Source: an uncultured bacterium
GTDB taxonomy: Bacteria > Edwardsbacteria > AC1 > EtOH8
Assembly: GCA_937863685.1 (NCBI GenBank)
Contig: CALMGM010000010.1
Span: forward strand, 84,158 to 148,157
Length of the DNA: 64,000 bases
Direction of reading: 5' to 3'
Shown here: piece by piece, positions 1-64,000 of the stretch
How the letters are laid out: each line of letters begins with the position of its first letter
Position numbering within the stretch: position 1 is the stretch's first letter
Program-made: the position numbers and the translations under genes
The notes under the pieces: generated by a model
Seen by the model: only the letters and a program-made list of their open reading frames with translations
Database searches by the model: none
What the model was told of the DNA's origin: nothing

Positions 1-2
1 AG

Positions 3-197
3 GCCCAGAAGATACACCTTAAACAATTCTCCCTTATCAAGGCCCTGTTTGTGGAGACCAGCCCGGGGCCGGTCAAAGCCGCTCTAAATCTGATGGGTCT
101 GTGTCACGCTGAAATGCGTATGCCGCTGGTGGAGGTATCGGACACCACCAGGAAACTGCTTAAGGCCGAGATGAAAAAATATGGATTGATAATCTGA
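3..197 (+). CDS. dapA: 4-hydroxy-tetrahydrodipicolinate synthase, C-terminal fragment (5' end outside window)
   Basis: Frame-3 translation ...PGPVKAALNLMGLCHAEMRMPLVEVSDTTRKLLKAEMKKYGLII* resembles the conserved DapA C-terminus (PIPVK..LNLMG motif); TGA at 195-197. Confidence 0.55.
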   Translation, partial: AQKIHLKQFSLIKALFVETSPGPVKAALNLMGLCHAEMRMPLVEVSDTTRKLLKAEMKKYGLII

Positions 198-200
198 CCG

Positions 201-737
201 ATGTCCCGGCTGTTGTTGCATATCTGCTGTGCGCCCTGCCTCTGTTATCCGCATCAGGTGCTGTCGGATGAAAAGGCGGATATCGCAGGCTTCTGGTTCA
301 ACCCCAATATCCATCCTTACCGGGAATACCAGGCGCGACTGGGATCGGTCAGGGATTTTGCCCAAAATCACGGGCTGGAAATGATATATGACGATTCCTA
401 CCCGTTGGAGGAAAATATTTCCCTGTTGCTGAAGGAGCGCTGCCGGGCTTGTTATTCCACCCGGCTGGAGATCACCGCACGGGAAGCCGTCCGCCGGGGA
501 TATGATGGATATTCCACCACCCTGCTGTACAGCATCTATCAGAAACACGACCTGATCAGAGATCTGGGGACGGCCATCGGCAAAAGAAACGGGGTGGAGT
601 TCATCTACCGGGATTTCAGAAAAGGCTGGGAGGAGGGCCGGGCCAAGGCCAAAGAACTTGACCTATATCGCCAAAAATATTGCGGTTGTGTCTTCAGCGA
701 AAGGGACAGATACCTGAAGAATAAAAACCAAATATAA
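201..737 (+). CDS. queH: epoxyqueuosine reductase QueH (DUF208 family)
   Basis: N-terminal LLLHICCAPC cysteine motif and overall DUF208/QueH-like sequence; lies close to queA and tgt. Confidence 0.7.
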   Translation: MSRLLLHICCAPCLCYPHQVLSDEKADIAGFWFNPNIHPYREYQARLGSVRDFAQNHGLEMIYDDSYPLEENISLLLKERCRACYSTRLEITAREAVRRGYDGYSTTLLYSIYQKHDLIRDLGTAIGKRNGVEFIYRDFRKGWEEGRAKAKELDLYRQKYCGCVFSERDRYLKNKNQI

Positions 738-755
738 AATATCAAAAATAAAGCG

Positions 756-1181
756 ATGAGCCGTAATAAAGAAAAAGTGCTGCGTTTTGGAGTTTCGGTG
801 GAAGAGGGTTTGATCGAAAAGTTCGAAAAACTCATCCGGCGCAAAGGATACACCAACCGCTCCGAGGCCATCCGGGACATGATCCGAAGCCTGCTGGCGG
901 CCGAGGCGGCAGACAAGGGCCAGGAGATGGTGGGGGCCATTCTGATAATCTATGACCACCACCGTCCTCGCCTGGTGGAGAAACTGCTGGCCCTGCAGCA
1001 CGATGCCGACGCCGAGATCATCGCTTCCCAGCATGTTCACCTGGACCATCAGCACTGCATGGAGACCATTATCGTCAGGGGACCGGTGGAAAAACTGGAG
1101 GCCCTGCAGGGAAAGATCGGCGCCTTAAAAGGAGTGGGGCAGTGCCTGCTTTCCAAGGCCAGCTGTCAAGTGCTGCATTGA
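756..1181 (+). CDS. nikR: nickel-responsive transcriptional regulator NikR
   Basis: Ribbon-helix-helix N-terminus (RFGVSVEEGLIEKFEKLIRRKGYTNRSEAIRDMIR) plus a C-terminal metal-binding domain with HVHLDHQHC His/Cys cluster; sits directly upstream of a Ni/Co ECF transporter operon. Confidence 0.8.
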   Translation: MSRNKEKVLRFGVSVEEGLIEKFEKLIRRKGYTNRSEAIRDMIRSLLAAEAADKGQEMVGAILIIYDHHRPRLVEKLLALQHDADAEIIASQHVHLDHQHCMETIIVRGPVEKLEALQGKIGALKGVGQCLLSKASCQVLH

Positions 1182-1198
1182 GGAAAGAATAATATTTC

Positions 1199-1227
1199 TT
1201 GACAGGATTTGTCAACCGTGCTACAAT
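1199..1227 (+). promoter_or_regulatory. sigma70-type promoter: TTGACA, 17-bp spacer, TACAAT
   Basis: Perfect -35 TTGACA (1199-1204) and near-consensus -10 TACAAT (1222-1227) read directly; located between nikR and the downstream OMP/transporter genes. Confidence 0.5.
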
Positions 1228-1244
1228 TATAATAATCGTAGCAC
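1218..1244. promoter_or_regulatory. 27-bp dyad GTGCTAC-N13-GTAGCAC overlapping the -10 element; candidate NikR operator
   Basis: Perfect 7-bp inverted repeat arms, read directly. Overall geometry resembles the E. coli NikR operator (6-bp arms, 16-bp spacer). A second dyad TTGACAggattTGTCAA (1199-1215) overlaps the -35 element. Confidence 0.35.
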
Positions 1245-1277
1245 GATTTTATTTTATCGGAGCCCACTGTCCTATAA

Positions 1278-2000
1278 TTGATAAAGGATAAACCCGTGAA
1301 AAAAATGTTCCTTCCCCTGCCCATTATTATAAATATAACTGTTGCCGCAACGCTCTGGGCGGCCCGTCCTTTGTCCACGGACGATGCCGGCACGGTGGAG
1401 AAGGAGAAATTTGAAACCGAGATATCCTTCGATCATTGCCAATCCCGCCCGGAAGGCACTTGCCAGTCACCGGCTTTTTTCATCAAACACGGCCTGACCG
1501 ACCGTTTGGACTTCGGGCTGGGTTTTTCTCACAGCACCGACAAGGATGCCGACGGAAACACGGTGGGTTGGGGGATGTCTCCTTTGGAGATCGGCTTTAA
1601 AATGGCACTGCTGAAAGAAAATCAGACGATGCCGGATATTTCCCTCAGCGCCGGATATGAGACCGGCGGAACGGAGTACGGCCTGAATATGATATTTAGC
1701 CGGGGGTATGGCAATCTTGGGCTGCACGTTAATTTGGGCTATGATTCCCCGGGTGAAGCCATGGCCAAAGGCAGCGTTGGTTCGGCGCTGGCAGCGGAAT
1801 ATACTTTAGCTGGAAAATACCGGCTGTGCGCCGAGTTTAATGCTGAAGCGCTGGACGACGGGTCTGAAGTGGTCGGGAATAGCGGGTTGGTGGGCGGCTC
1901 GCTGGATTTTGGTCTTCTGATCTGGGATGCCGGCCTTCGGTTGCACGATCACCACGGCCCCAAGGCCACCATTACTTCTGGCATCACCGCTGGATTTTAA
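1278..2000 (+). CDS. putative outer-membrane beta-barrel protein (signal peptide; true start possibly GTG 1296 or ATG 1305)
   Basis: Hydrophobic N-terminal signal sequence, alternating beta-strand-like segments, C-terminal aromatic residue (…ITAGF); first gene after the NikR-associated promoter. Confidence 0.4.
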   Translation: MIKDKPVKKMFLPLPIIINITVAATLWAARPLSTDDAGTVEKEKFETEISFDHCQSRPEGTCQSPAFFIKHGLTDRLDFGLGFSHSTDKDADGNTVGWGMSPLEIGFKMALLKENQTMPDISLSAGYETGGTEYGLNMIFSRGYGNLGLHVNLGYDSPGEAMAKGSVGSALAAEYTLAGKYRLCAEFNAEALDDGSEVVGNSGLVGGSLDFGLLIWDAGLRLHDHHGPKATITSGITAGF

Positions 2001-2016
2001 ATAACGGGGAGATCAT

Positions 2017-2883
2017 ATGAGAATCTGGGTTATATCGCTGCTGTCGGCGGGAATTATTCTGACAGGCTGTTCAAAAAATGAAGAGCAGGCCCGGCTGACC
2101 GTGGTTACTTCCTTCTATCCCATGTACATCATGACCGCCAATCTCGCAAAGGATGTTCCCGGTGTTAAATTGGTCAATATGGCCCCGCCGTTCTCGGGTT
2201 GCCTGCATGACTATCAGATGACTCCCCAGGACATGAAGACCCTGAGCCGGGCGGATATTCTGGTGATCAACGGAGCCGGGATGGAATCATTCCTGGACAA
2301 TGCTATCCGGCAAAATACAAAGGTGTCGGTGATAGATGCCAGCAAGAATATTGAATTGATCGAAGAAAACGGCAATGCCAATCCCCATATATTTGCCAGC
2401 ATTTCCGGGGCCATCCAACAGGTGCGGAATATCGAAGCCGGGCTGGAAAAGGCTGATCCTGAACATGTCAAATTATATCGCCGCAATGCAGAGTCATATT
2501 TATCCAAGCTGGAAGTACTGAAAAACAAAATGCATCTGGCTCTCAAAAACGTTAAAAACAGAAATATCATCACCTTCCACGAAGCCTTTCCCTATTTTGC
2601 CCGGGAGTTCGATCTGAACATTCTGGCGGTGATAGAAAGGGAGCCAGGCTCCGAGCCCAGCGCCGGGGAGCTGGCCAGGACCATCGAGTTGGTAAGGAAA
2701 AACAAGATCAAAGCCCTTTTCGCCGAACCCCAGTATCCGGTTAAATCGGCTGAGACCATAGCCCAGGAGACGGGGGCCAAGGTGTATAGCTTGGATCCCG
2801 GCGTCACCGGCTCCATGGAGCCGGATGCTTATATTAAGGCCATGGGGAAAAATCTGGAAGCGCTGAAGGAGGCCTTAAAGTAG
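2017..2883 (+). CDS. periplasmic metal-binding protein, ZnuA/TroA (cluster A-I) family lipoprotein
   Basis: Lipoprotein signal (LTGCS), HDYQMTP motif, NPHIF motif and general ZnuA/TroA-like layout; RBS GGGGAG upstream. Confidence 0.7.
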   Translation: MRIWVISLLSAGIILTGCSKNEEQARLTVVTSFYPMYIMTANLAKDVPGVKLVNMAPPFSGCLHDYQMTPQDMKTLSRADILVINGAGMESFLDNAIRQNTKVSVIDASKNIELIEENGNANPHIFASISGAIQQVRNIEAGLEKADPEHVKLYRRNAESYLSKLEVLKNKMHLALKNVKNRNIITFHEAFPYFAREFDLNILAVIEREPGSEPSAGELARTIELVRKNKIKALFAEPQYPVKSAETIAQETGAKVYSLDPGVTGSMEPDAYIKAMGKNLEALKEALK

Positions 2884-2915
2884 CCTTCATTGAAATATCT
2901 AAGGAGTCATGAACT

Positions 2916-3959
2916 ATGCATATGGCAGATGCCCTGATCTCGCCGGCGGTGGGCGCAACAATGTGGGCCGCTACCGCCGGAGCGGCCGCCTATTCCATCA
3001 AAAAGGTCCAAAGCAAGCTGGATGATAAAAAGATCCCCTTAATGGGAGTGATGGGGGCTTTTATATTTGCCGCCCAGATGATCAATTTTTCCATCCCAGG
3101 GACCGGCTCCAGCGGCCATCTGGGAGGAGGCCTTATTTTAGCCATTTTGCTTGGGCCGTATGCCGGGTTTTTGGCCATGGCTTCCATCCTCATCATCCAG
3201 GCGTTATTCTTTGCCGATGGCGGTCTGCTGGCTCTGGGTTGCAACATCTTCAACCTGGGTTTCTTCACCTGCTTCGTGGCCTATCCTTTGGTTTATAAAA
3301 ATATGATCGGGAAGGAGTTTTTCGCAAAACGGATTATAATTGCATCAATGGTTACCGCCATAATAGGACTTCAGCTGGGGGCTTTCGGAGTGGTCCTGGA
3401 AACGCTGTTCTCCGGGAAAACAGAATTGCCTTTCAGCAGCTTCGTCCTCTTGATGCAGCCCATTCACCTGGCTATCGGGATCGTCGAAGGACTGGTGACG
3501 GCGGCCGCAGTATCCTTTGTATGGAAGGCCCGACCGGAGATAATGGAGAAGGCCGCTTTGAATCAGGCGTTAGGTGCATTGCCCATAAAAAAGGTTATGA
3601 TAGGACTGGCCGCCATTGCGGTTTTCACCGGCGCGGTGCTGTCCTGGTTTGCCTCGTCCCACCCGGACGGGCTGGAGTGGTCAATGTTCAAGACCTCGGG
3701 AAAAGAGGAATTGGAAGCTTCAGGCAACATCCACCAAAAGCTGGCAGCGATTCAGGGGGAAACGGCCTTTTTGCCGGATTACGGATTCAAGGCAGCCGGT
3801 AAAATAGAGCCAACAGAAGAGCAAACAGAAAAATGGCCGGCGGTCAACGGCGGCACCAGCCTATCCGGACTGGTGGGCGGAATGATGACCCTGCTGTTGG
3901 CGGCTTTTATGGGCTTTATAATCAACGTGAAAAACAAAGTCAAAAAAAGATCTGAATAG
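2916..3959 (+). CDS. cbiM: ECF transporter substrate-specific component CbiM/NikM with C-terminal PDGLE domain
   Basis: Typical CbiM N-terminus MHMADALISP (MH… start), multiple TM helices, C-terminal HPDGLEWS motif (PDGLE domain); AAGGAG RBS 9 nt upstream. Confidence 0.7.
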   Translation: MHMADALISPAVGATMWAATAGAAAYSIKKVQSKLDDKKIPLMGVMGAFIFAAQMINFSIPGTGSSGHLGGGLILAILLGPYAGFLAMASILIIQALFFADGGLLALGCNIFNLGFFTCFVAYPLVYKNMIGKEFFAKRIIIASMVTAIIGLQLGAFGVVLETLFSGKTELPFSSFVLLMQPIHLAIGIVEGLVTAAAVSFVWKARPEIMEKAALNQALGALPIKKVMIGLAAIAVFTGAVLSWFASSHPDGLEWSMFKTSGKEELEASGNIHQKLAAIQGETAFLPDYGFKAAGKIEPTEEQTEKWPAVNGGTSLSGLVGGMMTLLLAAFMGFIINVKNKVKKRSE

Positions 3960-4071
3960 AATCCTGATGCAGGGATAAAATCAGGCATAAATAAAGATGA
4001 AAAACCTGTAGCCTTGGTGTCACTGCGGCTTTGTTCAGCAACTGCTTTATGGTAAAAGTTTAAGGAAGCAT

Positions 4072-4881
4072 ATGTCCAATATCGTGAATGCCATGTATAA
4101 CATCCGGCAGTTCGATGAACTGGCCCGCCGGGATTCGCTCATCCATCGGATGCACCCCCTGGCGAAACTGTTGGCCACCCTGGTTTACACTGTGCTGCTG
4201 GTCTCCTACGATAAGTATGCCACCATTGCCCTGCTGCCATTTGTATTCTTTCCGGTATACGTTGCCGCCGCGGCCAAAATTCCCTTAGAACCTCTGCTGA
4301 AGCGTCTTTTGTATATCGAACCGATGATAGTGGGCATCGGCCTTTTGAATCCGTTGTTCGACCACGGCACCGTTGTCGTTTTGGGATATGCCATATCTTC
4401 GGGCTGGCTGATCTTCTTATCCATATTTTTGAAAGGAACTTTGGCCGTGACCTCGGCGCTGCTGTTGATAGCCACCACCGGGATGGACGGGGTGGCGCTT
4501 TCCTTAAGAAAACTGATGGTTCCCAAGATATTCGTCCTGCAGATGATGTTGACCTACCGTTATATTTCCGTTCTGCTGGAGGAGGCCGCCCGAACCGTCC
4601 AGGCCTATGACTTGCGGGCGTTCAGTTCCCAGAGGCTTAAAAGGGAAGTGTGGGGTCCGCTGCTGGGGCAGATCCTTATAAGAACCATGGACCGGGCCCA
4701 GAGGATCTATGATGCCATGTGCCTGCGGGGTTTTTCCGGCGAATACTGCATTGGGAAAGCGGCCCGTCCTGGCTGGAAAGATATTATTTATGTCATGACC
4801 TGGGGAGTATTATCGGCCGCGTTCCGGGGGATAAACCTTCCCCTATGGTTGGGCAACTTGCTTACAGGAGCCGGTAAATGA
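4072..4881 (+). CDS. cbiQ: ECF transporter transmembrane (T) component CbiQ
   Basis: Polytopic membrane protein of CbiQ/EcfT type, between cbiM and the ATPase; stop overlaps the cbiO start (ATGA). Confidence 0.65.
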   Translation: MSNIVNAMYNIRQFDELARRDSLIHRMHPLAKLLATLVYTVLLVSYDKYATIALLPFVFFPVYVAAAAKIPLEPLLKRLLYIEPMIVGIGLLNPLFDHGTVVVLGYAISSGWLIFLSIFLKGTLAVTSALLLIATTGMDGVALSLRKLMVPKIFVLQMMLTYRYISVLLEEAARTVQAYDLRAFSSQRLKREVWGPLLGQILIRTMDRAQRIYDAMCLRGFSGEYCIGKAARPGWKDIIYVMTWGVLSAAFRGINLPLWLGNLLTGAGK

Positions 4882-5636
4882 GCCACCATATAACCGAAGG
4901 CAAAGACCTTTTTTATGCTTATCCCGACGGTCACCAGGCTGTCAATGGCATATCCTTTCGCATCCACCACGGGGAATCGGTGGGCATCATCGGCGCCAAC
5001 GGAGCTGGAAAATCCACCCTGCTGATGCTTTTGACTGGCATTCTGATGCCGGCAAACGGCGAAGTGATCATCGGCGAGGTCAGACTCAATAAAGATAATA
5101 TGGCCATGATAAGACAAAGGCTGGGGATGGTGTTCCAGAATCCCGATGACCAGCTTTTCATGACCACGGTCCATGATGACGTGGCCTTTGGCCCGCGCAA
5201 CCTCAAGATCGACGAGCCCCAGGTAGAGCAGAGGGTGGTCTCGGCCCTGGAGCAGGTCGGCATATTGCACCTTAAGGATCGGGCTCCGTTCCATCTTTCG
5301 GCCGGGGAAAAACGGGCAGCGGCCATCGCCTCAGTGCTGTCCCTGATGCCGGATATTCTGATACTGGACGAGCCGACCTCATCGCTGGACCCCAAGTCCC
5401 GCCGGCGGCTGATGAAAATCCTGGGCGGATTTGAGCATACCAAGATAATCACCTCGCACGATCTGGATATGGTGTTGGATATCTGTCAGCGGGTTATTGT
5501 CATGAAAGACGGACAGGCCATAGCCGACGGCCCGGCCAAAGGTGTTCTGACGAACAAGGTACTGATGGAGGAGGCCGGGCTGGAGATGCCGTTAAGCCTG
5601 CAAGGGTGCCCGGTGTGCGGCGGGGAAAAAACATAG
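4878..5636 (+). CDS. cbiO: ECF transporter ATPase (A) component CbiO
   Basis: Walker A GANGAGKST, ABC signature LSAGEKRAA, Walker B ILILDEPTS. Confidence 0.8.
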   Translation: MSHHITEGKDLFYAYPDGHQAVNGISFRIHHGESVGIIGANGAGKSTLLMLLTGILMPANGEVIIGEVRLNKDNMAMIRQRLGMVFQNPDDQLFMTTVHDDVAFGPRNLKIDEPQVEQRVVSALEQVGILHLKDRAPFHLSAGEKRAAAIASVLSLMPDILILDEPTSSLDPKSRRRLMKILGGFEHTKIITSHDLDMVLDICQRVIVMKDGQAIADGPAKGVLTNKVLMEEAGLEMPLSLQGCPVCGGEKT

Positions 5637-5681
5637 GACACGGATAAACACGGATTTTTGTTAAGTATTGATTTTGACGCA

Positions 5682-5706
5682 GACGCCCTTTTGGGGCGTC
5701 TTTTTT
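5682..5706 (+). terminator. rho-independent terminator after cbiO
   Basis: GACGCCCttttgGGGCGTC hairpin followed by TTTTTT. Confidence 0.6.
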
Positions 5707-5711
5707 ATAAA

Positions 5712-5740
5712 TTGAACAAACCATTATCCTATGCTATAAT
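5712..5740 (+). promoter_or_regulatory. candidate sigma70 promoter for queA (TTGAAC-17-TATAAT)
   Basis: Hexamers read directly; a structured ~150-nt leader follows before the queA ATG. Confidence 0.35.
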
Positions 5741-5908
5741 AAATAAAATAAGAAATCAAACCCCGTCACTCTTTTATTCCTAAGGGAGGGGAGAAAGGGG
5801 ATGAGTTTGTATGTTTTCCGCGGCCTGGATTCCCTTATTCAAGGGAATGACAATAAGACCTTTTGCGTTCTCCGCGGCTCTGCGGTAAAATTAATAGTGT
5901 GATAAATT

Positions 5909-6928
5909 ATGAAACTTTCCGATCTCGACTATAAACTACCCGAAGAATTGATAGCCAAGCAACCCGTTGAGAAAAGGGATGCCTCACGGCTGATGGTGCT
6001 TCATCGCGGTGACGGCCTGATAGAACACCGTCGTTTCAGCGACATTGCTGAATATCTTAACCCCTCCGATATCCTGGTGGTAAACAATACCAAGGTGATC
6101 CCCGCCCGGCTGATCGGGCATAAAAAAGGGACCGGCGGGGAAGTGGAGATTCTTTTATTAAGGCCTGAATCGGATAATCTATGGAACTGCCTGGTTCGTC
6201 CGGGCCGCCGCCTGATGCCGGGGGCACAGGTCGAGTTCAAGGATGGAATGATGGATGCCGAGATCGTCGAACACCGCCCAGGCGGACAGCGGCTGGTCAG
6301 ATTCACTCAGCAGGACGACTTTTATCAAGCCCTGGAAAAGGTGGGACAAGTGCCACTACCGCCATATATCGACCGGGATCCTCATGAGGCGGACAAGACC
6401 CGCTATCAGACCGTTTATGCCAAGGAAAAAGGTGCCGTGGCCGCCCCCACTGCCGGATTGCATTTTACTCCGGAGCTTTTGGCTTCCGTAAAAAACAAAG
6501 GAGTTGAAGTCCTGGAAATTCTTTTACATGTCGGATGGGGAACGTTCAAAGGGGTGGAGGCCGAGGATATTCGGGAGCACAAGATGGATGCCGAGTACTA
6601 CAGCATAAGTCAACCAATAGGCAAAAAATTAGAAAAAGCGAAAACAGAAAATCGGAGAATAATCGCTGTGGGGACCACCACCAGCCGGGCTTTGGAGAGC
6701 TACGGGCAGAGCGGCAAATTATCGGATTGGACCGAGATATTCATCTATCCGCCCTATGAGTTCAAGATCGTCGATGCTTTGATCACCAACTTCCACCTGC
6801 CGAAGTCCACTTTGATCATGCTGGTATCGGCCCTGGCCGGGCGGTCGAAGGTGATGGAGGCCTACCAAGAGGCGATCAAGGAGAGATACCGGTTCTACAG
6901 CTACGGCGACGCCATGCTGATAGTCTGA
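5909..6928 (+). CDS. queA: S-adenosylmethionine:tRNA ribosyltransferase-isomerase
   Basis: Full-length similarity to QueA (MKLSDLDYKLPEELIAKQPV…, TTSRALES, FYSYGDAMLI). Confidence 0.9.
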   Translation: MKLSDLDYKLPEELIAKQPVEKRDASRLMVLHRGDGLIEHRRFSDIAEYLNPSDILVVNNTKVIPARLIGHKKGTGGEVEILLLRPESDNLWNCLVRPGRRLMPGAQVEFKDGMMDAEIVEHRPGGQRLVRFTQQDDFYQALEKVGQVPLPPYIDRDPHEADKTRYQTVYAKEKGAVAAPTAGLHFTPELLASVKNKGVEVLEILLHVGWGTFKGVEAEDIREHKMDAEYYSISQPIGKKLEKAKTENRRIIAVGTTTSRALESYGQSGKLSDWTEIFIYPPYEFKIVDALITNFHLPKSTLIMLVSALAGRSKVMEAYQEAIKERYRFYSYGDAMLIV

Positions 6929-7017
6929 ACCACCCCCAACCCCCTCCTTGATCAAGGAGGGGATGAAGGGGATGTCTATTCATAAAAACTATAACCCATG
7001 AAGTCCAGCGTGAAAAG

Positions 7018-8139
7018 ATGCAATTCAAATTAGAACATACTTCCGGCAAAGCCAGGCAGGGGGCGATCACTACCGCCCATGGGGATATCCCGACGCCCAT
7101 CTTCATGCCGGTGGGCACCCAGGGCACGGTCAAGGCCATGACCCCGCAGGATCTTGAAAACGTCGGCGCCCGGATCATTCTGGGCAATGCCTACCATCTA
7201 TACTTAAGGCCCGGACAGGAGATGGTCAAAAAGGCCGGGGGGCTCCATCAGTTCATGGGTTGGGACCGGCCGATCCTCACCGATTCCGGGGGGTTCCAGG
7301 TCTTCAGCCTGGCCGACCTCAGGAAGATCAAAGAAGAAGGGGTGGAGTTTCAGTCGCACCTGGACGGCTCCCATCATAAATTCACCCCCGAGAATGTGAT
7401 GCAACTGGAAGTGAACCTGGGGGCCGATATCATAATGAATTTCGACGAGTGCATTCCCTATCCCTCCAGCTATGAATATACCGAGGATTCCACCGCCCGG
7501 ACCACCCGCTGGGCCAAAAGATGCCGCCAAAAATTCCTGGAGATGAAAGACGGCGATATCGACAGCCAGGCGCTTTTTGGGATCGTCCAGGGCGGGACCT
7601 ATCCGGAACTTCGCCAGCGCAGCGCCCGGGAAATGGTGGAGATCGGCTTCGAGGGCTACGCCATCGGCGGGCTGGCCATCGGGGAGCCCAAGGAGGCCAC
7701 CTGGGAGGCCATCGAAGCCGCCAACCAGATCCTTCCCGCCGACAAACCAAGATACATGATGGGAGTGGGCTTCCCCGAGGACATCATCAAAGGCGTCTCC
7801 CTGGGGGTGGACATGTTCGACTGCGTGATCCCCACCAGGAATGCCCGCAACGGCAGCCTGTTCACCTCCAATGGCAAACTGGCCATGAAGAACGCAGTAC
7901 ATCAGGATGACCTGGGTCCGGTGGACGAAAGTTGCGACTGCTACCTGTGCCGCAACTTCAGCCGGGCCTATTTAAGGCACCTGTTCATGTCCGGGGAGAT
8001 CCTGGCCGCCCACTTGGCCACGGTGCACAACCTACGGTTCTATCTGGCGATGATGGAAAATATAAGGCAAGCCATATCAGACAATAAGTTTGATGAATGG
8101 AGCCAGGAATTTCTTGGCAGATATCAAAGCCAGCAATGA
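7018..8139 (+). CDS. tgt: queuine tRNA-ribosyltransferase
   Basis: Tgt hallmark segments (HGDIPTPIFMPVGTQGTVK, zinc site CxCxxC…H: CDCYLCRNFSRAYLRHL). Confidence 0.9.
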   Translation: MQFKLEHTSGKARQGAITTAHGDIPTPIFMPVGTQGTVKAMTPQDLENVGARIILGNAYHLYLRPGQEMVKKAGGLHQFMGWDRPILTDSGGFQVFSLADLRKIKEEGVEFQSHLDGSHHKFTPENVMQLEVNLGADIIMNFDECIPYPSSYEYTEDSTARTTRWAKRCRQKFLEMKDGDIDSQALFGIVQGGTYPELRQRSAREMVEIGFEGYAIGGLAIGEPKEATWEAIEAANQILPADKPRYMMGVGFPEDIIKGVSLGVDMFDCVIPTRNARNGSLFTSNGKLAMKNAVHQDDLGPVDESCDCYLCRNFSRAYLRHLFMSGEILAAHLATVHNLRFYLAMMENIRQAISDNKFDEWSQEFLGRYQSQQ

Positions 8140-8154
8140 ACCTGCTGGCTTTTA
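8128..8154 (+). terminator. terminator hairpin overlapping the tgt stop
   Basis: AGCCAGCAatgaaccTGCTGGCT followed by TTT. Confidence 0.4.
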
Positions 8155-8233
8155 AAACATCCCATTATAAGTATTGCTTTTATGGATATAATCCGTATAA
8201 TGGATGGTACATCATATTTCAAAGGAGATATAG

Positions 8234-8866
8234 GTGGAACTGATATTGGTCAGGCACGGCCAGACCCAATGGAACCGGGAACAGATATTCCGGGGGGCAA
8301 AGGACATCGAGCTGGACAAAACAGGGCGCAAGCAGGCCGAGGCCCTGGGGGCCAGGCTCAAATCCCGCAAGATAGAAGCCATCTACTCCAGCTCGCTCAA
8401 GCGGGCCATGTCCACCGCCGAGGCCATTGCCCGCCTGCAGGGCCTGCCGGTGATGGTGGGTCCCGGTCTGGTGGATATGTGTTTCGGGGATTGGGAGGGA
8501 ATGTCTCATCAGGAAGTGAGGCAAAAGTATCCCAAACAATACAAAATTTGGCGGGAGAATCCCTGGAAGGCAAAGATACCAGGGGCCAGCAAGATCAAGG
8601 ATATTCAGGCCCAGTCATTCAAGGCAGTGATGGGCTTGGTGTCCGACAATCCACTGGAATCCACCGTGGTGGTGGTCACCCACCGGGTGATCCTCAAGCT
8701 GATCCTGATGAAGATGCTGAATATGGAGCCGGAGGGTTTCTGGAGTATCAAGCTTTCGTCCTGCGGACTGACCACCGTGGAATGGGACGGTAAAAGGTTC
8801 GTGCTGACCTGCCTGAATGACACCGGACACCTGGAAGACCGGAATATAACACAGATAGATTTTTGA
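8234..8866 (+). CDS. histidine phosphatase family protein (phosphoglycerate mutase-like)
   Basis: N-terminal LVRHGQTQWN catalytic motif; GTG start with AAAGGAG RBS; stop overlaps the next ORF. Confidence 0.65.
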   Translation: MELILVRHGQTQWNREQIFRGAKDIELDKTGRKQAEALGARLKSRKIEAIYSSSLKRAMSTAEAIARLQGLPVMVGPGLVDMCFGDWEGMSHQEVRQKYPKQYKIWRENPWKAKIPGASKIKDIQAQSFKAVMGLVSDNPLESTVVVVTHRVILKLILMKMLNMEPEGFWSIKLSSCGLTTVEWDGKRFVLTCLNDTGHLEDRNITQIDF

Positions 8867-8889
8867 TCAAAGGGAGCATCTTTCTTTTG

Positions 8890-10317
8890 ATGAGCAAGCA
8901 ATTTTATAATATAAATCAATACTGGATATCGTCCGCCGATAGTAGCAAAGACTGCTATCCCAGCAGTATTGTCCTGAGGAAAGCCGAGGTCCTGGTGACG
9001 ACTGGAATGTGGGACAAGGCGACCAATATGTATCAGCAAGTCCTGGCTGCCGGAGAACGCTTGGGGGCAGATCCAGAAAGGGCCGAGAGCCTTTACCGGC
9101 TGGGCGAGGTGTTTAGGCTGAAGAGCGAATATCCGGAGGCATTGGAGCATTTGTCAAAAGCGATGCATTTATATCAGGAACTAAGGGACGGCGGGGGAAC
9201 AGCCAAAACCGTAGGCGCCATGGGCGGAGTTTACGGTGAGCAGGGAGATTATCAGAAGGCCATAGAATGTTTTAGCGAACGGAAAAACTGGGCGGAAAAA
9301 ACCGGGGATAAGATGGAGCTGGGTATAGCCTGGGGAAACCTGGGGGTGATCTATGCCGAGCAGAAGATGCTGGACCAGGCCCTGGAGTGCTATCAAAAAC
9401 AAAAAGCTCTGGCTGAGTATATAGGCGATTTGGTGGGGTTATCATTTGCCTATGGGAATTCGGGCAATATATATATCCATAAAAGCCAATATGAGACGGC
9501 TATTGACTGTTTTCAAAAGCAGATGGATCTGTCAAAAAGGATCGGTGATAAAAGGGCATTATGTGCTGTTTCCTGTAATCTGGGACTGCTTTTTAAGAAG
9601 CAAGCGAAAATGGAACAATCACTGGAATATTTTAACCAAGCCATCAGATCCGCTTCCGAAATAGGCTATTCCCGGGTGGTGTCTCAGGCTTATGGAAACA
9701 TCGCCACAGTATATCAAAATCTTGGGGATTTGGAACAAACCGAAAAATGCCTGAATGAATATCTAAAACTAAATCGAGAAGTGAATGATAAGCCCGGGGT
9801 TGTCATTGCTCTGGGGAAAATGAGTAAACTGAAAGAAAGATTGGGAGATATTGAAAAAGCAAAAGCGCTTTTGTCCGAATCATTGGATATTTCCAGGGAT
9901 AATAAGTTTGAAGGACTTTTGCCAATTTTGCTTATTATGATGGGGGAATTGCTGTTGGAGCAAAACGCTTATTCCGATGTCGCAAAGATAGCCGGCGAGG
10001 CATATCAAGTAGCCCAGAAGCAAAATAACCAGGAACAATTAGAGACAGTCCGGATATTGCAATTGCTGTCGGAAATCGGTCAAGGCAATATTTCAGCTGT
10101 TGCCGGACTTATTGAAATTGCCAAGGAGAGCATTTATGATGAGGTCCGGCTGGGGGCCTGCATGGGTCTGTATAAACATACCGGTGAAAATATTTATTTG
10201 AAAGCAGCCGGGGAGCTTTCGGATAAGTTATATGCCGAGACCAGGGAAGTAGAATACAAGATCAGGATGGACCAGCTGCGAGCCACGCAGCCGAAAGAAA
10301 TGGATACAACCATATGA
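8890..10317 (+). CDS. tetratricopeptide (TPR) repeat protein (ORF opens at TTG 8863; ATG 8890 preferred)
   Basis: Successive ~34-aa units with an A..Y..A/G..Y pattern (e.g. [22 protein letters not shown]); lower GC than neighbours; stop overlaps the copA ATG. Confidence 0.6.
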
Positions 10318-12746
10318 AGAAAATCGAGATCCCCGTCAGCGGGATGCACTGCGCCTCCTGTGTCAATAACGTCGAGCAGTACCTGAAAAAGCTGGGAGGG
10401 ATAGTTTCTGCCAGCGTAAATCTGGCCGCCGAGAAGGCCTTCATCGAATACGATGAAAGCCGGATCGATATCGCCGGGATAGTCACAGCCATCAACGATT
10501 CGGGTTATCAGGTTCCGGTCCAGAAGCTCTCCCTGCCGGTGGGCGGGATGCACTGCGCCTCCTGCGTGCTTAACGTGGAGAGGGCCTTGACGAAAAGTCC
10601 GGGCGTGATCTCGGCCAGCGTCAACCTGGCCACCGAGAGGGCCGATGTCGCCTATCTTCCGGATGCGACGGATAGGGAGCAGATAAAAACCACCATCACC
10701 GATGCCGGATACCAGGTGCCGGAAGGATCCGCTCAAACCGGAAATATATCGGTTGCTCCGGCGGTCTCATTGGATGCCCGGCGGGAGGAATATTACCTGT
10801 CGCTCAAGCGAAGGTTCTGGTTTGCCCTGATATTCGCCGTTCCGGTCTTTTTGGGCGGGATGCATATGTTCCTTTCCTTCATCCCCCGCTGGTTTTATGA
10901 TCCTTATGTGATGCTGGCCCTGGCGGCCCCGGTCCAAATATTCTCCGGCTGGCCGTTCTACCAGGGCTTGTGGGCCTCCATAAAACGGCGCAATGCCGAT
11001 ATGAACACTTTGGTGGCGGTGGGAACCACCGCCGCCTTCGGCTACAGCCTGGCGGCCACCTTCTTTCCGGAGTTCTTCGCCGGTGCGGGACGGGAACCGG
11101 CCTACTACTACGATTCGGCGGCGGTGATCATCACCTTGATCCTGCTGGGTCGGATGCTGGAAGCCAACGCCCGGGGACGGACCTCGGAGGCCATCAAGCG
11201 GCTGATCGGTCTGCAGGCCCGGACCGCCCGGATATTCAAAGACGGCGGCGAGTTAGAGGTGCCGATGGAACAACTGGCAATTGGGGATATCATTATCGTC
11301 CGGCCGGGCGAAAAGATAGCCACCGACGGCGTCATCACCGAGGGATATTCCTCCATCGACGAATCGATGATCACCGGGGAGAGCATTCCGGCCGACAAAA
11401 ACATCGGCGATAAAGTGGTCGGCGGCACCATCAACAGGACAGGGGCTTTTCGCTTCAGGGCTTCCAAGGTCGGGCGGGACACCGTGCTGGCCCAGATCAT
11501 CAGAATGGTGGAGGAGGCCCAGGGCAGCAAGGCGCCCATCCAGCGGCTGGCCGACCGGATCGCCTCGGTGTTCGTGCCGATAGTGATGGCGGCCGCCGGC
11601 CTCACCTTCACGGTCTGGCTGATCTGGGGGCCCTCCTTCAACCTGGCCCTGATCAACGCGGTGGCGGTGCTGGTGATCGCCTGCCCCTGCGCCCTGGGGC
11701 TGGCCACCCCCACCGCCATCATGGCCGGCACCGGACGGGGGGCCGAGCTGGGGATACTGATCCGGCGGGGCGAGGTGCTGGAACAAACGGGCAGCATCAC
11801 CAGCATCCTGTTCGACAAGACCGGAACGCTTACCTCCGGAAAGATCGCCGTAACCAATGTAGCGGTGATGCCGGAGTTCGCCGAGGACGATCTATTGTCC
11901 TTGGCTGCCTCGGCCGAGATTTCCTCCGAACATCCCATAGGCCGGGCCATAGTGGATTACGCCAAGTTGAAAAAAATATCATTGGTGGACGTATCGGATT
12001 TCAAGGCCCTGCCCGGCTCCGGCCTCAGCTGCCGGGCGGGCGGCCGATTGGTGGAGATCGGCAACCGGCAGATGATGGAGCAGAAGGAGTATACCAAACT
12101 GGAGAAGCTGTCCGGCCGCCTGCAGCAGGAGGGCAAGACCGTGATCTATGCGGCCATAGATTCCAAGCCGGCCGGGATCATTGCGGTGGCCGACACCCTG
12201 CGGGATAATGCCGTTCGGGTCATTGCCGACCTTAAGGGTCTGGGACTGAAGACCGCCATGATCACCGGGGATCACCAGGAAGCGGCCATGAATATTGCCG
12301 GACAGCTGGGGATAGACCAAGTGATGGCTCAGGTGTTGCCGGGCGACAAAGCGGAGCAGGTAAAAAAAGCCCAGACCGGCAACATCAAAGTGGCCATGGT
12401 GGGCGACGGCATCAACGATGCTCCGGCCTTGGCTCAGGCCGATATCGGCATAGCCATGGGGCGGGGCACCGATGTGGCCATCGAATCAGCCGATATCATA
12501 CTGATGGGGGACAACCTGGAGCTGATAGCCAAGTCGCTGAAGCTCTCCCGGGCCACCCTGAGGATAATCAAGCAGAATCTTTTCTGGGCCTTCTTCTACA
12601 ATATCATCGGGATCCCGGTGGCCGCCGGGGTGCTGTATCCATTTTTTGGGATACTGCTGAACCCCATGTTCGCGGCGCTGGCCATGGCCTTCTCGTCGGT
12701 CAGCGTGGTGAGCAACAGCCTTAGGCTTAGAAAATGGAGAGGATAA
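10314..12746 (+). CDS. copA: copper-translocating P1B-type ATPase with two N-terminal HMA domains
   Basis: Two GMHCASC metal-binding motifs, CPC transmembrane motif ([11 protein letters not shown]), DKTGTLT phosphorylation site, GDGINDAP. Confidence 0.9.
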
Positions 12747-12750
12747 ATTC

Positions 12751-12792
12751 TTGACCTCACCCCTGCCCCTCTCCAAATAAATTTGGCGAGGG
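12751..12792. repeat. 42-bp hairpin repeat, copy 1 (TTGACCTCACCCCTGCCCCTCTCCAAATaAATTTGGcGAGGG)
   Basis: 40/42 identical to the copy at 13835-13876; contains CCCTCTCCAAAT / ATTTGGNGAGGG stem; followed by TTTT here. Confidence 0.7.
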
Positions 12793-12848
12793 TTTTACCA
12801 CAAAGGCGCAAAGAGATATCTATAAATTAAAAGCACAAAGGAAAGAAG

Positions 12849-13838
12849 ATGAGGGGAGTAATTATTTCAATAGTGGCTTTGATGGCATTTGTCTCCCTGG
12901 CCACGGCCCAGACCGATTCGGGAGCCGTCTACATCCAGATGGCCAACACCAGTTACGGGCAGAAACTCTACCGGCAGTCCATAGAAGAGTACCAAGCGGC
13001 GTTAAGATTCCGGCCCGGGCACACCACGGTGATCTACAACATCGCCTGCAATTACAGCCTGCTGGGCAACGAAAAGCAGGCGCTGGTCTGGCTGAACAAG
13101 GCTATCGACGCCGGGATGTACAGCTTTGACCGGGATTCGGATTTCGATAATATCCGAAAATCCAAGGGCTATAAAAAGGCCCTGGCCCGGTCTTCAAAAT
13201 TACTGAAAGAGATAGAAGGCCGCAGCAACCAGCCGGTGGTGCTGCTGCCGGAGGGGTTCGATCCCCAGAAAAAATATCCCCTGCTGATAGCCATGCACGG
13301 CTACGGCGGCGAGCCGGTGAACTTCTCCAAGGCCTTCAGGGCGGCCGGCAGCAAGAAGGGCTATATCGTCTGCTGTCCCTACGCCCCGGAGGTGATGGGC
13401 AAGAACAGCTTCAACTGGGGGGAGTGGGAGCCGGCGGACAAAAGGATCATGGAGTCCATCGCCTTCCTGAAGGCCAAATATCAGATAGACGAAAAGCGGA
13501 TGATCATCGCCGGCTTCTCCCAGGGGGGATATTACAGCTATTATATGGGGCTGAAGCATCCTGATTTATTCATCGGGGCCATTCCCATCGGTCCGGGATA
13601 CGATTCCGACCTGGAACCGATGTTGGCAGGAGCCGCCGCAGCCAAAATGAAATTCTACGTGCTGATGGGCGAGCTGGAGCCGGAGGAACGGATCGACGAT
13701 AATATCAGGGCCATCAAGCAATTCACCAGGGCCGGGATCACCGCCAGTTTCAATTTCTTCTCCGGGGTGGGGCATGCCTTACCGGGCGATTCCGATTTCG
13801 AGTTGCAAAGGGCCATAGAGTGGATAGAGAAGTATTGA
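12849..13838 (+). CDS. secreted alpha/beta-hydrolase (esterase / PHB-depolymerase-like) with N-terminal TPR-like segment
   Basis: Signal peptide; GFSQGG nucleophile-elbow motif; HGYGG oxyanion-like region. Confidence 0.55.
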   Translation: MRGVIISIVALMAFVSLATAQTDSGAVYIQMANTSYGQKLYRQSIEEYQAALRFRPGHTTVIYNIACNYSLLGNEKQALVWLNKAIDAGMYSFDRDSDFDNIRKSKGYKKALARSSKLLKEIEGRSNQPVVLLPEGFDPQKKYPLLIAMHGYGGEPVNFSKAFRAAGSKKGYIVCCPYAPEVMGKNSFNWGEWEPADKRIMESIAFLKAKYQIDEKRMIIAGFSQGGYYSYYMGLKHPDLFIGAIPIGPGYDSDLEPMLAGAAAAKMKFYVLMGELEPEERIDDNIRAIKQFTRAGITASFNFFSGVGHALPGDSDFELQRAIEWIEKY

Positions 13839-13876
13839 CCTCACCCCTGCCCCTCTCCAAATGAATTTGGAGAGGG
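13835..13876. repeat. 42-bp hairpin repeat, copy 2
   Basis: Direct repeat of 12751-12792 and overlaps the esterase stop codon, so the esterase gene is bracketed by the two copies. Confidence 0.7.
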
Positions 13877-13947
13877 GGCACAACATAGATACAAAGGACT
13901 TTTTAGTCACAAAATGCACAAAGACACAAAGTGACTTGTGGTTCTAG

Positions 13948-14210
13948 TCATTGCGAGAAGACATCTGTGCCTGACGGATGAGGCAATCCAGGTTTTTCCC
14001 GGATCGCTTCGTTTGTGTGATACCGGGCCCTACTCGCGATGACGAGAACGCCCGGTCATTGCGATCATTCTGCAGTGTCAGGCGAATGAAGCAATCCACC
14101 GGGTTTCCTGGATCGCTTCGTTCGTGCAATATTAAGGTCATGCTCGCGATGACGAGAACGCCCGGTCATTGCGAGTTGACATCATTGCCGAACAGATGAA
14201 GCAATCCAAC
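13948..14210. repeat. tandem repeat, ~108-110-bp unit x ~2.5 (unit starts 13948, 14056, 14166), each carrying GTCATTGCGAG…GA(A)TGAAGCAATCC
   Basis: Exact 31-mer TCGCGATGACGAGAACGCCCGGTCATTGCGA occurs twice (14033-14063, 14150-14180); units align throughout. Same core element occurs again at 61326-61367. Confidence 0.7.
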
Positions 14211-14378
14211 TCATCCCCCCGCCCCCTTCTCTTGGCAAGAGAAGGGGAGAAAGGGGTTGAGTCAGTCTAAGCCCGAATGGGAAACGTTCGGGCTAATATT
14301 TTAGTAAAATATGCTTGATTTTACATGGTATTGAGGTGTATAGTTGGTACTGTAAACACTAAATATATCGGTGATAAA

Positions 14379-15047
14379 ATGAATCTGAAATATTTTGCCT
14401 TATTCATTTTGCTTGTCGCCCATGCCGCCCTGGCCGGACCCAGGCCCACCGTGGCCATAATGGACCTGCAATGCCAGGGTCTTTCTGCTGCCGATGCTGT
14501 CATAGTAACCGACCGCCTCCTTTCGGAGCTGGGCAAGGCCGGGACTTACGACATTGTGGAGCGCACCAGGCGCGATGAGATACTAAAGGAACAGGGCTTT
14601 ACCATGACCGGGGCCTGCGACCAGACCAGCTGTCTGATCGAGGCCGGCAAGATGCTTTCGGCCTCCAAAATGGTGGGCGGTAGCATTGGCAAGTTTGGAC
14701 AGGCCTGGGTGGTGAATTTACGGCTGGTGGACGTTACCACCGGAAAGATAGACAAGACGGTGGATCGGGATTTCACCGGCCCGCAGGAGAGCCTGCTGCT
14801 TTTAATGCGGGAGGCGGCCGGGGAACTGGTGGACAAGGATATTTTATTGCCCGAAGAAAAGGCCCTGCTGGAAACGGGGCGCAAGGATATTGAAAAGATA
14901 GAAACGGAATATGCCCAGTCTCAGCAACAAACCAAACTTTTGAACAGGAAAAGATCTCCGAGGCCGAGGCCAGACGATTGCAAGAAGAGTCATACAAGGC
15001 CAAACTCTACGCCCAAAAGCAGGAGGAGGAACGCAGGATCAGGCTGA
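14379..15047 (+). CDS. secreted CsgG/LpoB-like domain protein, N-terminal part (frame 0; likely disrupted by a frameshift near 14938-14941)
   Basis: Signal peptide MNLKYFALFILLVAHAALA, then a domain aligning with paralogs at 47719 and 48619 (AIMDLQ…VERTRRDEILKEQGF…TGACDQTSCLIEAGKML…GGSIGKFG…LRLVDVTTGKI); the C-terminal tail of this ORF (KRSPRPRPDD…) looks non-coding. Confidence 0.5.
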   Translation: MNLKYFALFILLVAHAALAGPRPTVAIMDLQCQGLSAADAVIVTDRLLSELGKAGTYDIVERTRRDEILKEQGFTMTGACDQTSCLIEAGKMLSASKMVGGSIGKFGQAWVVNLRLVDVTTGKIDKTVDRDFTGPQESLLLLMREAAGELVDKDILLPEEKALLETGRKDIEKIETEYAQSQQQTKLLNRKRSPRPRPDDCKKSHTRPNSTPKSRRRNAGSG

Positions 15048-15553
15048 AAGCTTTGGAAAAAGAGAATGAACAGCAGAAGAAGGAATATCGGAAACGACTT
15101 AAGGCTCAGGCCAGGCAGGACGAGAAGGAACGCCATGATAGGCTGATGGCTTTAGGGTATATAAAGCCATACCGGGGCACTGCTAAATTGTTTATGTGGT
15201 CGGGCGTTGGTCTGACCGTTGGAGCGGGGGTATTGAAAGTTCTGGCCGAGAATGAATACGACAAATACCAAAGCGCGGAACTTACAGCCGATGCGGTGGA
15301 GGCACGGGACAATACCGAGAAATTGGACAAATATACCTATATTACGGCAGGCACGGCCGGGGCCTGTTTGCTGACCTCTGGGATCTTATATTTGGTGGGG
15401 AATAAAAAGCCGATGAAGCTATCAAAAAATGGTCCGGAATTGGAGCTATATTTTACTGACCGCCCCCTAACCCCCTCCCATGAGGAGGGGGAACAAAAAG
15501 CCCCTTCCCTTGCGGGGAAGGGGTTGGGGTTAGGTCTAGCCTGGAGGTTTTAG
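14978..15553 (+). CDS. C-terminal part of the same protein in frame 2: coiled-coil plus two TM helices (open from 14894)
   Basis: Frame 2 reads …FEQEKISEAEARRLQEESYKAKLYAQKQEEERRIRLKALEKENEQQKK… (E/K/R-rich coiled coil) continuing the frame-0 coiled coil; last ~25 codons run through a GC-rich hairpin repeat. Confidence 0.45.
   Translation: MQEESYKAKLYAQKQEEERRIRLKALEKENEQQKKEYRKRLKAQARQDEKERHDRLMALGYIKPYRGTAKLFMWSGVGLTVGAGVLKVLAENEYDKYQSAELTADAVEARDNTEKLDKYTYITAGTAGACLLTSGILYLVGNKKPMKLSKNGPELELYFTDRPLTPSHEEGEQKAPSLAGKGLGLGLAWRF
15465..15533. repeat. nested GC-rich hairpin repeat (CCTAACCCC[CCCCCTCC-loop-GGAGGGGG][CCCCTTCCC-loop-GGGAAGGGG]GGGGTTAGG)
   Basis: Three mutually nested inverted repeats read directly; a related element lies at 21872-21945 and simpler relatives at 5781-5810, 6941-6962, 14230-14275 and 34037-34064. 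Confidence 0.6.
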
Positions 15554-15555
15554 AC

Positions 15556-16857
15556 ATGAAAAGATATTTACTTTTAGTTTTATGTACCCTGCTTGCTATT
15601 TTGGGTTGCAGCAGGAAGTGGGATAACCCGGTGGAATCTGCGGTGCCTTTACCGGGGGTGCCTGGTTTAATTAGCCCTGCCAATAATGCATGGATATGGA
15701 ATGCACAAAATACGATTACGTTTACCTGGTCTAAAGTAAGCGGCGCAACAAAATATAAATTACTGCTAAGTAATTATTCAGCCGTATCTGATTCATTTGT
15801 TGCAATGGAAATAGCGGATACTTTTTATAATTGGACAGATACAAACAAACTTGGGAAAATGTATTGGCAGGTAAAGGCGTGGAACCCAATAAATGAATGG
15901 AAAATTAGCAGCATCTACACTTTCGAAAAAGGGCCATATATTTTAGCCAGAAACGGTGATTTATCGGTTGGTATGGGTTATGTGCAATTTATATATGAAA
16001 ATTACTTCTATATAGGCTCAAGTTTTAGTTTTAGGATTTATGATATCTCTGATTATAATAAACCAATTTATATTAAGACTGTAGATTATCCACGAGTAAT
16101 AGGTGACTGTACGGTTCTATCTGATAATTTATTATATATGACATCACGTTTTGATGATGGTGATGGTTTAAGTATCGCTACCTTATCAGATCCTTTAAAT
16201 CCAACTGAAATAGGTCATATAACCACAACTTCGTATGTCGATATTTCTGGTAGAAATTATGGACTTGCAATTAAAGATACAATAGCTTACGTTGTTAACT
16301 ATTGGAAAGGTTTGTTTCTTGTTAATATAAAAAACCCAACGAACCCAATTAATATAACCTCTTGTTATTTTGACCGTCCTTCCTTTAAGGTTACCGTGTT
16401 TGGTAACTACGCTTATGTGGCTAGAGAAGATTCAGGCCTTATTGTTGTTGATGTTACTAATCCCTCAATACCTTATATCGTTAATAGAATTATTTATCCA
16501 GAATCATATATAAATAATGTCTATGCGTACAATGATATTTTATATGCAACCGGCCATAAATTTTCATTAGCAAATCCAACAAACCCAATACTTTTAAATG
16601 AAGGGCCTTATTTTGGTTTTCATAAAATAACGGTTCTCAATACTATTATATATGGTGGGAAATATATCTTTAGTAATAGTGACCTTTCTGTTTTAGGCAA
16701 ATGCGATAAAATAAATAATGACACATTATTATATATTCAGGGATATGGCATTAAAAACAATAATATGTTTTGTGGGATTAATTGCTATAAACCAGTAAAC
16801 GGTGGGATTCAAGACTTGGGTGCACGCGGTATTGTTGTTTTTAAATTGGCGCCATAG
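15556..16857 (+). CDS. lipoprotein with LVIVD beta-propeller repeats (AT-rich gene)
   Basis: Lipobox LAILGCS; repeated …GLIVVDVTNPS…, …GLFLVNIKNPTNPI…, …TLSDPLNPTEIGHI… segments characteristic of LVIVD repeats; markedly lower GC and AT-rich codons. Confidence 0.55.
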   Translation: MKRYLLLVLCTLLAILGCSRKWDNPVESAVPLPGVPGLISPANNAWIWNAQNTITFTWSKVSGATKYKLLLSNYSAVSDSFVAMEIADTFYNWTDTNKLGKMYWQVKAWNPINEWKISSIYTFEKGPYILARNGDLSVGMGYVQFIYENYFYIGSSFSFRIYDISDYNKPIYIKTVDYPRVIGDCTVLSDNLLYMTSRFDDGDGLSIATLSDPLNPTEIGHITTTSYVDISGRNYGLAIKDTIAYVVNYWKGLFLVNIKNPTNPINITSCYFDRPSFKVTVFGNYAYVAREDSGLIVVDVTNPSIPYIVNRIIYPESYINNVYAYNDILYATGHKFSLANPTNPILLNEGPYFGFHKITVLNTIIYGGKYIFSNSDLSVLGKCDKINNDTLLYIQGYGIKNNNMFCGINCYKPVNGGIQDLGARGIVVFKLAP

Positions 16858-16882
16858 TATAAAGTTGTTTAAAGGTAATGAT

Positions 16883-17326
16883 ATGAGATATACTATAATT
16901 ATTGCTGCTTACGGTGCTGTTGTCTCTTCAATAGCATTGCTTTGGAATATTCTGCGTGATGCAAAAGACAAACCAAAAATTATATTAGACGTAGAAATTG
17001 GTATTATTGTGCCCGTACAAAATAAAAAGAAATATATATTTGTTACAATAACTAATGTTGGTCGTCGCCCGGTTATAGTCAAAGAATTAAAGGGTGTAAA
17101 AACAAAACTAATAAATTTGCCTTATGTTTTAATAGCCACTAAACAACTTCCAAAAATATTAAACGAAGGTGAATATATACAAGAAACCATACATGATCTA
17201 AATTGGTTAGATAATATTGAAAAAATATATATAAAAGACTCAACGGGTAGAGAGTGGTATCTTCCACGCAATAAGATGAAATTATTAAAGAAACAATATA
17301 CAGAGTATAAAAAGCAAATTTGGTAA
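16883..17326 (+). CDS. hypothetical small membrane-anchored protein (AT-rich)
   Basis: ATG with AAAGGTAATGAT upstream; N-terminal TM helix (IIIAAYGAVVSSIALLW); no recognisable domain. Confidence 0.35.
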   Translation: MRYTIIIAAYGAVVSSIALLWNILRDAKDKPKIILDVEIGIIVPVQNKKKYIFVTITNVGRRPVIVKELKGVKTKLINLPYVLIATKQLPKILNEGEYIQETIHDLNWLDNIEKIYIKDSTGREWYLPRNKMKLLKKQYTEYKKQIW

Positions 17327-17393
17327 AACCAGCTACCATCATAATAATCGCAACTTGAATAACCCCATTCTTTCGGTTATAATTCATCTCACG

Positions 17394-17425
17394 GTGCGGG
17401 TTCACTGCCCGCACTGCTTTTTTTT
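17394..17425 (+). terminator. rho-independent terminator closing the AT-rich island
   Basis: GTGCGGGttcactgCCCGCAC followed by TTTTTTTT. Confidence 0.6.
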
Positions 17426-17431
17426 ACAATC

Positions 17432-17470
17432 GTGTGACAATTGTGCAACAATAGTAAACGATTGTCACAC
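17432..17470. promoter_or_regulatory. 10-bp perfect inverted repeat GTGTGACAAT-N19-ATTGTCACAC upstream of the MATE gene
   Basis: Read directly; centre contains the ACAATTGT palindrome; candidate operator of unknown regulator. Confidence 0.3.
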
Positions 17471-17508
17471 CTTGTGCAGGCAATCAATATTACCTCAGGA
17501 GAACTCAT

Positions 17509-18858
17509 TTGGACCGTTCCCAGGAACTGGGGCAGACCCCGGTAGGCAAACTACTGTTAAAATATTTCCTGCCGGCCATCATCGGCGTGCTGGCCAACAC
17601 CCTCTACAACATCGTGGACCGGATCTACATCGGGCGGGGGGTGGGGGCGCTGGCGCTGTCCGGCCTGTCGGTCACCTTCCCCATCATGATCATCGCCATG
17701 GCCTTCGGCATGCTGGTGGGCATGGGGGCGGCCTCGCTGGTATCAATCCGGCTGGGCCAGCAGAACAAACCGGAGGCCGAGAAGATCCTGGGCAACGCCT
17801 TCACTTTGCTGATCATCATCTCCCTGGGCATCACGGTGCTGGGGCTGATCTTCCGGGACACTATCCTCTCGATGTTCGGGGCCGGGCCGGACACTTTGGG
17901 CTACGCCAAGCAGTACATCACCATCATCCTGTGGGGAAATATATTCCAGGGGCTGGGCTTCGGCATGAACAACATGATCCGGGCCGAGGGCAACGCCAAG
18001 GTCGCCATGTACACCATGCTGATCGGGGCGGTGGCCAATTCCCTGCTGGACCCGCTGTTCATCTTCGTCTTCCACATGGGGGTGGCCGGGGCGGCGGTGG
18101 CCACGGTGATCTCCATGGCCATCACCAGCAGCTGGGTGCTGCTGCACTTCACCGGGAACAAAAGCGGACTGCGGCTTAAGACCGCCAACCTGCGGCTGGA
18201 AAAGAAAATAGTGCTGGGCATCTTCGCCATCGGGATGGCGCCCTTCGCCATGCAGCTGGCCGGCAGCGTCATCAACGCGTTGTTCAACATCCAGCTGATA
18301 AAATACGGCGGGGACCTGGCGGTGGGCGCCATGGGAATCATCAACAGCGTGGCCATGATGGTGGTGTTCTGCGTGATCGCCATCAACATGGCCTCCCAGC
18401 CCATCATCGGCTTCAACTACGGGGCCAAAAATTTCGGACGGGTCAAGCGCACCCTCAAGCTGGCCCTGATGGCCGGCACGGCCATCACCGTCAGCGGCTG
18501 GCTGGCGGTGGAGATATTCCCCCAGGCCATCATCTCGCTGTTCAACACCAGCGATCCCCGGCTGGCCGAGATAGGGGTCCGTGGCATACGGATACTGCTG
18601 TTCATGTTCCCGGTGGTGGGCTTCCAGGTGGTGGGGTCCAATTTCTTCCAGGCCATCGGCAAGGCCAAGATCTCCATGTTCCTCAATATGCTGCGCCAGG
18701 TGATCGTGCTGATCCCCATGGTGCTGATCCTGCCGCCGCTGCTGGGGATCGACGGGGTGTGGCTGTCCGGGCCGCTGGCGGACCTGACCGCCGCCTCCAT
18801 CACCGCGGTGATGATCCTGCGGGAGGTGAAAAAGCTGAACCAGAAAAGTGTTGCTTGA
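17509..18858 (+). CDS. MATE family multidrug/sodium efflux transporter
   Basis: 12-TM protein with MATE-typical N-terminus (…LLKYFLPAIIGVLANTLYNIVDRIYIGRGVG…) and internal duplication. Confidence 0.85.
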   Translation: MDRSQELGQTPVGKLLLKYFLPAIIGVLANTLYNIVDRIYIGRGVGALALSGLSVTFPIMIIAMAFGMLVGMGAASLVSIRLGQQNKPEAEKILGNAFTLLIIISLGITVLGLIFRDTILSMFGAGPDTLGYAKQYITIILWGNIFQGLGFGMNNMIRAEGNAKVAMYTMLIGAVANSLLDPLFIFVFHMGVAGAAVATVISMAITSSWVLLHFTGNKSGLRLKTANLRLEKKIVLGIFAIGMAPFAMQLAGSVINALFNIQLIKYGGDLAVGAMGIINSVAMMVVFCVIAINMASQPIIGFNYGAKNFGRVKRTLKLALMAGTAITVSGWLAVEIFPQAIISLFNTSDPRLAEIGVRGIRILLFMFPVVGFQVVGSNFFQAIGKAKISMFLNMLRQVIVLIPMVLILPPLLGIDGVWLSGPLADLTAASITAVMILREVKKLNQKSVA

Positions 18859-19091
18859 AATTGGACGCAGATACACGCAGATTGAACGGATTCCTTTTAA
18901 AATGAATAGATTATATCAGCGTTGATCGGTATCCGATTCGGTTGCGTACAATGAAAAGGCTGAGCAGGAAAATTCGTTAAAATATAGTTTGATTTTAGAA
19001 ATTACATCAACTATAATTAGCATAGCTAATAGGGTCATTATTTAATTAGATAGTGACCTTTATTGTTTCATGATTATAAGGGAGAAAGGGA

Positions 19092-20459
19092 ATGAAAAAT
19101 ATCAAAGTAGTAGTGTTTTTTATCATAATTGCATCAGCAATTACATCATATTCGGCTGCACCTAGCATCGAATGGTCCCGGCAGTACAATATTTCAGAAA
19201 CATCACAGCATGATGCTTATGCCTGCGCAATAGATACTTTGGGTAATATCTATGTGGTAGGCAAGGTACAAGAACAGGTTGGCACTAATGATAATATTTT
19301 AGTGTTGAAATATAACTCAAGCGGAGATACCCTTTGGCATTGGTACTATGATAGCGGCAATTATGATGCAGCAAATGATTGCGTTATCAATAATATGCAA
19401 CAACTATATGTTGCTGGATCAATAAATAATAAGGCTGCTTTATTAAAATTCGATCAAAATGGAGATACGCTTTGGACCAGAGTTATCAATGATCCTAAAT
19501 ATAATGGTAAAAGTTGCGCTTTGGACGAAGCGAACAATATTTATCTTGCAGGTGATTACGATAACGGAACAACACTAATTCCGTTTATTAAAAAATTCTC
19601 GCCCCAGGGTGATTCTTTATGGCTTAAAACAATTTTATTAGAAACATATACTTTTGATTATTATATGACCGCAGATTGCGTTCTGGATAGCAATATGAAC
19701 ATTTATTTTACGGGATCTACAAGCACTCACGGTAGTTTTTTGGCAAAGTGCAACAATTTAGGGGATACCTTATGGACCCGGTTTCGCAATATTGCCGATA
19801 CTGTTAATGAGGCTGGCCAAGAATGTCATATTGATTCAGAAGGTAATATTTATGTATCGGGTGAATATTTTTATCCAGGTTCACCATCTCCTCCATATTT
19901 GGCAATGAAATACGATTCAGAAGGTAATATAATTTGGAATAATATGCAGTCTAATATGAATATAAGCATGGTGTTAGGACATAAAAGTGCATTAGATGAC
20001 CAGGGAAATTTATACGTTACCGGTCAGTCTGCGATGATCAAATACAACAGCCAGGGTGATACTGTTTGGTCGTTTTGGATCGGTTCTGGTGCATCAGGAT
20101 ATGATTGCGAATTGGCCCCTTCTGGGGAGCTTGTGCTCTGTGGGAAAATAAACGATAATGGAATTGACTATTTTCTTATCAATAAATATCAGGCAGAAAC
20201 CGGGGTTGCGGGTGATAAGCCAAAAGAATTATCAGTGGTTGACCAAAGCTCATACCTTGCATACCCAAATCCCTTCAAATCATATGCCAAGGTAAAGGGC
20301 TTGGAAGAACAGGAATTATTTGTTTACAATATATTGGGGCAGAAAGTCCAGGCATGCAAGGGATCCAAAATTGGGGAAAAATTGGCGCCGGGGATATATT
20401 TTGCCATAAAGGCAAAACTGCCGCAAATAAAGCCAGTCAAGCTGATCAAGATAAAATAA
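19092..20459 (+). CDS. secreted beta-propeller-repeat protein with type-IX-secretion-like C-terminal sorting domain (AT-rich gene)
   Basis: Signal peptide; repeated GNIYV.G…KY…GD.LW units (SBBP/PQQ-like); C-terminus …LAYPNPFKSYAKVKG…VYNILGQKV…LAPGIYF…KLIKIK matches the Por/T9SS CTD pattern. Confidence 0.55.
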   Translation: MKNIKVVVFFIIIASAITSYSAAPSIEWSRQYNISETSQHDAYACAIDTLGNIYVVGKVQEQVGTNDNILVLKYNSSGDTLWHWYYDSGNYDAANDCVINNMQQLYVAGSINNKAALLKFDQNGDTLWTRVINDPKYNGKSCALDEANNIYLAGDYDNGTTLIPFIKKFSPQGDSLWLKTILLETYTFDYYMTADCVLDSNMNIYFTGSTSTHGSFLAKCNNLGDTLWTRFRNIADTVNEAGQECHIDSEGNIYVSGEYFYPGSPSPPYLAMKYDSEGNIIWNNMQSNMNISMVLGHKSALDDQGNLYVTGQSAMIKYNSQGDTVWSFWIGSGASGYDCELAPSGELVLCGKINDNGIDYFLINKYQAETGVAGDKPKELSVVDQSSYLAYPNPFKSYAKVKGLEEQELFVYNILGQKVQACKGSKIGEKLAPGIYFAIKAKLPQIKPVKLIKIK

Positions 20460-20475
20460 TTCAAAGGATATAATA

Positions 20476-21465
20476 GTGAAGAGTGCGATCGGATTTATAA
20501 TAACAATCCTTTTCTTTAATATTGCTTTAGCCAGTGACGTGCGCATAAAAGGATTGGGGGGCAGCACCAACATCGAAGATTTAGAAAACGATATCTATGA
20601 TAATCCGGCATTAATGTCAGGCATGCAATATGATTTTGCGGCTTTGGGTTTCAGCAACAGTTTAACCATCAACGAGACTTTCTATGTTCTTGACAGCACA
20701 TACCAGTATTATAAAACTTCCAGAAATTCACCAACGATAGATATCAAGGCTGGTTTGAATGACAGAAAGACAACGAATATTGCAATAAGTTATACCGAAA
20801 ATATCAACATTAATGATTCCTCAAGAATCAACTATGGAATCATCAATCTTGGATTGGCACAAAAGGCAGGCAGGTTCGGCTACGGTTTCGGTTATGACCG
20901 ATCATTCAATGTTAATAATAGTTGGTATGGTGTCAAAGCCGGGATATCAAACATGGACAGCCTGAATAACCTGGCGTTTCTCGTAAATTATTATAAAAGA
21001 AATTATGGGGAGACCTATCTTATAGAATTGAAATGGCGTTCCATTCGCAGCAAAAACAGGACCCTTTGTTTAAAAGGCGGGTTGAGCCAGCCTTTAGGAC
21101 ATCGCGGGAATTATTTCCGTCTGGGGGTTGGTATGGTCTATTATCTAAGGCTATTAAGAACCAGAATAATATTTGATATTTACGAAGGTATTGATCTGGA
21201 TATGAGCGAATATATTTCGCTTATTGGTGACGGGCATTTGGCATTAGAGACATATATATTATCCCCATGGACGGTACGTTGTGGAACGGATGGACCAGTG
21301 CTGGATCTTGGCACAACAATTAAAATCAACGAAAAAATAAAAATCGAATATTCATTTGAAACGGAAAACCACACAACTTATAAACGGGTAGATACTCTTT
21401 ACCTTAATAATAGAACCGAATCAAAAACCCAATGCCATTACCTAAAAGCAATATACGCATTCTAA
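20476..21465 (+). CDS. putative outer-membrane beta-barrel protein (AT-rich gene)
   Basis: Signal peptide (…NIALA), amphipathic strand-like segments, C-terminal …KAIYAF aromatic terminus typical of OMPs; adjacent to the CTD cargo gene. Confidence 0.4.
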   Translation: MKSAIGFIITILFFNIALASDVRIKGLGGSTNIEDLENDIYDNPALMSGMQYDFAALGFSNSLTINETFYVLDSTYQYYKTSRNSPTIDIKAGLNDRKTTNIAISYTENININDSSRINYGIINLGLAQKAGRFGYGFGYDRSFNVNNSWYGVKAGISNMDSLNNLAFLVNYYKRNYGETYLIELKWRSIRSKNRTLCLKGGLSQPLGHRGNYFRLGVGMVYYLRLLRTRIIFDIYEGIDLDMSEYISLIGDGHLALETYILSPWTVRCGTDGPVLDLGTTIKINEKIKIEYSFETENHTTYKRVDTLYLNNRTESKTQCHYLKAIYAF

Positions 21466-21701
21466 AAAGATATTCTAATACTGGATCGATAATATCAACG
21501 TTCATCAGCGTCCTATGGAAAGTTTTGACCGGCAAGAGCAGTACTTTACAACGGATCTGATTTATCGTATAATCTTATAATGATTGTTGCCAAGACCCCC
21601 CATCAAAAAGGGGCCTTGGCCTTTCGGCGTTTCGGGTTTGAAGGTTTTTCAAGTCTTCTGAGTATAGACTGGGTAATAATTGTTATCACTAAGCCCCCGT
21701 G

Positions 21702-21738
21702 TTACTTTCTTGTGACCAAGAAAGTAACCAAAGAAGTC
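21702..21738. repeat. conserved hairpin element TTACTTTCTTGTGACCAAGAAAGTAACCAAAGAAGTC (copy 1)
   Basis: 11-bp stem TTACTTTCTTG/CAAGAAAGTAA around GTGACC; near-identical copy at 61422-61463. Confidence 0.6.
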
Positions 21739-21871
21739 TTTACCGCCCAGTTCCGCGGATGGTCAGGCCTACGCCCCGGCACTCATTGAACCAGAACAAG
21801 CAGGATGTTCATGACACAATGATTGCTTTTTCGGGGCTGATGCATAGCCGCTACACTGAAGGCGGGGTCCG

Positions 21872-21945
21872 ACCTAACCCCTGCCCCTTCCCCGCAGGGG
21901 AAGGGAAGATTGCTTCCCCCTCCTTGCGGGAGGGGGAACGAGGGG
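21872..21945. repeat. nested GC-rich hairpin repeat (relative of 15465-15533)
   Basis: CCTAACCCC…CCCCTTCCCCgcaGGGGAAGGG…CCCCCTCCttgcgGGAGGGGG read directly; produces a spurious ORF (21699-22061). Confidence 0.55.
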
Positions 21946-22077
21946 GCGGTCGGGTCGCGTCAGCGACAGTTCTTCCTTCGCCGGTCTTATATATCACAAC
22001 TCAGGACATGCTTTGTAGCTTTCTCTTCAAAGAGAAAGCGGAGAAAATAAGACAAAAATAATTTAACAAAACAGAAT

Positions 22078-25000
22078 ATGATCTGGGATAAATTTTCAAA
22101 AGCGGTCTACCAAAGCCCGTCATTCGACAAGCTTTTTAAGCTGTATGACTCTGATCAAAAGTTGTTCGGCCTGACCGGGCCCTGCGAGGCCGGCAAGTCG
22201 GTGGTGGTCTCCGGGCTGCACGCCAAAAAGCCCCGGACCCTGCTGTGGATCACCCCCGGCGACGAGGAGGCCGAGCGGCAGCGGGACAACCTCTCCGTCC
22301 TGCTGGGGCCGGATAGCATCAAATGGTGGGCGGCCTGGGACATCCTGCCGGGCGATGATAAGGAGCCGGACGTGGAGCTGGTGGGCAGCCGGATGGAATG
22401 CCTGCAGGCCCTATCGTCCAAACAGCCGGCGGTGATCCTGGCCTCGGCCAGAAGCGTCATCCAGCGCACCATCAACCCGGCCGAATTCGGCCAGCGGAGG
22501 ATCGATCTGGCCATAGGCATGAAACTGGACCGGGAGGAACTGCTGGCCAGACTGATAGATTCCGGCTATGAGCGCCAGCCGGTGGTATCGGGCATCGGGG
22601 ACATCAGCCTGCGGGGCTCCATCATCGACATTGCCAGCTTCAGCGACGACGGTCCGGTGCGCTTGGAGCTTGATGACGACATCCTGGTCTCGCTGCGCCG
22701 CTTCAGTCTGGTGGATCAGCGCTCCACCGCCCGGCTGGAAATGGTCACCATCCTGCCCCGGATGGAGACATCCGAAAGAACGGCATTGTTGCTGGAGCAC
22801 CTGCCGGAGAATTGTCTGGTGATCATGGACGAGCCGGGCGAGATCTCCTCCGAATGGGCCGAGCTGTCCGAGGAATATCAGGATATGGTCAATGATAACA
22901 GATTCGCCTCCGGTGAGCAGTTTCGGCGGGGGCTGGCAAATTTCAGCCGCCTGCTGGTGACCTCCGGGGCCGGCTTCGGGATGTCCGAGGAGAGATCGCC
23001 CGAGGAGATCGTCCGTGTCGGCATCCAGCCGGTGGAGCCGTTCATGTCCAACCTGGATCTGCTGGCTGCCAGGATCGAAAAACTGCACCAGGACAACTTT
23101 CAGATATTTCTGCTGTGCGACAACCCGGGACAGCAGGAGCGCCTGAATGAGATCATCGACGGCCAAAGCAGGGCGCGGGTCAGCCAGATCACCGTAGCCG
23201 GGCTGCACAGCGGCTTCATTTTCCCCGAGGCCTATTTATGCGCCGTCACCGAGCGGGAGATCTTTGCCAGGGAGAAACGGAGAAGGGCCAGGCGGTTCTT
23301 CAAGGGGGGCGGGGCCATCCGCAGTCTGGAGGCCCTCAAGAAGGGCGATTTCATGGTGCACGTGGACCACGGCATCTGCCAGTACCAGGGCCTGAGCAAT
23401 CTTAACATCGAAGGACGGCAGACCGAATGCCTGCTGCTGATCTTCCGGGACGGCGACAAGCTGTACCTGCCGGTGGACCAGCTGAAGCGGGTCCAGAAAT
23501 ACTCGGCCGAGGAGGGTCAGCATCCCGGCCTATCCAAGCTGGGCTCGGCGGCCTGGGAGGAGACCAAGGCCCGGGCCAAGCGCTCGGCCCGGGACATGGC
23601 CAAGGAGCTGCTGGCCCTGTATGCGGTGCGCAAATCCCAGCCGGGGATAAGATTCTCGCCCGACACCCTGTGGCAGAAGGAACTGGAGGCTTCCTTCGTC
23701 TACCAGGAGACAGCCGACCAGTTAAAGGCCATCGAGGAGATCAAGGCCGACATGGAAAGCGACAAGCCCATGGACCGCCTGCTGTGCGGCGACGTGGGCT
23801 ACGGCAAGACCGAGGTGGCCATCCGGGCGGCCTTCAAGGCGGTGATGGACGGCCGCCAGGCGGCGGTGCTGGTGCCCACCACGGTGCTGGCCGAACAGCA
23901 CTACCAGACCTTCAGGGAGCGGCTGGCCGATTATCCCGTCAAGGTGGAGATGCTGTCCCGTTTCCGCAAGCACGGCGACCAGAAGATCGTCATCAAGGCC
24001 ATAGCCGCCGGCGAGGTGGATATCGTCATCGGCACCCACCGCCTGATCCAGAAGGACGTCGAATTCAAGAAGCTGGGCCTGCTGGTGGTGGACGAGGAGC
24101 AGCGCTTCGGGGTGGCCCACAAGGAGAAGCTCAAACAATTGTTCAAAGCGGTGGACGTGCTGACCATGACCGCCACCCCCATTCCCCGCACCCTGCACAT
24201 GTCACTACTGGGGGCCCGGGACATCTCCAACATCGAGACCCCGCCCAAGGACCGCCTGGCGGTGATCACCGAAGTATCATTATGGAACGCCGCCCGGATC
24301 AAAGAGGCCATCCTGCGGGAGGTGGACCGCGGCGGGCAGGTGTTCTTTCTGCACAACCGGGTGCAGTCCATCGCCGCCATGACCGCCTACATCGCCAGCC
24401 TGGTGCCGGGAACCGAGGTGACCTTCGCCCACGGGCAGATGGAGGAGCGGGAGCTGGAGCGGGTGATGCTGGCCTTCACCGCCAAGCGCTACGACGTGCT
24501 GGTGGCCACCACCATCATCGAATCGGGCCTGGACATGCCCAACGTCAACACCATCATCATCAACCGGGCCGACAAGTTCGGGCTGGCCCAGCTGTACCAG
24601 TTGCGGGGGCGGGTGGGGCGCTCCAACAAGCGGGCCTTCGCCCACCTGATCATCCCCAAGGGGGGGCGGATCAACGAGACGGCCCGCAAGCGGCTGAGGG
24701 TGATCGAGGAGCTCTCCGAGCTGGGCTCCGGGTTCCAGCTGGCCCTGCGGGACCTGGAGATCAGGGGGGCTGGCAATCTTCTGGGGCGGGAGCAGCACGG
24801 CAACATGATCGCGGTGGGATTCGAACTCTACTGCCAGCTGCTGGATGAGGCGGTCCGGGAGCTGAAAGGGCTGCCGGCCGTGCCCCAGATCGACGTCAAG
24901 CTGGAGATCCCCGGGAGGGCCCTGATCCCGCAGGATTATGTGGAGGATCCCAACGAGAGGATCAACCTCTACCGCCAGCTGAACAAGGCCGGCGACATGG

Positions 25001-25323
25001 AGAAACTGGACAGGATCCGCGAGGAGATGTCCGACCGTTTCGGCCCGCCGCCGGAGGAGGTGGGGCATCTGCTGGATGCAGCCCGGCTCAGGCTGGGAGC
25101 GGCCAGCCTGGGGGCGGTCCGGATCAAATGGGAGGGGGCCCGGCTGGAATTGTGGTGGCCGGAGGACCGGAATCCGTCCCGGGAGAAGCTGAAGAAGCTG
25201 GTTCGGACCATCCGCCAGCCCCTGGAATTTATCGCCGCCAAGAGCTTCTGCGCCAGGATAGCGCTGGGCAGCCGGCCGGATATTGCGGCCGTTTCCGGGG
25301 AACTGTTTGCCGCCGGGAATTGA
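22078..25323 (+). CDS. mfd: transcription-repair coupling factor
   Basis: 1081-aa protein with UvrB-homology N-terminus, CarD/RNAP-interacting domain, and superfamily-2 helicase motifs (GDVGYGKTEVA, DEEQRFGV, TATPIPRT). Confidence 0.9.
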   Translation: MIWDKFSKAVYQSPSFDKLFKLYDSDQKLFGLTGPCEAGKSVVVSGLHAKKPRTLLWITPGDEEAERQRDNLSVLLGPDSIKWWAAWDILPGDDKEPDVELVGSRMECLQALSSKQPAVILASARSVIQRTINPAEFGQRRIDLAIGMKLDREELLARLIDSGYERQPVVSGIGDISLRGSIIDIASFSDDGPVRLELDDDILVSLRRFSLVDQRSTARLEMVTILPRMETSERTALLLEHLPENCLVIMDEPGEISSEWAELSEEYQDMVNDNRFASGEQFRRGLANFSRLLVTSGAGFGMSEERSPEEIVRVGIQPVEPFMSNLDLLAARIEKLHQDNFQIFLLCDNPGQQERLNEIIDGQSRARVSQITVAGLHSGFIFPEAYLCAVTEREIFAREKRRRARRFFKGGGAIRSLEALKKGDFMVHVDHGICQYQGLSNLNIEGRQTECLLLIFRDGDKLYLPVDQLKRVQKYSAEEGQHPGLSKLGSAAWEETKARAKRSARDMAKELLALYAVRKSQPGIRFSPDTLWQKELEASFVYQETADQLKAIEEIKADMESDKPMDRLLCGDVGYGKTEVAIRAAFKAVMDGRQAAVLVPTTVLAEQHYQTFRERLADYPVKVEMLSRFRKHGDQKIVIKAIAAGEVDIVIGTHRLIQKDVEFKKLGLLVVDEEQRFGVAHKEKLKQLFKAVDVLTMTATPIPRTLHMSLLGARDISNIETPPKDRLAVITEVSLWNAARIKEAILREVDRGGQVFFLHNRVQSIAAMTAYIASLVPGTEVTFAHGQMEERELERVMLAFTAKRYDVLVATTIIESGLDMPNVNTIIINRADKFGLAQLYQLRGRVGRSNKRAFAHLIIPKGGRINETARKRLRVIEELSELGSGFQLALRDLEIRGAGNLLGREQHGNMIAVGFELYCQLLDEAVRELKGLPAVPQIDVKLEIPGRALIPQDYVEDPNERINLYRQLNKAGDMEKLDRIREEMSDRFGPPPEEVGHLLDAARLRLGAASLGAVRIKWEGARLELWWPEDRNPSREKLKKLVRTIRQPLEFIAAKSFCARIALGSRPDIAAVSGELFAAGN

Positions 25324-25358
25324 ATGATTTCATCATCCCCGCTTCCGGCCATCGGGGG

Positions 25359-25387
25359 TTGACAAAGCGGGATTTAATGGCTATATT
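25359..25387 (+). promoter_or_regulatory. candidate promoter TTGACA-17-TATATT upstream of mcsA
   Basis: Hexamers read directly; no CtsR box (GGTCAAA-N3-GGTCAAA) or CIRCE element seen in this region. Confidence 0.4.
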
Positions 25388-25441
25388 TATCATATAAAAA
25401 GCAAAATAATCCGTTGTTTAATAATTGTTTAAGGCTGATAA

Positions 25442-25951
25442 ATGATCTGCGATCTGTGCAAGAAGAACCAGGCGGTGATGCGCTACACCGAGGTGCGGGA
25501 CAGCCGTAACACCGAATACAACCTGTGCCGGGAGTGCGCCGAGCTCAAGGGCCTGGCCAAGAGCCTGAACCTGGCCCTGTCGTCCCTGGGCGATATGCTG
25601 GCCGGGATGATCCGCGACATCGTCACCGAGCAGGAAGATGAAAAGACGGTCAGCTGTCCCAAATGCGGGCTGGCCCTGACCGATTTTAAAAAACTGGGCC
25701 GGCTGGGATGCCCCCAGTGCTACCAGGTGTTCAATGCCAGTCTCAAACCGCTGGTCAGGCAGATACACGGGACCAACGACCACCTGGGCAAGACCGCTCC
25801 GGCCTCACATGATATCTCGGCATTCCCGTCCGAAAACATGGTCGACCGGCTTAAACAGGAACTGCAGGCCGCGGTGCTCAAAGAGGAATACGAGAGGGCC
25901 GCCTCCCTGCGGGACCAGATCCGGCAATTGGAGACCAGTGAAACCAAATGA
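25442..25951 (+). CDS. mcsA: McsA, activator of protein-arginine kinase McsB (zinc-finger + UVR domain)
   Basis: MICDLCKKNQA… with CxxC pairs (CDLC…CREC; CPKC…CPQC) and a C-terminal UVR-like coiled coil (AASLRDQIRQLE); overlaps the mcsB start. Confidence 0.8.
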   Translation: MICDLCKKNQAVMRYTEVRDSRNTEYNLCRECAELKGLAKSLNLALSSLGDMLAGMIRDIVTEQEDEKTVSCPKCGLALTDFKKLGRLGCPQCYQVFNASLKPLVRQIHGTNDHLGKTAPASHDISAFPSENMVDRLKQELQAAVLKEEYERAASLRDQIRQLETSETK

Positions 25952-27018
25952 ACCTTCCCGACAACGGCATACAGGGCCTGATCGGCCAGGAGGCCGGATG
26001 GCTTAAGGCGCCGGGCAGCGATCCCGGTATGGTGATATCCAGCCGGGTCAGGCTGGCCCGCAACCTGGCGGAGCATCTTTTCCCGGACCGGTCAGAAAAA
26101 GATGAGCGCAGCCTGGTCCGGGCCCAGGTCAGGCAGGCGGCCGGCTCGGTGAACTATTTCGGCGATGCGGCCTTCTTCGATCTGGATGTGCTGACCAGGC
26201 TCGACAAGACCGCCCTGCTGGAGCGCCGGCTGATCAGCTCCGACCTGATGGAAAAAAACAACGGGGCCGGTCTGATGGTGGGAAGAAACCAGTCGCTGGA
26301 CCTGATGATCAACGAGGAGGACCACATCCGGATGCAGAGCCTGCTGCCCGGCCTGGACCTGATCGAGGCCTTCAGGATCGTGGACCAGGTGGACGACCAG
26401 CTGCAGCAGAAACTGGAGATGGCCTATTCACCGGAGTGGGGTTTTTTGACCTGCTGTCCCAGCAATCTGGGTACCGGCTTAAGGGCCTCGCTGCTGATCC
26501 ACCTGCCGGGCCTGGTGCGGGCCAAGAGGATCGAAAAACTGCTGTCCGAGCTGGAGGGCCAGGGGATACTGGTGCGGGGTTTCCAAGGCGAGGGCAGCGA
26601 TGCGGCCGGTGACATCTTCCAGATCTCCAACCGGGCCACCCTGGGCCGGAGCGAGCTGGAGATAATTGAGAATGTGGAGCGGGTGGGGCGCAGCCTGATG
26701 GAGCAGGAGCTGGAGACCCGCCGTCATATCATGGACCACGCCCGGCGCCAGACCGAGGATAACATCTGGAGGGCCTACGGCATCCTGTCCAACGCCCGGA
26801 TGCTATCCGCCCAGGAGTTCCTGGAACTGTCGTCCTCCCTGAGGTTGGGGATATTCCTGGAGGTATTCCCCCGGCCGGGGCTGAACATCCTCAATCAGCT
26901 GCTGGTCAACACCCAGCCGGCCCACCTGCAGATCATGCTGGATTCCGAGATGGATGCCCCGGGCCGGGACTGGGAAAGGGCCCGTCTGGTCAGGGATATC
27001 ATGGCGGATTTCTTTTAA
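25948..27018 (+). CDS. mcsB: protein-arginine kinase McsB (phosphagen/ATP:guanido phosphotransferase family)
   Basis: Phosphagen-kinase active-site motif CPSNLGTGLRAS; EEDHIRMQSL segment; length 356 aa. Confidence 0.85.
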   Translation: MNLPDNGIQGLIGQEAGWLKAPGSDPGMVISSRVRLARNLAEHLFPDRSEKDERSLVRAQVRQAAGSVNYFGDAAFFDLDVLTRLDKTALLERRLISSDLMEKNNGAGLMVGRNQSLDLMINEEDHIRMQSLLPGLDLIEAFRIVDQVDDQLQQKLEMAYSPEWGFLTCCPSNLGTGLRASLLIHLPGLVRAKRIEKLLSELEGQGILVRGFQGEGSDAAGDIFQISNRATLGRSELEIIENVERVGRSLMEQELETRRHIMDHARRQTEDNIWRAYGILSNARMLSAQEFLELSSSLRLGIFLEVFPRPGLNILNQLLVNTQPAHLQIMLDSEMDAPGRDWERARLVRDIMADFF

Positions 27019-27062
27019 ACTTTCAGGACCCCAAAACAGTCAAATAGCAATGAGCGATTTTT

Positions 27063-29543
27063 ATGAAAGACAATAGGTTCACCGAAAGGACCAAAAGGGT
27101 CCTGTTCATCGCCCGCGAGGAGGCTCGGCGCCTGCAGCACGACTACATAGGCACCGAGCATATCCTGCTGGCCACCCTCCGGGAGGGCGAAGGGGTGGCG
27201 GTGGCGGTGCTTTTGAGCCTGGGCCTCAGCACCGAGCAGATCCGCCGCAAGGTTGAGGAACTGATGCCCAAGGGCGGCGAGACCATTCTGATGGGCGAAC
27301 TGCCCTTCAACCTGTCGGCCCGGCGGGCCATGGAACTGGCGGTGGAGGAGGCCAAGAACCTCCAGCACAACTACGTGGGGACCGAGCACCTGCTGCTGGG
27401 CCTGATGGACGACCAGGAGGGGATAGCCTCCCGGGCCATGGTTTCGCTGGGTCTCAGCATCGAGATGGTGCGCTCCGAGATCCTGCGCCTGCTGTCCACC
27501 GAGCCGGGATCGGCCCCGATGTCCCAGCCGGACGGCCAGGGCAAGACCCCGGCCCTGGATTATTTCTGCCGGGATCTGACCCGGCTGGCCAGGGATGGCA
27601 AACTGGACCCGGTGATCGGACGCGGCCGGGAGATAGAGAGGGTCATCCAGATCCTGTCCCGGCGCAAGAAGAACAATCCCCTGCTGATCGGCGAGGCCGG
27701 GGTGGGCAAGACCGCCATCGTGGAGGGGCTGGCCCAGAAGATAATCAGCGGTGAGGTGCCGGAACCCCTGTTGTCCAAGCGGGTGATGGCCCTGGACCTG
27801 GCCGCGGTGGTGGCCGGGACCAAGTACCGGGGACAGTTCGAGGAGCGGATGAAGGCCCTGATGAACGAACTGCGCCAGACCCAGGAGAACATCATCTTCC
27901 TGGACGAGCTGCATACCATCGTGGGGGCCGGGGGGGCCGAGGGGGCGCTGGACGCCTCCAACATGCTCAAACCGGCCCTGGCCCGGGGGGAGATGCAGTG
28001 CGTGGGGGCCACCACTCTGGACGAATACCGCAAGCACATCGAGAAGGACGGAGCCCTGGAGCGCCGCTTCCAGAGCATCATGGTGGAGGCCCCGTCGGTG
28101 GAGGAGTCGCTCAAGATCCTCAAAGGCCTGCAGGGGAAATACCAGGAGCACCACAAGGTCAAATACAGCGACGACGCCATCGAATCGACGGTCCGGCTAT
28201 CCGACCGCTATATCACCGACCGCTTCCTGCCGGACAAGGCCATCGATGTGCTGGACGAGGCCGGCTCGCGGGCCCGGCTGTCCACTTCCGAACCGCCGGC
28301 CGAGATAAAATTCCTGGAGAGCGAACTAAAGGAACTCAAGTCCCGGAAGGTGGAGGCGGTCAAGGGCCAGGATTACGAAAAGGCCGCCACTTTAAGGGAT
28401 TCGGAGAAGAACAAGCGCAAGGAAATAGAGAGGCTGCGGGAGGCCTGGAAGAAGAGCCGCGACCTGGTGGCGGTGAACATCACCGAGGAGGATATCGCCT
28501 ATGTGATCTCCCGCTGGACCGGGATCCCCATCGTCAAGCTGGAGGAAAAGGAATCCGCCCGGCTGCTGCGGATGGAACAGGACCTGAAAAAGAGGGTGGT
28601 GGGCCAGGACCAGGCCCTGGAGGCCGTCTCCCGGGCGGTGCGCCGCAGCCGGGCCGGCATCCGGGATACCCGCCGCCCCATGGGCTCGTTCATCTTCCTG
28701 GGACCCACCGGAGTGGGCAAGACCGAACTGGCCCGGGCCCTGGCCAGCTTCCTGTTCGGCGATGAGAACGCCCTGCTTAGGGTGGACATGTCGGAATATA
28801 TGGAGAAGTTCGCGGTCTCCCGGATGGTGGGGGCGCCGCCGGGCTATGTGGGTTACGACGAGGGCGGACAGCTGACCGAGAAGATCCGGCGCAAACCCTA
28901 TTCGGTGGTGCTGCTGGACGAGATAGAGAAGGCCCATCCCGACGTGTTCAACATGCTGCTGCAGGTGCTGGAGGACGGCCAGCTGACCGACTCCTACGGC
29001 CGGAAGGTCAGTTTCAAGAACGCGGTGCTGATCATGACCTCCAACCTGGGGGCCCGGGAGATCAAGAAAGGTGTCAGCCTGGGGTTTCAGAGAAACGACC
29101 AGCTGCTGGCCTTCGACCAGATGAAGGACAAGGTGATGTCGGAGCTTAAAAGGACCTTCAACCCGGAATTCCTGAACCGGGTGGACGAGGTGGTGGTGTT
29201 CAATTCACTGGGCCGGCCGGAGATGGACATGATCGTGGACATCCTGATCGGACAACTGTCTCAGCGGCTGAGGGAGAAGGATATCACCATCGGCATCTCG
29301 CCCCGGGCCAAGGAGCTTCTGGTGAACACCGGGTTCGATCCCACCTACGGGGCCCGTCCGCTGCGCCGCACCATTCAGCGGATGGTTGAGGACCCCCTTT
29401 CCCAGGAGATCCTGAAGGGCGACGTCAAGCCGGGGGACCGGGTGTTGATCGAAGCACAGGGAGAGGTGCTGAAATTCACTCCGCAATCCCGGGAAAAGTC
29501 CGAAAAAGCCGTCCGGAAAAAACGCCCTAAGGGGGAAAAGTGA
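27063..29543 (+). CDS. clpC: ATP-dependent Clp protease ATP-binding subunit ClpC (two AAA+ modules, Clp_N repeats, UVR motif)
   Basis: Double Clp_N repeats, two Walker A sites ([16 protein letters not shown]), middle UVR coiled coil ([14 protein letters not shown]), sensor motifs. Confidence 0.9.
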
Positions 29544-29551
29544 TCACTTGG

Positions 29552-29580
29552 CCAGGCTGGTCTCAACCAGCCTGGTTCCG
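29552..29580 (+). terminator. terminator after clpC
   Basis: Perfect 9-bp stem CCAGGCTGGtctcaaCCAGCCTGG then T-rich run. Confidence 0.55.
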
Positions 29581-29602
29581 TTTATCCGGCAAGTTTTTCA
29601 AT

Positions 29603-29630
29603 TGACGGATATATAGCTGGGTGTTATAAT
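29603..29630 (+). promoter_or_regulatory. candidate promoter TTGACG-17-TATAAT upstream of bamA
   Basis: Hexamers read directly. Confidence 0.4.
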
Positions 29631-29701
29631 TACCATTCGGACCCGAGTGCCAATCCATCGCAAAAGTTCATTCCAAATAAACCCAAAAAAGAAAGACATA
29701 T

Positions 29702-31963
29702 ATGAACCGCGTTTTTTTTCCGGCCCTGATCCTGGCAGTCTCTTTGTTGATCCCGGCCCGCTCGGCCGATGCCGCCATAATATCGGACCTTAAAGTGGAG
29801 GGCAGCCAGCGCATCGACCAGGAAGTGGTGCTCAACGCTTCCGGGCTGCTGCCAGGCGACCAGCTGGATGAAAATGCCCTATCCGAAGCAGTGAAGAAAA
29901 TATACCAGCTGGGTTATTTTTCGGATGTGGCGGTGGCCAGAGATTCATCGGATAACGGATATATCCTGGTGTTTTCGGTGACGGAAAAACCCATAGTGGA
30001 AAGGATAGAATTCCTGGGCAACAAGAAGATCAAATCCGACGGACTGGAGGAAAAGATCGCCCTTAAACCGGGCAGCTTTCTGGATCCCCAATATCTGGCG
30101 CAATCCAAGGATACCATTAAAGCCATGTATATGGAAAAGGGATATTTCAATGCCCAGGTCAACGACACCCTGATAGAATCGGGCAATCGTTACGCGGTCC
30201 GTTTCAAGATAGAGGAAGGCAAAAAGATCCGGGTCAAGAAGATCATCATCAGCGGCAACCAGACCCTCAAGGACAAGGCCGTCATCAAGGCCATGAAGAC
30301 CAAACCCCGGGGGTGGACCCTGGTGTGGAAGGTGATCCCCTGGTTCCGCGGCGGCTCATTCAACCAGGATACCCTGACCCAGGACCTGGACCTGATAACC
30401 CGGCTGTACAAGAATCACGGCCACCTGGAGATAGCCGCCAGACAGGACTCCCTGTCCTACAATCAGAAGATGGACCGGGTGACCGTCCACTTAGAGGTGG
30501 CCGAGGGGCCGCAGTTCCGGATAGGCAAAGTTGAGTTCTCCGGCAACGACAAGATCAATTCCAAAAGGCTGTACCGGATGACCGAGCTCAAGCCGGAAAA
30601 GGTCTTCCGGATAGACGACGCCGACAAGACCCTGGAGAACCTGTTCTCCATTTACACCGAGGAAGGCTACATCTACTGCCACATCGAACCCTTCCAGGAC
30701 CTGCGCGATTCCACGGTGGACGTCACCTACAATATCATCGAGAACAACCCGGCCTACATCAACAAAGTGATCATCGCCGGCAACACCAAGACCCGGGAAA
30801 AGGTGATCCGCCGGGTGCTTACCGTCAAGCCGGGCGAGCTTTTCCGGCGCTCCAAGGTGATGCGAAGCCAGCGGGAGATATTCACCCTGGGCTATTTTGA
30901 GGATGTCCAGCTCAACTACCAGCCGGCCGACACCCTGGGCAACATCGACCTGATCTTCGACGTCAAGGAGAAGACGGTGGGGCAGTTCCAGATCGGGACC
31001 ACCTACGGGGCCACCGACGGCCTGGCCGGATTCGTGCAGATAGGGATCCCCAATTTCCTGGGCCGGGGCCAGCAGGTCAACCTGAAGACCGAGTTCAGCA
31101 ACAAGAAGTTCAACGTCGACCTGGGCTTCACCGAGCCCTGGCTGTTCGACACCCCGACCTCGGTGGGGGTCAACGTCTATCACACCCAATACACCTATTC
31201 CGAGTACATCCAGAAAAAGACCGGCGGCAGCCTGAGCCTGGGGCGCCCCATTCCCTGGCTGGATTACACCCGGGGCTACTGGTCCTACAGCCTGGAGCGG
31301 ATCAATATCACGGATATGTCCGAATCTTTTGCCAAAGCTATGAGCGCCCAGGAATTCCCGTCCATATCATCGAGCACTTCTTTCACGCTTATAAGGGACA
31401 GCCGGGACCGCCCCTTCAACGCCAGCCACGGCACCCGGACGGTGGGATCGGCCAAGTACGCCGGCGGCATCCTGGGGGGCAGGATCAATTTTCAGAAATA
31501 CCTCATGGAATACCGGCACTACCGGCCGCTGTTCTGGAAATTCGTGGGAATGGCCCGGGCCAAGACCGGATTGGTGGACGGCTATACCGATCCCTCCACG
31601 GTGCCGGCTTACGAAAGATTCCGCATCGGCGGCTCGGGCGACGACGGGGTGCGGGGCTATCCCGACCAGAGCATCAACCGGGCCACCTACGGCGGCCGGA
31701 TAATGCTGATCAGCAACCTGGAGGTCAAATACAGTTTCAACCAGAACGTCTACCTGCTGGCCTTTGCCGACGCCGGGAACACCTGGACCCGATACGATAA
31801 GATCCACCCCTCGGTGCTGTACAAAGGGGCCGGGCTGGGGGTGCGGGCCGAGGTTCCGATGCTGGGGGTCCTGGGCCTGGACTGGGGCTGGGGCTTCGAT
31901 TGGGACAAGAACGCGCAGTCCGACAAGTGGCAGCTGCATTTCCAGCTGGGTACTTCATTCTAA
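29702..31963 (+). CDS. bamA: outer membrane protein assembly factor BamA (POTRA domains + Omp85 barrel)
   Basis: Signal peptide, five POTRA-like modules, C-terminal barrel ending …HFQLGTSF. Confidence 0.9.
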   Translation: MNRVFFPALILAVSLLIPARSADAAIISDLKVEGSQRIDQEVVLNASGLLPGDQLDENALSEAVKKIYQLGYFSDVAVARDSSDNGYILVFSVTEKPIVERIEFLGNKKIKSDGLEEKIALKPGSFLDPQYLAQSKDTIKAMYMEKGYFNAQVNDTLIESGNRYAVRFKIEEGKKIRVKKIIISGNQTLKDKAVIKAMKTKPRGWTLVWKVIPWFRGGSFNQDTLTQDLDLITRLYKNHGHLEIAARQDSLSYNQKMDRVTVHLEVAEGPQFRIGKVEFSGNDKINSKRLYRMTELKPEKVFRIDDADKTLENLFSIYTEEGYIYCHIEPFQDLRDSTVDVTYNIIENNPAYINKVIIAGNTKTREKVIRRVLTVKPGELFRRSKVMRSQREIFTLGYFEDVQLNYQPADTLGNIDLIFDVKEKTVGQFQIGTTYGATDGLAGFVQIGIPNFLGRGQQVNLKTEFSNKKFNVDLGFTEPWLFDTPTSVGVNVYHTQYTYSEYIQKKTGGSLSLGRPIPWLDYTRGYWSYSLERINITDMSESFAKAMSAQEFPSISSSTSFTLIRDSRDRPFNASHGTRTVGSAKYAGGILGGRINFQKYLMEYRHYRPLFWKFVGMARAKTGLVDGYTDPSTVPAYERFRIGGSGDDGVRGYPDQSINRATYGGRIMLISNLEVKYSFNQNVYLLAFADAGNTWTRYDKIHPSVLYKGAGLGVRAEVPMLGVLGLDWGWGFDWDKNAQSDKWQLHFQLGTSF

Positions 31964-31991
31964 TCTGTAATTCTTGGGAAGGGGTTTTGAT

Positions 31992-32951
31992 ATGATCAGC
32001 AGATATCACCGGGCGGCAGTTATCCTTTTCCTGGCGGCCATGCTCATGCCAGCCATGGCTTCCGGCCAGAAGGTGGGATATCTGGACTCCAAGGCGGTGT
32101 TCGCCCAGTACCGGGGGGGCGATGACATCCGGCAGGAGATGAACCGGATGATAGAGGGATGGAACAAGGATATCGCCTCCCGGCGCCGGACCATAGACTC
32201 CCTGGAGAAGAGCCTGGAGGAGACCGACCTGGTGATCAGCAGTGAACGGCGCAAGGCCAAAAAAGAGGAGATCTCCCTTAAGAAGCAGGAACTGGAGACA
32301 TTTGTCAAGCAGGCGTTCGATCCGGGCGGGAAAGCCGACCAGAAGAACCGGGAGCTGTCCAAGCCCATGGCCGAAAAGATAGGCAATGTGGTCAAGCGGG
32401 TGGCTCTGGACAACAACCTGCTGATGGTGCTGGATTCGTCGTCGGGGCTGGTGGTCTATGCCTCGAAAGAGCTGGACATCACCGAACAGGTGCTGGAGGA
32501 ATTGGCCAAGGAGGAGGGGATGGCCGCCAAGGTGCTGCCCAGCATCGCCATTTTCCCGGTCTGGGAGCTGGATGCCGAGGCCATAAAGAAAAAGTACGGC
32601 AAACAGGCCCTGGATTACATCTTCGCCGCGCTGGACAAGGGCCAGCAGCTCAAGCCGGTGCCCAAGAAGCAGGTGGAGGACATGGTCAAGGACAAGGGGC
32701 TGTCCAAGTCCGAGGTCAAGGAGGCCCGGGGCCTGGAGATGGCCAAGATACTCAATGCCCGTTACATGACCCTGGGGCAGATCACCCAGAACATGGTCAA
32801 CAACCAGATAACCATCACCGTCAAGATATACAACGTGGAGCGCGACCAGATGATCGCCGAGGAGAGCGAGAGGGTCAACGGTGACGGCGAGCTGGTGGCG
32901 GGCTGTGAAGGGCTGGCGGAAAAAATAAATCAGAGGATATCCCAGCAATGA
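31992..32951 (+). CDS. skp: OmpH/Skp-family periplasmic chaperone with ~150-aa C-terminal extension (ORF opens at 31974)
   Basis: Signal peptide then the Skp-like helical coiled segment (KVGYLDSKAVFAQY…); conserved position between bamA and lpxD; extra C-terminal domain of unknown type. Confidence 0.6.
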   Translation: MISRYHRAAVILFLAAMLMPAMASGQKVGYLDSKAVFAQYRGGDDIRQEMNRMIEGWNKDIASRRRTIDSLEKSLEETDLVISSERRKAKKEEISLKKQELETFVKQAFDPGGKADQKNRELSKPMAEKIGNVVKRVALDNNLLMVLDSSSGLVVYASKELDITEQVLEELAKEEGMAAKVLPSIAIFPVWELDAEAIKKKYGKQALDYIFAALDKGQQLKPVPKKQVEDMVKDKGLSKSEVKEARGLEMAKILNARYMTLGQITQNMVNNQITITVKIYNVERDQMIAEESERVNGDGELVAGCEGLAEKINQRISQQ

Positions 32952-33988
32952 GCGGATATAAAGCCAGCCTGCTGGCCCGGGAATGCGGCGGGCAGCTGCA
33001 GGGGCCGGATGTGGAGCTGACCGGCATGGCCGGCCTTAAAGAGGCCCGGCCCGGGCAGCTCAGCTTTTTAGCCAATCCCAGTTATGCCGAGTTCCTCGGC
33101 ACCACCCAGGCCTCCTGCGTGATCGTGCCCAGGAGCGCTGCGGCAGAGGGCCGGACCCTGATAATATCCGACAATCCCTACCTGAGCTTTGCCAAGGCGC
33201 TGACCTTCTTCTATAATGCCGTCAAGACCAGGCCCCTGCCGGGCATTCATCCCACGGCCGTCATCGACCCCTCGGCCAAGATAGATGCGACGGCTACTGT
33301 CGGGGCCTACGTGGTCATCGAAGCCGGGGCGGCCATCGGGGCCAACACGGTGGTAATGCCCCTGTGCTACATCGGACAGGGCACCAGCATCGGAGAAGAC
33401 TGCCTGATCTATCCCCAGGTTTCCATCAGGGAAGGCTGCCGGATAGGCAGCCGGATCATCATCCACGGCGGGGTGGTGATGGGATCGGACGGATTCGGCT
33501 ACGCCAAGGACGGAGAAAAATATTTCAAGATCCCCCAGGTGGGGAATGTCATCCTAGAGGACGACGTGGAGGTGGGGGCCAATACCGCCATCGACCGGGG
33601 AGCCCTGGGCCCCACCATCGTCAGGCATGGCACCAAGATAGACAACCTGGTGCAGATAGCCCATAATGTCCATATCGGAAAAGACGGAGTTGTTGCCGGG
33701 CAGTCCGGAGTGGCCGGCTCAACCTTCATCGGCGACCGGGTGGTGATGGGCGGGCAGGTCGGCATAATCGGGCACCTGAAGATAGGAGATGACGTAACTT
33801 TTGGCGCCCAATCAGGGGTTCTCAAATCCATCCCCAGCAAGACGGTGGCTTCCGGCTATCCGGCCAAGAAGCATACCGAGGCCCGCCGCCGCGAGGCCAG
33901 CGTGGCCCTGCTCCCGAATTACATCAAGAAGATCAATGCTCTGGAAAAAAGGATAACCGAACTGGAAAAGAAGCTGAAGGACAAATAA
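32948..33988 (+). CDS. lpxD: UDP-3-O-(3-hydroxyacyl)glucosamine N-acyltransferase
   Basis: N-terminal LpxD domain plus long left-handed hexapeptide-repeat region (…IGANTVVMPLCYIGQGTSIGEDCLIYPQVSIREGCRIGSRIII…), C-terminal coiled coil. Confidence 0.9.
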   Translation: MSGYKASLLARECGGQLQGPDVELTGMAGLKEARPGQLSFLANPSYAEFLGTTQASCVIVPRSAAAEGRTLIISDNPYLSFAKALTFFYNAVKTRPLPGIHPTAVIDPSAKIDATATVGAYVVIEAGAAIGANTVVMPLCYIGQGTSIGEDCLIYPQVSIREGCRIGSRIIIHGGVVMGSDGFGYAKDGEKYFKIPQVGNVILEDDVEVGANTAIDRGALGPTIVRHGTKIDNLVQIAHNVHIGKDGVVAGQSGVAGSTFIGDRVVMGGQVGIIGHLKIGDDVTFGAQSGVLKSIPSKTVASGYPAKKHTEARRREASVALLPNYIKKINALEKRITELEKKLKDK

Positions 33989-34036
33989 TAGGACATGGTT
34001 TCGTTGTCAAGACCGTGATATGTAAATCCAAATAAC

Positions 34037-34064
34037 AAGCCCCTCTCCGAAAGGGGAGGGGCTT
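34037..34064 (+). terminator. GC-rich hairpin after lpxD (AAGCCCCTCTCCgaaaGGGGAGGGGCTT)
   Basis: Read directly; member of the GC-hairpin family; followed by a T-rich run. Confidence 0.4.
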
Positions 34065-34117
34065 GTCTTATGAACGAAAATCATTCAATAAAAATACCTT
34101 CCAAGGAGAGACGCACG

Positions 34118-35503
34118 ATGCCGTTGCCGTTTGCCGAACCGTACAAGACCAAAATGGTGGAGCCCATCCGCCGCACCACCCGCCAGGAGAGGGAGAAGCT
34201 GATCGCATCAGCCGGTTACAACCTGTTCAACCTCAAAAGCGAAGATGTGTTCATCGACCTGCTGACCGACTCCGGCACCGGGGCCATGAGCAGCGCCCAG
34301 TGGGCCGAGATAATGCTGGGCGACGAGTCCTACGCCGGAGCCAGCTCCTACTACAAGCTGAAGAATACCATCGAAGAGCTTCTGGGCATGCCCTACTTTC
34401 TGCCCACCCACCAGGGCCGGGCGGCCGAGAATGTGCTTTTTTCGGCGCTTATGGGCATGGAGGCCCCGGACTTCGTAGTCCCCGGCAACAGCCACTTCGA
34501 CACCACCAAGGGCCACATCGAATTCCGCAAGGCCAAGGCCCTGGACTGCACCATCGACGAGGCCTTTGACACCTCTTCCCAGCATCCCTTCAAGGGCAAC
34601 CTGGACCTGAACAAGCTGGAGGAGGTCTTCAAGAAACATCCCAAGGAGAACATCCCGCTGTGCCTGATCACGGTCACCTGCAATTCCTCGGGCGGCCAGC
34701 CGGTGTCGCTGGAGAACATCCGGGCGGTGTCGGCCATGTGCAAGAAGTACGGTATCAGACTGTTCTTCGACGCCGCCCGCTTTGCCGAGAACGCCTACTT
34801 CATCAAAGCGCGCGAGCCGGGGTATGCCGATAAAAGCATCAAGCAGATCGTGAGGGAGATGTTCGATCTGGTTGACGGCTGCACCATGAGCGCCAAAAAG
34901 GACGGCATCGTCAACATTGGAGGATTCATCGCCTTCAGGGACAAGGAACTGTTCGAAAGATCCTGCACCTTCAACATAGTGTTCGAGGGCTACATCACCT
35001 ACGGCGGGATGGCCGGCCGGGACCTGGGAGCTCTCTCAGTAGGCCTGCGTGAGGCCACCGAGTTTGATTACCTGGAATCGCGTATTCGTCAGGTCAGGCT
35101 GCTGGGAGAGAAGCTGATGTCCTGCCGTATACCCATCCAGGAGCCGGTGGGCGGGCACGCCGTGTTCGTGGACGCCAAAAAATTCCTGCCCAATGTTCCC
35201 AAGGAGCAGTACGTGGCCCAGACCCTGGGGGTGGAACTTTACAAGGAGGGCGGAATAAGGGGAGTGGAGATCGGAACTCTTCTAGCCGACCGGGATCCCC
35301 AGACCAGGGAGAACCGCTATCCTGCCCTGGAGCTGCTACGCCTGGCCATTCCGCGCCGGGTCTATAGCGACAACCAGATGCTGTATGTGGTCGAGTGCTT
35401 GAAGAATGTTTATGATCGGAGAGACCAGATCAAAAAAGGCTACGCCATAGTTCACGAGGCGCCGATCATGAGGCACTTCACAGTAGAACTGCGCCCAGTA
35501 TAA
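34118..35503 (+). CDS. tnaA: tryptophanase / tyrosine phenol-lyase family beta-eliminating lyase (PLP-dependent)
   Basis: Near full-length collinear similarity to TnaA (…VFIDLLTDSGTGAMS…, PTHQGRAAE, SAKKDG PLP-lysine region, FDAARFAENAYFIK, RHFTVELRPV); AAGGAGAG RBS; ORF opens earlier at 34070. Confidence 0.85.
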   Translation: MPLPFAEPYKTKMVEPIRRTTRQEREKLIASAGYNLFNLKSEDVFIDLLTDSGTGAMSSAQWAEIMLGDESYAGASSYYKLKNTIEELLGMPYFLPTHQGRAAENVLFSALMGMEAPDFVVPGNSHFDTTKGHIEFRKAKALDCTIDEAFDTSSQHPFKGNLDLNKLEEVFKKHPKENIPLCLITVTCNSSGGQPVSLENIRAVSAMCKKYGIRLFFDAARFAENAYFIKAREPGYADKSIKQIVREMFDLVDGCTMSAKKDGIVNIGGFIAFRDKELFERSCTFNIVFEGYITYGGMAGRDLGALSVGLREATEFDYLESRIRQVRLLGEKLMSCRIPIQEPVGGHAVFVDAKKFLPNVPKEQYVAQTLGVELYKEGGIRGVEIGTLLADRDPQTRENRYPALELLRLAIPRRVYSDNQMLYVVECLKNVYDRRDQIKKGYAIVHEAPIMRHFTVELRPV

Positions 35504-35516
35504 TTTTCATAATGAT

Positions 35517-35545
35517 AAAAGCCCCGCTCAAAGCGGGGCTTTTAT
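35517..35545. terminator. bidirectional terminator between convergent tnaA and ykgJ-like gene
   Basis: AAAAGCCCCGCTcaaAGCGGGGCTTTT, T/A-flanked on both sides. Confidence 0.6.
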
Positions 35546-35550
35546 CATAG

Positions 35551-36201
35551 TTACCTTAAGTCCTTGTCGAAATTCTTTACTGCCGATATTATCATTTGGG
35601 CGGTTTCCTTATTGTTTCGGAGAAGACCTGGCCTTAGAAATACATTGTAGCATTTGATGGCCAGAATTGCGAGCTGGCCGGGGTTGCCAGATACGGACCC
35701 TGCCGGGAAAATCGTGGTGTTTTCTTTTAAAAATTCAGCCGCTGCCATTACAGCCGAATGCTGCCGGCGGTCCAGCTTATCTTTATATTTGAATATCCAT
35801 CGGCGCACTTGCTGATCGACAAGCTTTTTCTCCTTGCCTCCGGCATCTATGCCGGCCGCGGCGAATATCCGGCAGTCATAATTACGGCAGGTTATCGGGC
35901 GGTCTTCATATATTGAACACTGGCCTTCCCGCAGCATAGGGCAGCAACCGTTTTTATCATAACCAAGAACCATATTACCCTTGGGAAGTCCCGGCGCCGG
36001 AAACAACAGTCTGTTGTCTATTCTGGCTATAGTTCCGGTCTCTTCCGGCTTGATATGAATGAATTGCGAAGACCTGCAACAGGCATTGCAATCACCGCAT
36101 TTTACATTGACCCCGGTCTCGTTTTTTAACGCCTTCCGGAAACGGCTCAACCAGGTTGAAAACTGACCGACAGGGAGAGGCTTTGTTTTGCGGCTTTTCA
36201 T
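35551..36201 (-). CDS. YkgJ-family Cys-cluster protein (CxxCxxCC zinc/iron-chelating domain)
   Basis: CGDCNACC motif plus additional Cys pairs (CCPM, CRNYDC). Confidence 0.55.
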   Translation of the reverse strand: MKSRKTKPLPVGQFSTWLSRFRKALKNETGVNVKCGDCNACCRSSQFIHIKPEETGTIARIDNRLLFPAPGLPKGNMVLGYDKNGCCPMLREGQCSIYEDRPITCRNYDCRIFAAAGIDAGGKEKKLVDQQVRRWIFKYKDKLDRRQHSAVMAAAEFLKENTTIFPAGSVSGNPGQLAILAIKCYNVFLRPGLLRNNKETAQMIISAVKNFDKDLR

Positions 36202-36230
36202 TGAAAGGAAATATCTATAAAATAAAACGT

Positions 36231-36980
36231 TTAGATTGAAATATTATCGCCGGCAGATAATTTACCTATGCCGAGTTCATCATAAAATCTGGCCAGAGTG
36301 GAAAGATCTATGCAGTGCATCGGATAGATATGCTTGGGCCGTTCCTTTTTAAAATAACGGATGGTTCCTTCCACCGCTTTCGGATCGTTCTCAAACAGAT
36401 GGAACCCGCCGATCACGGCGAAAAGCTTTTGGCCGGTCACCTGCTTGGCGTGCTGACATATATTGCAGATGCCAGAATGGGAACAGCCGGTGATGACCAC
36501 CGCCCCGTTCCTGGTCTTGATAGCCAGGGCTGAATCGTCAGACATCCGCTTTTCTTTGAACAGCCCTTTTTCAAATCTATTAACCCGGGGGATCTCGCCC
36601 AGATAAAAGACGCCGCGGGATAATTGCAGTGGTTCGGCCGAGGCAATGATCTGGAAATCATTATGTATCTTCCGGGCCTCTTTTGCCGGCAGTTTGGCGA
36701 TCAATTCCGGGTGGACGACCAGGTTCTTTTTCGCTTTGAAACCATGATGCTGCAAGCCGCCTACGTGATCCCAGTGGTGATGCGACAGCACTATGAAATC
36801 TGTCTCATTCAAATCAAGTTTCAATCGTTTGGCATTGTGCCGGTAAACGTCGGTATGACCGGCATCGAAAAGCAGGTTGATATCCTTGGTTTGGAGATAC
36901 AAAGACAAACCCCATTCGGCCAGGCATGATTTGGCGTTTTTATGGCCGGCCTGGTTTTCACAGAGGACTGTTATTTTCAT
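36231..36980 (-). CDS. MBL-fold metallo-hydrolase
   Basis: HHHWDH metal-binding motif (LSHHHWDHVGG) and downstream His/Asp ligands. Confidence 0.65.
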   Translation of the reverse strand: MKITVLCENQAGHKNAKSCLAEWGLSLYLQTKDINLLFDAGHTDVYRHNAKRLKLDLNETDFIVLSHHHWDHVGGLQHHGFKAKKNLVVHPELIAKLPAKEARKIHNDFQIIASAEPLQLSRGVFYLGEIPRVNRFEKGLFKEKRMSDDSALAIKTRNGAVVITGCSHSGICNICQHAKQVTGQKLFAVIGGFHLFENDPKAVEGTIRYFKKERPKHIYPMHCIDLSTLARFYDELGIGKLSAGDNISI

Positions 36981-37001
36981 GACGCAAGAAATATTCGCAG
37001 T

Positions 37002-37883
37002 TTACAATGACTGGTTGTCAGGGAGGACACGGTAATTCTTTTGAATATAGATGAATCCCGAGAAAACGATCAGGGCCAGGATGATGAAAACCATCAGGTC
37101 CCGCATCATAAAGGTGGGGTCATGGTTGAAATACATCACCAAACCCATGGCATTGACCGCAATGATCATGGTAAGGAAGAAGCCATAGAACAGGAATTGT
37201 ATGGGATAGGTGGTATCGGGCCTGGTCCACAACAAGTAAACGCTGAGCAACCCCAGCGGGATGGAGAACCCCAGGTCGAAGATGCGCACCACCCAGAAGG
37301 CGGTGGGCGCGATATCATAGGCCCGGGTGGTGCCGGTGGCCATCACCTCCAACACCTCCTTGACCCACATGGAGGCAAAGACCAGCAGGAAGAACGAGAA
37401 CAGGACCGAATAGATTATCAGCGGCTTCTTCCTGAAACGGCTCTCCACCTTCCGGGGGAATATGGAAAGCGAATAAAGCAGGATCATAAGGGAGGCGATC
37501 AGGATGAAAAGAAAATAGAAGGTGTACCCTTCGCTGTTGCCGGAGTATTTCGGGGAGCTCCATTCCCATCCGATGGTGTAGCACAGTACGTAGTATATCA
37601 GATAGAGCGGGGTAACGATCAGAAGATACTTTGAGATCTGTTTTTTCAGGAAAAGGGCCGCCCCGCCGGCGATCAGGACGACGCTCAACAGGAAAAGGTT
37701 CACCAGGTCCTGGCCGATCAGCTGGTTGTTCAATATCTCCGCCGTTTTGTATCTGATCTGATGCAGAAACAACGGGCCTTTGACCGCCAAAAAGATAAGA
37801 ATGATGCCGGTCACGATGGACAGAAACCCCATAAAGATGCGTTCAAAGGGTGTGCCAAAGGTTGTTTCATTTTTGTTATTCAT
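37002..37883 (-). CDS. hypothetical polytopic membrane protein (~9 TM)
   Basis: Long hydrophobic helices throughout; no recognisable motif; tightly packed with the flanking genes (21-nt and 39-nt spacers). Confidence 0.45.
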   Translation of the reverse strand: MNNKNETTFGTPFERIFMGFLSIVTGIILIFLAVKGPLFLHQIRYKTAEILNNQLIGQDLVNLFLLSVVLIAGGAALFLKKQISKYLLIVTPLYLIYYVLCYTIGWEWSSPKYSGNSEGYTFYFLFILIASLMILLYSLSIFPRKVESRFRKKPLIIYSVLFSFFLLVFASMWVKEVLEVMATGTTRAYDIAPTAFWVVRIFDLGFSIPLGLLSVYLLWTRPDTTYPIQFLFYGFFLTMIIAVNAMGLVMYFNHDPTFMMRDLMVFIILALIVFSGFIYIQKNYRVLPDNQSL

Positions 37884-37922
37884 GTTGTGGAAGCTTCTTT
37901 CATCAAACAGTAAGTAACACTA

Positions 37923-38396
37923 TTATATATACCTGCGGGTCTTTTGCCGGTAATCCTCATAAACTTTGCCAAACCTCTGCGACAAGAACTTTTCCTCGCC
38001 CAGAATGATGAAATGATAGATCGCAATGCTGTAAATACCCAGCGATATCACTCCAGGATTAAATGTATATAACATTGCTGACAGGGTGAGCAGATCGAAG
38101 CCCAGGTACATCGGGTTGCGGCTGAAGCGGTACAGGCCGCCTGTCTTGAAGACAGTGTCATCCTGCGGCAGGCCCAGCCTGGTGGACCGGCCAAGATTGA
38201 ACAGGCTTACGCTGATCAATAAAAGTCCGACCAAGGATAAAGCATATGCGGTGTATTTGAATAGCGAAGACGAATATGTTTCTATGGCCGGGAAACCCAG
38301 CACCGACAACAGTAATATGATCCAGGTTAAGTAGCCGGATATTTTCCCGGTATAGAACAGTGCCGGATTTATTGTAGACTTGCCTATGAGATCCAT
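37923..38396 (-). CDS. isoprenylcysteine carboxyl methyltransferase (ICMT)/phospholipid methyltransferase-family membrane protein
   Basis: C-terminal RNPMY…EE..L…FG..Y signature of the ICMT/PEMT family; 4-5 TM helices. Confidence 0.6.
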   Translation of the reverse strand: MDLIGKSTINPALFYTGKISGYLTWIILLLSVLGFPAIETYSSSLFKYTAYALSLVGLLLISVSLFNLGRSTRLGLPQDDTVFKTGGLYRFSRNPMYLGFDLLTLSAMLYTFNPGVISLGIYSIAIYHFIILGEEKFLSQRFGKVYEDYRQKTRRYI

Positions 38397-38397
38397 A

Positions 38398-38494
38398 TTA
38401 CGCCTTCAGATGCTTTTTGATAAATCTGCAGATCTGCTCCATCGCCTCTTTGGTCTCGGGGAACATCGGGGCGCAGGCCGGGTAGCAGTGTGAA
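38398..38494 (-). pseudogene. 3'-terminal remnant (last 31 codons + stop) of an alpha/beta-hydrolase paralog
   Basis: Minus-strand translation SHCYPACAPMFPETKEAMEQICRFIKKHLKA* matches the C-terminus of the esterase at 38983-39930 (…HCYPACAPMFPEAKEAMEEISRFVKKHLKA*); DNA near-identical over ~40 nt; starts 1 nt after the GNAT stop. Confidence 0.55.
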
Positions 38495-38920
38495 CTATAT
38501 ATTCTTTTTCATATAATATCGCTTATGTTCCAAGGGGCAATCGTCTAGTACCCCAAAAACCTCATATCCATGTTTAAGATAAAATTCTTTTGCTTGAAAA
38601 TCAAAAGTATCCAAATGAATTAATCTGCACCCTTTTTCTTTTGCGGCTTTTTCTACTTCATTTAAAAGCGCCGAACCATATCCATCCTTCCGAAACTCCT
38701 CTTTAACCCACAAAACATCTATACACAGGCAATTCCAACAATATAAAGTACTATTTATCCCCGCTATCATTTCCCCATTTGACCCTTTTATAACCTTATT
38801 GATTGACTCAAAAGCTATTTCTTGCGTAAAAGGAACTTTCGATAAATTATATTCAATTATACTCTTATTAACCAAATCATATTCTTCGCTTGTGCTTTTC
38901 TCAATTACATAATTTATCAT
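38495..38920 (-). CDS. GNAT-family N-acetyltransferase (AT-rich gene)
   Basis: Acetyl-CoA-binding motif region (…EEFRKDGYGSALLNEVEKAAKEKGCRLIHLDT…); AAGGGGA RBS; much lower GC than flanks. Confidence 0.7.
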   Translation of the reverse strand: MINYVIEKSTSEEYDLVNKSIIEYNLSKVPFTQEIAFESINKVIKGSNGEMIAGINSTLYCWNCLCIDVLWVKEEFRKDGYGSALLNEVEKAAKEKGCRLIHLDTFDFQAKEFYLKHGYEVFGVLDDCPLEHKRYYMKKNI

Positions 38921-38982
38921 CTTTAGTTCCCCTTGTTTGCTTTATTTTAAAATACCCCGACTGTTTGCGGCGAGGTCAGGCA

Positions 38983-39930
38983 TCAGGCCTTCAAATGCTT
39001 TTTTACAAAACGACTGATCTCTTCCATGGCTTCTTTTGCCTCGGGGAACATCGGAGCGCAGGCCGGGTAGCAGTGGAACAGTCCTTGGCCAACGATCAAG
39101 GTAACATCAACCCCGGCGGCCCTGGCCTTTTCCGCCAGCCGGGTGGAATCGCTGAGCAGGGTCTCGTCCCCGCCGGCGAAGATCAGCATGGGCGGCAGGC
39201 CGACCAGGTCCCCGAACAGCGGCGAGATCAAAGGATCCGTCGGGTCGTTCTTTCCGGCATAGTACCGGCTGAAGGTGGTCTGTGATTCCTTCCAGCAAAG
39301 GGTGTCCTTCTGGGCGTTGAATATCCAGGATTCTCCGGAATTGGTCAGATCGGTCCAGGGCGAGAGGGCTATGGATGCGCCGGGCAGGGGAAGCCCCTGT
39401 TCCTTAAGGGCCAGCTGGGTGGCAAAGACCAGGTTGCCGCCCCCGGAATCTCCCATGAAAACCACGTCTCCGGGCTTGATGCCGTGTTCCAGCAGATATT
39501 TGTAGGCGGCTACCGAATCATTCAGCCCCTGGGGATATGGATGCTCCGGGGCCAGGCCGTAATCGAACAACAGGGATTGAATCCCGCACTTTTTCACGAA
39601 CTTGGCCACGATGCCCCGGTGGGCCCTGATGGAACCTACCACCAGCCCGCCCCCGTGGAAGTAAAGAATGGCCTTGTCCCTGGGCGCATCCTTGGGTCTC
39701 ATCCATTCGGTATTCAGGTTCCCGATCATGACAGGCTCCAAGGTGAAGCCCTCCGGCAGTTTGCCGAAGAAATCCGCTCCCCGTTCGACCTCTGCCCGCA
39801 AGGCCTGCAGGGAGGTGTCGCCGTCGACCGTGGTGGTCCTTTTCTTCTGGAATTTCAGCAGGTGCCGGTATTTCAGTAGGAAGATAAAAAGGCGGCTTCG
39901 GAAGCTGGGCATTTTAGGATATTCCTTCAT
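38983..39930 (-). CDS. alpha/beta-hydrolase, HSL-like esterase/lipase family (start uncertain: ATG 39930 or 39912; ORF opens at 40032)
   Basis: HGGG oxyanion motif (YFHGGGLVVGS) and GDSGGG nucleophile motif; catalytic Asp/His region near the C-terminus. Confidence 0.7.
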   Translation of the reverse strand: MKEYPKMPSFRSRLFIFLLKYRHLLKFQKKRTTTVDGDTSLQALRAEVERGADFFGKLPEGFTLEPVMIGNLNTEWMRPKDAPRDKAILYFHGGGLVVGSIRAHRGIVAKFVKKCGIQSLLFDYGLAPEHPYPQGLNDSVAAYKYLLEHGIKPGDVVFMGDSGGGNLVFATQLALKEQGLPLPGASIALSPWTDLTNSGESWIFNAQKDTLCWKESQTTFSRYYAGKNDPTDPLISPLFGDLVGLPPMLIFAGGDETLLSDSTRLAEKARAAGVDVTLIVGQGLFHCYPACAPMFPEAKEAMEEISRFVKKHLKA

Positions 39931-40372
39931 TTTTAGTAGCCGTTGATTTCGATTGTCTTTCCAGGTATTCTTTCTTTCGCAAGGCAATCCTGTCCCGCTC
40001 TCCTTGGAGCACGGAAGCCACGTCAAGTTCATCTATGCCATCGTCAAAGGAGCAGATATGGGGGTCCGCCGGCACCTGATAACAGGAGCCGTCTTTATTC
40101 CTGGTGAGGTAACCGACGTCTATCAAATAGCGGCGCACGGTGACATGATCAACTCCCTTTATTCCGACGATCTCTGATATCCAAAACTGCAGTTTGGCAT
40201 CGATTTCTTGTTCGCAAAAGGGGCCGCTATGATCCAGGGTCAAAACCGCGCTTTTCAATAAAATGTGCTGCTCCTCGTTGCCGGTGGGAAAACCAGATAA
40301 CCCACTTCGGAGACATAGGTCACAAAGCCGTTTGGTAAAATATTCCTTGGTTATGACTTTTGAAATGGTCAT
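39914..40372 (-). CDS. hypothetical protein, DUF2087-like C-terminal region
   Basis: …HVTVRRYLIDVGYLTRNKDGSCYQV resembles the DUF2087 C-terminal motif; weak assignment. Confidence 0.3.
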   Translation of the reverse strand: MTISKVITKEYFTKRLCDLCLRSGLSGFPTGNEEQHILLKSAVLTLDHSGPFCEQEIDAKLQFWISEIVGIKGVDHVTVRRYLIDVGYLTRNKDGSCYQVPADPHICSFDDGIDELDVASVLQGERDRIALRKKEYLERQSKSTATKNEGIS

Positions 40373-40415
40373 AATAATATTTTTTATCTGTTTTCGATTT
40401 TCCGGATTACTTTAT

Positions 40416-40442
40416 AAAGGCCCCGCTAGTGCGGGGCCTTTT
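40416..40442. terminator. hairpin terminator between GIY-YIG gene and DUF2087-like gene
   Basis: AAAGGCCCCGCtagtGCGGGGCCTTTT read directly. Confidence 0.5.
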
Positions 40443-40460
40443 GTTCGATTGAATACACTG

Positions 40461-40817
40461 CTACCGCTTGGTATGATATCCCCTATCCCCGTAAGGCTGG
40501 AGCTTTTCGATCCAGATCTGCTCCAGGGCTTTAAGATCCCCGGTGTAATCGTAGCTGATGCCCTCCTTGGGCTCCAGATGATCCAGCACCTCAAAGAAAA
40601 AATTGTTTTCCCCCAGCCGGGTATAATCCTTCTGCAACTCCGAATTGGGATGGGAGCCGTGGCTGAGGCTGAACTTTTGACTGTTGATGATGCCGGGAAG
40701 GTTCTTGGCCTTCATTAATAATATCTTGCCGTTGGCAAGATTCTTGATCTGAAGAATGCCCATCGGAGTCAACGTTTGCTTGTACTCTTTTATCAGTTTC
40801 TTTCTGTCGGTCATCAA
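40461..40817 (-). CDS. small GIY-YIG nuclease-domain protein
   Basis: GILQIKNLANGKILLMKAKNL…FEVLDHLE follows the GIY…YIG…N…E spacing of GIY-YIG domains; 118 aa, stand-alone. Confidence 0.45.
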   Translation of the reverse strand: MMTDRKKLIKEYKQTLTPMGILQIKNLANGKILLMKAKNLPGIINSQKFSLSHGSHPNSELQKDYTRLGENNFFFEVLDHLEPKEGISYDYTGDLKALEQIWIEKLQPYGDRGYHTKR

Positions 40818-40862
40818 TATCCTTATCTCTGGACTCCCGCCTTCGCGGGAATGATAATTAAG

Positions 40863-43031
40863 TCACGGTTTGAAATCAGGATCGTTCAGGCTGCCGCGGT
40901 CCAGCTGTTCGAAATTGTAATCCTTGCTCTGCATGTTCAGGTTCTGCAGACGGTGGATATCGCAGGTCCTGGACGGCAGGTTGGCCTTGAGGAATATTTC
41001 ACTCCTGGGATTGGGGCAGGCCGGGGTGGCCAGCAATCCTGACTCGGTGCAGATAGTGGCCGAGACGATGTCCCCCGGCACCGGAAAATCCTTCACCGGC
41101 AGGCTGTCGGTGGCCTGTTTCATGAAGGCCGCCCAGATGGGCAGGGCCAGCCCGGCCCCGGTGGCGCCCTCGGCCACGGTCTTCTTCTGGTCGAAGCCCA
41201 CCCATACCCCGCATACCAGGTCCGGGGTGTAGCCCACGAACCAGGTGTCGGTATAATCATTGGTGGTTCCGGTCTTGCCGCCGGCCGGACGGGTGAATCC
41301 CAGGCTGCGGGCATAGATCCCGGTGCCGTGGTCCACCACAGTCTTCATCATGTTGGCCATGATATAAGCGGTCTGGGGCGACAGCACCTCTTCGGCGTAG
41401 GGATGGGTCTCCTCCAGCACGATGCCGTTCTTGTCCAGAACCTTCAGGATCATGATGGGCTCCACCCGGATCCCGCGATTGGCGAATACGCCGTAGGCGC
41501 TGACCATATCGATCATGCTGATGTCGGCCGAGCCCAGGGCCAGCGACAGCACCGCCGGCAGGGGCGTCCGGATGCCCATCTTGCGGGCGTAACTGATGAC
41601 GGTGGACGGCCCGATGCTCTGGATCAGCTTGACCGCTATCAGGTTCTTGGACAAGGCCAGGCCCCGACGCAGCGAGGTGGGGCCGTCAAATTTGCCGTCA
41701 TAGTTGCGGGGATACCAGGGTTCTCCCGAGCCGTCGTCCTCGATCACAATGGGGGCGTCCAGTATCACGTCACCGGGGGAGAAACCGTTATCGATGGCGG
41801 CGGTGTAGATGAACGGTTTGAAGGACGAGCCGGCCTGGCGCCGGGACTGGATGGCCCGGTTGAACTTGCTGACCAGGTAATCACGCCCCCCGATCAGGGC
41901 CAGGATATGTCCGGTGTGTGGATCCAGGGCCAGCAGGGCATCCTGGATATAGGGGGTGTTGATTATGTCGGTCTCGACCTTGGGAACCTTAAAATCCTTG
42001 CGTCTGGGAACCAGCTTGTACCGGTCCTCCAGCTGTTCCATCCAGTTTTCGGAGACCTGGTTGGCCACCCTCTGCAGTTTGAGGTCCAGCGTGGTGTATA
42101 CCTGCATGGCTCCCTGGTAGATGGCATTGGCTCCGTATTTGGACTCCAGGTATTTGCGGACATCCTCCACGAAATAGGGGGCGTCGTTCAGCTGCAGTTC
42201 CCGGGGTTTGGTTACGATCTCCTCCTTTTTGGCAGAATCAGCCAGGGACCGGCTGATGGCTCCGGTGGACACCATGGCCTCCAGCACTGTATTCCTTCTT
42301 TTCAATGCGGCCTGGGGGTGGGTGTAGGGCGAGTACAATGACGGTCCGCGGGGCATTCCAGCCAGCAGGGCCGCCTGAGCCAGGGTCAAACTATCCACTT
42401 CGCGTCCAAAATACATCTGGGAGGCGGTCTCGACCCCGTAGGCCCCATGACCGTAGTTTATCTGGTTAAAATAAAGCTCCAGGATCTCGTCCTTGGAGAA
42501 CAGTTGTTCTATCTTCAGCGCCAGCACCGCCTCGGCGATCTTGCGGGACAGGGTACGGTCCTGGGTCAGGAAAAGGTTGCGGGCCAGCTGCTGAGTGATG
42601 GTGGAGGCTCCCCGCAGACGTTTGCTGCGGCGCAGCACGAAATCCTTGACCGCCGCGGCGTAACCGAATACATCCACCCCCCAATGGGAGCGGAAGCTGC
42701 GGTCCTCGATGGCGATGGTGGCGTCTATCAAACTCCGGGGAATCCGGGCCAGGGGCACCACGATCCGGTGCTCCTCGGCGAACTCGTAGATCAGCTGGCC
42801 GTGTCGGTCGAAGACCTTGGTGCCCTGCTTGGGCTGCATCTCCTGCAGAGCCCTGGTGGAGGGCAGGCCCCGGCTGTAGAAGGCGAAGGTCCCGGCCAGG
42901 AAACCCAGCAGAAAGACCAAGGCCAGCGTTGTGAAGAATCCCGCCCGGAGGAAATTTCTTCTTGTTTTTCTGTTTACCTTGAACGTGAATTTGCCCCGAT
43001 AGAATTTTGCCATGGTCGGCTTATCCGTCAA
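40863..43031 (-). CDS. mrcA: class A penicillin-binding protein 1A (glycosyltransferase + transpeptidase)
   Basis: N-terminal TM anchor, GT51 motifs (…ASTITQQLARNLFL…), transpeptidase SxxK (SSFKPF), SxN, KTGT(T). Confidence 0.9.
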   Translation of the reverse strand: MTDKPTMAKFYRGKFTFKVNRKTRRNFLRAGFFTTLALVFLLGFLAGTFAFYSRGLPSTRALQEMQPKQGTKVFDRHGQLIYEFAEEHRIVVPLARIPRSLIDATIAIEDRSFRSHWGVDVFGYAAAVKDFVLRRSKRLRGASTITQQLARNLFLTQDRTLSRKIAEAVLALKIEQLFSKDEILELYFNQINYGHGAYGVETASQMYFGREVDSLTLAQAALLAGMPRGPSLYSPYTHPQAALKRRNTVLEAMVSTGAISRSLADSAKKEEIVTKPRELQLNDAPYFVEDVRKYLESKYGANAIYQGAMQVYTTLDLKLQRVANQVSENWMEQLEDRYKLVPRRKDFKVPKVETDIINTPYIQDALLALDPHTGHILALIGGRDYLVSKFNRAIQSRRQAGSSFKPFIYTAAIDNGFSPGDVILDAPIVIEDDGSGEPWYPRNYDGKFDGPTSLRRGLALSKNLIAVKLIQSIGPSTVISYARKMGIRTPLPAVLSLALGSADISMIDMVSAYGVFANRGIRVEPIMILKVLDKNGIVLEETHPYAEEVLSPQTAYIMANMMKTVVDHGTGIYARSLGFTRPAGGKTGTTNDYTDTWFVGYTPDLVCGVWVGFDQKKTVAEGATGAGLALPIWAAFMKQATDSLPVKDFPVPGDIVSATICTESGLLATPACPNPRSEIFLKANLPSRTCDIHRLQNLNMQSKDYNFEQLDRGSLNDPDFKP

Positions 43032-43265
43032 ATGTTAATAAAATATCTTTACGGTGCTACGTTCTGCCGGTCGATCGCAGAAAGTTTCTTCATGTGACAA
43101 AGGGACATCACGATTTTTAGTGCAGTGGGTCCAAGATACCGCAATCCACCTTAATTCTAATCCCAAAAGAAAGGATAGTCAAGCACAAAACGAAGAGATG
43201 GCAGTGAAGAAGGAAGGCATTTTTGTATTGCAAATAGAACTTTAAATGAGATATAATAACATGTT

Positions 43266-43952
43266 ATGCAACAAATAGGACATAGTCTGGAGCGGCTCCG
43301 CCAAAGCATCAATGAGGCCTGCCGGGATGCCAGGCGGCGACCGGAGGATATCACCCTGGTGGCGGTCACCAAGACCTTTCCGGCCGAGACCATCGAACGG
43401 GCCATAGCTGCTGGGGTGGACATCGTCGGGGAGAACCGGGTGCAGGAGGCTCTGGAAAAATATTCACTGATAGGCACCAGGGTGAAGTGGCATCTGATAG
43501 GTCACCTACAATCCAACAAGGCCAAAAAAGCGGTGGAGATCTTTTCCCTGATCCACTCCATAGATTCGGCAGAACTGGCCGGGGAGGTGGGGCGTCGGGC
43601 CGGCCAGATCGGGAAAAAACAGGAGATCCTGCTGGAGGTCAACACCTCCGGGGAGCCGCAGAAGTACGGATTCGATCCGAAAGAGGTTTTAAAGAACCTG
43701 AAGGAAATAAAGGATATCAAGGGCATAAAGGTTTTAGGTTTGATGACGATTGGACCGTTGACCGACGATGTCGACAAGATCAGGGGTTCGTTCAAATTGT
43801 TGAAAAAAATATTCGATGAAATTAAGCTTCAAGCCATACCCAACATCGAAATGAAGCATCTCTCCATGGGGATGTCCGGGGATTACCGCATTGCTATCGA
43901 GGAAGGCTCGAACATGATCAGGGTTGGAAGCGCCATTTTCGGCGACCGATAG
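43266..43952 (+). CDS. yggS: YggS-family pyridoxal-phosphate homeostasis protein
   Basis: TIM-barrel PLP-binding fold signature (VAVTKTFP PLP-lysine region, HLIGHLQSNKAK, MGMSGDY). Confidence 0.85.
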   Translation: MQQIGHSLERLRQSINEACRDARRRPEDITLVAVTKTFPAETIERAIAAGVDIVGENRVQEALEKYSLIGTRVKWHLIGHLQSNKAKKAVEIFSLIHSIDSAELAGEVGRRAGQIGKKQEILLEVNTSGEPQKYGFDPKEVLKNLKEIKDIKGIKVLGLMTIGPLTDDVDKIRGSFKLLKKIFDEIKLQAIPNIEMKHLSMGMSGDYRIAIEEGSNMIRVGSAIFGDR

Positions 43953-44001
43953 GATTTTACCGGCAGAAAACACAAAAGCAGATTCAAATTTTATAATACG
44001 A

Positions 44002-44307
44002 ATGTTCATTCTGGCTAATTTCATAATTGCTTTGGGCCGGGTGCTGGGCTTGGTCCTGGATGTATATATGTGGGTCATAGTCATTCGGGCGCTGATATCA
44101 TGGGTCAACCCCGATCCCTTCAATCCCATCGTCAGGCTTCTGGCCAAGCTGACCGATCCGGTACTGGGGCCCATCAGAAGAATAATTCCGCTGGGGAATA
44201 TCGGCATAGATCCTTCGCCCATGATCGTCATATTGGCCATAATCTTCGCAAAGAATTTTTTGATCACCAGCCTGGTCGAGTTCGGGTATCGTCTTAAAAC
44301 CTACTGA
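44002..44307 (+). CDS. yggT: YggT-family membrane protein (ORF opens at 43924)
   Basis: Two TM helices with conserved …RALISWVNPDPFNPIVRLLAKLTDPVLGPIRRIIP… core. Confidence 0.7.
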   Translation: MFILANFIIALGRVLGLVLDVYMWVIVIRALISWVNPDPFNPIVRLLAKLTDPVLGPIRRIIPLGNIGIDPSPMIVILAIIFAKNFLITSLVEFGYRLKTY

Positions 44308-44325
44308 AATTAAGGAGGAGCCGCC

Positions 44326-45054
44326 ATGAAACTGACCCCCCTGGATATAAGAAAGCAGACCTTCAAGAAAAAGCCGATGGGCGGGCTGGACCCGGCCGAG
44401 GTGCAGGCCTTCCTGGAGATGGTGGCCGGAGAGTTCGAGGAGCTGATCCGGGAGAACACCAGCCTGGCCGAGAGGATGCAGGGGCTGGACGGCAAGATAG
44501 ACGATTACCGCCGGATGGAGAAGACCCTGCAGGACACCCTGATGTCGGCCCAGAAGACCTCGGACGAACTGCGGGACAACGCCGAACGGCGGGGCGAACT
44601 GTTCATCAAGGAGGCCCAGTTCAAGGCCGACCAGATCATCGGCGAGGCCCGGGCCCGGCTGATGGACCTGCAGCGCCAGATAGCCGACCTGAAGAATGTC
44701 CGCAGCAGCTACCTGGCCAAACTGCGCAGCCTGGTGGACTCGCATCTGGAGATGCTGCAGACCCAGGAGATGGATTCTGGCATCAGGATCCAGACCAATA
44801 TCTTCTCAGCCATGAAAAAAGAAGAGCGGACCGGGAGCCATCCGGAACAGGTCAAGCCGGAGATCTCCCAGGAGGAGCCCAGCTTGGCCGATATGAAAAA
44901 GATGCTTAACACCCTGATGGGCACCGCCAAGATCCGCGAGTCTGATGAAACTCCGGCGGCCGAGTCCGACAAGGACGATCTGCCGCCGCTGATCAACGAC
45001 GGGCCGGAACCCGAAGGAGAGATTGACCACAGTGATAGCGAGGAAACGAAATGA
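44326..45054 (+). CDS. divIVA: DivIVA-domain cell-division protein
   Basis: N-terminal LTPLDIRKQTFKK…GGLDPAEVQAFLE DivIVA motif followed by extended coiled coil and acidic tail. Confidence 0.8.
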   Translation: MKLTPLDIRKQTFKKKPMGGLDPAEVQAFLEMVAGEFEELIRENTSLAERMQGLDGKIDDYRRMEKTLQDTLMSAQKTSDELRDNAERRGELFIKEAQFKADQIIGEARARLMDLQRQIADLKNVRSSYLAKLRSLVDSHLEMLQTQEMDSGIRIQTNIFSAMKKEERTGSHPEQVKPEISQEEPSLADMKKMLNTLMGTAKIRESDETPAAESDKDDLPPLINDGPEPEGEIDHSDSEETK

Positions 45055-45878
45055 GCGATATGATCAAGATGATAGACCAGGCGGCCGATCATATAAAGGG
45101 CAAGACCAGGATCAGTCCCAAGATCGGCATCATCCTGGGGACCGGGCTGGGCGGGCTGGTCAAGGAGATAGACATCAAGGACACCATTCCCTACCAGGAG
45201 ATACCGCATTTCCCGGTGTCCACCGTGGAGAGCCACGCCGGCAAGCTGATATTCGGACATCTTTCGGGCAAGCCGCTGATGGCCATGCAGGGCCGCTTCC
45301 ACTACTACGAGGGCTACAACATGCAGCAGGTGACATTCCCGGTGCGGGTAATGAAGGCCCTGGGAGTGGAGATCATGATGGTCTCCAACGCCTGCGGCGG
45401 GGTGAACCCGGCCCACCAGGCCGGCGACATCATGCTGATCTCAGACCACATCAACCTGATGGGGGACCATCCCCTGATCGGGAAAAATTTCAACGAGCTG
45501 GGGCCGCGGTTTCCCGACATGTTTAATCTATATGATGCAGACCTGCAGAAGCTGGCCGAGGAGACCGCCCTGGAGGAGAAGATCAAACTGCAGAAAGGCG
45601 TCTACCTGGCCCTGACCGGCCCCACCCTGGAGACCGGGGCCGAATACCGGATGGTCCGCCTGCTGGGGGCCGATGTGGTGGGGATGTCCACCGTACCCGA
45701 GGTGATAGTGGCCCGGCATTCGGGGCTGAAGGTGATGGGTTTTTCCATCATCACCGACATGGGCTTCCCCGAAGCCATGAGATCGGTCAGTCTGGAGGAG
45801 GTCATTGCAGTGGCGGGCAAAGCGGAGAAAAAGTTCGTCCAGCTGGTCAAGAGCGTGGTGGCCAAGATAAAAGTATAA
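45051..45878 (+). CDS. punA: purine nucleoside phosphorylase (trimeric PNP-I / PunA type)
   Basis: Phosphate-binding GTGLGG region, …VSNACGGVN…, …MSTVPEVIVARHSG… typical of PNP family 1. Confidence 0.8.
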   Translation: MSDMIKMIDQAADHIKGKTRISPKIGIILGTGLGGLVKEIDIKDTIPYQEIPHFPVSTVESHAGKLIFGHLSGKPLMAMQGRFHYYEGYNMQQVTFPVRVMKALGVEIMMVSNACGGVNPAHQAGDIMLISDHINLMGDHPLIGKNFNELGPRFPDMFNLYDADLQKLAEETALEEKIKLQKGVYLALTGPTLETGAEYRMVRLLGADVVGMSTVPEVIVARHSGLKVMGFSIITDMGFPEAMRSVSLEEVIAVAGKAEKKFVQLVKSVVAKIKV

Positions 45879-45902
45879 AATCAAAAACAAAGGTGAATAG
45901 TT

Positions 45903-46817
45903 ATGCCTATGCTAGTCGTCGGCTCCATCGCACTGGATTCGGTCAAGACCCCGTTCGGGGAGACCAAGGAAGCCCTGGGAGGCAGCGCTTTGTATTTTTC
46001 CTCGGCCGCCAGTTTCTTCACCCAGGTCAGCCTGGTGGGGGTAGTGGGGGAGGATTTCCCCAAAGATAATATCGAATTCCTGGCCAAGCGGGGAGTGGAT
46101 CTTTCCGGGCTGGAAGTGGTGCCGGGCAAGACCTTCCGCTGGGCGGGTTCCTATCAATACGATATGAACGAGGCCAAGACCCATGCCACCGATCTCAACG
46201 TCTTCGAGGGATTCCGGCCCAAGCTGAAGCCCGAACACGAAAAGACGGAATTTCTCTTTCTGGCCAATATCGACCCGGTGCTGCAGCAGGACGTCATCTC
46301 CAAGGTCAAGGGACCGAAAGCCATCGGCTGCGACACCATGAATTTCTGGATAAGCGGCAAAAAGGACGAACTGCTGAAGACCCTCAAAAAAGTGGACATC
46401 ATGTTCATCAACGACGCCGAAGCCCGACAGCTGGCCGGAGTGCCCAACCTGATCAAAGCGGCCAAGGCCATCAGGGCCATGGGCCCGAAGATCCTGGTGA
46501 TAAAAAAGGGCGAGCACGGGGCCATGCTGCTGACCGATGATACGGTCTTCTCGGTTCCGGCCTATCCCTTGGAGGACGTGTTCGATCCCACCGGAGCGGG
46601 CGATTCCTTTGCCGGAGGCTTTATGGGCTATATGTCGTCCAAGGGGGAGATAAACGACCGGAACCTGCGCCGGGCTATGATCTACGGCAGCGTGATGGCC
46701 TCCTTCAACGTGGAGAGTTTCTCCATGGAGCGGCTGAAAACATTGACCAAGGATGAGATCGAACAGCGGTTCAAGGAATTCAAGAAACTGTCGTACTTCG
46801 AGGAATTCGAGGTTTAG
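45903..46817 (+). CDS. PfkB-family sugar/nucleoside kinase
   Basis: Ribokinase-like fold motifs: N-terminal GG pair, C-terminal DPTGAGDSFAGGF. Confidence 0.7.
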   Translation: MPMLVVGSIALDSVKTPFGETKEALGGSALYFSSAASFFTQVSLVGVVGEDFPKDNIEFLAKRGVDLSGLEVVPGKTFRWAGSYQYDMNEAKTHATDLNVFEGFRPKLKPEHEKTEFLFLANIDPVLQQDVISKVKGPKAIGCDTMNFWISGKKDELLKTLKKVDIMFINDAEARQLAGVPNLIKAAKAIRAMGPKILVIKKGEHGAMLLTDDTVFSVPAYPLEDVFDPTGAGDSFAGGFMGYMSSKGEINDRNLRRAMIYGSVMASFNVESFSMERLKTLTKDEIEQRFKEFKKLSYFEEFEV

Positions 46818-46951
46818 TGATTTAATTGAACATGGATTGGGTCTTTGCCGGGGCTGGCGCGGAATTTTTAGTCACAATAAATTTATACCATTCTGAAGCT
46901 GACACCTTGCCGTACCAGCCAAAGCATCATACTTTAAACCAGGAAGCGGCG

Positions 46952-47530
46952 ATGATAAAAAAGTTCCCCGGGGGCTTCTTTGCAGAGGCAGGCGAGTGGG
47001 CGCGGAAAAGATGGTGGCCGTTGCGCTTGCTGCTCTGGCTGTATTTTAGCTATGTTTTTTTCAATCATTTGAGAGACCCGTTTTATCAAAGCTGGTTCAA
47101 ACCGATCAACCTTGGCATCCATGAACTGGGGCATGTCCTGTTCTCAATGTTCGGGCAATTTTTAGCGATAGCCGGCGGATCCATCGTTCAGCTGCTGGTG
47201 CCGGTCATTTCCTTTTTTATCTTTTATCGGCAGCGGGATTTTTTCGCTATTTCTGTTTCCGCCATGTGGCTTTCCACCAACTTGTTTGATGTTTCAACCT
47301 ATATGGCAGATGCCAGAGCAATGGAGCTGCCCCTGGTTTCACCTTTTGGGGGAGATGATGTCATCCATGATTGGAATTTTCTGCTGGAAAGAATGAATCT
47401 CCTGAAGATGGATTATCTTTTGGCCGGAATGGTCAAAGCCTTCGCGGTCGTTTCCATGGTTGCCGGCCTGAGTTTCGCCGGCTGGCTGTTGCTTAAAATG
47501 ATCAGGGACCTCGGTGATGCAAAAATATAG
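46952..47530 (+). CDS. hypothetical membrane protein with HExxH motif (ORF opens at 46826)
   Basis: 4-5 TM helices; HELGH within a membrane segment; family not recognised. Confidence 0.35.
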   Translation: MIKKFPGGFFAEAGEWARKRWWPLRLLLWLYFSYVFFNHLRDPFYQSWFKPINLGIHELGHVLFSMFGQFLAIAGGSIVQLLVPVISFFIFYRQRDFFAISVSAMWLSTNLFDVSTYMADARAMELPLVSPFGGDDVIHDWNFLLERMNLLKMDYLLAGMVKAFAVVSMVAGLSFAGWLLLKMIRDLGDAKI

Positions 47531-47718
47531 TCACTTGGTTTTATAATTTGTAATTCCCTGTGATCAACTATTGATTAGGATATCGATAGTCACGGATGGC
47601 ATAGATTTCCCTGCCATAATAGTGCAACGGCCGGTGAAGAAGTTCATGAAAGCAGCAGCGGGCGATGCGATCTAAAAGCCGGATAATAAGCATGTTAAAC
47701 GAAAATGGGGGAGGGGTG

Positions 47719-48597
47719 ATGAAGAAAACTCTGACGTCGGCATTGATTTTGATCATGCTTTCATCAATCGTTCTGGCACAGACCGCCAAGAAGACCGCGG
47801 TGGCTGTAATGCCGCTGCGCGGGTCGGACATCTCCGAGACCGAGGCCAAATTTCTTACCGAACGCCTGAACATTGAACTTCAGAGGACCGACAGCTTTGA
47901 CGTGCTGGAGCGGGACAAGATGGACGAGATCCTCAAAGAGCAGGGTTTCCAGCAGACCGGGGCCTGTGATGAGACCGCCTGCCTGGTGGAGGCCGGAAGG
48001 CTGCTGCCGGTGCAGAAGATGATCGGCGGCTCGGCCGGCAAGGTGGGCAACATCTACTCGGCCCAGATCCGTCTGATAGACCTCAAGACCGGCAAGGTCG
48101 AAAAGACCGCCACCCGGGATTACCAGGGCCAGCTGGATTTCCTGCTGACCGCCGGCATGCGGGAGGCGGCCGAGGAATTGTCCGGGATGCTCAAGCCCCA
48201 GGAGAAGGTCCCGGTCCAGCAGCAGATGAACCAGCAGACCGAGACCATGATGCGGGGCTTCATGGAGGCCCAATACGAGGATAAATCCAAATCCAAAGGC
48301 TGGGCGACATTCTGGTCAATAATCCCCGGTTGCGGCAATATATATGCTAAAAACTACAAAGGGGGAATTCTTTTCTTAACAGCTGGCTTGGTGACCCAAA
48401 GCATCTGGATAGAAAAGAACGATGATTCCAAGGGGATGTGGGGAATGATCTACCTTGGCATCAGGACCAGCGACTGGGTAATAGCAATGAGAAGCGTTAA
48501 CAAGTACAACGCCAATCTCAGAAAAAAATACGGACTGAGCTTCGATGTCGTCCCCCGGCGGGACGGCATTTCCACGGCACTGAGCATGGAATTCTAA
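47719..48597 (+). CDS. secreted CsgG/LpoB-like domain protein, paralog 2 (ORF opens at 47665)
   Basis: Signal peptide; domain VAVMPLRG…VLERDKMDEILKEQGFQQTGACDETACLVEAGRLLPVQKMIGGSAGKVG…IRLIDLKTGKV; C-terminal hydrophobic region with IPGCGNIY motif and terminal GISTALSMEF. Confidence 0.5.
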   Translation: MKKTLTSALILIMLSSIVLAQTAKKTAVAVMPLRGSDISETEAKFLTERLNIELQRTDSFDVLERDKMDEILKEQGFQQTGACDETACLVEAGRLLPVQKMIGGSAGKVGNIYSAQIRLIDLKTGKVEKTATRDYQGQLDFLLTAGMREAAEELSGMLKPQEKVPVQQQMNQQTETMMRGFMEAQYEDKSKSKGWATFWSIIPGCGNIYAKNYKGGILFLTAGLVTQSIWIEKNDDSKGMWGMIYLGIRTSDWVIAMRSVNKYNANLRKKYGLSFDVVPRRDGISTALSMEF

Positions 48598-48618
48598 TTT
48601 TATTCAAGGAACCTGAAT

Positions 48619-49476
48619 ATGGAAAAAGCATTTTTGATATTGTTTTTTTCAATTATCGCTTTGTCTAGTTATGCACAGTCCGAAAGGAAAACGGCTGTGG
48701 CCGTAATGGATTTGCGCGGCTCGGGAATTTCAGCGATAGATGCTAAGTTTTTAACCGACAGGCTTATGATAGAGCTACAACGCACAGATGTTTTTGACGT
48801 ATTGGAACGCGACAAGATTGGAGAGATACTCAAAGAACAAGGTTTTCAGCAAACTGGTGCTTGTGACCAGACCTCTTGTTTGGTTGAGGCAGGGAGATTG
48901 TTACCGGTTGAAAAAATGATAGGTGGTAGCGTAGGCAAATTCGGTGAAACTTTTTCTGTTCAAGTTCGTCTAATAGATTTAAAAACTGCTAAAGTTGAAA
49001 AAACAGCTACTAAAGATTTCAGCCAAAAAATGGATTATTTGTTGACAAATGGTATGCAATTAATTGCTTACGACTTGGCAGAAAAAAACAACAATAAAAA
49101 GTATGTTTTGGTACATGAAAAAATAATACCAGATTCAATCGCTGCAAAATATAAATCAAGTTCATTAGCTGCTATTTCATCTTTTATAGTCCCAGGATCC
49201 GGACAATATTATATTGGTAAATATAAGATGGGTTCTTTATTTTTAATTTCTGAGGTGGGTTTGGGATTGACTGCAATGGCGTTGCGCGCTGAAGAAAACT
49301 GGACTTTTGAGTATATGGCGGTTATAAGTTGTTGTGTAATGCATATTGTGAACACCTCAACCGCTGTGTATTATGTAAAAAAACATAACGAAAATATTAA
49401 AAACAAATATAATCTGGGGATCAAATTTCGACCTAAGGCTAATGGCATCTCCACAGCGCTAAGCATGGAATTTTAA
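48619..49476 (+). CDS. secreted CsgG/LpoB-like domain protein, paralog 3 (AT-rich copy)
   Basis: Same domain as 47719 (…VLERDKIGEILKEQGFQQTGACDQTSCLVEAGRLLPVEKMIGGSVGKFG…) and identical C-terminal GISTALSMEF, but clearly lower GC and AT-rich codons. Confidence 0.5.
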   Translation: MEKAFLILFFSIIALSSYAQSERKTAVAVMDLRGSGISAIDAKFLTDRLMIELQRTDVFDVLERDKIGEILKEQGFQQTGACDQTSCLVEAGRLLPVEKMIGGSVGKFGETFSVQVRLIDLKTAKVEKTATKDFSQKMDYLLTNGMQLIAYDLAEKNNNKKYVLVHEKIIPDSIAAKYKSSSLAAISSFIVPGSGQYYIGKYKMGSLFLISEVGLGLTAMALRAEENWTFEYMAVISCCVMHIVNTSTAVYYVKKHNENIKNKYNLGIKFRPKANGISTALSMEF

Positions 49477-49519
49477 TTTATAAATATTGCCAATTTCACA
49501 TCTATCAACAAGGCTGACA

Positions 49520-52500
49520 ATGTACCAAAGCGTTCCCCAAAATCTGGATTTTCCCGAACTGGAAAAACGGATACAGAAATTCTGGGAAGACAACAAGACC
49601 TTCGAAAAGCTGACGGCCAGGAACCGCGGCTCGGCCAAGCGTTTTCGTTTTCTGGACGGGCCGATCACCGCCAACAACCCCATGGGGGTGCACCATGCCT
49701 GGGGCCGCACCTACAAGGACCTCTATCATCGCTACAAGGCCATGCAGGGCCATGACGCCCGCTACCAGAACGGCTTCGACTGCCAGGGCCTGTGGGTGGA
49801 GGTGGAGGTGGAGAAGGAGCTGGGCTTCAAATCCAAGAAGGACATCGAATCCTACGGCATAGACAATTTCGTCAACCAGTGCAAGGAACGGGTGGATAAA
49901 TACTCCAAGGTGCAGACCGCCCAATCGAAACGTTTGGGTTTCTGGATGGACTGGGACAATTCCTACTACACCATGGCTCCGGAGAACAACTATGCCATCT
50001 GGCATTTTTTGAACAAATGCTACCAGAACGGCTGGATCTACAAGGGCAACGATGTTATGCCTTGGTGTACCCGCTGCGGCATCGCCCTGTCCGACATGGA
50101 GATCGCCACCGAGGGCTACGAGGAGAAGACCCATAAGAGCGTTTACATCAAACTGCCCATCAACGGCCGGACCAGCGAATTCCTTTTGGTGTGGACCACC
50201 ACCCCCTGGACCCTGACCTCCAACGTGGCGGTGGCGGTTCATCCGGATTTCACCTATCTCAAGGTCAAACAGGGAGAGGAGATCTTTTACCTGGCCAAGG
50301 GCCGCAAAGAGATTTTAAAAGGCGAATACCAGATCCTGGAAGAGCTGCCCGGTCAATCATTGGTAGGACTCAAGTATCAGGGACCGTTCAGCTATCTGCC
50401 TGCTCAGAAAACAGTACAACCCCGCACCGTGGCCTGGAAGGATGTTACAGAGGAGGATGGCACCGGGATGGTCCATATCGCTCCGGGCTGCGGCAAGGAG
50501 GACTTCGCCCTGGGCAAGCTGGAGAAACTGCCGGTGGTGGCCCCGCTGGACGAGGCCGGATATTATCTGGAGGGATTCGACTGGCTGACCGGCAAGGATG
50601 TCAGCCAGGCGGCCGACGACATCATCGCCGATCTTAAAAAGAGGGGCCTGCTGTACCATGCCCACAAATTCACCCACCGCTATCCGGTATGCTGGCGCTG
50701 CCATTCCGAGCTGGTGTTCCGGCTGGTGAACGAGTGGTTCATCAGCATGGGCCCGGTATACGACAAGCCCTACGACCAGGTCACCGCCCAGGAAAAAGAG
50801 AACAGCCTGCGATACCGGATAATGGATTCGGTCAAGACCGCCAGATGGATTCCATCATTCGGCGAGGACCGCGAGATGGACTGGCTGAAGAACATGAGCG
50901 ACTGGTGCATCTCCAAGAAACGTTACTGGGGGCTGGCCCTGCCGATATTCGAATGTAACTGTGGGCATTTCGAAGTTCTGGGGGGATACAAAGATTTAAA
51001 AGACCGGGCCGTTTCCGGTTGGGAGAAATTCGGCGGGCATACGCCGCACCGGCCTTGGGTCGATGGTATTAAAATAAAATGTACTAAATGTGGGAAAGAA
51101 GCCTCCCGCATCCCCGATGTAGGAAACCCCTGGCTGGATGCCGGGATCGTGCCTTATTCCACCACCATTCCTCTCGACGAATGTTATACTCCGGACAAGG
51201 AGAAATCCGGCCAATATAAGTTTGATCCCGACCGGGGATATCCCGCAAATAAAAAATATTGGGAGCAATGGTTCCCGGCCGAATTCATTACCGAGTGTTT
51301 CCCGGGCCAGTTCCGCAACTGGTTTTATGCCATTCTGACCATGAGCACCGTGCTGGAAAACAAGGCTCCATTCCAAACATTGCTGGGGCATGCTTCGGTC
51401 AAGGATGAAAAGGGCGAGGAGATGCACAAATCGAAAGGCAACTCCATTCCCTTCGACGAAGCGGCCGACAAGATCGGGGCCGACCTGATGCGCTGGATAT
51501 TCTGCTGCCAGAACGCCACCCAGAACCTGCATTTTGGCTATCACACGGCGGCGGAGTTCAAGCGCAAGCTGCTGACACTGCACAACGTCTATTCGTTCTA
51601 TATCACCTATGCCAAGCTGGATAATTTCAACCCGGCCGGAAAGAAACTGGATCGTGATAAACTGACCCTGCTCGACCGGTGGATACTGTCGGAGCTGAAC
51701 CTGCTGGTTAAAACAGCCCATGAGAGCCTGGACAATTACGAGGCCATGGCTCTGGCCAAAAAGATCGAAGCATTTGTGGAGGACCTCTCCACCTGGTATG
51801 TGCGAAGGTCCCGGCGGCGCTTCTGGAAATCGGAGAGCGACTCCGACAAGGAGCTGGCCTACCTGACGCTCTATACCTGCCTGGAGACGCTGATCCGCCT
51901 GATGGCCCCGATGATGCCGTTCTGGACCGAGGAGATCTACCAGAACCTGGTGCGGTCAATCTACCCCCAGGCCCCGGAGAGCGTGCACCTGACGGAATAT
52001 CCAAACATCGATGAGAACATGATCGACCAGAAACTGTCCGACGAAATGGCCCTGGTGCGCAAGGTGGTGTCCATGGGGCATGCGGCCAGAAAGGATTCCA
52101 GGATGAAGGTGCGTCAGCCCCTGGCAGGCATTCGCTACAAAGGCAAAGATGAAAGTTTCTGGAACTCTGTGGTCCGGTACAAAGATATAATCCTGGAAGA
52201 AGTGAACATAAAAAGCCTAGAGGCCACAGGTGATATTGAAAGCTTGGTCGAATACCGCGGCAAAGGCTTGGTCTCGAAATTGGGACCGAAGTTCGGACCG
52301 AAAGCCAAAGCTTTGGCAGAAAAGATATCTCAACTGGACAGCGCAAATGTAAAGGCCCTTAAGATCGCAGGACGTTTGGGCCTCTCCCTGGCCGACAGCC
52401 CGGTGGAGATCGTGGCAGAGGACGTAGAGATCAGCAGCATCTCCAAAGACGGATTGGCGGTCAAACAGGAGGGCGACGATTATGTGGCCCTGGATATTCG

Positions 52501-52774
52501 GTTGACGTCCGAGCTTATCACCGAAGGCTACGCCCGGGAACTGGTGCACAAGGTCCAGAACCTGCGCAAGGATTCGGGCTTCGAAGTGGCCGACCGGATC
52601 GAGATCGCTTACTCCGGAGACGGGGAACTGGAGGCGGCTCTGGCCGAACACGACAAATATATAAGATCGGAGACGCTGGCGGTGGCCCTGAGAAAAAAAC
52701 CTGCGGTTGCGGGACAGAAAATGGAGATCAACGGCAAAGAGATAACAATAGCAATCAACCAAGCACAATCCTAA
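49520..52774 (+). CDS. ileS: isoleucine--tRNA ligase, long (type-2-like) form (ORF opens at 49487)
   Basis: Class I HIGH-type motif (PMGVHHAWGR), KMSKS variant (MHKSKGN), editing domain, Cys-rich insertion (CNCGHF…CTKCGKE). Confidence 0.9.
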   Translation: MYQSVPQNLDFPELEKRIQKFWEDNKTFEKLTARNRGSAKRFRFLDGPITANNPMGVHHAWGRTYKDLYHRYKAMQGHDARYQNGFDCQGLWVEVEVEKELGFKSKKDIESYGIDNFVNQCKERVDKYSKVQTAQSKRLGFWMDWDNSYYTMAPENNYAIWHFLNKCYQNGWIYKGNDVMPWCTRCGIALSDMEIATEGYEEKTHKSVYIKLPINGRTSEFLLVWTTTPWTLTSNVAVAVHPDFTYLKVKQGEEIFYLAKGRKEILKGEYQILEELPGQSLVGLKYQGPFSYLPAQKTVQPRTVAWKDVTEEDGTGMVHIAPGCGKEDFALGKLEKLPVVAPLDEAGYYLEGFDWLTGKDVSQAADDIIADLKKRGLLYHAHKFTHRYPVCWRCHSELVFRLVNEWFISMGPVYDKPYDQVTAQEKENSLRYRIMDSVKTARWIPSFGEDREMDWLKNMSDWCISKKRYWGLALPIFECNCGHFEVLGGYKDLKDRAVSGWEKFGGHTPHRPWVDGIKIKCTKCGKEASRIPDVGNPWLDAGIVPYSTTIPLDECYTPDKEKSGQYKFDPDRGYPANKKYWEQWFPAEFITECFPGQFRNWFYAILTMSTVLENKAPFQTLLGHASVKDEKGEEMHKSKGNSIPFDEAADKIGADLMRWIFCCQNATQNLHFGYHTAAEFKRKLLTLHNVYSFYITYAKLDNFNPAGKKLDRDKLTLLDRWILSELNLLVKTAHESLDNYEAMALAKKIEAFVEDLSTWYVRRSRRRFWKSESDSDKELAYLTLYTCLETLIRLMAPMMPFWTEEIYQNLVRSIYPQAPESVHLTEYPNIDENMIDQKLSDEMALVRKVVSMGHAARKDSRMKVRQPLAGIRYKGKDESFWNSVVRYKDIILEEVNIKSLEATGDIESLVEYRGKGLVSKLGPKFGPKAKALAEKISQLDSANVKALKIAGRLGLSLADSPVEIVAEDVEISSISKDGLAVKQEGDDYVALDIRLTSELITEGYARELVHKVQNLRKDSGFEVADRIEIAYSGDGELEAALAEHDKYIRSETLAVALRKKPAVAGQKMEINGKEITIAINQAQS

Positions 52775-52789
52775 GGGGGAAAAATAGGT

Positions 52790-53188
52790 ATGAACAAAAA
52801 AGACCTGCAGCATTACGAGCAGCGGCTGATCCAGGAAAGAAAACTTTGCCTGTCGGAGCTGAGCAGCATCGAGAACGGCGAACTGATGGTAAACCAGAAG
52901 GAAGCTTCCGGCGACCTCTCTTCGTACTCCTTCCACATGGCCGACCAGGGTTCCGATACGATGGAGAAGGAGAAGAGCGTTTTCCTGGTTTCCTCCAAAG
53001 GCAAGGAGCTCTACGAGATCGACCAGGCCCTGTACCGGTTGAAGGACGGCAAGTTCGGGCCCTGCGAAAAGTGCGGCAAAGAGGTGGAGAAGGATCGGCT
53101 GGATGCCGTGCCTTACGCCAAGCTGTGCATCAAATGCCGGATCGCCGAGGAGAACGAGACCAAAAGCAAAAACAACAATTCTCGTTAG
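52790..53188 (+). CDS. DksA/TraR-family C4 zinc-finger protein
   Basis: C-terminal CEKCGKEV…CIKC four-Cys finger preceded by coiled-coil; conserved position between ileS and lspA. Confidence 0.7.
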   Translation: MNKKDLQHYEQRLIQERKLCLSELSSIENGELMVNQKEASGDLSSYSFHMADQGSDTMEKEKSVFLVSSKGKELYEIDQALYRLKDGKFGPCEKCGKEVEKDRLDAVPYAKLCIKCRIAEENETKSKNNNSR

Positions 53189-53195
53189 GCCGGAC

Positions 53196-53750
53196 TTGAG
53201 CGATAACAGCCTAAACAACCGGGTGATCCTGATGGCGGTGGCCATAGCGGTGTTCTTTTCGGACCAGGCCAGCAAGATGATGGTGCAGGGCACCATGGCC
53301 CTGGGCGAGAGCCGCCAGGTGCTGGGCGATCTGCTGCGGTTCACCTATATCCTTAATCCCAACGGGCTGATGGGCCTTTCCTTCGGTCCCTGGACCCGCT
53401 ATCTGCTGCTGCCGCTTTCCCTGGTGGCTCTGGCGGCCATAATATATTTCTATTACCGCTGGCAGGGCAGAAAGGTTATGGCGGCTGTGTCCCTGGGGAT
53501 GATCCTGGCCGGGGCGGCCGGCAACCTGCTGGACCGTTTCCGCCAGGGGGCGGTTGTGGACTTCATCGATTGCGAGTTTCCCGACATCAGCCTGTCCCCC
53601 TTCAAACTGGGACCGATAAAATTCGGCGGCTACTACCTGGACCGCTGGTATACTTTCAACATCGCCGACAGCGCGGTGCTGGTAGGGGTGGTGATCCTGC
53701 TGCTGATCACCCTCAGGGAAGAAACTCATGGCCAGCCAGGGGTGCTGTGA
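53196..53750 (+). CDS. lspA: lipoprotein signal peptidase II (start ambiguous: TTG 53196 or ATG 53232)
   Basis: Four TM helices with conserved LspA segments (…NPNGLMGLSFGPW…, …GAAGNLLDRFRQGAVVDFID…, FNIADSAV). Confidence 0.8.
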   Translation: MSDNSLNNRVILMAVAIAVFFSDQASKMMVQGTMALGESRQVLGDLLRFTYILNPNGLMGLSFGPWTRYLLLPLSLVALAAIIYFYYRWQGRKVMAAVSLGMILAGAAGNLLDRFRQGAVVDFIDCEFPDISLSPFKLGPIKFGGYYLDRWYTFNIADSAVLVGVVILLLITLREETHGQPGVL

Positions 53751-53759
53751 AAATGGAGC

Positions 53760-56225
53760 ATGACCATTGTTGACCGTCTATCGTTGATCCTGTTCGTCAA
53801 TGAAATATCCAAAGTTATGCGGATGATGAGCCGTTTTTCATATATATGCTGGCGGCAGCCCTTAAAAAGCTGGCCGCTGTTGTTGTTTATCGGGGCCCTG
53901 CTTCTGGGGCGCCATTCATCCGGACGGGCCCAGGTGCCGGAGACGGCAGCAGACCAGGGGCTGCAGGCCGGAGGCCTGGCATTGGAGCCCCAGTCCGTCA
54001 TGCCGAACGACAGCAGCCAAGCCGGTGCCGGCAAATCCTGGTACCTGCCGGGCGACGACAGCAGCCGGACCGCCATCAGGTACCGGGCCAACAGCATCCA
54101 ATACGACGTCGGGAACAGCCGGATCCAGCTTTCGGGAGATGCCCAGGTGCGCTACAAGGACATCAAGGTGACGGGCGATACCATCGAGTTCGACACCAAG
54201 AGGCAGACCCTGACGGTCCGGAAGGACCCGGTGCTGTACGACCGCAGCGATTCCATCTACGGCGACCGGATGGTGTATGACTTCCAGGCCCGGCGGGGCT
54301 GGATATACAACGGTCGGACCAAGTTCGACCGGGGGCGCTACTGGGGAAGGAAGATACGCCAGGTGGAGGAGCGCACCCTTAACGTGGATTACGGAAAATA
54401 CACCACCTGCGATGCCGATACGCCGCACTATTATTTCTGGTCCCGGCGGATGAAGATCTACCTGGACGACAAGATAGTGACCCAGCCGGTGGTGCTGTGC
54501 TTCAGCGATGTCCCGGTGCTGGCCATACCCTTCTGGTTCTTCCCCTTGAGGAGGGACCGGCACTCGGGCTTCATGGTGCCGCGCTTCGGGTCCAGCGCCT
54601 ATGAAGGGGTGTTTGCCAAGAACATCGCCTACTACCAGGTGATCAGCGATCAGGCTGATGCCACCGTGGCCGTGGACATGCTGGAGAAGGTGGGCTGGCG
54701 GGGCAATTTTGAGGCCCGCTACATTCGGCCGGGGAAAATTTCTTCCAATGTCAATTTCTCCTACCTGGAGGACAAGGCCCCGCTCCGCAAAAGATGGACC
54801 CTGAACGGCCTCTATCAGCACAACCTGGGAAAAAGGACCTCCATCTCCGGCAACGGAAATTTCGTCAGCGACAAGTCCTATAGCCGGGACTTCTCCGAAA
54901 CCCTGGAGGAAAGGCTGAATCGGAACCTTCATTCCTATTTTTCCTTCAACCACTCCTGGAGCCGGGCATCAATGCGAGCGGCACTGGACCATTACGACAA
55001 TCTGGACCTGCAGACAACATCCAGCCGGCTGCCGGAGATCTCTTTTAACCTGTACCAGAAGGAACTGATACCGGGAAGGCTCAACATATCCGGCAACAGC
55101 CTGGCCCTGGTGCAGAGGAACAGCGATTCCCTGAGAGTCAGCCTGCGGGAGGGCTGGGACAACCGGACCGAACTGGGCTCCAATATCAAACTTCTCCGGT
55201 GGATCAGCCTGAACCCGCGGGTGACCCTCAGGGGCACCTGGTTCGACCGGGACGTCAACGGCCAGCCCAATATATGGCGATGGCTCTACTACGGCGGCAT
55301 CTCGGCCGCCACCACCATGTACGGCATCCTGCCGCTGAAGGTAGGCCCCCTGCGGGGGTTCAGGCACGTGCTTCAGCCCAGCCTGTCCTATTCCTACGCC
55401 CCGGAAATCGAACAATCAAGGTTCGAGAACTTCGGCTCCATCGGAGGAATGTCCCGCCAGAGCTCGATGAGCCTGTCACTGAACAATACCTTTCAGACCA
55501 GATACAACAGGGGCAAGGAGATGGCCAAGGTGGACCTGGCCTCGGCCTCCATGAGTGCCAACTACAACTATCTGAATACCGACAAGAAATGGTCCGGCGT
55601 CAGCATCAATGCCAGCCTGCTTCCCGGCAACCGATATTTCGACTGCCGCCTGAACTCCTACTATGATCCCTACCTGCGGAGGGCGGACAACACCAGCCTG
55701 TACCTGGGCCTCAGATTATCCGGGACCTGGCTGGGCAAAAAAGAGATTCTACCCGATTCCATCGGGCGGGATACGTCCTCCGCCTTGTCTGCCGAAGATT
55801 CAGATCTTAGCTTGCCGGACTCCCTGCGGACAGCATCCGGAGATTCGTTAAAATCAGATTCTCTGATGACCGACAGCATCAACAGCCGGGAAGCCAAACC
55901 CCGGGCCAAAAACGGCCTGCCCTGGTCATTCAATCTGGGCTACGACCAGAGCTGGGGCCGGTATTACGACAACGCCAACCTGCAGGGATCGCTGGATTTC
56001 AACCTTACCAGGAACTGGAAGGTATCATACGGCAAGTATTACAACCTCAAGGCCGGCGAGATGGTCTCCGAGAGCTATTCGATCTACCGGGATCTGCACT
56101 GCTGGGAAGCCAGATTCAGCAGCTCTCGCAGCGGTATCTACTGGTCGTACGAATTCCGGGTGAACCTCAAGGCCATCCCGGAGCTTAAGGTTCACATCCC
56201 CCGGTCCGGCAGTTCGGGGTACTAG
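53760..56225 (+). CDS. lptD: LPS-assembly protein LptD (OstA N-terminal domain + large beta-barrel; real start may be ~53820)
   Basis: OstA-like jellyroll segment (…IQLSGDAQVRYKDIKVTGDTIEFDTKRQTLTV…), very long beta-rich C-terminal region rich in aromatic-ending strands. Confidence 0.7.
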   Translation: MTIVDRLSLILFVNEISKVMRMMSRFSYICWRQPLKSWPLLLFIGALLLGRHSSGRAQVPETAADQGLQAGGLALEPQSVMPNDSSQAGAGKSWYLPGDDSSRTAIRYRANSIQYDVGNSRIQLSGDAQVRYKDIKVTGDTIEFDTKRQTLTVRKDPVLYDRSDSIYGDRMVYDFQARRGWIYNGRTKFDRGRYWGRKIRQVEERTLNVDYGKYTTCDADTPHYYFWSRRMKIYLDDKIVTQPVVLCFSDVPVLAIPFWFFPLRRDRHSGFMVPRFGSSAYEGVFAKNIAYYQVISDQADATVAVDMLEKVGWRGNFEARYIRPGKISSNVNFSYLEDKAPLRKRWTLNGLYQHNLGKRTSISGNGNFVSDKSYSRDFSETLEERLNRNLHSYFSFNHSWSRASMRAALDHYDNLDLQTTSSRLPEISFNLYQKELIPGRLNISGNSLALVQRNSDSLRVSLREGWDNRTELGSNIKLLRWISLNPRVTLRGTWFDRDVNGQPNIWRWLYYGGISAATTMYGILPLKVGPLRGFRHVLQPSLSYSYAPEIEQSRFENFGSIGGMSRQSSMSLSLNNTFQTRYNRGKEMAKVDLASASMSANYNYLNTDKKWSGVSINASLLPGNRYFDCRLNSYYDPYLRRADNTSLYLGLRLSGTWLGKKEILPDSIGRDTSSALSAEDSDLSLPDSLRTASGDSLKSDSLMTDSINSREAKPRAKNGLPWSFNLGYDQSWGRYYDNANLQGSLDFNLTRNWKVSYGKYYNLKAGEMVSESYSIYRDLHCWEARFSSSRSGIYWSYEFRVNLKAIPELKVHIPRSGSSGY

Positions 56226-56281
56226 GGGAGTTGTGAGCCGCAGACAGGATTTTATGGCCCCTTGACCGCCGGCTGTTTATC

Positions 56282-56310
56282 TTGACGGTATAATTTTTAT
56301 CTGCTATAAT
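56282..56310 (+). promoter_or_regulatory. candidate promoter TTGACG-17-TATAAT for tRNA-Leu
   Basis: Hexamers read directly ~25 nt upstream of the tRNA 5' end. Confidence 0.4.
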
Positions 56311-56334
56311 TACTTTTTGGGGCAAAAACAACCA

Positions 56335-56419
56335 GCGAGGGTGGCGGAACTGGCAGACGCGCCAGACTTAGGATCTGGTGCCGCAAGGCGTGGGGGTTCG
56401 ACTCCCCCCCTTCGCACCA
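56335..56419 (+). tRNA. tRNA-Leu (anticodon TAG), CCA encoded
   Basis: GCGAGGG…CCTTCGCACCA acceptor pairing, anticodon stem CCAGA/TCTGG with loop CTTAGGA, long variable arm, GGTTCGACTCC T-arm. Confidence 0.85.
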
Positions 56420-56544
56420 AGTATTGATGCAGTTCTCCCGGGCCATCGTTTTTAAAGGTTCAAGAGGTCTAAAACGGAGTTCCAGCATCAACAATACGGC
56501 AGATGGATAAACAATAATCAAATATACAACCGCAAGGAGCCAAG

Positions 56545-57858
56545 TTGAAAGTCGAGATCAAAGAACCAAAATCCTGGCAGAGGATATTCGAGATAGAAGT
56601 GCCCAGCCAGCAGCTGCACGAAGCCATCGAGGACCTGTACCAGGAATACGGCAGAAAGGCCAAGATACCGGGCTTCCGCCCCGGCAAGGTGCCCCGGACG
56701 GTGCTGGAGGCCAGGTTCGGCAAGGGCATCGAGGCCGAGGCCATCGAGCGGCTGGTGCCGGAATCATACGAAAAGGCGCTGCTGGAGCACAACCTGGTGC
56801 CGGTCAACCGGGCGGTGATATCGGACATGGACATCACCGGCGAGAAAATCCTGAAATTCAAGGCCAGCTTCGAGATCCTGCCGGCCGTGTCCCTGAAGCG
56901 CTACAAGGGACTGCCGGCGGTCAAACGATACCGGGAGGTCACCGATCAGGACGTCGCCCGGGAGATCGAGTTCCTGCAGAACATCTACGCCGAATACAAC
57001 ACCGTGGACAGGGCTTCGGCCCTGGGCGACCGGGTGATAATCGATTTCAAGCCTGTCTCCGGAGTGGATGATCCCGATAAATCCAAGGGTGAAAATTACA
57101 CCATCGATCTGGGAGCGGCCCAGGTGCTGCCGGAGTTCAATGACAATCTGACCGGCGTCAGGGCCGGCGACGTCAAAGAGATATCCGTCCAATATAAAGC
57201 CGACTATCAGGCCCAGGAACTGGCCGGCAAAACCGTGGTCTTCCAGGTGACGATCAAGGAGATCAAAGAGAAGAAACAGCCGGAGCTCAACGACGATTTT
57301 GCCAAGAAGGTCAGCGAGTACCAGACCCTGGCCGAGCTCCGGGAAAAGATAAAATCCGGCATGACGGCCCGGGCCGAGGCCGAGGCCATGGAAGGGGTGC
57401 GGATCCAGGCGGTCAACGCCCTGATAGAGGAGAACCCGGTGGAGCTTCCGGAATCGCTGGTAAAGGAGCAGACCGAAAGCCTGGTGGCCGAAGCCAAGGA
57501 AAGGCATCTGCGCCAGCACAACCATCCCGATAAAAAGGACTGCCCGGACTGCGGCTGGGACCAGGAGAAGATGATGGTTCAGTACCGGCCGGCGGCCGAA
57601 TGGAAGATAAAAGAGGACCTGTTCCTGGCCCAGGTGGTCAAGGCCGAGAATATCCAGGCCGAGCCGAACGAGATCGACGAGGCCATCGAGGACTGGGCCC
57701 GGCATAACCGCACCGACCCGGCCGAGATCCGAAAGGTTCTGCAGAAGAACCCGGAGCGGATGGACGACCTCAAGGACCGCCTGGCCGCCAACAAGGCCGG
57801 CCAGATGCTGGCCCAGTGGGCCGAGGTCAAGCTGGAGAAGGCCGCGGATAAGAAATAA
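56545..57858 (+). CDS. tig: trigger factor (ribosome-associated chaperone/PPIase)
   Basis: N-terminal ribosome-binding region incl. GFRPGKVP motif, central FKBP-like domain, C-terminal arm; TTG start with AAGGAG RBS. Confidence 0.9.
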   Translation: MKVEIKEPKSWQRIFEIEVPSQQLHEAIEDLYQEYGRKAKIPGFRPGKVPRTVLEARFGKGIEAEAIERLVPESYEKALLEHNLVPVNRAVISDMDITGEKILKFKASFEILPAVSLKRYKGLPAVKRYREVTDQDVAREIEFLQNIYAEYNTVDRASALGDRVIIDFKPVSGVDDPDKSKGENYTIDLGAAQVLPEFNDNLTGVRAGDVKEISVQYKADYQAQELAGKTVVFQVTIKEIKEKKQPELNDDFAKKVSEYQTLAELREKIKSGMTARAEAEAMEGVRIQAVNALIEENPVELPESLVKEQTESLVAEAKERHLRQHNHPDKKDCPDCGWDQEKMMVQYRPAAEWKIKEDLFLAQVVKAENIQAEPNEIDEAIEDWARHNRTDPAEIRKVLQKNPERMDDLKDRLAANKAGQMLAQWAEVKLEKAADKK

Positions 57859-57886
57859 TCAAACAGCCAATTTAAACGGGAGTTGA

Positions 57887-59299
57887 ATGATGCCCAGTGA
57901 CATAAGCAAACTGATGCTGGAGAATAAAAGCGCCTGGGAACTGGCCGACGCCAAACTGCGGGAGAGATATTTCGGCTTTGCCGGGGACTACTCCGGTTTT
58001 CTGGATGACAGCCGCACCGAGAGGCTGGCGGTGGATCGCCTGAAAGAGCTGGCCGAGAAGCAGGGCTTCCTGCCGCTGGAGAAGGTCAAGGCCTGGAAGG
58101 CCGGGCAGAAGGTCTATGCCGTCAACCGGGGCAAGAACATCTTTCTGGCGGTGCTGGGACAGGACCCGCTGGAGAACGGCGCCAGCCTGGTGGCCTCCCA
58201 CCTGGACGTGCCCCGGCTGGACCTCAAGCAGAGGCCGCTGTACCAGGATGATGAGCTGAACCAGGCCCTGCTGCGCACCCATTATTACGGCGGGGTAAAG
58301 AAGTACCAGTGGGTGAACATCCCCCTGGGACTGTACGGCAAGGTGGTGCTGAGAAGCGGCAAAGAAGTGGACCTGGCCATCGGCCAGAGCGACGACGATC
58401 CCTGCTTTGTGATCACCGACGTCCTGCCCCATCTCAACAAGAAGGACCAGGCCGACCGCAAGTCCGGCGAGACCATCAAAGGCGAGGAGATGGTGGTGCT
58501 GTGCGGCGGCATCCCGGTGGACGACGCCGAGGCCAAGAGCCGGGTCAAACTGGCGGTGCTGGAGCACCTGAACAAGAAGTACGGCATGGACGAGGAGGAC
58601 CTGATCAGCTCCGAGATCGAGGTGGTGCCGCTGATCAAATCCCGTTTCATCGGGTTTGACAGAAGCTTTCTGGGCGGCTACGGCCACGACGACCGGATAT
58701 GCAGCTATACCTCGGCCCGGGCCATCTTCGACGTCAAGCAGCCCAAGAGGACCGCGGTGGCGGCCTGCGTGGACAAGGAGGAGATCGGCTCCGAGGGGAA
58801 CACCGGGATGCAGGCCATGTTTCTGTGGAATTTTCTGGGCGACCTGATGGCCCTGAGCAGACCGGATTATTCCGAGGCGGCGCTGCGGAGGTGTCTTTCC
58901 CACACCAGGGTGCTCTCGGCCGACACCAATGCCGCGGTGGAGCCCAATTTCAAAGGGGTGCACGAGATGTCCAACGCCGGGCGGGCGGGCTACGGGATCA
59001 TGATGGTCAAATACACCGGGCATGCAGGAAAGAGCGGGGCCAGCGACGCCAACGCCGAGTTTGTGGGGCGGGTGAGAAAGATATTCAACGACAACAACAT
59101 CCCCTGGCAATGCGGGGCCATGGGCAAAGTGGACGAGGGCGGCGGCGGCACGGTGGCCAAGTACCTGGCCAAACTGGGGATGGAGGTGCTGGACTGCGGC
59201 CCGGCGGTGATGTCCCTGCATTCGCCTTTCGAGGTGGTCTCGGTGGCCGATGTCTACGTCAGTTACCAGGGCTATCTGGCCTTCTTCCAGGCGGAATGA
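57887..59299 (+). CDS. M18-family aminopeptidase
   Basis: Full-length collinear similarity to M18 aminopeptidases (…ASHLDVPRLDLK…, …VDKEEIGSEGNTG…, …MSLHSPFEVVS…). Confidence 0.8.
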   Translation: MMPSDISKLMLENKSAWELADAKLRERYFGFAGDYSGFLDDSRTERLAVDRLKELAEKQGFLPLEKVKAWKAGQKVYAVNRGKNIFLAVLGQDPLENGASLVASHLDVPRLDLKQRPLYQDDELNQALLRTHYYGGVKKYQWVNIPLGLYGKVVLRSGKEVDLAIGQSDDDPCFVITDVLPHLNKKDQADRKSGETIKGEEMVVLCGGIPVDDAEAKSRVKLAVLEHLNKKYGMDEEDLISSEIEVVPLIKSRFIGFDRSFLGGYGHDDRICSYTSARAIFDVKQPKRTAVAACVDKEEIGSEGNTGMQAMFLWNFLGDLMALSRPDYSEAALRRCLSHTRVLSADTNAAVEPNFKGVHEMSNAGRAGYGIMMVKYTGHAGKSGASDANAEFVGRVRKIFNDNNIPWQCGAMGKVDEGGGGTVAKYLAKLGMEVLDCGPAVMSLHSPFEVVSVADVYVSYQGYLAFFQAE

Positions 59300-59371
59300 C
59301 GGCTGGCAATTTTTAAACAAATACAGGCTCAACCTTAAAACATCAGGAATAAAGCAGGGAGATCTACGGAT

Positions 59372-61186
59372 ATGATAATGAAGGCTATGCGCAGCCAGAT
59401 GAAGCTGATCATGTGGATTGTGGCCGTTGCCATGGTGGTGGGCTTCGGGTTCATCATCACCGGAACCGGGGGCAACCTAGGCAAGAGCCAGAGCAAACTG
59501 GCCCAGGGCATCGCGGGCGAGGTCAACGGGCAGTCCATCAGCCTGCGGCAATACCAGGAAGTGTATCGCCAAAACATGCGGAACTACCGCCAGCAATCAG
59601 GCGGCGAGCCCGACGAGGCCACCGGCAAGCAGATAGAGAACGAGACCTGGCAGTCCATGGTGGAGGAGATGCTGCTGCAGCAGGCCTACCGCAAGCTGGG
59701 GATAAAAATCCACGACGAAGAGGTCATCAGCATCATCAGGAACAGCCCGCCCCAGGAGCTCCGTACCAATGAGAATCTTATGACCAACGGGGTTTTCGAC
59801 ATCCAGAAATATCATGCATTCATCAGCCATCCCCAGAGCATGCCCTGGCTGCTGGATTACGAGAACCAGATCAAAAAACAACTGCCCCTGCAGAAACTGA
59901 GGCTGCAGCTGGTGTCCGGCATCAGGATCACCGACCAGGAACTTAAAGAGGCCTTCATCGACAAATTCGACAAGGTCAGGGTCAGCTATATCGCCATTCC
60001 GCTGGGGGCGTTTTACAACCCCAACCAGGAGATATCCCAGGATCAGGTGGCCGAATATTATAAAGCCCATCAGGCAGAATATGATGCTCCCGAGAGAGTG
60101 AACCTGGAATTTGTAGCCTTTTCCCAAAGCCCCACCGAAAAGGACCTTCAGGCCATCAAGGACCGGATAGAGGAGATCTATCTGGAGGTCAAAGCACCGG
60201 GGGCCGATTTTGCCGAGCTGGCCATGACCTATTCCGAAGACCCCGGTTCGGCCGAGAAAGGCGGGGACCTGGGTTTCTTCGGCCGGGGGCAGATGATACC
60301 CGAGTTCGAGAAGCTGGCTTTTGAAATGGCGCCGGGCAAGGTCTCCCAGCCCTTCCAGACCCAGTTCGGCTGGCATATAATGAAGGTGGAAGAAAAGAAG
60401 ACCGAAAAGGGCCAGCCGATGGTCCGGGCCAGGCATATCCTGCTGCGCACCAAGGCCGGCGAGGAAACCCTGTCCGACCTGCGCATCAAATCAGACATCT
60501 TCAGCGATGCGGTAAAAGAAAAGGGTTTTGAGAAAGCGGCCGCCGAGCAGGGGCTGGAGATCGTCAAGACCGGCTTCTTCCCACGGGGCTCATATGTGCC
60601 CCGGCTGGGCTCCATGCCGGAACTGGTGAACTTTGCCTTTGACGAGGGCCAGGGCAAGGTCAGCCCGGTGCTGGACAACGGCCAGAGCTACGTGGTGGCC
60701 AGGATCCTGGAGCACCGAAAGAAGGGCGTTCAGCCGCTGGCCGACGTGGAGCAGCTGATAAGGTCCAAGATCTACATGGAACGGGCCAGGGCCGAGGCTC
60801 AGGCCATGGCCCAGACCCTGCGGTCCCAGATCGCCGATCCCAGGGATATGGAAAAGATGGCCAAGGCCGCCAATGCCAAACTGGAGACCACCGGGGAGTT
60901 CAGCCGGGCCGACTTTGTGCCCAACGTGGGGAATCAGAACGAGTTCTTCGCCGCGGCCTTCGGGATGGCTCCGGGGACGGTATCGGGTCCGGTGGCCACC
61001 GACCAGGCGGTCTATATCATCCGGGTGGACAGCCACAATCCCATCAACCAGGAGCTGTTCAACCAGGAGGCCGGGAAACTGGAGCAGGAGTTGGTTCAGA
61101 AGAAACAGAATGAGGCCATTCAGAACTGGTACCAGAGCCTGCAGAAGAACGCCCAGATCAGGGATTACCGGGTGGCCGGGATGTGA
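59372..61186 (+). CDS. ppiD: periplasmic chaperone/peptidyl-prolyl isomerase PpiD-like (N-terminal TM anchor, SurA-like and parvulin domains)
   Basis: N-terminal TM (LIMWIVAVAMVVGFGFI), parvulin signature (GGDLGFFGRGQMIPEFE…QTQFGWHI). Confidence 0.7.
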   Translation: MIMKAMRSQMKLIMWIVAVAMVVGFGFIITGTGGNLGKSQSKLAQGIAGEVNGQSISLRQYQEVYRQNMRNYRQQSGGEPDEATGKQIENETWQSMVEEMLLQQAYRKLGIKIHDEEVISIIRNSPPQELRTNENLMTNGVFDIQKYHAFISHPQSMPWLLDYENQIKKQLPLQKLRLQLVSGIRITDQELKEAFIDKFDKVRVSYIAIPLGAFYNPNQEISQDQVAEYYKAHQAEYDAPERVNLEFVAFSQSPTEKDLQAIKDRIEEIYLEVKAPGADFAELAMTYSEDPGSAEKGGDLGFFGRGQMIPEFEKLAFEMAPGKVSQPFQTQFGWHIMKVEEKKTEKGQPMVRARHILLRTKAGEETLSDLRIKSDIFSDAVKEKGFEKAAAEQGLEIVKTGFFPRGSYVPRLGSMPELVNFAFDEGQGKVSPVLDNGQSYVVARILEHRKKGVQPLADVEQLIRSKIYMERARAEAQAMAQTLRSQIADPRDMEKMAKAANAKLETTGEFSRADFVPNVGNQNEFFAAAFGMAPGTVSGPVATDQAVYIIRVDSHNPINQELFNQEAGKLEQELVQKKQNEAIQNWYQSLQKNAQIRDYRVAGM

Positions 61187-61220
61187 AATAGTTATCAGTT
61201 GACAGTTATTAGATAATAGT

Positions 61221-61257
61221 GAAGCCGGAGTCTTAAGACTCCGGCTCTTTGCATTTT
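61221..61257 (+). terminator. terminator after ppiD
   Basis: AGCCGGAGTCttaaGACTCCGGCT then CTTTGCATTTT. Confidence 0.55.
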
Positions 61258-61325
61258 AGTTCATAAAAAAGCTTGATGATGGTTGTCGTTTTGTAATACT
61301 CTTATAAGGGCATAAGTTTAATAAC

Positions 61326-61367
61326 GTCATTGCGAGGGGGCACCGAAGATCGACGAATGAAGCAATC
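61326..61367. repeat. single copy of the GTCATTGCGAG-N20-GAATGAAGCAATC element
   Basis: Matches the core of the tandem repeat units at 13948-14210. Confidence 0.55.
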
Positions 61368-61421
61368 TATTGTTGTCAAACACCGATAGGAATGAAAACA
61401 GGTAATAGTCGTAGCTTTTCC

Positions 61422-61463
61422 TTACTTTCTCTTGTGACCAAGAGAAAGTAACAAAGAGAAGTC
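61422..61463. repeat. conserved hairpin element TTACTTTCTCTTGTGACCAAGAGAAAGTAACAAAGAGAAGTC (copy 2)
   Basis: Same element as 21702-21738 with a 2-nt longer stem. Confidence 0.6.
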
Positions 61464-61725
61464 CTGGGGGCGGTTGAGCTAACGGTTATTAATGGTAGAA
61501 TGCAAACAAGTTTTAAGCCCGACCGTTTTTTTAATATTTTATTCATTGCCCAATGCCGCCAACCGCCCCCATACCAGATCTATTATTTCGTATCGAACGA
61601 AATAATAGACAAGGGTTTATTTACCCAGTGTTTTGGCCATAGCGTAGGAGTGGGTTCTAAACCTGTTGCCCCTCCTTGGTAAGATTGGGTATTATTTCAA
61701 TAGAATTATAAAACAAAGGAGCAAA

Positions 61726-61938
61726 ATGAGTAAAGTATTAAGAATATTATTTATTGGAATAATGTCAATATGTATAATATCAGCAGTCTATATGTTAATA
61801 GCGGTGTTCGCAACTGGGAAATGGTCTATATACATGATGTACATTTATTTTATCAGTGATGTTTTATCAATAATATCAATCTTAATTTATATAATATCAA
61901 ACGAATATAAAAGCAAGCAAAATAAGATTATGGATTAA
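61726..61938 (+). CDS. hypothetical small two-TM membrane protein (very AT-rich; ORF opens at 61666)
   Basis: ACAAAGGAG RBS before ATG; 70 aa with two hydrophobic helices (ILFIGIMSICIISAVYMLIAVFA; YFISDVLSIISILIYII); lies next to two tRNA genes. Confidence 0.35.
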   Translation: MSKVLRILFIGIMSICIISAVYMLIAVFATGKWSIYMMYIYFISDVLSIISILIYIISNEYKSKQNKIMD

Positions 61939-62065
61939 ATTTAAGATTTGCCAGTAAATCAACTATAATTTAATCGATGTTTTGTCCCGGCGTTTCGCCA
62001 TACGCATGTTGCGACTACGGCCCGAAATAAAAAAAGCCAGACATATGTCTGGCTTTGGTATTTTC

Positions 62066-62142
62066 TGGTAGCGGCTCAGGGACTTGAACCCCGGACACGC
62101 GGATTATGATTCCGCTGCTCTAACCAGCTGAGCTAAGCCGCC
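62066..62142 (-). tRNA. tRNA with CAT anticodon (elongator Met, or Ile2/lysidine type)
   Basis: RC reads GGCGGCTTAGCTCAGCTGGTTAGAGCAGCGGAATCATAATCCGCG…GGTTCAAGTCC…GCCGCTACCA; 77 nt, cloverleaf-consistent. Confidence 0.8.
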
Positions 62143-62213
62143 ATAATTGGGACATTTAAAAACCCCAGTAAAGTTTCGTGGGCCTGCAAACTCATTACTA
62201 GGGCCTGTATTTA

Positions 62214-62290
62214 TGGTAGCGGGGGGAGGATTTGAACCTCCGACCTTTGGGTTATGGGCCCAACGAGCTACCAGGCTGCTCCACCCCGCG
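62214..62290 (-). tRNA. initiator tRNA-fMet (CAT)
   Basis: RC reads CGCGGGGTGGAGCAGCCTGGTAGCTCGTTGGGCCCATAACCCAAAGGTCGGAGGTTCAAATCCTCCCCCCGCTACCA: three G-C pairs in the anticodon stem and C1xA72-type end typical of initiators. Confidence 0.85.
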
Positions 62291-62339
62291 TCGTTTATTA
62301 AAATCAACTATGCAATGATACCAAAGAACCGGCCTAAAG

Positions 62340-62666
62340 TCAAGGTCTTTTCTTGAGCGAATCGGCCGGATAAAAGCGATACGAGGTCTCCCCGGGCCTG
62401 GTCATTCCCAGTTTCTCCCGGGCCTGGGATTCCAGATAAAAGCTGTCGGATCTCAAGCGCTTGATCTCCCGGCACAGGATCTCGCTGTGGGCCAGATTGG
62501 ACAGCATCTCCTTTTTTATCCGCTTCTGCTGGCGGCCGACCCGGAGCATGGTTATCCAGCCGTAGCGTCCCATTCCGAACAGCAGGATCACGATCACGAA
62601 TGAGGATATCACCAGCGCCAGGACGGCCTTGGTGGAGCTGCTGCTATGTGCGCCGGAACGGGGCAT
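62340..62666 (-). CDS. ftsB: cell-division protein FtsB/DivIC (septum formation initiator)
   Basis: N-terminal TM anchor, coiled coil, C-terminal …LESQAREKLGMTRPGE motif; immediately downstream of eno. Confidence 0.7.
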   Translation of the reverse strand: MPRSGAHSSSSTKAVLALVISSFVIVILLFGMGRYGWITMLRVGRQQKRIKKEMLSNLAHSEILCREIKRLRSDSFYLESQAREKLGMTRPGETSYRFYPADSLKKRP

Positions 62667-62669
62667 ATC

Positions 62670-63971
<1,302 letters not shown>

Positions 63972-64000
63972 TTAGAGGCTTCTGCAAAAGTGTTTCCATT

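Follow-up and report, generated by a model that had tools for sequence, protein, structure and literature searches.

The locus described here, part of a 64-kb stretch of TA06/Edwardsbacteria DNA (the window), is a NikR-repressed nickel-import operon in which an ordinary ECF-type pump is accompanied by a predicted outer-membrane channel and by a binding protein of the zinc-transporter type. Its genes and control elements are listed in Table 1. Pairing of a ZnuA-type binding protein with an ECF pump is rare elsewhere, and the function ascribed to it below is a predicted one. The gene identities proposed in a first-pass annotation (nikR, barrel, ZnuA/TroA protein, PDGLE-fused CbiM, CbiQ and CbiO) are borne out by Pfam and NCBIfam searches and, for the barrel, by AlphaFold2 and Foldseek; the ORFs lie at the coordinates given there.

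Table 1. Features of the nickel operon and its flanks, in window positions
Feature	Position	Strand	Remarks
nikR, nickel-responsive ribbon-helix-helix repressor	756..1181	+	start 18 bp after queH; upstream of the NikR box
sigma-70-type promoter	1199..1227	+	TTGACA, 17 nt, TG-TACAAT; 11/12 consensus positions; extended -10 TG
NikR operator, predicted	1218..1244	.	GTGCTAC-N13-GTAGCAC; overlaps the -10 hexamer; between nikR and the barrel gene
small outer-membrane beta-barrel, predicted; candidate entry channel	1296..2000 (ORF 1278-2000)	+	signal peptide MKKMFLPLPIIINITVAATLWA followed by ARP
ZnuA/TroA-family (cluster A-I) lipoprotein, predicted metal-binding	2017..2883	+	lipobox LTGC, Cys18
Nik(MN), ECF S component	2916..3959	+	CbiM/NikM residues 1-209 fused to PDGLE/NikN-like two-helix module 225-337
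NikQ/CbiQ, ECF T component	4072..4881	+	Pfam CbiQ 7e-30; ECF_T_CbiQ TIGR02454 129 bits, cut-off 111.8
NikO/CbiO, ECF ATPase	4878..5636	+	start overlaps nikQ stop by 4 bp; Pfam ABC_tran 2e-33
intrinsic terminator, operon end	5681..5701	+	9-bp stem, 6 GC pairs, then TTTTTTATAAA
separate queA promoter	5712-5740		downstream of terminator 5681-5701

The strong promoter and the perfect NikR operator palindrome between nikR and the barrel gene, together with the terminator after cbiO, are new to this analysis. When positions 1-7200 were scanned, the promoter ranked first among promoter-like sites and the terminator first among terminator-like sites. The barrel gene is followed after 16 bp by the ZnuA-like gene, which is followed after 32 bp by nik(MN) and, after a further gap of 112 bp, by the overlapping nikQ and nikO. 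This 112-bp gap is not kept among relatives, and its fold is unremarkable (z = 0.56). With a single strong promoter and the operator ahead of the barrel gene, and a single terminator behind cbiO, the five genes appear to make up one unit under NikR control. The ZnuA-like gene thus shares an apparent transcription unit with cbiM/Q/O, as had been proposed; in one related locus (L007) the NikR box lies directly 5' of the ZnuA gene, which is there the first gene after the box.

The regulator carries the Pfam domains RHH_1 and NikR_C (3e-26) and scores 137 bits against NCBIfam NF003381, for which the cut-off is 105. On alignment with the solved NikR proteins 2bj1, 2ca9 and 1q5v, the nickel-site residues H82, H93, H95 and C101 are conserved. 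The operator palindrome spans 1214-1248, with inverted repeat arms of 17 nt; the published NikR consensus is GTGTTAC-N13/14-GTAACAC (PMC545781). It is the sole match within the window when two mismatches are allowed, with 0.10 expected by chance. The box also precedes the homologous operon in eight TA06/Edwardsbacteria loci (L004-L011) and in L092, and in other lineages it adjoins nikR or nik(MN). A scan of about 2.0 Mb of retrieved DNA gave matches to the box at nik loci and nowhere else.

The S component matches both CbiM (9e-60) and PDGLE (PF13190; 1e-30) in Pfam within one protein, with weak matches to the CbiN model at residues 227-282. This fusion had been taken as unusual, which it is not: it is the ordinary Nik(MN) arrangement, present in 80 of 80 related metagenome Nik(MN)QO loci and known from Geobacter, where nik(MN)QO has already been described (PMC545781). 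The best solved relative is the NikM2-type protein 4m58/4m5b at 90 bits, CbiM 5x3x reaching only 30 bits, and residues M1-H2 and H68 are conserved, aligning to the MH and GTTAH motifs of 4m58. Judged by sequence, the S component therefore appears to be of the nickel type and resembles NikM2 much more closely than CbiM. The NCBIfam label for it is ‘cobalt transporter CbiM’, with scores below the cut-offs. Among NCBIfam models, NikO scores highest against those for ECF ATPases, at 235-237 bits, which is under their equivalog cut-offs. The operon thus holds what is expected, at the level of sequence, of a Nik(MN)QO pump: an S component with Met-His and His68, a fused N module, and a T component and ATPase in the same operon. 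The first-pass annotation had described a nickel/cobalt route; NikR, its box and the NikM2-like M1-H2/H68 site uphold the nickel half of this and remove the ambiguity.

The barrel gene is more likely to start at GTG 1296 or ATG 1305 than at 1278, since a normal signal peptide results. An AlphaFold2 model of the product (pLDDT 83.6, pTM 0.73) is all-beta, with 12-13 strands behind the signal peptide. The best solved matches of this model in Foldseek are FapF (E 3e-6, TM 0.6-0.68), NanC and KdgM, with a probability of 1.00. A signal peptide followed by a closed antiparallel barrel is what is predicted here, as for an outer-membrane beta-barrel. A Pfam search with the protein gave zero matches even at E<=5; PF13557 (Phenol_MetA_deg) is found, down to 1e-11, in 3 of 33 aligned homologs, which are distant (29-33% identity). 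Homologs number about 55 and come mostly from TA06/Edwardsbacteria, and the dN/dS of the gene is 0.11-0.20. A cupin of Edwardsbacteria was considered as a periplasmic partner and ruled out, as it is without a signal peptide.

The next protein is of the TroA family, as had been claimed: residues 29-286 cover the full length of the Pfam PF01297 profile (1-263/263) at 232 bits (cut-off 29; 8e-69). No equivalog-level NCBIfam match was found among ZnuA, AztC, MntC and AdcA; the best, AztC, scores 144 bits where the cut-off is 350. The candidate ligands H64, H124, H188 and D260 occupy invariant columns in the lipoprotein alignment A1, and C62 is invariant as well. By sequence alignment the candidate ligands match the motifs HxY, NPH and HxAF in relatives of solved structure (6ru4, YcdH and SitA in the PDB). 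In TA06/Edwardsbacteria the gene is under purifying selection, with dN/dS of 0.09-0.23, comparable to nikQ, at clade protein identities of 67-85% and dS of 0.7-2. The TA06 clade keeps 75 of 87 family-conserved positions, every ligand candidate included. Relaxed constraint and wholesale neofunctionalisation were looked for in this clade and neither was found. The only clustered change relative to 51 ZnuBC-linked relatives is the clade-specific replacement of NPH(I/V)WVS by NPHIFA(S/G) at residues 126-128, adjoining ligand H124. The TA06 lipoprotein is otherwise nearly identical in character to relatives that are linked to ZnuBC and neighboured by Fur/Zur-like genes, and its sequence holds no nickel signature.

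Linkage of a ZnuA-like gene with an ECF pump was suspected to be unusual, and comparison of gene neighbourhoods agrees: among the 80 metagenome Nik(MN)QO loci, the gene is inside the operon in one, the TA06-type locus, and is absent from the fetched DNA of 77. The protein is therefore not needed by the pump as such. Within TA06/Edwardsbacteria the ZnuA gene always lies within the NikR-boxed operon, and ZnuB is not nearby. In Zixibacteria-like genomes (L087, L172/L173), the same chromosomal slot, from DHDPS/nikR to queA/tgt, contains a NikR box, a homolog of the barrel, a ZnuA-like gene and a permease. This permease, a His-rich protein of 237 aa, is of the DsbD_2 secondary type and takes the place of the ECF pump. 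A direct Pfam search with it gave zero matches, and its family was assigned through precomputed PF13386 matches on homologs and through the contexts of those homologs. In Syntrophorhabdus a member of the same permease family comes after hypF-C-D-E, which points to nickel import. As one slot holds either of two unrelated inner-membrane transporters, the periplasmic pair of barrel and ZnuA-like protein travels with both. In the ZnuA tree the TA06 and Zixibacteria clades are each recovered in 100 of 100 bootstraps and their union in only 10 of 100. The case for shared ancestry of the two arrangements therefore draws on synteny, on the 67-73% identity of the NikR proteins and on the homologous barrel.

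The reading that we tentatively favour, at somewhat less than an even chance, is that the lipoprotein, with the barrel, acts as a periplasmic nickel-capture module which feeds whichever inner-membrane importer is present, by analogy with NikK. When nickel is plentiful, NikR would shut the operon off. When nickel is scarce, NikR would leave the operator over the -10 box, allowing five proteins to be made from one mRNA. The small barrel may then admit nickel to the periplasm, where the anchored ZnuA-type lipoprotein would capture the ion at its His/His/His/Asp site and so raise the local nickel concentration at the inner membrane. From there it would go to the S component, Nik(MN), whose extracytoplasmic site lies at the N-terminus (Met1-His2 and His68); on this reading the recipient would be this importer and not an ABC-3 permease. 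Loading of the S-component site would be aided by the fused PDGLE/NikN module, with import presumably powered by NikQ and the NikO ATPase. A broader version, possible but rather unlikely, is that the ZnuA/TroA-type protein and its own small outer-membrane channel form a portable NikR-controlled module serving importers other than ABC-3: the ECF pump in TA06/Edwardsbacteria, and the His-rich DsbD_2/UreH-like secondary permease in Zixibacteria. If so, the assistance of an ECF transporter by a classical cluster A-I binding protein would be without precedent.

Known systems resemble the operon in part. Nik(MN)QO of Geobacter, also under NikR (NikM2 structures 4M58/4M5B), shares the fused M and N, the Q and O components, an operator of the GTGTTAC-N13-GTAACAC type and a Met1-His2/His67-type site. 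Known Nik(MN)QO systems, however, have neither a periplasmic binding protein nor a dedicated outer-membrane barrel in the operon, whereas both are here, apparently co-transcribed and conserved in the clade. In the NikKMLQO systems (NikK being DUF4198, with NikL), too, the operon is regulated by NikR and encodes, besides the ECF nickel pump, an additional component that is predicted to be periplasmic and may bind metal (PMC545781, PMC2667541). These systems lack NikN, while here the N module is fused and the extra protein has the PF01297 cluster A-I fold and not DUF4198; a Pfam search of the operon proteins for DUF4198 (PF10670) gave zero matches. The likeness to NikK/NikL drawn in the first-pass annotation is therefore one of presumed function and not of family. 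With ZnuABC, TroABCD and AztABCD the operon shares a full-length PF01297 protein, the His/His/His/Asp pattern and a lipoprotein signal, and the closest relatives of this protein (51-63% identity) lie in ZnuA-ZnuC-ZnuB operons; the operon differs in having no ABC-3 permease or ZnuC within 64 kb, NikR instead of Zur, and as neighbour an ECF pump (in Zixibacteria a secondary permease). NikABCDE, the canonical nickel ABC importer, is likewise repressed by NikR and takes up nickel by way of a periplasmic binding protein (PMC2667541). This protein, NikA, is of the peptide/nickel binding-protein family and has the NikBC permeases as docking partners, in contrast to the ZnuA-type protein and ECF-type importer found here. 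Finally, metal limitation in Neisseria induces Zcp (DUF4198), a zinc-capture protein of the periplasm that aids metal supply without being the docking protein of the importer (PMC12663993); metal binding here is predicted. Zcp has another fold, is Zur-regulated and monocistronic, and lies outside any transporter operon.

An alternative that we consider unlikely is that the lipoprotein is an orphan whose docking partner is still an importer of the ZnuBC type (ABC-3), carrying zinc or nickel and encoded at another place in the genome; the gene would then sit in the nik operon as a relic of an ancestral znuACB-nik(MN)QO cluster. ZnuC and ZnuB come next in about 50 of 80 ZnuA-like relatives (51-63% identity), often with a Fur/Zur-like gene, and the conservation of family positions in the TA06 clade fits continued use of such a partner. 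A route by which znuA could be stranded beside nikMNQO is shown by L057, where a fur-like gene, znuACB and nik(MN)QO adjoin one another on a single strand; in L014, L018, L033, L036 and L065, too, ZnuABC is no more than 8 kb away from Nik(MN)QO. Since roughly one in four to one in three of the sampled ZnuA-family members are without an adjoining ZnuBC, sharing of a distant permease is plausible. Several observations argue against this origin. The ZnuA gene is under a NikR and not a Zur-type operator, immediately so in L007, and in two lineages whose importers differ it has remained linked to nickel importers. Neither a dN/dS of 0.1-0.2 nor an unchanged position across distances of dS>1 would be expected of a relic. 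In tblastn searches for ZnuB, ZnuC and Zur over the 64-kb window CbiO was the only match, and no ABC-3 protein (PF00950) was found. Similar searches for ZnuB and ZnuC found none within 7-8 kb in TA06-type loci and none in L087, and the called genes of L172/L173 include no ABC-3/ZnuB. Should a distant ZnuBC partner exist, the locus would be a nickel operon of the usual kind in which one gene has been stranded.

It is less probable still that the lipoprotein is a Zcp-like periplasmic metal buffer or selectivity filter with no part in delivery, holding a nickel reserve or removing competing zinc or copper so as to spare the nitrogen-ligand site at the NikM N-terminus. Zcp, of the NikK family (DUF4198), offers a precedent, as it binds periplasmic metal yet is dispensable for uptake (PMC12663993). 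The ligand set is the same as in zinc-type relatives, and the occurrence of the module beside two different importers fits a role without specific docking. Tight coupling of the ZnuA gene to the importer gene (a 4-bp overlap of the permease gene with the ZnuA stop in L087, gaps of 23-39 bp elsewhere) suggests instead matched amounts and joint function, and a membrane lipid anchor is better suited to hand-off than to bulk buffering. Import of cobalt or of some other divalent metal, under a regulator that is no more than NikR-like, is very improbable: the CbiM and NikM families do overlap, some Nik-type systems are predicted cobalt carriers (PMC2667541) and the sub-threshold NCBIfam naming is of a cobalt transporter, but NikR exceeds its curated equivalog cut-off with the nickel site kept, the operator matches the NikR consensus, the S component scores far better against NikM2 than against CbiM, and no B12 gene is among the ORFs annotated between queH and tgt.

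ECF transporters are the ABC importers defined in textbooks as free of binding proteins. Cluster A-I binding proteins are not known to serve transporters other than permeases of the ZnuB/TroCD type. If the lipoprotein truly feeds the ECF pump, and a secondary permease in the sister lineage, both rules would need an exception. Periplasmic metal capture would then be a separable module, swapped between importer types in diderm bacteria. There would also be a nickel member in a family that is annotated everywhere as binding zinc or manganese, which would affect the automatic annotation ‘zinc ABC transporter substrate-binding protein’.

The six forward-strand open reading frames that the first-pass annotation had described as a NikR-linked nickel/cobalt ECF operon stand at exactly the coordinates it gave, and Pfam and NCBIfam supply their identities. 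The nickel operon is inserted among queuosine genes, a synteny kept in TA06, Edwardsbacteria and Zixibacteria loci. The start of nikR lies 18 bp past queH, and the two may be co-transcribed. A few kilobases downstream lies an 810-aa reading frame with an N-terminal heavy-metal-associated motif. L004 (an Edwardsbacteria locus) has an HMA/E1-E2 P-type ATPase in the syntenic position, and the 810-aa product is probably an efflux ATPase for copper or heavy metals.

Features of the nickel operon and its surroundings (window positions)
Feature	Position	Strand	Assignment or description
queH	201-737		upstream flank, queuosine gene
nikR	756-1181	+	Pfam RHH_1 and NikR_C; NCBIfam NF003381, 137 bits against a cut-off of 105
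Promoter-like site	1199-1227		TTGACA, 17 nt, TG-TACAAT
Candidate NikR operator	1218-1244 (arms span 1214-1248)		GTGCTAC-N13-GTAGCAC, perfect inverted repeat
Barrel candidate, 234-240 aa	1296/1278-2000	+	without Pfam or NCBIfam assignment
ZnuA-like	2017-2883	+	PF01297, full length, 232 bits against a cut-off of 29
Trp/Phe change in ZnuA-like	2392-2400		
CbiM with C-terminal PDGLE domain, Nik(MN)	2916-3959	+	Pfam/NCBIfam
nik(MN)-nikQ spacer	3960-4071		112 bp
CbiQ	4072-4881	+	TIGR02454 above cut-off
CbiO, ECF-type ABC ATPase	4878-5636	+	Pfam/NCBIfam
Terminator	5681-5701		after cbiO
queA	5909-6928		downstream flank, queuosine gene
tgt	7018-8139		downstream flank, queuosine gene
810-aa ORF	10314-12746		heavy-metal-associated motif at N-terminus

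The region's best match to a promoter falls between nikR and the barrel gene, and its -10 box is overlapped by the inverted repeat, which differs from the delta-proteobacterial NikR consensus GTGTTAC-N13/14-GTAACAC (PMC545781) by one symmetric transition per half-site. With two mismatches allowed, this is the sole match in the 64-kb window, where 0.10 are expected. When about 2.0 Mb of fetched loci were scanned with at most one mismatch, all NikR-box matches preceded the homologous operon or adjoined nikR/nik(MN) of other lineages. NikR itself keeps the His/His/His/Cys nickel-site residues in an alignment to solved NikRs. The five genes appear to form one unit, since there is a single promoter, the intra-operon gaps are short (16, 32 and 112 bp, followed by an overlap of 4 bp) and the sole convincing terminator follows cbiO, ahead of a separate queA promoter. 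Ni-NikR, by its predicted binding here, apparently represses this unit by occluding the -10 box. The 112-bp spacer is missing in L007 and L010 (5-7 bp there) and unconserved in L004 and L009, all TA06/Edwardsbacteria loci, and RNA fold prediction shows nothing unusual in it (z = 0.56). In L004 (1390-8187) the NikR regulon at the locus is larger. A second NikR box precedes the genes for a hypothetical protein and a TonB-dependent receptor; further members are a WG-repeat protein whose tail is rich in His and a cupin of 107 aa, which has no signal peptide and whose gene start and the ZnuA stop overlap. These extras are absent from the window.

Judged by its sequence, the pump belongs to the ordinary nickel ECF transporters. 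Its S component reaches 90 bits against the NikM2-type structures 4m58/4m5b and 30 bits against CbiM 5x3x, and it keeps Met1-His2 and His68, aligned with the metal-binding N-terminus and GTTAH motif of the template. The predicted system agrees with Nik(MN)QO membership on every sequence criterion tested. The PDGLE fusion had been called unusual, which it is not: the region is fused in all 80 metagenome loci retrieved with Nik(MN) (61-80% identity), with CbiQ and CbiO next in line wherever the contig reaches, and a 2004 description of Geobacter already has a fused nik(MN)QO controlled by NikR (PMC545781).

The protein encoded ahead of the ZnuA-like gene has a signal peptide (MKKMFLPLPIIINITVAATLWA, then ARP), and its AlphaFold2 model has 12-13 strands (pLDDT 83.6, pTM 0.73). 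The solved structures that match the model best are the FapF barrel (E 3e-6, TM 0.6-0.68) and two porins of 12 strands, NanC and KdgM. Homologs number about 55; the few named ones all come from Edwardsbacteria or TA06, and three distant ones carry PF13557, an outer-membrane 'transporter' family. Together these features therefore make an outer-membrane barrel, as first proposed, a well-supported prediction.

The operon's unusual element is the binding protein, a lipoprotein (lipobox LTGC, Cys18) of the ZnuA/TroA type, as had been proposed. Its closest relatives are from Candidatus Edwardsbacteria (81-82% identity, within an 81-85% band) and from candidate division TA06 (67-76%), which assigns the window to this uncultured group. 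Within TA06/Edwardsbacteria its dN/dS lies at 0.09-0.23 for dS 0.7-2, the same range as for nikQ and the barrel. Seen from the Nik(MN) side, a ZnuA gene lies inside the operon in 1 of 80 loci, the TA06-type L092; one further locus has znuACB 5 kb off and another a convergent orphan. On the ZnuA side, 80 species-representative genomes were mapped among the matches listed (relatives 51-63% identical), and about 50 of these show the classical arrangement ZnuA-ZnuC-ZnuB, in many cases accompanied by a Fur/Zur-like gene. In roughly a quarter to a third of the loci ZnuBC does not adjoin, some of them lying on short contigs with flanks missing. Among the latter type of arrangement, L016 (Bacillota, 5435-8047, behind a NikR-like gene) and L025 (Victivallis, 3350-5394) have ZnuA-family genes adjoining ZIP-family transporter genes, further instances of the family beside a non-ABC metal transporter. 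In the TA06/Edwardsbacteria loci (L004-L011 and L092) the ZnuA gene constantly follows the NikR box and precedes nik(MN). The box is directly upstream in L007, most of the loci have the barrel or other small genes before the ZnuA gene, and some have a cupin gene after it.

In the literature searched by full text, no paper was found to describe a ZnuA/TroA-type protein as part of a NikR regulon or beside CbiM/NikM. The known system NikKMLQO likewise adds a periplasmic component to an ECF nickel pump (PMC545781, PMC2667541). The analogy with NikK/NikL drawn in the first-pass annotation holds in function but not in membership: the window system has the N module, and its extra protein belongs to PF01297, not DUF4198. 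The binding protein alone is a PF01297 member; the locus does not pass as a ZnuABC system, as the defining permease and ATPase are absent next to it.

The binding protein would capture nickel in the periplasm and hand it off to the inner-membrane importer, a plausible reading that we hold tentatively. It is also possible that a ZnuBC pair elsewhere in the genome is the partner. The candidate ligands H64, H124, H188 and D260, with C62, are invariant across the family, and 87 positions reach 90% conservation or more among 51 ZnuBC-linked relatives, of which TA06 proteins keep 75, every ligand candidate included. ZnuABC recurs near Nik(MN)QO, no more than 8 kb away, in six mapped loci (L014, L018, L033, L036, L065 and L057). 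In L057 (Omnitrophota, 7412-12896) a Fur-family gene, znuA, znuC, znuB, cbiM/PDGLE, cbiQ and cbiO are contiguous on one strand, and such clusters show a route by which znuA could end beside nikMNQO. What speaks against a separate partner is that neither the 64-kb window nor the flanks of the TA06/Edwardsbacteria loci contain an ABC-3/ZnuB-like sequence. A role as periplasmic buffer or competitor scavenger is a further, less probable reading, modelled on Zcp, a periplasmic zinc-capture protein of the DUF4198/NikK family that is dispensable for uptake (PMC12663993).

The sole clustered change in the TA06 proteins is NPH(I/V)WVS to NPHIFA(S/G) (residues 126-128), directly past ligand H124, and it may tune the metal site. 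The Trp two residues past H124 is found in 100% of the 51 ZnuBC-linked relatives versus Phe in 35 of 35 TA06-clade proteins, and the next two positions also differ (VS to A/V-S/G). The sequence holds no signal that identifies nickel. The complete route with a periplasmic component that had been suggested is partly supported: the operator, clade-wide conservation and a Zixibacteria variant strengthen it, and it loses weight because the PDGLE fusion is common and the zinc-type sequence has stayed unchanged.

In the Zixibacteria-like loci L087 (47-4560) and L172/L173 (2386-6859), the slot DHDPS-nikR ... queA-tgt is the same as in TA06/Edwardsbacteria. It holds nikR, a small membrane protein, the barrel homolog, a ZnuA-like gene (54-56% identity) and a permease before queA, with the same NikR box. 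This 237-aa, six-helix, His-rich permease replaces Nik(MN)QO, and in L087 its gene overlaps the ZnuA stop by 4 bp. Homologs carry PF13386 (DsbD_2) under varied source names (nickel/cobalt transporter, exporter, TauE, sulfite exporter, NicO, RcnA). Its first helix has HTVLGPDH, near the HupE/UreJ signature HPXXGXDH (PMC7689651), and in Syntrophorhabdus aromaticivorans (L175/L176, 1-5714) the family lies directly behind hypF-hypC-hypD-(DUF362)-hypE, a context that suggests a role in nickel supply. This context, the motif and NikR repression together favour nickel import. In the ZnuA tree, TA06 and Zixibacteria are sisters in only 10 of 100 bootstraps; a common origin of the two modules would rest on synteny, on the 67-73% identity of NikR and on the barrel homolog. 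As box, barrel and ZnuA are kept with another permease, the pair stays under nickel regulation with the inner-membrane transporter swapped. This exchange is the strongest argument that barrel and binding protein may act ahead of the importer and irrespective of its type.

What the first reader, a model, noticed from the sequence alone, without database searches (positions are those of the whole stretch)
15556..17470. AT-rich island 1: LVIVD-repeat lipoprotein plus small membrane protein, closed by a strong terminator and a 10-bp perfect inverted repeat
GC drops abruptly at 15556 (ATG 3 nt after the preceding stop) and recovers after 17326. Codon usage switches to AAT/ATT/AAA-rich. The cargo is a lipoprotein with LVIVD beta-propeller repeats and a 148-aa single-TM protein of unknown function. 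The island ends with GTGCGGG…CCCGCAC-T8, then GTGTGACAAT-N19-ATTGTCACAC just upstream of the resident MATE gene. The sharp composition boundaries with no mobility genes suggest an old or decayed acquisition, or a host-compatible gene-delivery mechanism.
Basis: seen in the sequence. Interest (0 to 1): 0.5.

Follow-up and report, generated by a model that had tools for sequence, protein, structure and literature searches.

The report
Swappable AT-rich surface-lipoprotein cassette
This AT-rich stretch is the variable end of an envelope operon in an uncultured Edwardsbacteria genome: a lipoprotein whose beta-propeller domain, and a small gene behind it, are swapped between lineages by recombination, much as other bacteria swap phage-exposed surface genes.

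Summary
The AT-rich island is real. It has 32% GC against 54% for the window and is the lowest-GC stretch of its size. Its GC3 is 0.21-0.22, against 0.72-0.90 in core genes. It is not a self-contained foreign island. The GC drop starts about 130-150 nt inside the lipoprotein gene. That gene is translationally coupled to the normal-GC csgG-like gene upstream. The "closing" terminator and inverted repeat also occur in a relative (L015) that lacks the island, so they belong to the MATE gene's own upstream region.

Five Candidatus Edwardsbacteria lineages carry csgG-like, LVIVD lipoprotein and a small gene, always at about 30% GC. Four others lack them at this site; one has an IS element and other AT-rich cargo instead. 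Lipoprotein residues 1-128 are nearly invariant, but the propeller exists as five alleles (25-59% identity). The slot behind it holds three unrelated genes. Synonymous divergence rises from 0.23-0.28 in the flanks to 0.7-1.4 inside, with dN/dS of 0.1-0.3. Segment trees disagree, and one slot gene is 94.5% identical between lineages whose propellers no longer align.

This matches a replacement-type flexible genomic islet. The window's slot gene belongs to a large unannotated family found in defence islands and mobile elements. Ordinary in kind, and a clear example in an unstudied phylum.

The parts
14325..15553 (+). csgG-like envelope gene at normal GC (0.51-0.55), first gene of the operon. In the window it is split into two ORFs (14325-15047 and 14978-15553) by a 1-nt deletion in an A-run at about 14929.
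   Evidence: Pfam CsgG, partial match, E 1.8e-8. It is a single 376-420 aa gene in L001 and L005. The deletion is seen in the alignment. It has a signal peptide but no lipobox Cys.
14950..15340 (+). Border tract with a peak of synonymous divergence inside the csgG-like gene (left recombination boundary, window versus L001).
   Evidence: pS rises from 0.15 (14799-14918) to 0.89 (14978-15097) with dN about 0.08, then falls to 0.14 at 15398-15517. Nucleotide identity drops from 0.93 to 0.76 at about 15000.
15455..15535 (.). GC-rich REP-like palindromic element inserted in frame in the 3' end of the csgG-like gene.
   Evidence: Present in the window and L001, absent from L005 and L007. Related hairpins occur at 12746, 13830, 21884 and 34040.
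15556..15939 (+). Lipoprotein signal peptide plus conserved N-terminal domain (residues 1-128), the constant part of the lipoprotein.
   Evidence: 76-85% amino-acid identity between every pair of four lineages compared, with many invariant columns. GC 0.39, GC3 0.38. Weak Fn3-like similarity only (E 0.058).
15940..16857 (+). Hypervariable LVIVD beta-propeller domain (residues 129-433), probably 7 blades.
   Evidence: Pfam LVIVD. AlphaFold2 pLDDT is mostly about 90 or above over most of this domain, falling to about 70-85 near the C-terminus. Foldseek finds only generic 7-8-bladed propellers, including BamB, at about 10% identity. Propeller-domain identity is 46/46/27% to L001/L005/L007; whole-protein identity to L096 is 46%. 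dS 1.43 [1.03-2.35], dN/dS 0.30. GC3 0.22.
16883..17326 (+). Variable slot gene: a 147-aa protein with an N-terminal membrane helix, member of a large unannotated family.
   Evidence: No homolog at this position in L001, L005, L096 (which have a 169-aa protein) or L007 (DUF2971 / PDC-S31). The family has at least 1364 representatives and no meaningful Pfam, NCBIfam, PADLOC, PHROG or PDB match. Members lie next to DISARM DrmA/DrmB, AbiU+DrmD, a Lit-family exclusion protein, a tyrosine integrase and a DDE transposase.
17355..17427 (+). Resident block upstream of MATE: promoter-like TTGAAT-17-TATAAT (17355-17383), then hairpin 17392-17416 followed, after 1 nt, by a T8 run.
   Evidence: Found by the scans. 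Conserved in the window, L001 and L005, and in island-free L015, where it lies directly downstream of the esterase gene.
17432..17470 (.). 10-bp perfect inverted repeat (13-nt arms at 92%) between the hairpin and the MATE ribosome-binding site; candidate operator of the MATE gene.
   Evidence: Conserved in island-free L015 (TGTGACAATTGTGCAACAA...AACAATTGTCA) but replaced by other sequence in L001 and L014. No other copy in the window.
17509..18858 (+). Resident MATE efflux transporter gene, the right-hand conserved flank.
   Evidence: Pfam MatE 2.6e-51. 92.6% identical to L001, dS 0.23. DNA identity recovers to 0.9 or more from about 17500.

Best explanation
The AT-rich stretch is the exchangeable distal part of a three-gene envelope operon: a csgG-like protein, an LVIVD beta-propeller lipoprotein and a small variable gene. 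The operon sits in a strain-variable hotspot between core genes (P-type ATPase/esterase and MATE/Mfd) in a subclade of Candidatus Edwardsbacteria.

Shown: the lipoprotein has a constant part (signal peptide plus a ~110-residue N-terminal domain) and a propeller that exists as at least five highly diverged alleles. The slot behind it holds at least three unrelated small genes. Divergent versions have been moved between lineages by homologous recombination, leaving a patchwork of tracts with different ages and different trees, and no mobility genes in the lineages that carry the operon.

Inferred: the conserved sequences on each side serve as the recombination anchors (csgG-like gene and lipoprotein N-terminal domain on the left, MATE upstream block on the right). 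The propeller is exposed at the cell surface and its diversity is maintained by frequency-dependent selection from phages or other agents that recognise it. The slot carries defence-island-type cargo. The low GC is a standing property of this clade's accessory gene pool, not a sign of recent arrival.
For: Same position and same ~30% GC in five lineages: the window, L001-L004/L013, L005, L007 and L096. Absent at this site in L015 (esterase directly followed by MATE), L016 and L052. Replaced in L014 by cupin genes, an AT-rich Trypsin_2 gene and a DDE transposase.

Window versus L001: flanks are 82-94% identical in protein, the lipoprotein 56%, and the small gene has no hit. dS with bootstrap intervals: csgG-like N-half 0.26 [0.15-0.37], MATE 0.23 [0.17-0.30], Mfd 0.28 [0.24-0.33], AT-rich control gene p329 0.13; against csgG-like C-half 0.87 [0.61-1.28], lipoprotein N-domain 0.70 [0.45-1.11] and propeller 1.43 [1.03-2.35]. 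dN/dS is 0.09-0.30. Raised dS with low dN/dS points to older, imported alleles and not to positive selection in place.

Segment histories disagree: the csgG-like C-half groups L005 with L007, while the propeller groups L001 with L005. The 169-aa slot gene plus the last ~110 nt of the lipoprotein gene is 94.5% identical in DNA between L005 and L096. In the same pair the csgG-like gene is 83% identical and the propellers give no blastn hit; L001 versus L005 shows the same pattern.

This is the signature described for replacement flexible genomic islands: border peaks of mostly synonymous changes, low dN/dS, near-identical cassettes in divergent backgrounds, no mobility genes, exposed structures (PMC4033161).

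Slot cargo: the L007 gene matches PADLOC PDC-S31 at 6.7e-58 and phrog_1762 at 7e-42. Members of the window's 147-aa family lie beside DrmA/DrmB, AbiU+DrmD, a Lit-family exclusion protein, an integrase and a transposase.
Against: Surface exposure and any role as a phage receptor are inferred only from the lipobox, the LVIVD family's description as cell-surface repeats (PMC2447325) and analogy. Nothing is known about lipoprotein sorting in Edwardsbacteria.

The lineages compared differ at species to genus level (flank dS 0.25-1.1). They are not strains of one species, as in the published concept. No within-population polymorphism was shown.

Only five alleles and three slot genes are known, so co-variation statistics are weak. 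dS estimates in very AT-rich, near-saturated sequence are imprecise, although the AT-rich control gene p329 gives a low dS.

The defence link for the window's slot gene is guilt by association in six contexts (three defence-type, two mobile-element, one discounted questionable phage record). The protein itself matches no defence model.

The cause of the persistent AT-richness is not explained; the directional substitution test was inconclusive.
Confidence: 0.6

Rival explanations
1. Old or decayed horizontally acquired island: a discrete block of foreign AT-rich DNA was inserted once between the csgG-like and MATE genes, lost its mobility genes, and is bounded by a terminator and an inverted repeat.
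For: Extreme compositional contrast. The block is missing from L015, L016 and L052. The most distant LVIVD homologs examined sit in genomes that are themselves low-GC (0.38-0.40), which is compatible with an ancient low-GC donor.
Against: The composition shift starts inside the lipoprotein ORF, and that ORF's ribosome-binding site lies within the csgG-like gene's last codons. The csgG-like gene at normal GC always travels with it. The terminator and inverted repeat exist in island-free L015. A single insertion cannot explain five alleles, three unrelated slot genes, raised dS and conflicting segment trees. No flanking direct repeats, integrase or tRNA were found.
Confidence: 0.15
2. In-place rapid evolution: the lipoprotein and small gene are vertically inherited, evolve fast under diversifying or relaxed selection, and drift to low GC because mutation is AT-biased.
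For: The propeller has the highest dN (0.43) and the highest dN/dS (0.30) in the region. The universal GC-to-AT mutation bias is established knowledge. Another lower-GC gene, the TPR gene at 8863-10317, is also unusually divergent (60% identity).
Against: Synonymous divergence is raised 3-6 fold over the flanks, and fast protein evolution does not predict that. The AT-rich gene p329 is 93% conserved with the lowest dS (0.13), so low GC does not require fast evolution. Slot genes are non-homologous, not just diverged. The 169-aa slot gene is far more similar between L005 and L096 than their flanks are. Tree topologies conflict between adjacent segments.
Confidence: 0.12
3. Polymorphic toxin-immunity-like or cognate-pair module: a constant N-terminal part carries a variable C-terminal effector domain, and the small downstream gene is its matching partner, exchanged together as a unit.
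For: The architecture resembles such loci: a constant N-terminus, an abrupt breakpoint, a variable C-terminus, then a variable small gene, all AT-rich. Among the window, L001/L005 and L007, propeller type and slot gene change together.
Against: The variable part is a complete beta-propeller with no toxin domain in Pfam or NCBIfam. L005 and L096 share a 95% identical slot gene while their lipoproteins are only 53% identical overall and their propeller DNA gives no blastn hit, so the two parts do not co-vary. One slot gene is a DUF2971/PDC-S31 protein and another belongs to a family found alone in defence islands, unlike immunity proteins.
Confidence: 0.06
4. Assembly or binning artefact: the AT-rich segment is a chimeric join in a metagenome-assembled contig.
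For: The window comes from a metagenome assembly. It contains one apparent frameshift nearby, at about 14929.
Against: The same arrangement was assembled independently from many samples and pipelines (ENA, NCBI, JGI, Logan; P0002 is listed in 39 index blocks of the collection) and in five lineages. The composition shift lies inside one intact ORF whose two halves are both conserved in relatives.
Confidence: 0.01

Closest known systems
Replacement flexible genomic islands of aquatic prokaryotes, such as O-chain, flagellum-glycosylation and cell-wall islands (Lopez-Perez, Martin-Cuadrado and Rodriguez-Valera 2014, PMC4033161)
   Same: Fixed genomic position. Very divergent or unrelated versions with a similar envelope role. 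No mobility genes at the borders. Peaks of mostly synonymous substitutions with low dN/dS in bordering genes. Near-identical cassettes shared by otherwise divergent genomes. Low GC. Proposed exchange by homologous recombination in conserved flanks.
   Different: Here the unit is tiny (about 1.8-2.5 kb, one and a half genes plus a slot) instead of a multi-gene glycosylation cluster. One breakpoint lies inside a protein, between a constant N-terminal domain and a variable propeller. The lineages compared are diverged at species to genus level, not strains at more than 96% ANI. The island is missing altogether in some relatives, so it also behaves as an additive island.
LVIVD-repeat cell-surface proteins (Pfam PF08309; Adindla et al. 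2004, PMC2447325)
   Same: Pfam match above the gathering score, a predicted beta-propeller and a secretion signal.
   Different: Most homologs recovered are 500-750 aa and carry a T9SS C-terminal sorting domain. This one is a 433-aa lipoprotein with a clade-specific N-terminal domain and no T9SS tail. No member has an experimentally known function.
Defence islands and variable hotspots carrying anti-phage genes (PADLOC models: DISARM, AbiU, PDC-S31)
   Same: The slot holds different small AT-rich genes in different lineages. One is a PDC-S31 candidate. The window's gene belongs to a family found beside DISARM, AbiU and Lit-family genes.
   Different: The window's own slot protein matches no defence model. 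The slot holds one gene only, and no recognised complete defence system is present in the window's locus.
BamB, the lipoprotein beta-propeller of the outer-membrane BAM complex
   Same: A lipoprotein with a single 7-8-bladed propeller. It is among the top structural matches (Foldseek E about 2e-8, TM about 0.47-0.55).
   Different: About 10% sequence identity, generic propeller similarity only. BamB is conserved core machinery, not hypervariable and not accessory.

Membership tests
Replacement flexible genomic island | Same chromosomal position in different genomes, between conserved core genes | tested here: met
   ATPase/esterase, then the operon, then MATE and Mfd in the window, L001-L004, L013 and L096. 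The wider context of the short contigs L005 and L007 differs or is unknown.
Replacement flexible genomic island | Versions are very divergent or unrelated but of similar kind | tested here: met
   Five lipoprotein alleles: propeller-domain identity 25-59% among four, and the fifth (L096) is 37-56% identical over the whole protein. Three unrelated slot genes.
Replacement flexible genomic island | Raised, mostly synonymous substitutions with low dN/dS in bordering genes | tested here: met
   pS is 0.15 then 0.89 across about 14920-14980 with dN about 0.08. The csgG-like C-half has dS 0.87 and dN/dS 0.09, against flanks at dS 0.23-0.28.
Replacement flexible genomic island | Near-identical cassette shared by otherwise divergent genomes (recent exchange) | tested here: met
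   A 669-bp tract (end of the lipoprotein gene plus the 169-aa gene) is 94.5% identical between L005 and L096, against 83% in the csgG-like gene and no alignable propeller DNA. This is not identical, so the exchange is not very recent.
Replacement flexible genomic island | Encodes structures exposed at the cell surface that are targets of phages | not testable with these tools
   Lipobox signal and LVIVD cell-surface repeat family only (PMC2447325). Exposure and phage recognition are inferred.
Replacement flexible genomic island | Variation among strains of one species or population | not tested
   The lineages compared have flank dS of 0.25-1.1. No read recruitment or same-species genome set was available.
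Classical horizontally acquired genomic island | Atypical base composition | tested here: met
   GC 0.32 against 0.54; GC3 0.21 against 0.72-0.90.
Classical horizontally acquired genomic island | Integrase, transposase or other mobility gene; insertion next to a tRNA; flanking direct repeats | tested here: not met
   The neighbouring genes are all housekeeping or envelope genes. The nearest tRNA is at 56335. No flanking direct repeats were found.
LVIVD-repeat beta-propeller protein (PF08309) | Match to the Pfam model above the gathering score, and a beta-propeller fold | tested here: met
   50.9 bits against a cut-off of 20.2. AlphaFold2 propeller pLDDT mostly about 90, with 28 strands in fours. 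Propeller matches in the PDB.
Polymorphic toxin-immunity system | Variable C-terminal toxin domain | tested here: not met
   The variable part is a whole propeller, with no toxin family in Pfam or NCBIfam.
Polymorphic toxin-immunity system | Downstream gene co-varies with the C-terminal domain | tested here: not met
   L005 and L096 have a 95% identical slot gene but lipoproteins only 53% identical overall, with no alignable propeller DNA.
Diversity-generating retroelement target | Reverse transcriptase and a template repeat matching the variable region | tested here: not met
   No direct repeat longer than 20 nt involves the lipoprotein gene. None of the neighbouring genes scanned matches a reverse transcriptase.
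Curli secretion channel CsgG (for the upstream gene) | Full-length CsgG domain and a lipoprotein signal | tested here: not met
   Only profile positions 39-102 of 210 match (E 1.8e-8). The signal peptide has no lipobox Cys. A long charged coiled-coil and hydrophobic segments follow. It is 'CsgG-like' at domain level only.
Known anti-phage defence protein (PADLOC) for the window's 147-aa gene | Match to a defence-system model | tested here: not met
   No hit for the protein. Only 1 of 60 family members gives a marginal hit, E 0.0022. The link is by genomic neighbourhood only.

The most novel reading that the evidence does not exclude
The 147-aa membrane protein in the slot represents a large family (at least 1364 representatives at 50% identity) that is not in Pfam, NCBIfam, PADLOC or PHROGs. 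On this reading it is a new single-gene anti-phage, abortive-infection or exclusion factor. The Edwardsbacteria locus would then couple two phage-evasion strategies in one exchangeable cassette: a swappable surface-propeller allele and a swappable defence gene. The extreme and stable AT-richness would be a functional feature of that cassette pool, for example keeping it silenced or separately regulated.
Probability: 0.15. Interest if true: 0.6.

Novelty: new member of a known kind. Interest (0 to 1): 0.38.

Why it matters
Nothing is known about the genome dynamics of Candidatus Edwardsbacteria (UBP2). This locus shows that these uncultured bacteria exchange envelope-gene alleles by homologous recombination, as well-studied aquatic bacteria do. 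The breakpoint inside the protein is unusually clear: a constant anchor domain and a variable propeller. The GC3 contrast within a single operon is also very large (0.21 against 0.72-0.90).

It is a caution for composition-based island callers. The compositional boundary here matches neither the gene boundary nor the boundary of the unit that is gained or lost, and nearby structures that look like island ends belong to the neighbouring resident gene.

The side result may be more useful: a widespread, unannotated family of small membrane proteins that keeps turning up in defence islands and mobile elements. It can be tested directly for anti-phage activity.

Tried and rejected
- **Diversity-generating retroelement:** no template repeat and no reverse transcriptase.
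- **Integron-like cassette or invertible promoter using the hairpin or inverted repeat:** rejected, because both structures are present in island-free L015 and the inverted repeat has no other copy in the window.
- **Riboswitch or known RNA in the MATE leader or island:** Rfam gave only sub-threshold chance hits.
- **AT-richness caused by amino-acid composition:** rejected. GC3 and the choice between synonymous codons shift strongly.
- **Assembly chimera:** rejected by independent assemblies.
- **Amelioration test by polarised singleton substitutions:** AT-to-GC exceeds GC-to-AT (42 against 27 in the N-domain, 151 against 61 in the propeller). Parsimony in AT-rich saturated sequence is biased the same way, and the normal-GC control shows the mirror image. 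Inconclusive.
- **Structure of the small protein:** pLDDT 40.6 with a three-sequence alignment, unusable.
- **N-terminal domain of the lipoprotein:** not modelled confidently, and only a weak Fn3-like sequence hit.
- **First genome-collection scan with the csgG-like alignment:** it used low-complexity peptides and found nothing.
- **Metagenome scan with the lipoprotein alignment:** it returned only another copy of the L001 type.
- **Phage hit for the small protein (MaAM05):** discounted, because that record carries rpsA, ispH and trpS around the match.
- **Target-site duplications or insertion scars at the esterase-csgG junction:** none found, only REP-like repeats.
Full report
**1. The observation**

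The compositional island is real and strong. In 300-nt windows, GC falls from 0.48-0.52 upstream to 0.28-0.35 across about 15700-17350. It returns to 0.60-0.62 inside the MATE gene. Over 15556-17326 the GC is 0.323, against a window mean of 0.536 (sd 0.062). This is the lowest-GC stretch of that length in the whole 64 kb, with the minimum starting at 15682.

The effect is at the nucleotide level, not the amino-acid level. GC3 is 0.22 for the propeller and 0.21 for the small gene, against 0.72-0.90 for the core genes around them (0.58-0.66 in the adjacent csgG-like gene). ATT/(ATT+ATC) is 0.86 against 0.08.

The gene calls hold:
- 15556-16857 encodes a 433-aa protein with a lipobox-type signal and a Pfam LVIVD match (50.9 bits, cut-off 20.2).
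- 16883-17326 encodes a 147-aa protein with an N-terminal hydrophobic helix.
- The hairpin plus T8 (17392-17416) and the perfect 10-bp inverted repeat (17432-17441 / 17461-17470) are present.

Two details differ from the finding. The GC drop lies about 130-150 nt inside the lipoprotein ORF, not at its ATG. The window also has other low-GC patches, at 18.9-21.6 kb, 48.6-49.5 kb and 61.2-62 kb.

**2. Who carries it**

The closest homologs of the lipoprotein come from Candidatus Edwardsbacteria (UBP2). Only four proteins in the 5.8-billion-protein collection share its whole length, including the window's own.

Fetching their contigs showed the same gene order as the window: TGT, His-phosphatase, TPR, P-type ATPase, esterase, csgG-like, LVIVD lipoprotein, small gene, MATE, a 329-aa protein, Mfd, UVR and McsB (L001-L004, L013). 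In L001, L005, L007 and later L096, the lipoprotein and the gene after it are again at about 30% GC, within flanks of 55-65%.

A scan of GTDB species representatives with the MATE protein recovered further Edwardsbacteria/UBP2 genomes.
- In L015 the esterase gene is followed directly by MATE and then Mfd, an empty site for both AT-rich islands.
- L016 and L052 also lack the csgG-like and lipoprotein genes.
- L014 is as close to the window as L001 is (MATE 91%, Mfd 92%). It carries two cupin-type genes, an AT-rich Trypsin_2 gene (GC 0.35) and a DDE transposase in that interval.

The interval between the ATPase/esterase and MATE genes is therefore a strain-variable hotspot. The unit that comes and goes is the whole operon, including the normal-GC csgG-like gene.

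**3. The structures said to close the island are resident**

Island-free L015 contains three elements between its esterase and MATE genes: the TTGAAT...GGTTATAAT block, the GC-rich hairpin with its T-run, and the inverted repeat (TGTGACAATTGTGCAACAA...AACAATTGTCA).

The hairpin block is also conserved in L001 and L005. The inverted repeat is replaced by other sequence in L001 and L014. These elements therefore belong to the upstream region of the MATE gene: a terminator for whatever lies upstream, and probably a promoter-operator for the efflux gene. Rfam finds no known RNA there.

**4. Anatomy of the variation**

Against L001, the flanks are 82-94% identical in protein (MATE 92.6%, Mfd 93.5%). 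The lipoprotein is 56% identical, and the small protein has no detectable match.

Within the lipoprotein, residues 1-128 (signal peptide plus an N-terminal domain) are nearly invariant in all four alleles compared. Identity collapses immediately after the motif FEKGPY. DNA identity to L001 runs as follows:
- 0.93 up to about 15000
- 0.76-0.89 from 15000 to 15900
- 0.51-0.68 through the propeller, and 0.36-0.58 through the slot gene and intergenic DNA, to about 17500
- 0.9 or more from the MATE start

The propeller domain is modelled confidently. pLDDT is mostly about 90 or above, falling to about 70-85 near the C-terminus, with 28 strands in fours, so probably seven blades. It resembles only generic propellers, including the lipoprotein BamB, at about 10% identity.

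Five lipoprotein alleles are now known: the window, L001, L005, L007 and L096. Propeller-domain identity is 25-59% among the first four. L096 is 37-56% identical to them over the whole protein.

The slot after the lipoprotein holds three unrelated genes:
- the 147-aa protein with an N-terminal membrane helix in the window
- a 169-aa protein with a C-terminal hydrophobic segment in L001, L005 and L096
- a 248-aa DUF2971 protein in L007

**5. Recombination, not fast evolution in place**

Nei-Gojobori estimates between the window and L001, with bootstrap intervals:

| Segment | dS | 95% interval |
|---|---|---|
| csgG-like N-half (flank) | 0.26 | 0.15-0.37 |
| MATE (flank) | 0.23 | 0.17-0.30 |
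| Mfd (flank) | 0.28 | 0.24-0.33 |
| p329 (AT-rich control) | 0.13 | 0.08-0.18 |
| csgG-like C-half | 0.87 | 0.61-1.28 |
| Lipoprotein N-domain | 0.70 | 0.45-1.11 |
| Propeller | 1.43 | 1.03-2.35 |

dN/dS in the three island segments is only 0.09-0.30.

In sliding windows, the proportion of synonymous differences jumps from 0.15 (14799-14918) to 0.89 (14978-15097) while dN stays near 0.08. It drops back to 0.14 at 15398-15517, then climbs to 0.6-0.8 in the propeller. Several tracts of different age are therefore juxtaposed.

Segment histories conflict. The csgG-like C-half is most similar between L005 and L007, and the propeller between L001 and L005. The 169-aa gene is 94.5% identical in DNA between L005 and L096, over 669 bp that begin in the last ~110 nt of the lipoprotein gene. 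In the same pair the csgG-like gene is 83% identical, and the propellers are too diverged for blastn. L001 versus L005 shows the same pattern: dS is 0.35 for the slot gene against about 1.1 for its neighbours.

Raised dS with low dN/dS, conflicting trees and a recently shared cassette are the expected result of importing divergent alleles by homologous recombination through conserved flanking sequence. This is the signature reported for replacement flexible genomic islands (PMC4033161).

**6. What the slot carries**

The L007 slot gene matches the PADLOC candidate defence family PDC-S31 (E 6.7e-58) and a phage protein family (phrog_1762, 7e-42).

The window's 147-aa protein looked like an orphan in the word-indexed search, with two remote hits. 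An exhaustive profile search found at least 1364 cluster representatives, 377 of them at E of 1e-10 or better. All are about 140-200 aa with the same layout: a membrane helix followed by WNIxRD, TNVGRRP, LPxxLxEGE and DSxGKxW motifs. No member tested gives a meaningful match in Pfam, NCBIfam, PADLOC, PHROGs or the PDB.

Family members were examined in six neighbourhoods:
- overlapping a tyrosine integrase gene by 4 bp (L008)
- near a DDE transposase (L011)
- at the end of a DISARM-type cluster, after DrmA (1e-103) and DrmB (4e-28) (L097)
- beside AbiU (4e-31) and DrmD (2e-210) (L099)
- 27 nt upstream of a gene annotated as a Lit-family phage exclusion protein on an Aliarcobacter plasmid, with a recombinase nearby (L101)
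- on a questionable phage record, which I discount

This is guilt by association only, but it is consistent: the slot carries the type of cargo found in defence islands and mobile elements.

**7. How it most likely works**

Shown:
- an operon in which a normal-GC csgG-like gene is followed, with an embedded ribosome-binding site and a 2-nt gap, by a lipoprotein gene and a small gene
- a constant N-terminal module and a variable propeller
- a variable slot
- recombination tracts and presence/absence variation at a hotspot
- stable AT-richness in every version

Inferred:
- The propeller is surface-exposed.
- Its diversity, and that of the slot gene, is maintained because phages, predators or competitors recognise or are blocked by them.
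- New versions spread between Edwardsbacteria lineages by homologous recombination, anchored in the csgG-like gene and N-terminal domain on one side and the MATE upstream block on the other.

The AT-richness fits the general rule, from established knowledge, that accessory genes are AT-richer than the core. Every AT-rich gene examined here is accessory: the lipoprotein, all three slot genes, SBBP, p329 and the L014 protease. Every core gene is GC-rich. Whether the low GC is actively maintained or reflects residence in an AT-rich mobile pool could not be decided.

**8. Comparison and verdict**

The locus works like a replacement flexible genomic island and meets the sequence-level criteria I could test. 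It differs in four ways: its small size, a breakpoint inside a protein, the evolutionary distance of the genomes compared, and its complete absence from some relatives.

It is not a classical mobile genomic island, a DGR target or a polymorphic toxin locus; defining features of each were tested and not met. The boundaries, the role of the terminator and inverted repeat, and the need for a special delivery mechanism are not supported.

In kind this is ordinary, a new member of a known class, seen here in an unstudied phylum. The most promising lead is the unannotated small-protein family associated with defence islands.

Noticed in passing
window 14925-14935 (csgG-like gene 14325-15553): A 1-nt deletion in an A-run (CAACAAAACC in L001, CAACAAACC here) splits the csgG-like gene into two overlapping ORFs. 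It could be an assembly error or a real frameshift, and it lies just before the point where synonymous divergence jumps.
   Followed up: partly
window 12746-12792, 13830-13876, 15455-15535, 21884-21906, 34040-34061: A small family of GC-rich REP-like hairpin elements, mostly placed just after stop codons. The copy at 15455-15535 sits in frame inside the 3' end of the csgG-like gene and adds about 25 residues. It is shared with L001 but absent from L005 and L007.
   Followed up: partly
window 13940-14210 and 21699-22061: The esterase-csgG intergenic region contains repeated units (14026-14064 and 14136-14174 are 92% identical; CATTGCGA...GAAGCAATCCA motifs). The 120-aa ORF at 21699-22061 matches intergenic DNA in L001 and L096, so it is probably a spurious ORF over such repeats.
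   Followed up: no
window 18860-21600: A second AT-rich island. An SBBP beta-propeller with a weak T9SS sorting tail (19092-20459) is absent from L001. A 329-aa protein ending in YAF (20476-21465) is AT-rich yet 93% conserved with L001 and has the lowest dS (0.13). It is absent from L014, L015, L016 and L096.
   Followed up: partly
window 47665-49476: A second pairing of the same style: a normal-GC csgG-like gene (47665-48597, GC 0.54) is followed directly by an AT-rich csgG-like paralog (48619-49476, GC 0.36, GC3 0.33), just upstream of a class I aminoacyl-tRNA synthetase gene.
   Followed up: no
window 38397-38490 and 38982-39075: A 94-nt direct repeat (83% identical) brackets an AT-rich GNAT acetyltransferase gene (38495-38920, minus strand). 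One copy is the 3' end of the neighbouring 349-aa gene. It looks like a duplication left by insertion of the GNAT gene.
   Followed up: no
window 17509-18858 (MATE) versus loci L019-L027 and L042: The MATE transporter is 72-76% identical to proteins in MAGs labelled Aminicenantes, Acidobacteriota and Chrysiogenales. That is nearly as close as to some UBP2 genomes (76-79%), which suggests cross-phylum transfer of this efflux gene or mislabelled bins.
   Followed up: no
window 8863-10317: The TPR gene has lower GC (0.46, GC3 0.51) and is only 60% identical to L001, where its neighbours are 71-91%. It is missing from L014 and L096, so it is another variable gene next to the hotspot.
   Followed up: no
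window 17355-17470; L015 460-600: The conserved promoter-like TTGAAT-17-TATAAT sits directly before a terminator hairpin. It is followed by an inverted repeat that is conserved in the window and L015 but replaced in L001 and L014. This could be a repressor-controlled promoter or leader for the MATE gene, with alternative operator versions in different lineages.
   Followed up: partly
loci L097 (6001-6486), L099 (834-1271), L101 (5001-5717), L008 (1168-1710), L011 (5024-5497): Members of the unannotated small-protein family (at least 1364 representatives) lie beside DISARM DrmA/DrmB, AbiU plus DrmD, a Lit-family exclusion protein, a tyrosine integrase and a DDE transposase. This makes the family a candidate defence-island family not present in Pfam, PADLOC or PHROGs.
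   Followed up: partly
locus L096 (ERZ25039527 contig_7776): This 262-kb contig has many genes broken into pieces (ATPase in three, Mfd, MATE, csgG-like, lipoprotein). That is typical of uncorrected long-read assembly errors, so its gene calls should not be taken as pseudogenes.
   Followed up: no

What the first reader, a model, noticed from the sequence alone, without database searches (positions are those of the whole stretch)
19092..21465. AT-rich island 2: beta-propeller protein with a T9SS-type C-terminal sorting domain followed by an outer-membrane barrel
The 455-aa protein has a signal peptide, SBBP/PQQ-like repeats and a C-terminus (…LAYPNPFKSYAKVKG…VYNILGQKV…LAPGIYF…KLIKIK) fitting the Por/T9SS CTD pattern. 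The downstream 329-aa protein has OMP hallmarks (signal peptide, terminal …YAF). Together they resemble cargo-plus-dedicated-barrel pairs such as SprB/SprF-type arrangements. Both genes are AT-rich in an otherwise GC-rich genome. The finding implies a T9SS-like export route in this organism and recent import of a substrate gene.
Basis: partly seen in the sequence, partly recalled or inferred. Interest (0 to 1): 0.55.

Follow-up and report, generated by a model that had tools for sequence, protein, structure and literature searches.

The report
Secreted propeller protein beside variable barrel
Two AT-rich genes in a Candidatus Edwardsbacteria genome encode a secreted seven-bladed propeller protein with a shortened type IX secretion tail and a plugged outer-membrane barrel; they are neighbours in a fast-changing cell-surface gene region, not a matched cargo-and-channel pair, and both are ordinary kinds of protein.

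Summary
Both ORFs exist exactly as described and are strongly AT-rich (GC3 0.34 and 0.40, against 0.87-0.90 in the flanking genes). The 455-aa protein has a signal peptide, a 7-bladed SBBP propeller, a disordered linker and a short type-A-like T9SS C-terminal domain (CTD). The CTD scores below the curated cut-offs, but it aligns with canonical CTDs and keeps their key motifs. The 329-aa protein is an outer-membrane barrel of about 16 strands with a FadL-type N-terminal plug motif. Its best structural match is Bdellovibrio PopA; FadL and PorV rank lower. It gives no PorP/SprF hit and is not a PorV/PorQ family member. The family is tiny and was seen only in Edwardsbacteria-like genomes. The "cargo plus dedicated barrel" idea is not supported. 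The closest relatives carry a 93%-identical barrel with no propeller gene. Other relatives keep MatE-barrel adjacency, or a paralogue after gyrA, without cargo. The two lineages that have the propeller carry barrels only 31% identical. "Recent import" is only partly right: the AT-richness is old and syntenic, but gene content here varies between close relatives. A strain related to the window organism encodes PorU-like and PorV/PorQ-family genes, so a T9SS-like route is plausible. The translocon and motor genes were not tested. Low novelty.

The parts
18989..19017 (+). sigma-70-like promoter candidate (TTGATT-17-TATAAT) upstream of the propeller gene
   Evidence: Consensus scan, 10 of 12 matches. 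It lies inside the 18915-19061 block, which is conserved at 85.7% with L001/L002, where the same block directly precedes the barrel gene. Function not shown.
19031..19060 (+). conserved hairpin followed by a T-rich run, in the leader region. It could be the MatE terminator or a leader attenuator.
   Evidence: Terminator-like site with 13 pairs. L001 has a perfect 11-bp stem at the homologous position.
19092..20459 (+). gene for a 455-aa secreted SBBP-repeat beta-propeller protein with a C-terminal sorting domain
   Evidence: ORF. Pfam SBBP 49.1 bits. 2825 homologues, most of the best ones carrying PF18962. AF2 model with pLDDT 84.1.
19092..19157 (+). Sec signal peptide (residues 1-22, MKNIKVVVFFIIIASAITSYSA; no lipobox cysteine)
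   Evidence: Read from the sequence. Modelled as an N-terminal helix, residues 3-16. No signal-peptide predictor was available.
19167..20189 (+). seven-bladed beta-propeller (residues 26-366, 28 strands). The central blades are the most variable part.
   Evidence: AF2 secondary structure. Best Foldseek match is the CylK propeller at E 1e-19. Nucleotide identity to L005 drops to 53-71% across 19459-19958, against 81-93% at the ends.
20199..20252 (+). disordered linker (residues 370-387, ...ETGVAGDKPKELSVVDQ...)
   Evidence: pLDDT below 50. The TGVAG motif recurs before the CTDs of other proteins.
20253..20456 (+). shortened type-A-like T9SS C-terminal domain (residues 388-455). It keeps PNPF, YN..G..V, GIYF and a terminal KLIKIK.
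   Evidence: TIGR04183 19.1 bits (cut-off 23) and PF18962 17.5 bits (cut-off 27). Alignment A2 shows two deletions of 4 and 10 aa relative to canonical CTDs. It is 64 aa from PNP to the end, against a modal 78. An independent HMM gives E 1e-5. The domain is 92-94% identical among the three orthologues.
19062..20509 (+). segment present here and in the L005-L008 lineage but absent from the closest relatives L001/L002. It holds the propeller gene, the intergenic spacer and the first 34 nt of the barrel gene.
   Evidence: blastn mosaic. Window 18915-19061 matches L001 9827-9971, and window 20510-21540 matches L001 10035-11064 at 95%. Window 18966-20609 matches L005 8498-10137 at 78%. Junction alignment.
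20476..21465 (+). gene for a 329-aa outer-membrane beta-barrel from a small lineage-restricted family
20476..20532 (+). signal peptide of the barrel (residues 1-19, MKSAIGFIITILFFNIALA). It is nearly identical to that of the 31%-identical allele P0003 and different from that of the 93%-identical P0001.
   Evidence: Sequences; alignment A1. The recombination breakpoint lies at about 20510.
20533..20634 (+). conserved N-terminal plug-type motif (SDVRxxGxGG...D.E.D...NPA)
   Evidence: Conserved in A1. It is the only region that aligns with the PorV/PorQ and PopA family models. Its resemblance to the FadL hatch NPA motif comes from my own knowledge. Model confidence here is low.
20635..21462 (+). 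barrel body: about 16 antiparallel strands with short loops, ending in the beta-signal ...HYLKAIYAF
   Evidence: DSSP of the AF2 model. The C-terminal motif is conserved in A1.
21589..21951 (.). intergenic repeat element downstream of the barrel. It occupies the place where relatives carry one or two GNAT acetyltransferase genes.
   Evidence: Copies at several intergenic sites in L001, L002, L005 and L007, and weakly at window 15458-15536.

Best explanation
This is a hypervariable cell-surface gene region between the conserved MatE and Mfd genes of a Candidatus Edwardsbacteria genome. It holds two functionally independent envelope genes that happen to be co-transcribed here.

Gene 1 encodes a Sec-exported, seven-bladed SBBP propeller. 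The propeller is most likely a surface-displayed or released binding protein, and its ligand is unknown. Its short type-A-like C-terminal domain would direct it through a T9SS-like pathway: a PorV-family shuttle, then cleavage or attachment by a PorU-like sortase.

Gene 2 encodes a BAM-inserted barrel of about 16 strands with an N-terminal plug, in the FadL/PopA structural class. It is most likely a general, possibly oligomeric PopA-like, outer-membrane protein and not a T9SS part. It is the resident gene at this locus. The propeller gene is a cassette that is present or absent between the shared promoter region and the barrel's signal-peptide codons.

The low GC, the divergent central propeller blades, the allelic replacement of the barrel and the variable GNAT copy number are those of a flexible surface-protein island. 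Recombination and diversifying pressure probably shape it.

Shown: the gene structures, domains and fold class, the mosaic structure, the absence of pairing in relatives, and PorU/PorV-like genes in a related strain. Inferred: actual export by a T9SS, surface location, oligomeric state, and the selective cause.
For: - Domains: SBBP passes its threshold. The model shows a 7-blade propeller, linker and small beta domain.
- CTD: it aligns with canonical CTDs of full-length homologues and is hit by an independent CTD HMM at E 1e-5, the only such hit in the window. It keeps the Lbeta3beta4 glycine (YNILGQKV) and a lysine-rich last strand (KLIKIK). These correspond to the two motifs shown to matter for secretion (PMC11285876). 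Functional CTDs of 58-65 residues exist.
- T9SS parts: L021 is 100% identical to L007 over 4394 nt, so it is the same strain, and L007 carries the orthologous propeller-barrel module. L021 encodes a 1160-aa PorU-like peptidase (NF033707 109.8 bits; TIGR04183 32 bits, which passes) and a PorV/PorQ-family protein (157.5 bits, cut-off 90). The same pair occurs in another Edwardsbacteria MAG. Canonical CTD proteins are common in the related loci.
- Independence: L001-L004 carry the 93%-identical barrel directly after MatE, with no propeller. L012 keeps MatE-barrel adjacency without a propeller. The paralogue P0124 follows gyrA. L009 and L013 have non-CTD genes upstream.
- Variability: the barrel is 31% identical between genomes whose flanking genes are about 89% identical, while the CTD, junction and signal peptide are 85-93% identical. 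All family members are AT-rich.
Against: - The CTD fails both curated thresholds and is 14 residues shorter than the norm, so it may be impaired.
- The translocon (SprA/Sov) and motor/ring genes (GldK/L/M/N) were never looked for. The PorU-like protein scores far below the PorU equivalog cut-off (110 bits vs 420).
- The PorU/PorV-like pair was seen in related strains, not in the window genome itself.
- The 16-nt spacing and the 99%-identical propeller-barrel-GNAT module seen in two genomic contexts leave room for a functional link.
- Diversifying selection was not measured.
Confidence: 0.6

Rival explanations
1. Cargo plus dedicated outer-membrane partner. The barrel would be a lineage-specific shuttle or anchor for the propeller protein. 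It would be analogous either to SprB/SprF and other type-B-CTD/PorP pairs, or to the PorZ (propeller + CTD)/PorQ (PorV-like barrel) pair of the P. gingivalis attachment complex.
For: - The genes are 16 nt apart with no terminator between them.
- The pair recurs in L005-L008, and propeller-barrel-GNAT is 99% identical in two different neighbourhoods.
- Three family members give weak N-terminal hits to the PorV/PorQ family (15-21 bits) and one to PorV2.
Against: - A 93%-identical barrel exists without the propeller gene in L001-L004. MatE-barrel adjacency without cargo occurs in L012, and a paralogue follows gyrA.
- The two propeller-bearing lineages have barrels only 31% identical while their CTDs are 94% identical.
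- There is no PorP/SprF hit at E<=10 in any member.
- hhalign to a genuine Edwardsbacteria PorV/PorQ protein covers only 34 N-terminal columns, at probability 30%.
- The CTD is type-A-like, and type A CTDs use the general PorV shuttle (PMC12618676).
- The model has 16 strands, whereas FadL has two fewer than PopA's 16 (PMC12228718) and PorV is a 14-strand barrel (own knowledge).
Confidence: 0.1
2. The C-terminal domain is a decayed remnant that no longer works as a T9SS signal. The propeller protein would then stay in the periplasm or reach the surface by another route.
For: - It scores below threshold in both curated models.
- Two deletions remove 14 residues, including the 'GxYxVxW' strand.
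- It scores 22 bits against 65-100 bits for canonical CTDs of the same phylum with the same HMM.
- Model confidence in the domain is only 61-81.
Against: - The domain is 92-94% identical among orthologues that are 67-68% identical overall, and its DNA is at the genome-average level while the propeller diverges.
- The PNPF, Gly and terminal Lys-rich strand motifs are intact.
- Similar short forms occur in other lineages and still carry precomputed PF18962 hits (P0022, P0036).
- Experimentally functional CTDs can be 58-65 residues long.
Confidence: 0.15
3. Both genes are a recent horizontal import from an AT-rich donor.
For: - GC3 is 0.34-0.40 against 0.87-0.90 in the flanking genes.
- The propeller gene is missing from the closest relatives.
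- The region is flanked by repeat elements, and its gene content varies.
Against: - The barrel occupies the same MatE-...-Mfd position in lineages as distant as L012 (30% protein identity). It is AT-rich in all of them, as is the paralogue after gyrA.
- The barrel family was found only in Edwardsbacteria-like contigs, 6 clusters among 1.84 billion representatives.
- The ends of the propeller gene are at genome-average identity to L005.
- No integrase or transposase lies in or next to the segment.
Confidence: 0.12
4. The barrel is a FadL-type monomeric channel for hydrophobic molecules and is functionally tied to the adjacent MATE transporter.
For: - Foldseek's best hits are FadL and TodX (E 1.8e-12).
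- It has a conserved N-terminal GxGG...NPA plug-type motif.
- MatE-barrel adjacency is conserved in L001, L012 and, with the propeller in between, in L005 and the window.
Against: - There is no Toluene_X/FadL HMM hit in any member.
- The model has 16 strands, and the protein is about 100 residues shorter than FadL with very short loops.
- MatE and the barrel differ sharply in GC (0.61 vs 0.38) and are separated by a 230-330-nt spacer holding a promoter-like site and a hairpin.
Confidence: 0.15

Closest known systems
SBBP-repeat / 'delta-60 repeat' proteins with a T9SS type A sorting domain (e.g. P0064, annotated 'T9SS type A sorting domain-containing protein' from a candidate division KSB1 bacterium)
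   Same: Same architecture from end to end: signal peptide, SBBP propeller blades, linker, C-terminal PNPF...GxYF...K domain. It is 31% identical over 100% of the query.
   Different: The CTD is 14 residues shorter (64 vs 78 residues from PNP to the end) and falls below the TIGR04183 and PF18962 cut-offs. Close orthologues are known only from Edwardsbacteria-like contigs.
PopA (Bd0427) of Bdellovibrio bacteriovorus, PDB 9gf0, and its 'lipid-trapping' oligomeric OMP superfamily (PMC12228718)
   Different: There is no significant sequence match. The NF053618 PopA model hits only residues 1-47 of P0001 at 16 bits, against a cut-off of 150. Oligomer formation, loop 8 and the flattened inner wall could not be examined. 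Loops in the 329-aa allele are very short.
FadL/TodX family hydrophobic-compound channels
   Different: FadL has 14 strands and about 420 residues with long loops. No Toluene_X Pfam hit in any family member.
PorV/PorQ family (NF033709) T9SS outer-membrane shuttle and anchor barrels
   Different: The window protein gives no hit. The relatives score 15-21 bits against a cut-off of 90. A genuine PorV/PorQ-family protein exists elsewhere in Edwardsbacteria (157 bits) and aligns with this family over only 34 columns.
SprB/SprF and other type-B-CTD cargo / PorP-like shuttle gene pairs of Flavobacterium johnsoniae (PMC12618676, PMC9143113)
   Same: A CTD-bearing surface protein gene immediately followed by an outer-membrane barrel gene.
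   Different: The CTD here is type-A-like, not type B. The barrel has no PorP/SprF similarity, and the pairing is not conserved.

Membership tests
SBBP beta-propeller repeat (PF06739) | Pfam HMM score at or above the gathering cut-off | tested here: met
   49.1 bits against a cut-off of 20.5, E 5.5e-13, 3 stretches. The model shows a 7-blade propeller.
T9SS type A CTD (TIGR04183 / PF18962) | HMM score at or above the curated cut-off | tested here: not met
   TIGR04183 19.1 bits (cut-off 23), E 9.7e-4. PF18962 17.5 bits (cut-off 27), E 5.2e-3.
T9SS type A CTD (TIGR04183 / PF18962) | Homology of the C-terminal ~70-80 residues to accepted CTDs, with the conserved motifs: PNPF, Gly in the beta3-beta4 loop, GxYF, and a Lys-containing last strand | tested here: met
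   Full-length alignment to P0064 runs through the CTD. In A2 the columns P-N-P-F, Y-N..G..V, G.YF and the terminal K are invariant. An independent HMM built without the Edwardsbacteria sequences gives E 1e-5. Motif relevance is taken from PMC11285876.
T9SS type A CTD (TIGR04183 / PF18962) | Seven-strand 3+4 Ig-like beta-sandwich | tested here: inconclusive
   The AF2 model gives 5 strands of three or more residues plus two shorter strand segments in residues 388-455, at pLDDT 61-81. A 10-residue deletion removes the region of one canonical strand.
T9SS type A CTD (TIGR04183 / PF18962) | The host genome encodes the T9SS machinery: SprA/Sov, PorK/L/M/N or GldK/L/M/N, PorV and PorU | tested here: inconclusive
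   A PorU-like peptidase (109.8 bits vs 420, with a passing CTD) and a PorV/PorQ-family protein (157.5 bits vs 90) occur in the related strain L007/L021 and in MAG L014. None lies in the 64-kb window. SprA and GldKLMN were not searched because no query sequence was available.
T9SS type B CTD (TIGR04131) | HMM match to the type B C-terminal domain | tested here: not met
   Not among the NCBIfam hits at E<=1.
PorP/SprF family (PF11751 / TIGR03519) | HMM match | tested here: not met
   No hit for the window protein at E<=1, nor for any of the 8 family members at E<=10.
PorV/PorQ family (NF033709, NF033710, NF033711) | HMM score at or above the cut-off (90 bits for the family model) | tested here: not met
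   The window protein gives no hit. P0003 scores 21.1, P0125 16.8 and P0127 15.4 bits, each over a short terminal stretch only. hhalign to a true Edwardsbacteria member gives probability 30% over 34 columns.
FadL / Toluene_X (PF03349) | HMM match; 14-strand barrel with an N-terminal hatch | tested here: not met
   No Pfam hit in any member. The model has 16 strands. Fold similarity is present, and a hatch-like NPA motif is present.
PopA superfamily (PMC12228718; NF053618) | 16 beta-strands with a tight N-terminal plug | tested here: inconclusive
PopA superfamily (PMC12228718; NF053618) | Radial oligomer built around loop 8, with a flattened inner wall and a hydrophobic central chamber | not testable with these tools
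   Only monomer prediction was available and the model coordinates could not be inspected.
Generic BAM-dependent outer-membrane beta-barrel | Signal peptide, closed antiparallel barrel, and a C-terminal beta-signal ending in an aromatic residue | tested here: met

The most novel reading that the evidence does not exclude
The small Edwardsbacteria barrel family could be a new kind of CTD-cargo partner: a PopA/PorV-like plugged barrel that receives or anchors a propeller protein carrying a minimal type-A CTD. That would be a type-A counterpart of the type-B-CTD/PorP pairing, or a compact PorZ/PorQ-like module, carried on a repeat-flanked propeller-barrel-GNAT cassette that can move between chromosomal sites.
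Probability: 0.08. Interest if true: 0.55.

Novelty: new member of a known kind. Interest (0 to 1): 0.25.

Why it matters
If the main reading holds, little changes. It adds one more SBBP propeller cargo with a compact CTD. It also adds a lineage-restricted plugged barrel, possibly PopA-like, to the envelope inventory of an uncultured candidate phylum, and it shows that PorU/PorV-like genes and canonical CTDs occur there.

The more useful points are practical. The short CTD shows that curated CTD models miss compact variants. The locus is also a clean example of a surface-protein island. Secretion signals stay conserved while the exposed parts, and even the whole barrel, are swapped. This matters when MAG annotations are used to infer surface biology or phage receptors.

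Tried and rejected
- Exact-sequence look-ups of both window proteins found nothing, so the source contig could not be fetched.
The fragment did work in the genome-contig scan.
- The afdb50 fold library was unavailable.
- PDB sequence searches with the barrel profile gave only a chance hit to catechol dioxygenase. The window CTD alone gave only a weak hit to 8glj_D at E 0.23.
- Pfam on all barrel family members gave nothing relevant. Weak hits to TraU, DUF6588 and HbpS were dismissed as noise.
- LipL53 lipoprotein membership was rejected: 81 bits against a cut-off of 400, and no lipobox.
- CylK-like enzymatic function for the propeller was rejected. The similarity covers the propeller fold only, and in CylK the catalytic site needs a second, N-terminal domain (own knowledge) that this 455-aa protein has no room for.
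- I considered that the 470-aa CTD protein of L001 might be a displaced copy of the propeller gene. Only the linker and CTD align.
- I tried to tell whether the propeller was inserted or deleted. The junction shows RBS/start/signal-peptide similarity on both sides but does not settle the direction. L012 as an outgroup favours 'barrel alone' as the ancestral state.
- A literature search for Edwardsbacteria together with type IX secretion found no paper.
Full report
**1. Observation**

They are 16 nt apart. An AAAGGA Shine-Dalgarno-like site precedes the GTG, and no terminator-like site lies between them.

The region is strongly AT-rich. GC is 0.35-0.40 per kb, against 0.58-0.59 on either side. 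Third-codon-position GC is 0.34 and 0.40, against 0.90 for the upstream MatE gene and 0.87 for the downstream mfd gene. Both proteins have conserved homologues, so these are genuine genes.

**2. Organism and setting**

The nearest relative of the 329-aa protein (P0001, 93% identical) is annotated as coming from Candidatus Edwardsbacteria RIFOXYD12_FULL_50_11. The flanking housekeeping genes are about 91% identical in DNA to contigs of that lineage (L001-L004), and about 89% identical to a second lineage (L005-L008).

NCBI files the phylum (Candidatus Edwardsiibacteriota) under candidate phyla. Its affinity with the FCB group is my own recollection and was not tested.

The window encodes BamA, Skp/OmpH, LpxD, LptD and SurA, so the organism has an outer membrane. 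No T9SS core gene was seen in the part of the window that was scanned. The propeller protein is the only window ORF with a CTD-like tail.

**3. The 455-aa protein**

SBBP repeats pass Pfam's cut-off (49.1 bits against 20.5). An AlphaFold2 model built on 52 sequences (pLDDT 84.1) shows four parts:
- an N-terminal helix, which is the signal peptide;
- 28 strands forming a seven-bladed propeller (residues 26-366);
- a disordered linker (residues 370-387);
- a small beta domain (residues 388-455, pLDDT 61-81).

The best structural match is the propeller of CylK. PorZ, a T9SS propeller-plus-CTD protein, appears at rank 8. These are fold-level matches only.

The tail scores below both curated thresholds: TIGR04183 19.1 bits against 23, and PF18962 17.5 against 27. 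By the letter of the membership test it fails. It is nevertheless homologous to type A CTDs:
- Most of the best 120 homologues carry PF18962, and many align over 90-100% of the query.
- The alignment with a KSB1 protein annotated as a T9SS type A sorting-domain protein runs to the last residue.
- PNPF, YN..G..V, G(I/V)YF and the terminal lysine are invariant in the CTD alignment.
- An HMM I built from 50 canonical CTDs, excluding the Edwardsbacteria sequences, hits it at E 1e-5 among 1713 ORF segments.

The low score comes from two deletions of 4 and 10 residues. These make it the shortest CTD in the set: 64 residues from PNP to the end, against a modal 78. Canonical CTDs of other Edwardsbacteria proteins score 65-100 bits with the same HMM.

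Several points favour a working signal:
- The domain is 92-94% identical among orthologues that are only 67-68% identical overall.
- The beta3-beta4 loop glycine and the lysine-containing last strand are the two elements shown experimentally to matter. Both are present, and the protein ends in KLIKIK, close to the Tannerella KLIKK ending.
- Functional CTDs of 58-65 residues are known (PMC11285876).

**4. Is there a T9SS-like route?**

L007 carries the orthologous propeller-barrel module. It also holds the start of a 1160-aa protein with Peptidase_C25 and Por_Secre_tail hits.

Scanning with that fragment recovered L014, an Edwardsbacteria MAG. A later metagenome scan with the L014 PorV/PorQ-family protein recovered L021, which is 100% identical to L007 over 4394 nt and is therefore the same strain.

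Both loci encode the following:
- a PorU-like peptidase (NF033707 95-110 bits, E down to 8.5e-32, well below the equivalog cut-off of 420), with a CTD that passes TIGR04183;
- about 0.9 kb downstream, a 309-aa protein that passes the PorV/PorQ family model (157 bits against 90).

So CTD-bearing proteins, a PorU-like sortase and a PorV-family barrel all exist in this lineage. The translocon (SprA/Sov) and the PorK/L/M/N or GldK/L/M/N genes were not tested, because I had no query sequences for them. No paper mentions Edwardsbacteria together with type IX secretion. T9SS-like systems are reported or suspected in several FCB phyla.

**5. The 329-aa protein**

It has no Pfam or NCBIfam family. Its family is tiny:
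- three hits in a 5.8-billion-sequence search;
- six clusters among 1.84 billion representatives.

All members with enough context lie in Edwardsbacteria-like genomes.

The alignment conserves three elements: an N-terminal SDVRxxGxGG...D.E.D...NPA segment directly after the signal peptide, a GYD motif, and a C-terminal HYLKxIYxF/Y beta-signal.

The AlphaFold2 model (8 sequences, pLDDT 72.4, pTM 0.69) has two short helices followed by 16 strands with short loops.

Structural matches:
- Foldseek puts FadL and TodX first (E 1.8e-12).

PopA is described as a 16-strand barrel with a FadL-like plug that forms lipid-trapping oligomers, and its relatives are widespread in FCB-group phyla (PMC12228718).

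The only sequence-level links are short and sub-threshold:
- PorV/PorQ family: 15-21 bits in three relatives, and PorV2 in one of them.
- PopA family: 16 bits over residues 1-47 of P0001.
- hhalign to the genuine Edwardsbacteria PorV/PorQ protein: 34 N-terminal columns, probability 30%.

No member hits PorP/SprF, PorV or FadL in Pfam.

My reading is that this is a plugged barrel of the FadL/PopA structural class, most like PopA, and not a member of the PorV/PorQ or PorP/SprF families.

**6. Are the two genes a functional pair?**

The comparative evidence says no.
- In L001-L004 the 93%-identical barrel follows MatE directly, with no propeller gene. Window 19062-20509 (the propeller gene, the spacer and the first 34 nt of the barrel gene) is replaced there by 63 nt. 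The upstream block holding the promoter-like site and hairpin is shared, and so is the barrel body at 95%.
- In a much more distant genome (L012, barrel 30% identical), MatE-barrel adjacency and the downstream GNAT...Mfd order are kept, again without a propeller.
- A paralogue sits after gyrA in the same genome as L006.
- Two short contigs have non-CTD genes upstream of the barrel.
- The propeller-bearing lineages (the window and L005-L008) share the propeller gene and the barrel's signal peptide at 78% and 85-93% DNA identity. Their barrel bodies are only 31% identical.

A partner that specifically recognised this CTD would not be expected to be swapped wholesale while the CTD stays fixed. 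It would also not be expected to persist unchanged where the cargo is missing.

The SprB/SprF precedent also concerns type B CTDs, whereas type A CTDs use the general PorV shuttle (PMC12618676).

What remains in favour of a link is the likely co-transcription and a 3.97-kb repeat-flanked propeller-barrel-GNAT module. That module is 99.1% identical between two MAGs in different neighbourhoods. The second placement could be an assembly artefact at the repeats.

**7. AT-richness and 'recent import'**

Every member of the barrel family is AT-rich (GC 0.37-0.43), sitting next to genes of GC 0.57-0.65. This includes the distant syntenic copy and the paralogue after gyrA. The composition is therefore old and tied to the family, and it does not mark a fresh arrival.

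The region is nevertheless clearly fluid:
- The propeller gene is present or absent.
- The barrel has two deeply divergent alleles.
- The GNAT gene occurs in 0, 1 or 2 copies.
- A canonical-CTD gene present in L001 is missing from the window.
- The neighbouring LVIVD propeller gene is only 78.6% identical to L001.
- Within the propeller gene, the central blades are 53-71% identical to L005, while the signal peptide and CTD ends are 81-93% identical.

This is the pattern of a flexible cell-surface island, with conserved export signals and variable exposed parts. I did not measure selection, and the persistent low GC3 is unexplained (note 6).

**8. Verdict**

The cargo is a new member of the well-populated class of SBBP propeller proteins with type A CTDs, carrying an unusually compact CTD that the curated models miss. 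The barrel is a new, lineage-restricted member of the plugged FadL/PopA-type barrels.

The dedicated-barrel and recent-import ideas are not supported. A T9SS-like route is plausible but only partly documented.

Interest is low to modest. The most novel surviving reading is a type-A CTD cargo with its own PopA/PorV-like partner on a mobile cassette. I put it at about 8%.

Noticed in passing
window 21589-21951 (core 21700-21875); also window 15458-15536 (reverse), L005 8111-8481, 11880-12051 and 20386-20526, L001 1192-1367 and 11882-11931: A dispersed intergenic repeat with G/C-rich hairpins (e.g. CCCCTTCCCCGCAGGGGAAGGG), REP- or MITE-like, recurs at many intergenic sites in Edwardsbacteria contigs and borders the variable genes. 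Rfam at gathering thresholds found only tRNAs in the window.
   Followed up: partly
L005 8217-12184 and L007 8217-12185: A 3.97-kb module, [175-nt repeat]-propeller-barrel-GNAT-[175-nt repeat], is 99.1% identical in two MAGs. It lies between MatE and Mfd in one, and inside the xseA-xseB-ispA-DUF212-dxs cluster in the other. This is either repeat-mediated translocation or a chimeric MAG contig.
   Followed up: partly
window 21465-22078; L001 11040-11819; L002 11040-11819 and 12378-13157: The GNAT acetyltransferase gene that follows the barrel in relatives (one or two copies) is absent from the window. About 48 nt plus the repeat element take its place.
   Followed up: partly
window 14325-17326: The neighbouring AT-rich island encodes a CsgG-like lipoprotein (14325-15047), a 191-aa ORF, an LVIVD-repeat propeller (15556-16857, GC 0.34) and a 174-aa ORF (GC 0.30). 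It is only 78.6% identical in DNA to L001, against about 91% for housekeeping genes, and in L002/L004 the last gene is replaced by a DUF2971 gene. A second CsgG-like AT-rich gene lies at 48619-49476.
   Followed up: partly
window 14011-14314 compared with L001 3204-4616: A 470-aa protein with a canonical, threshold-passing T9SS CTD is present in L001/L003 and absent from the window at the homologous position.
   Followed up: partly
window 19031-19060: A hairpin followed by a T-run lies between the promoter-like site and the propeller start codon. It is conserved in L001 as a perfect 11-bp stem, with the window differing only by wobble pairs. It could be the MatE terminator or a leader attenuator.
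   Followed up: no
L010 10001-11119 (GCA_018830185.1): A 372-aa paralogue of the barrel family sits directly after gyrA in the same genome that carries the 359-aa allele. It is also AT-rich (GC 0.37, against 0.59 for gyrA).
   Followed up: partly
window residues 370-376 of the 455-aa protein; L001 3204-4613; P0008, P0017: A 'TGVAG' motif sits in the linker just before the CTD in otherwise unrelated CTD proteins. It may mark the sortase processing region.
   Followed up: no
L014 16401-19733; L021 10044-12032: Downstream of the PorU-like/PorV-family pair lies a subtilisin-like peptidase with a weak CTD-type tail. In L014 an ISNCY-family transposase follows it.
   Followed up: no
window 62066-62290: Two tandem tRNA-Met (CAT) genes lie on the minus strand, next to an AT-rich 90-aa ORF at 61666-61938 (GC 0.26).
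   Followed up: no
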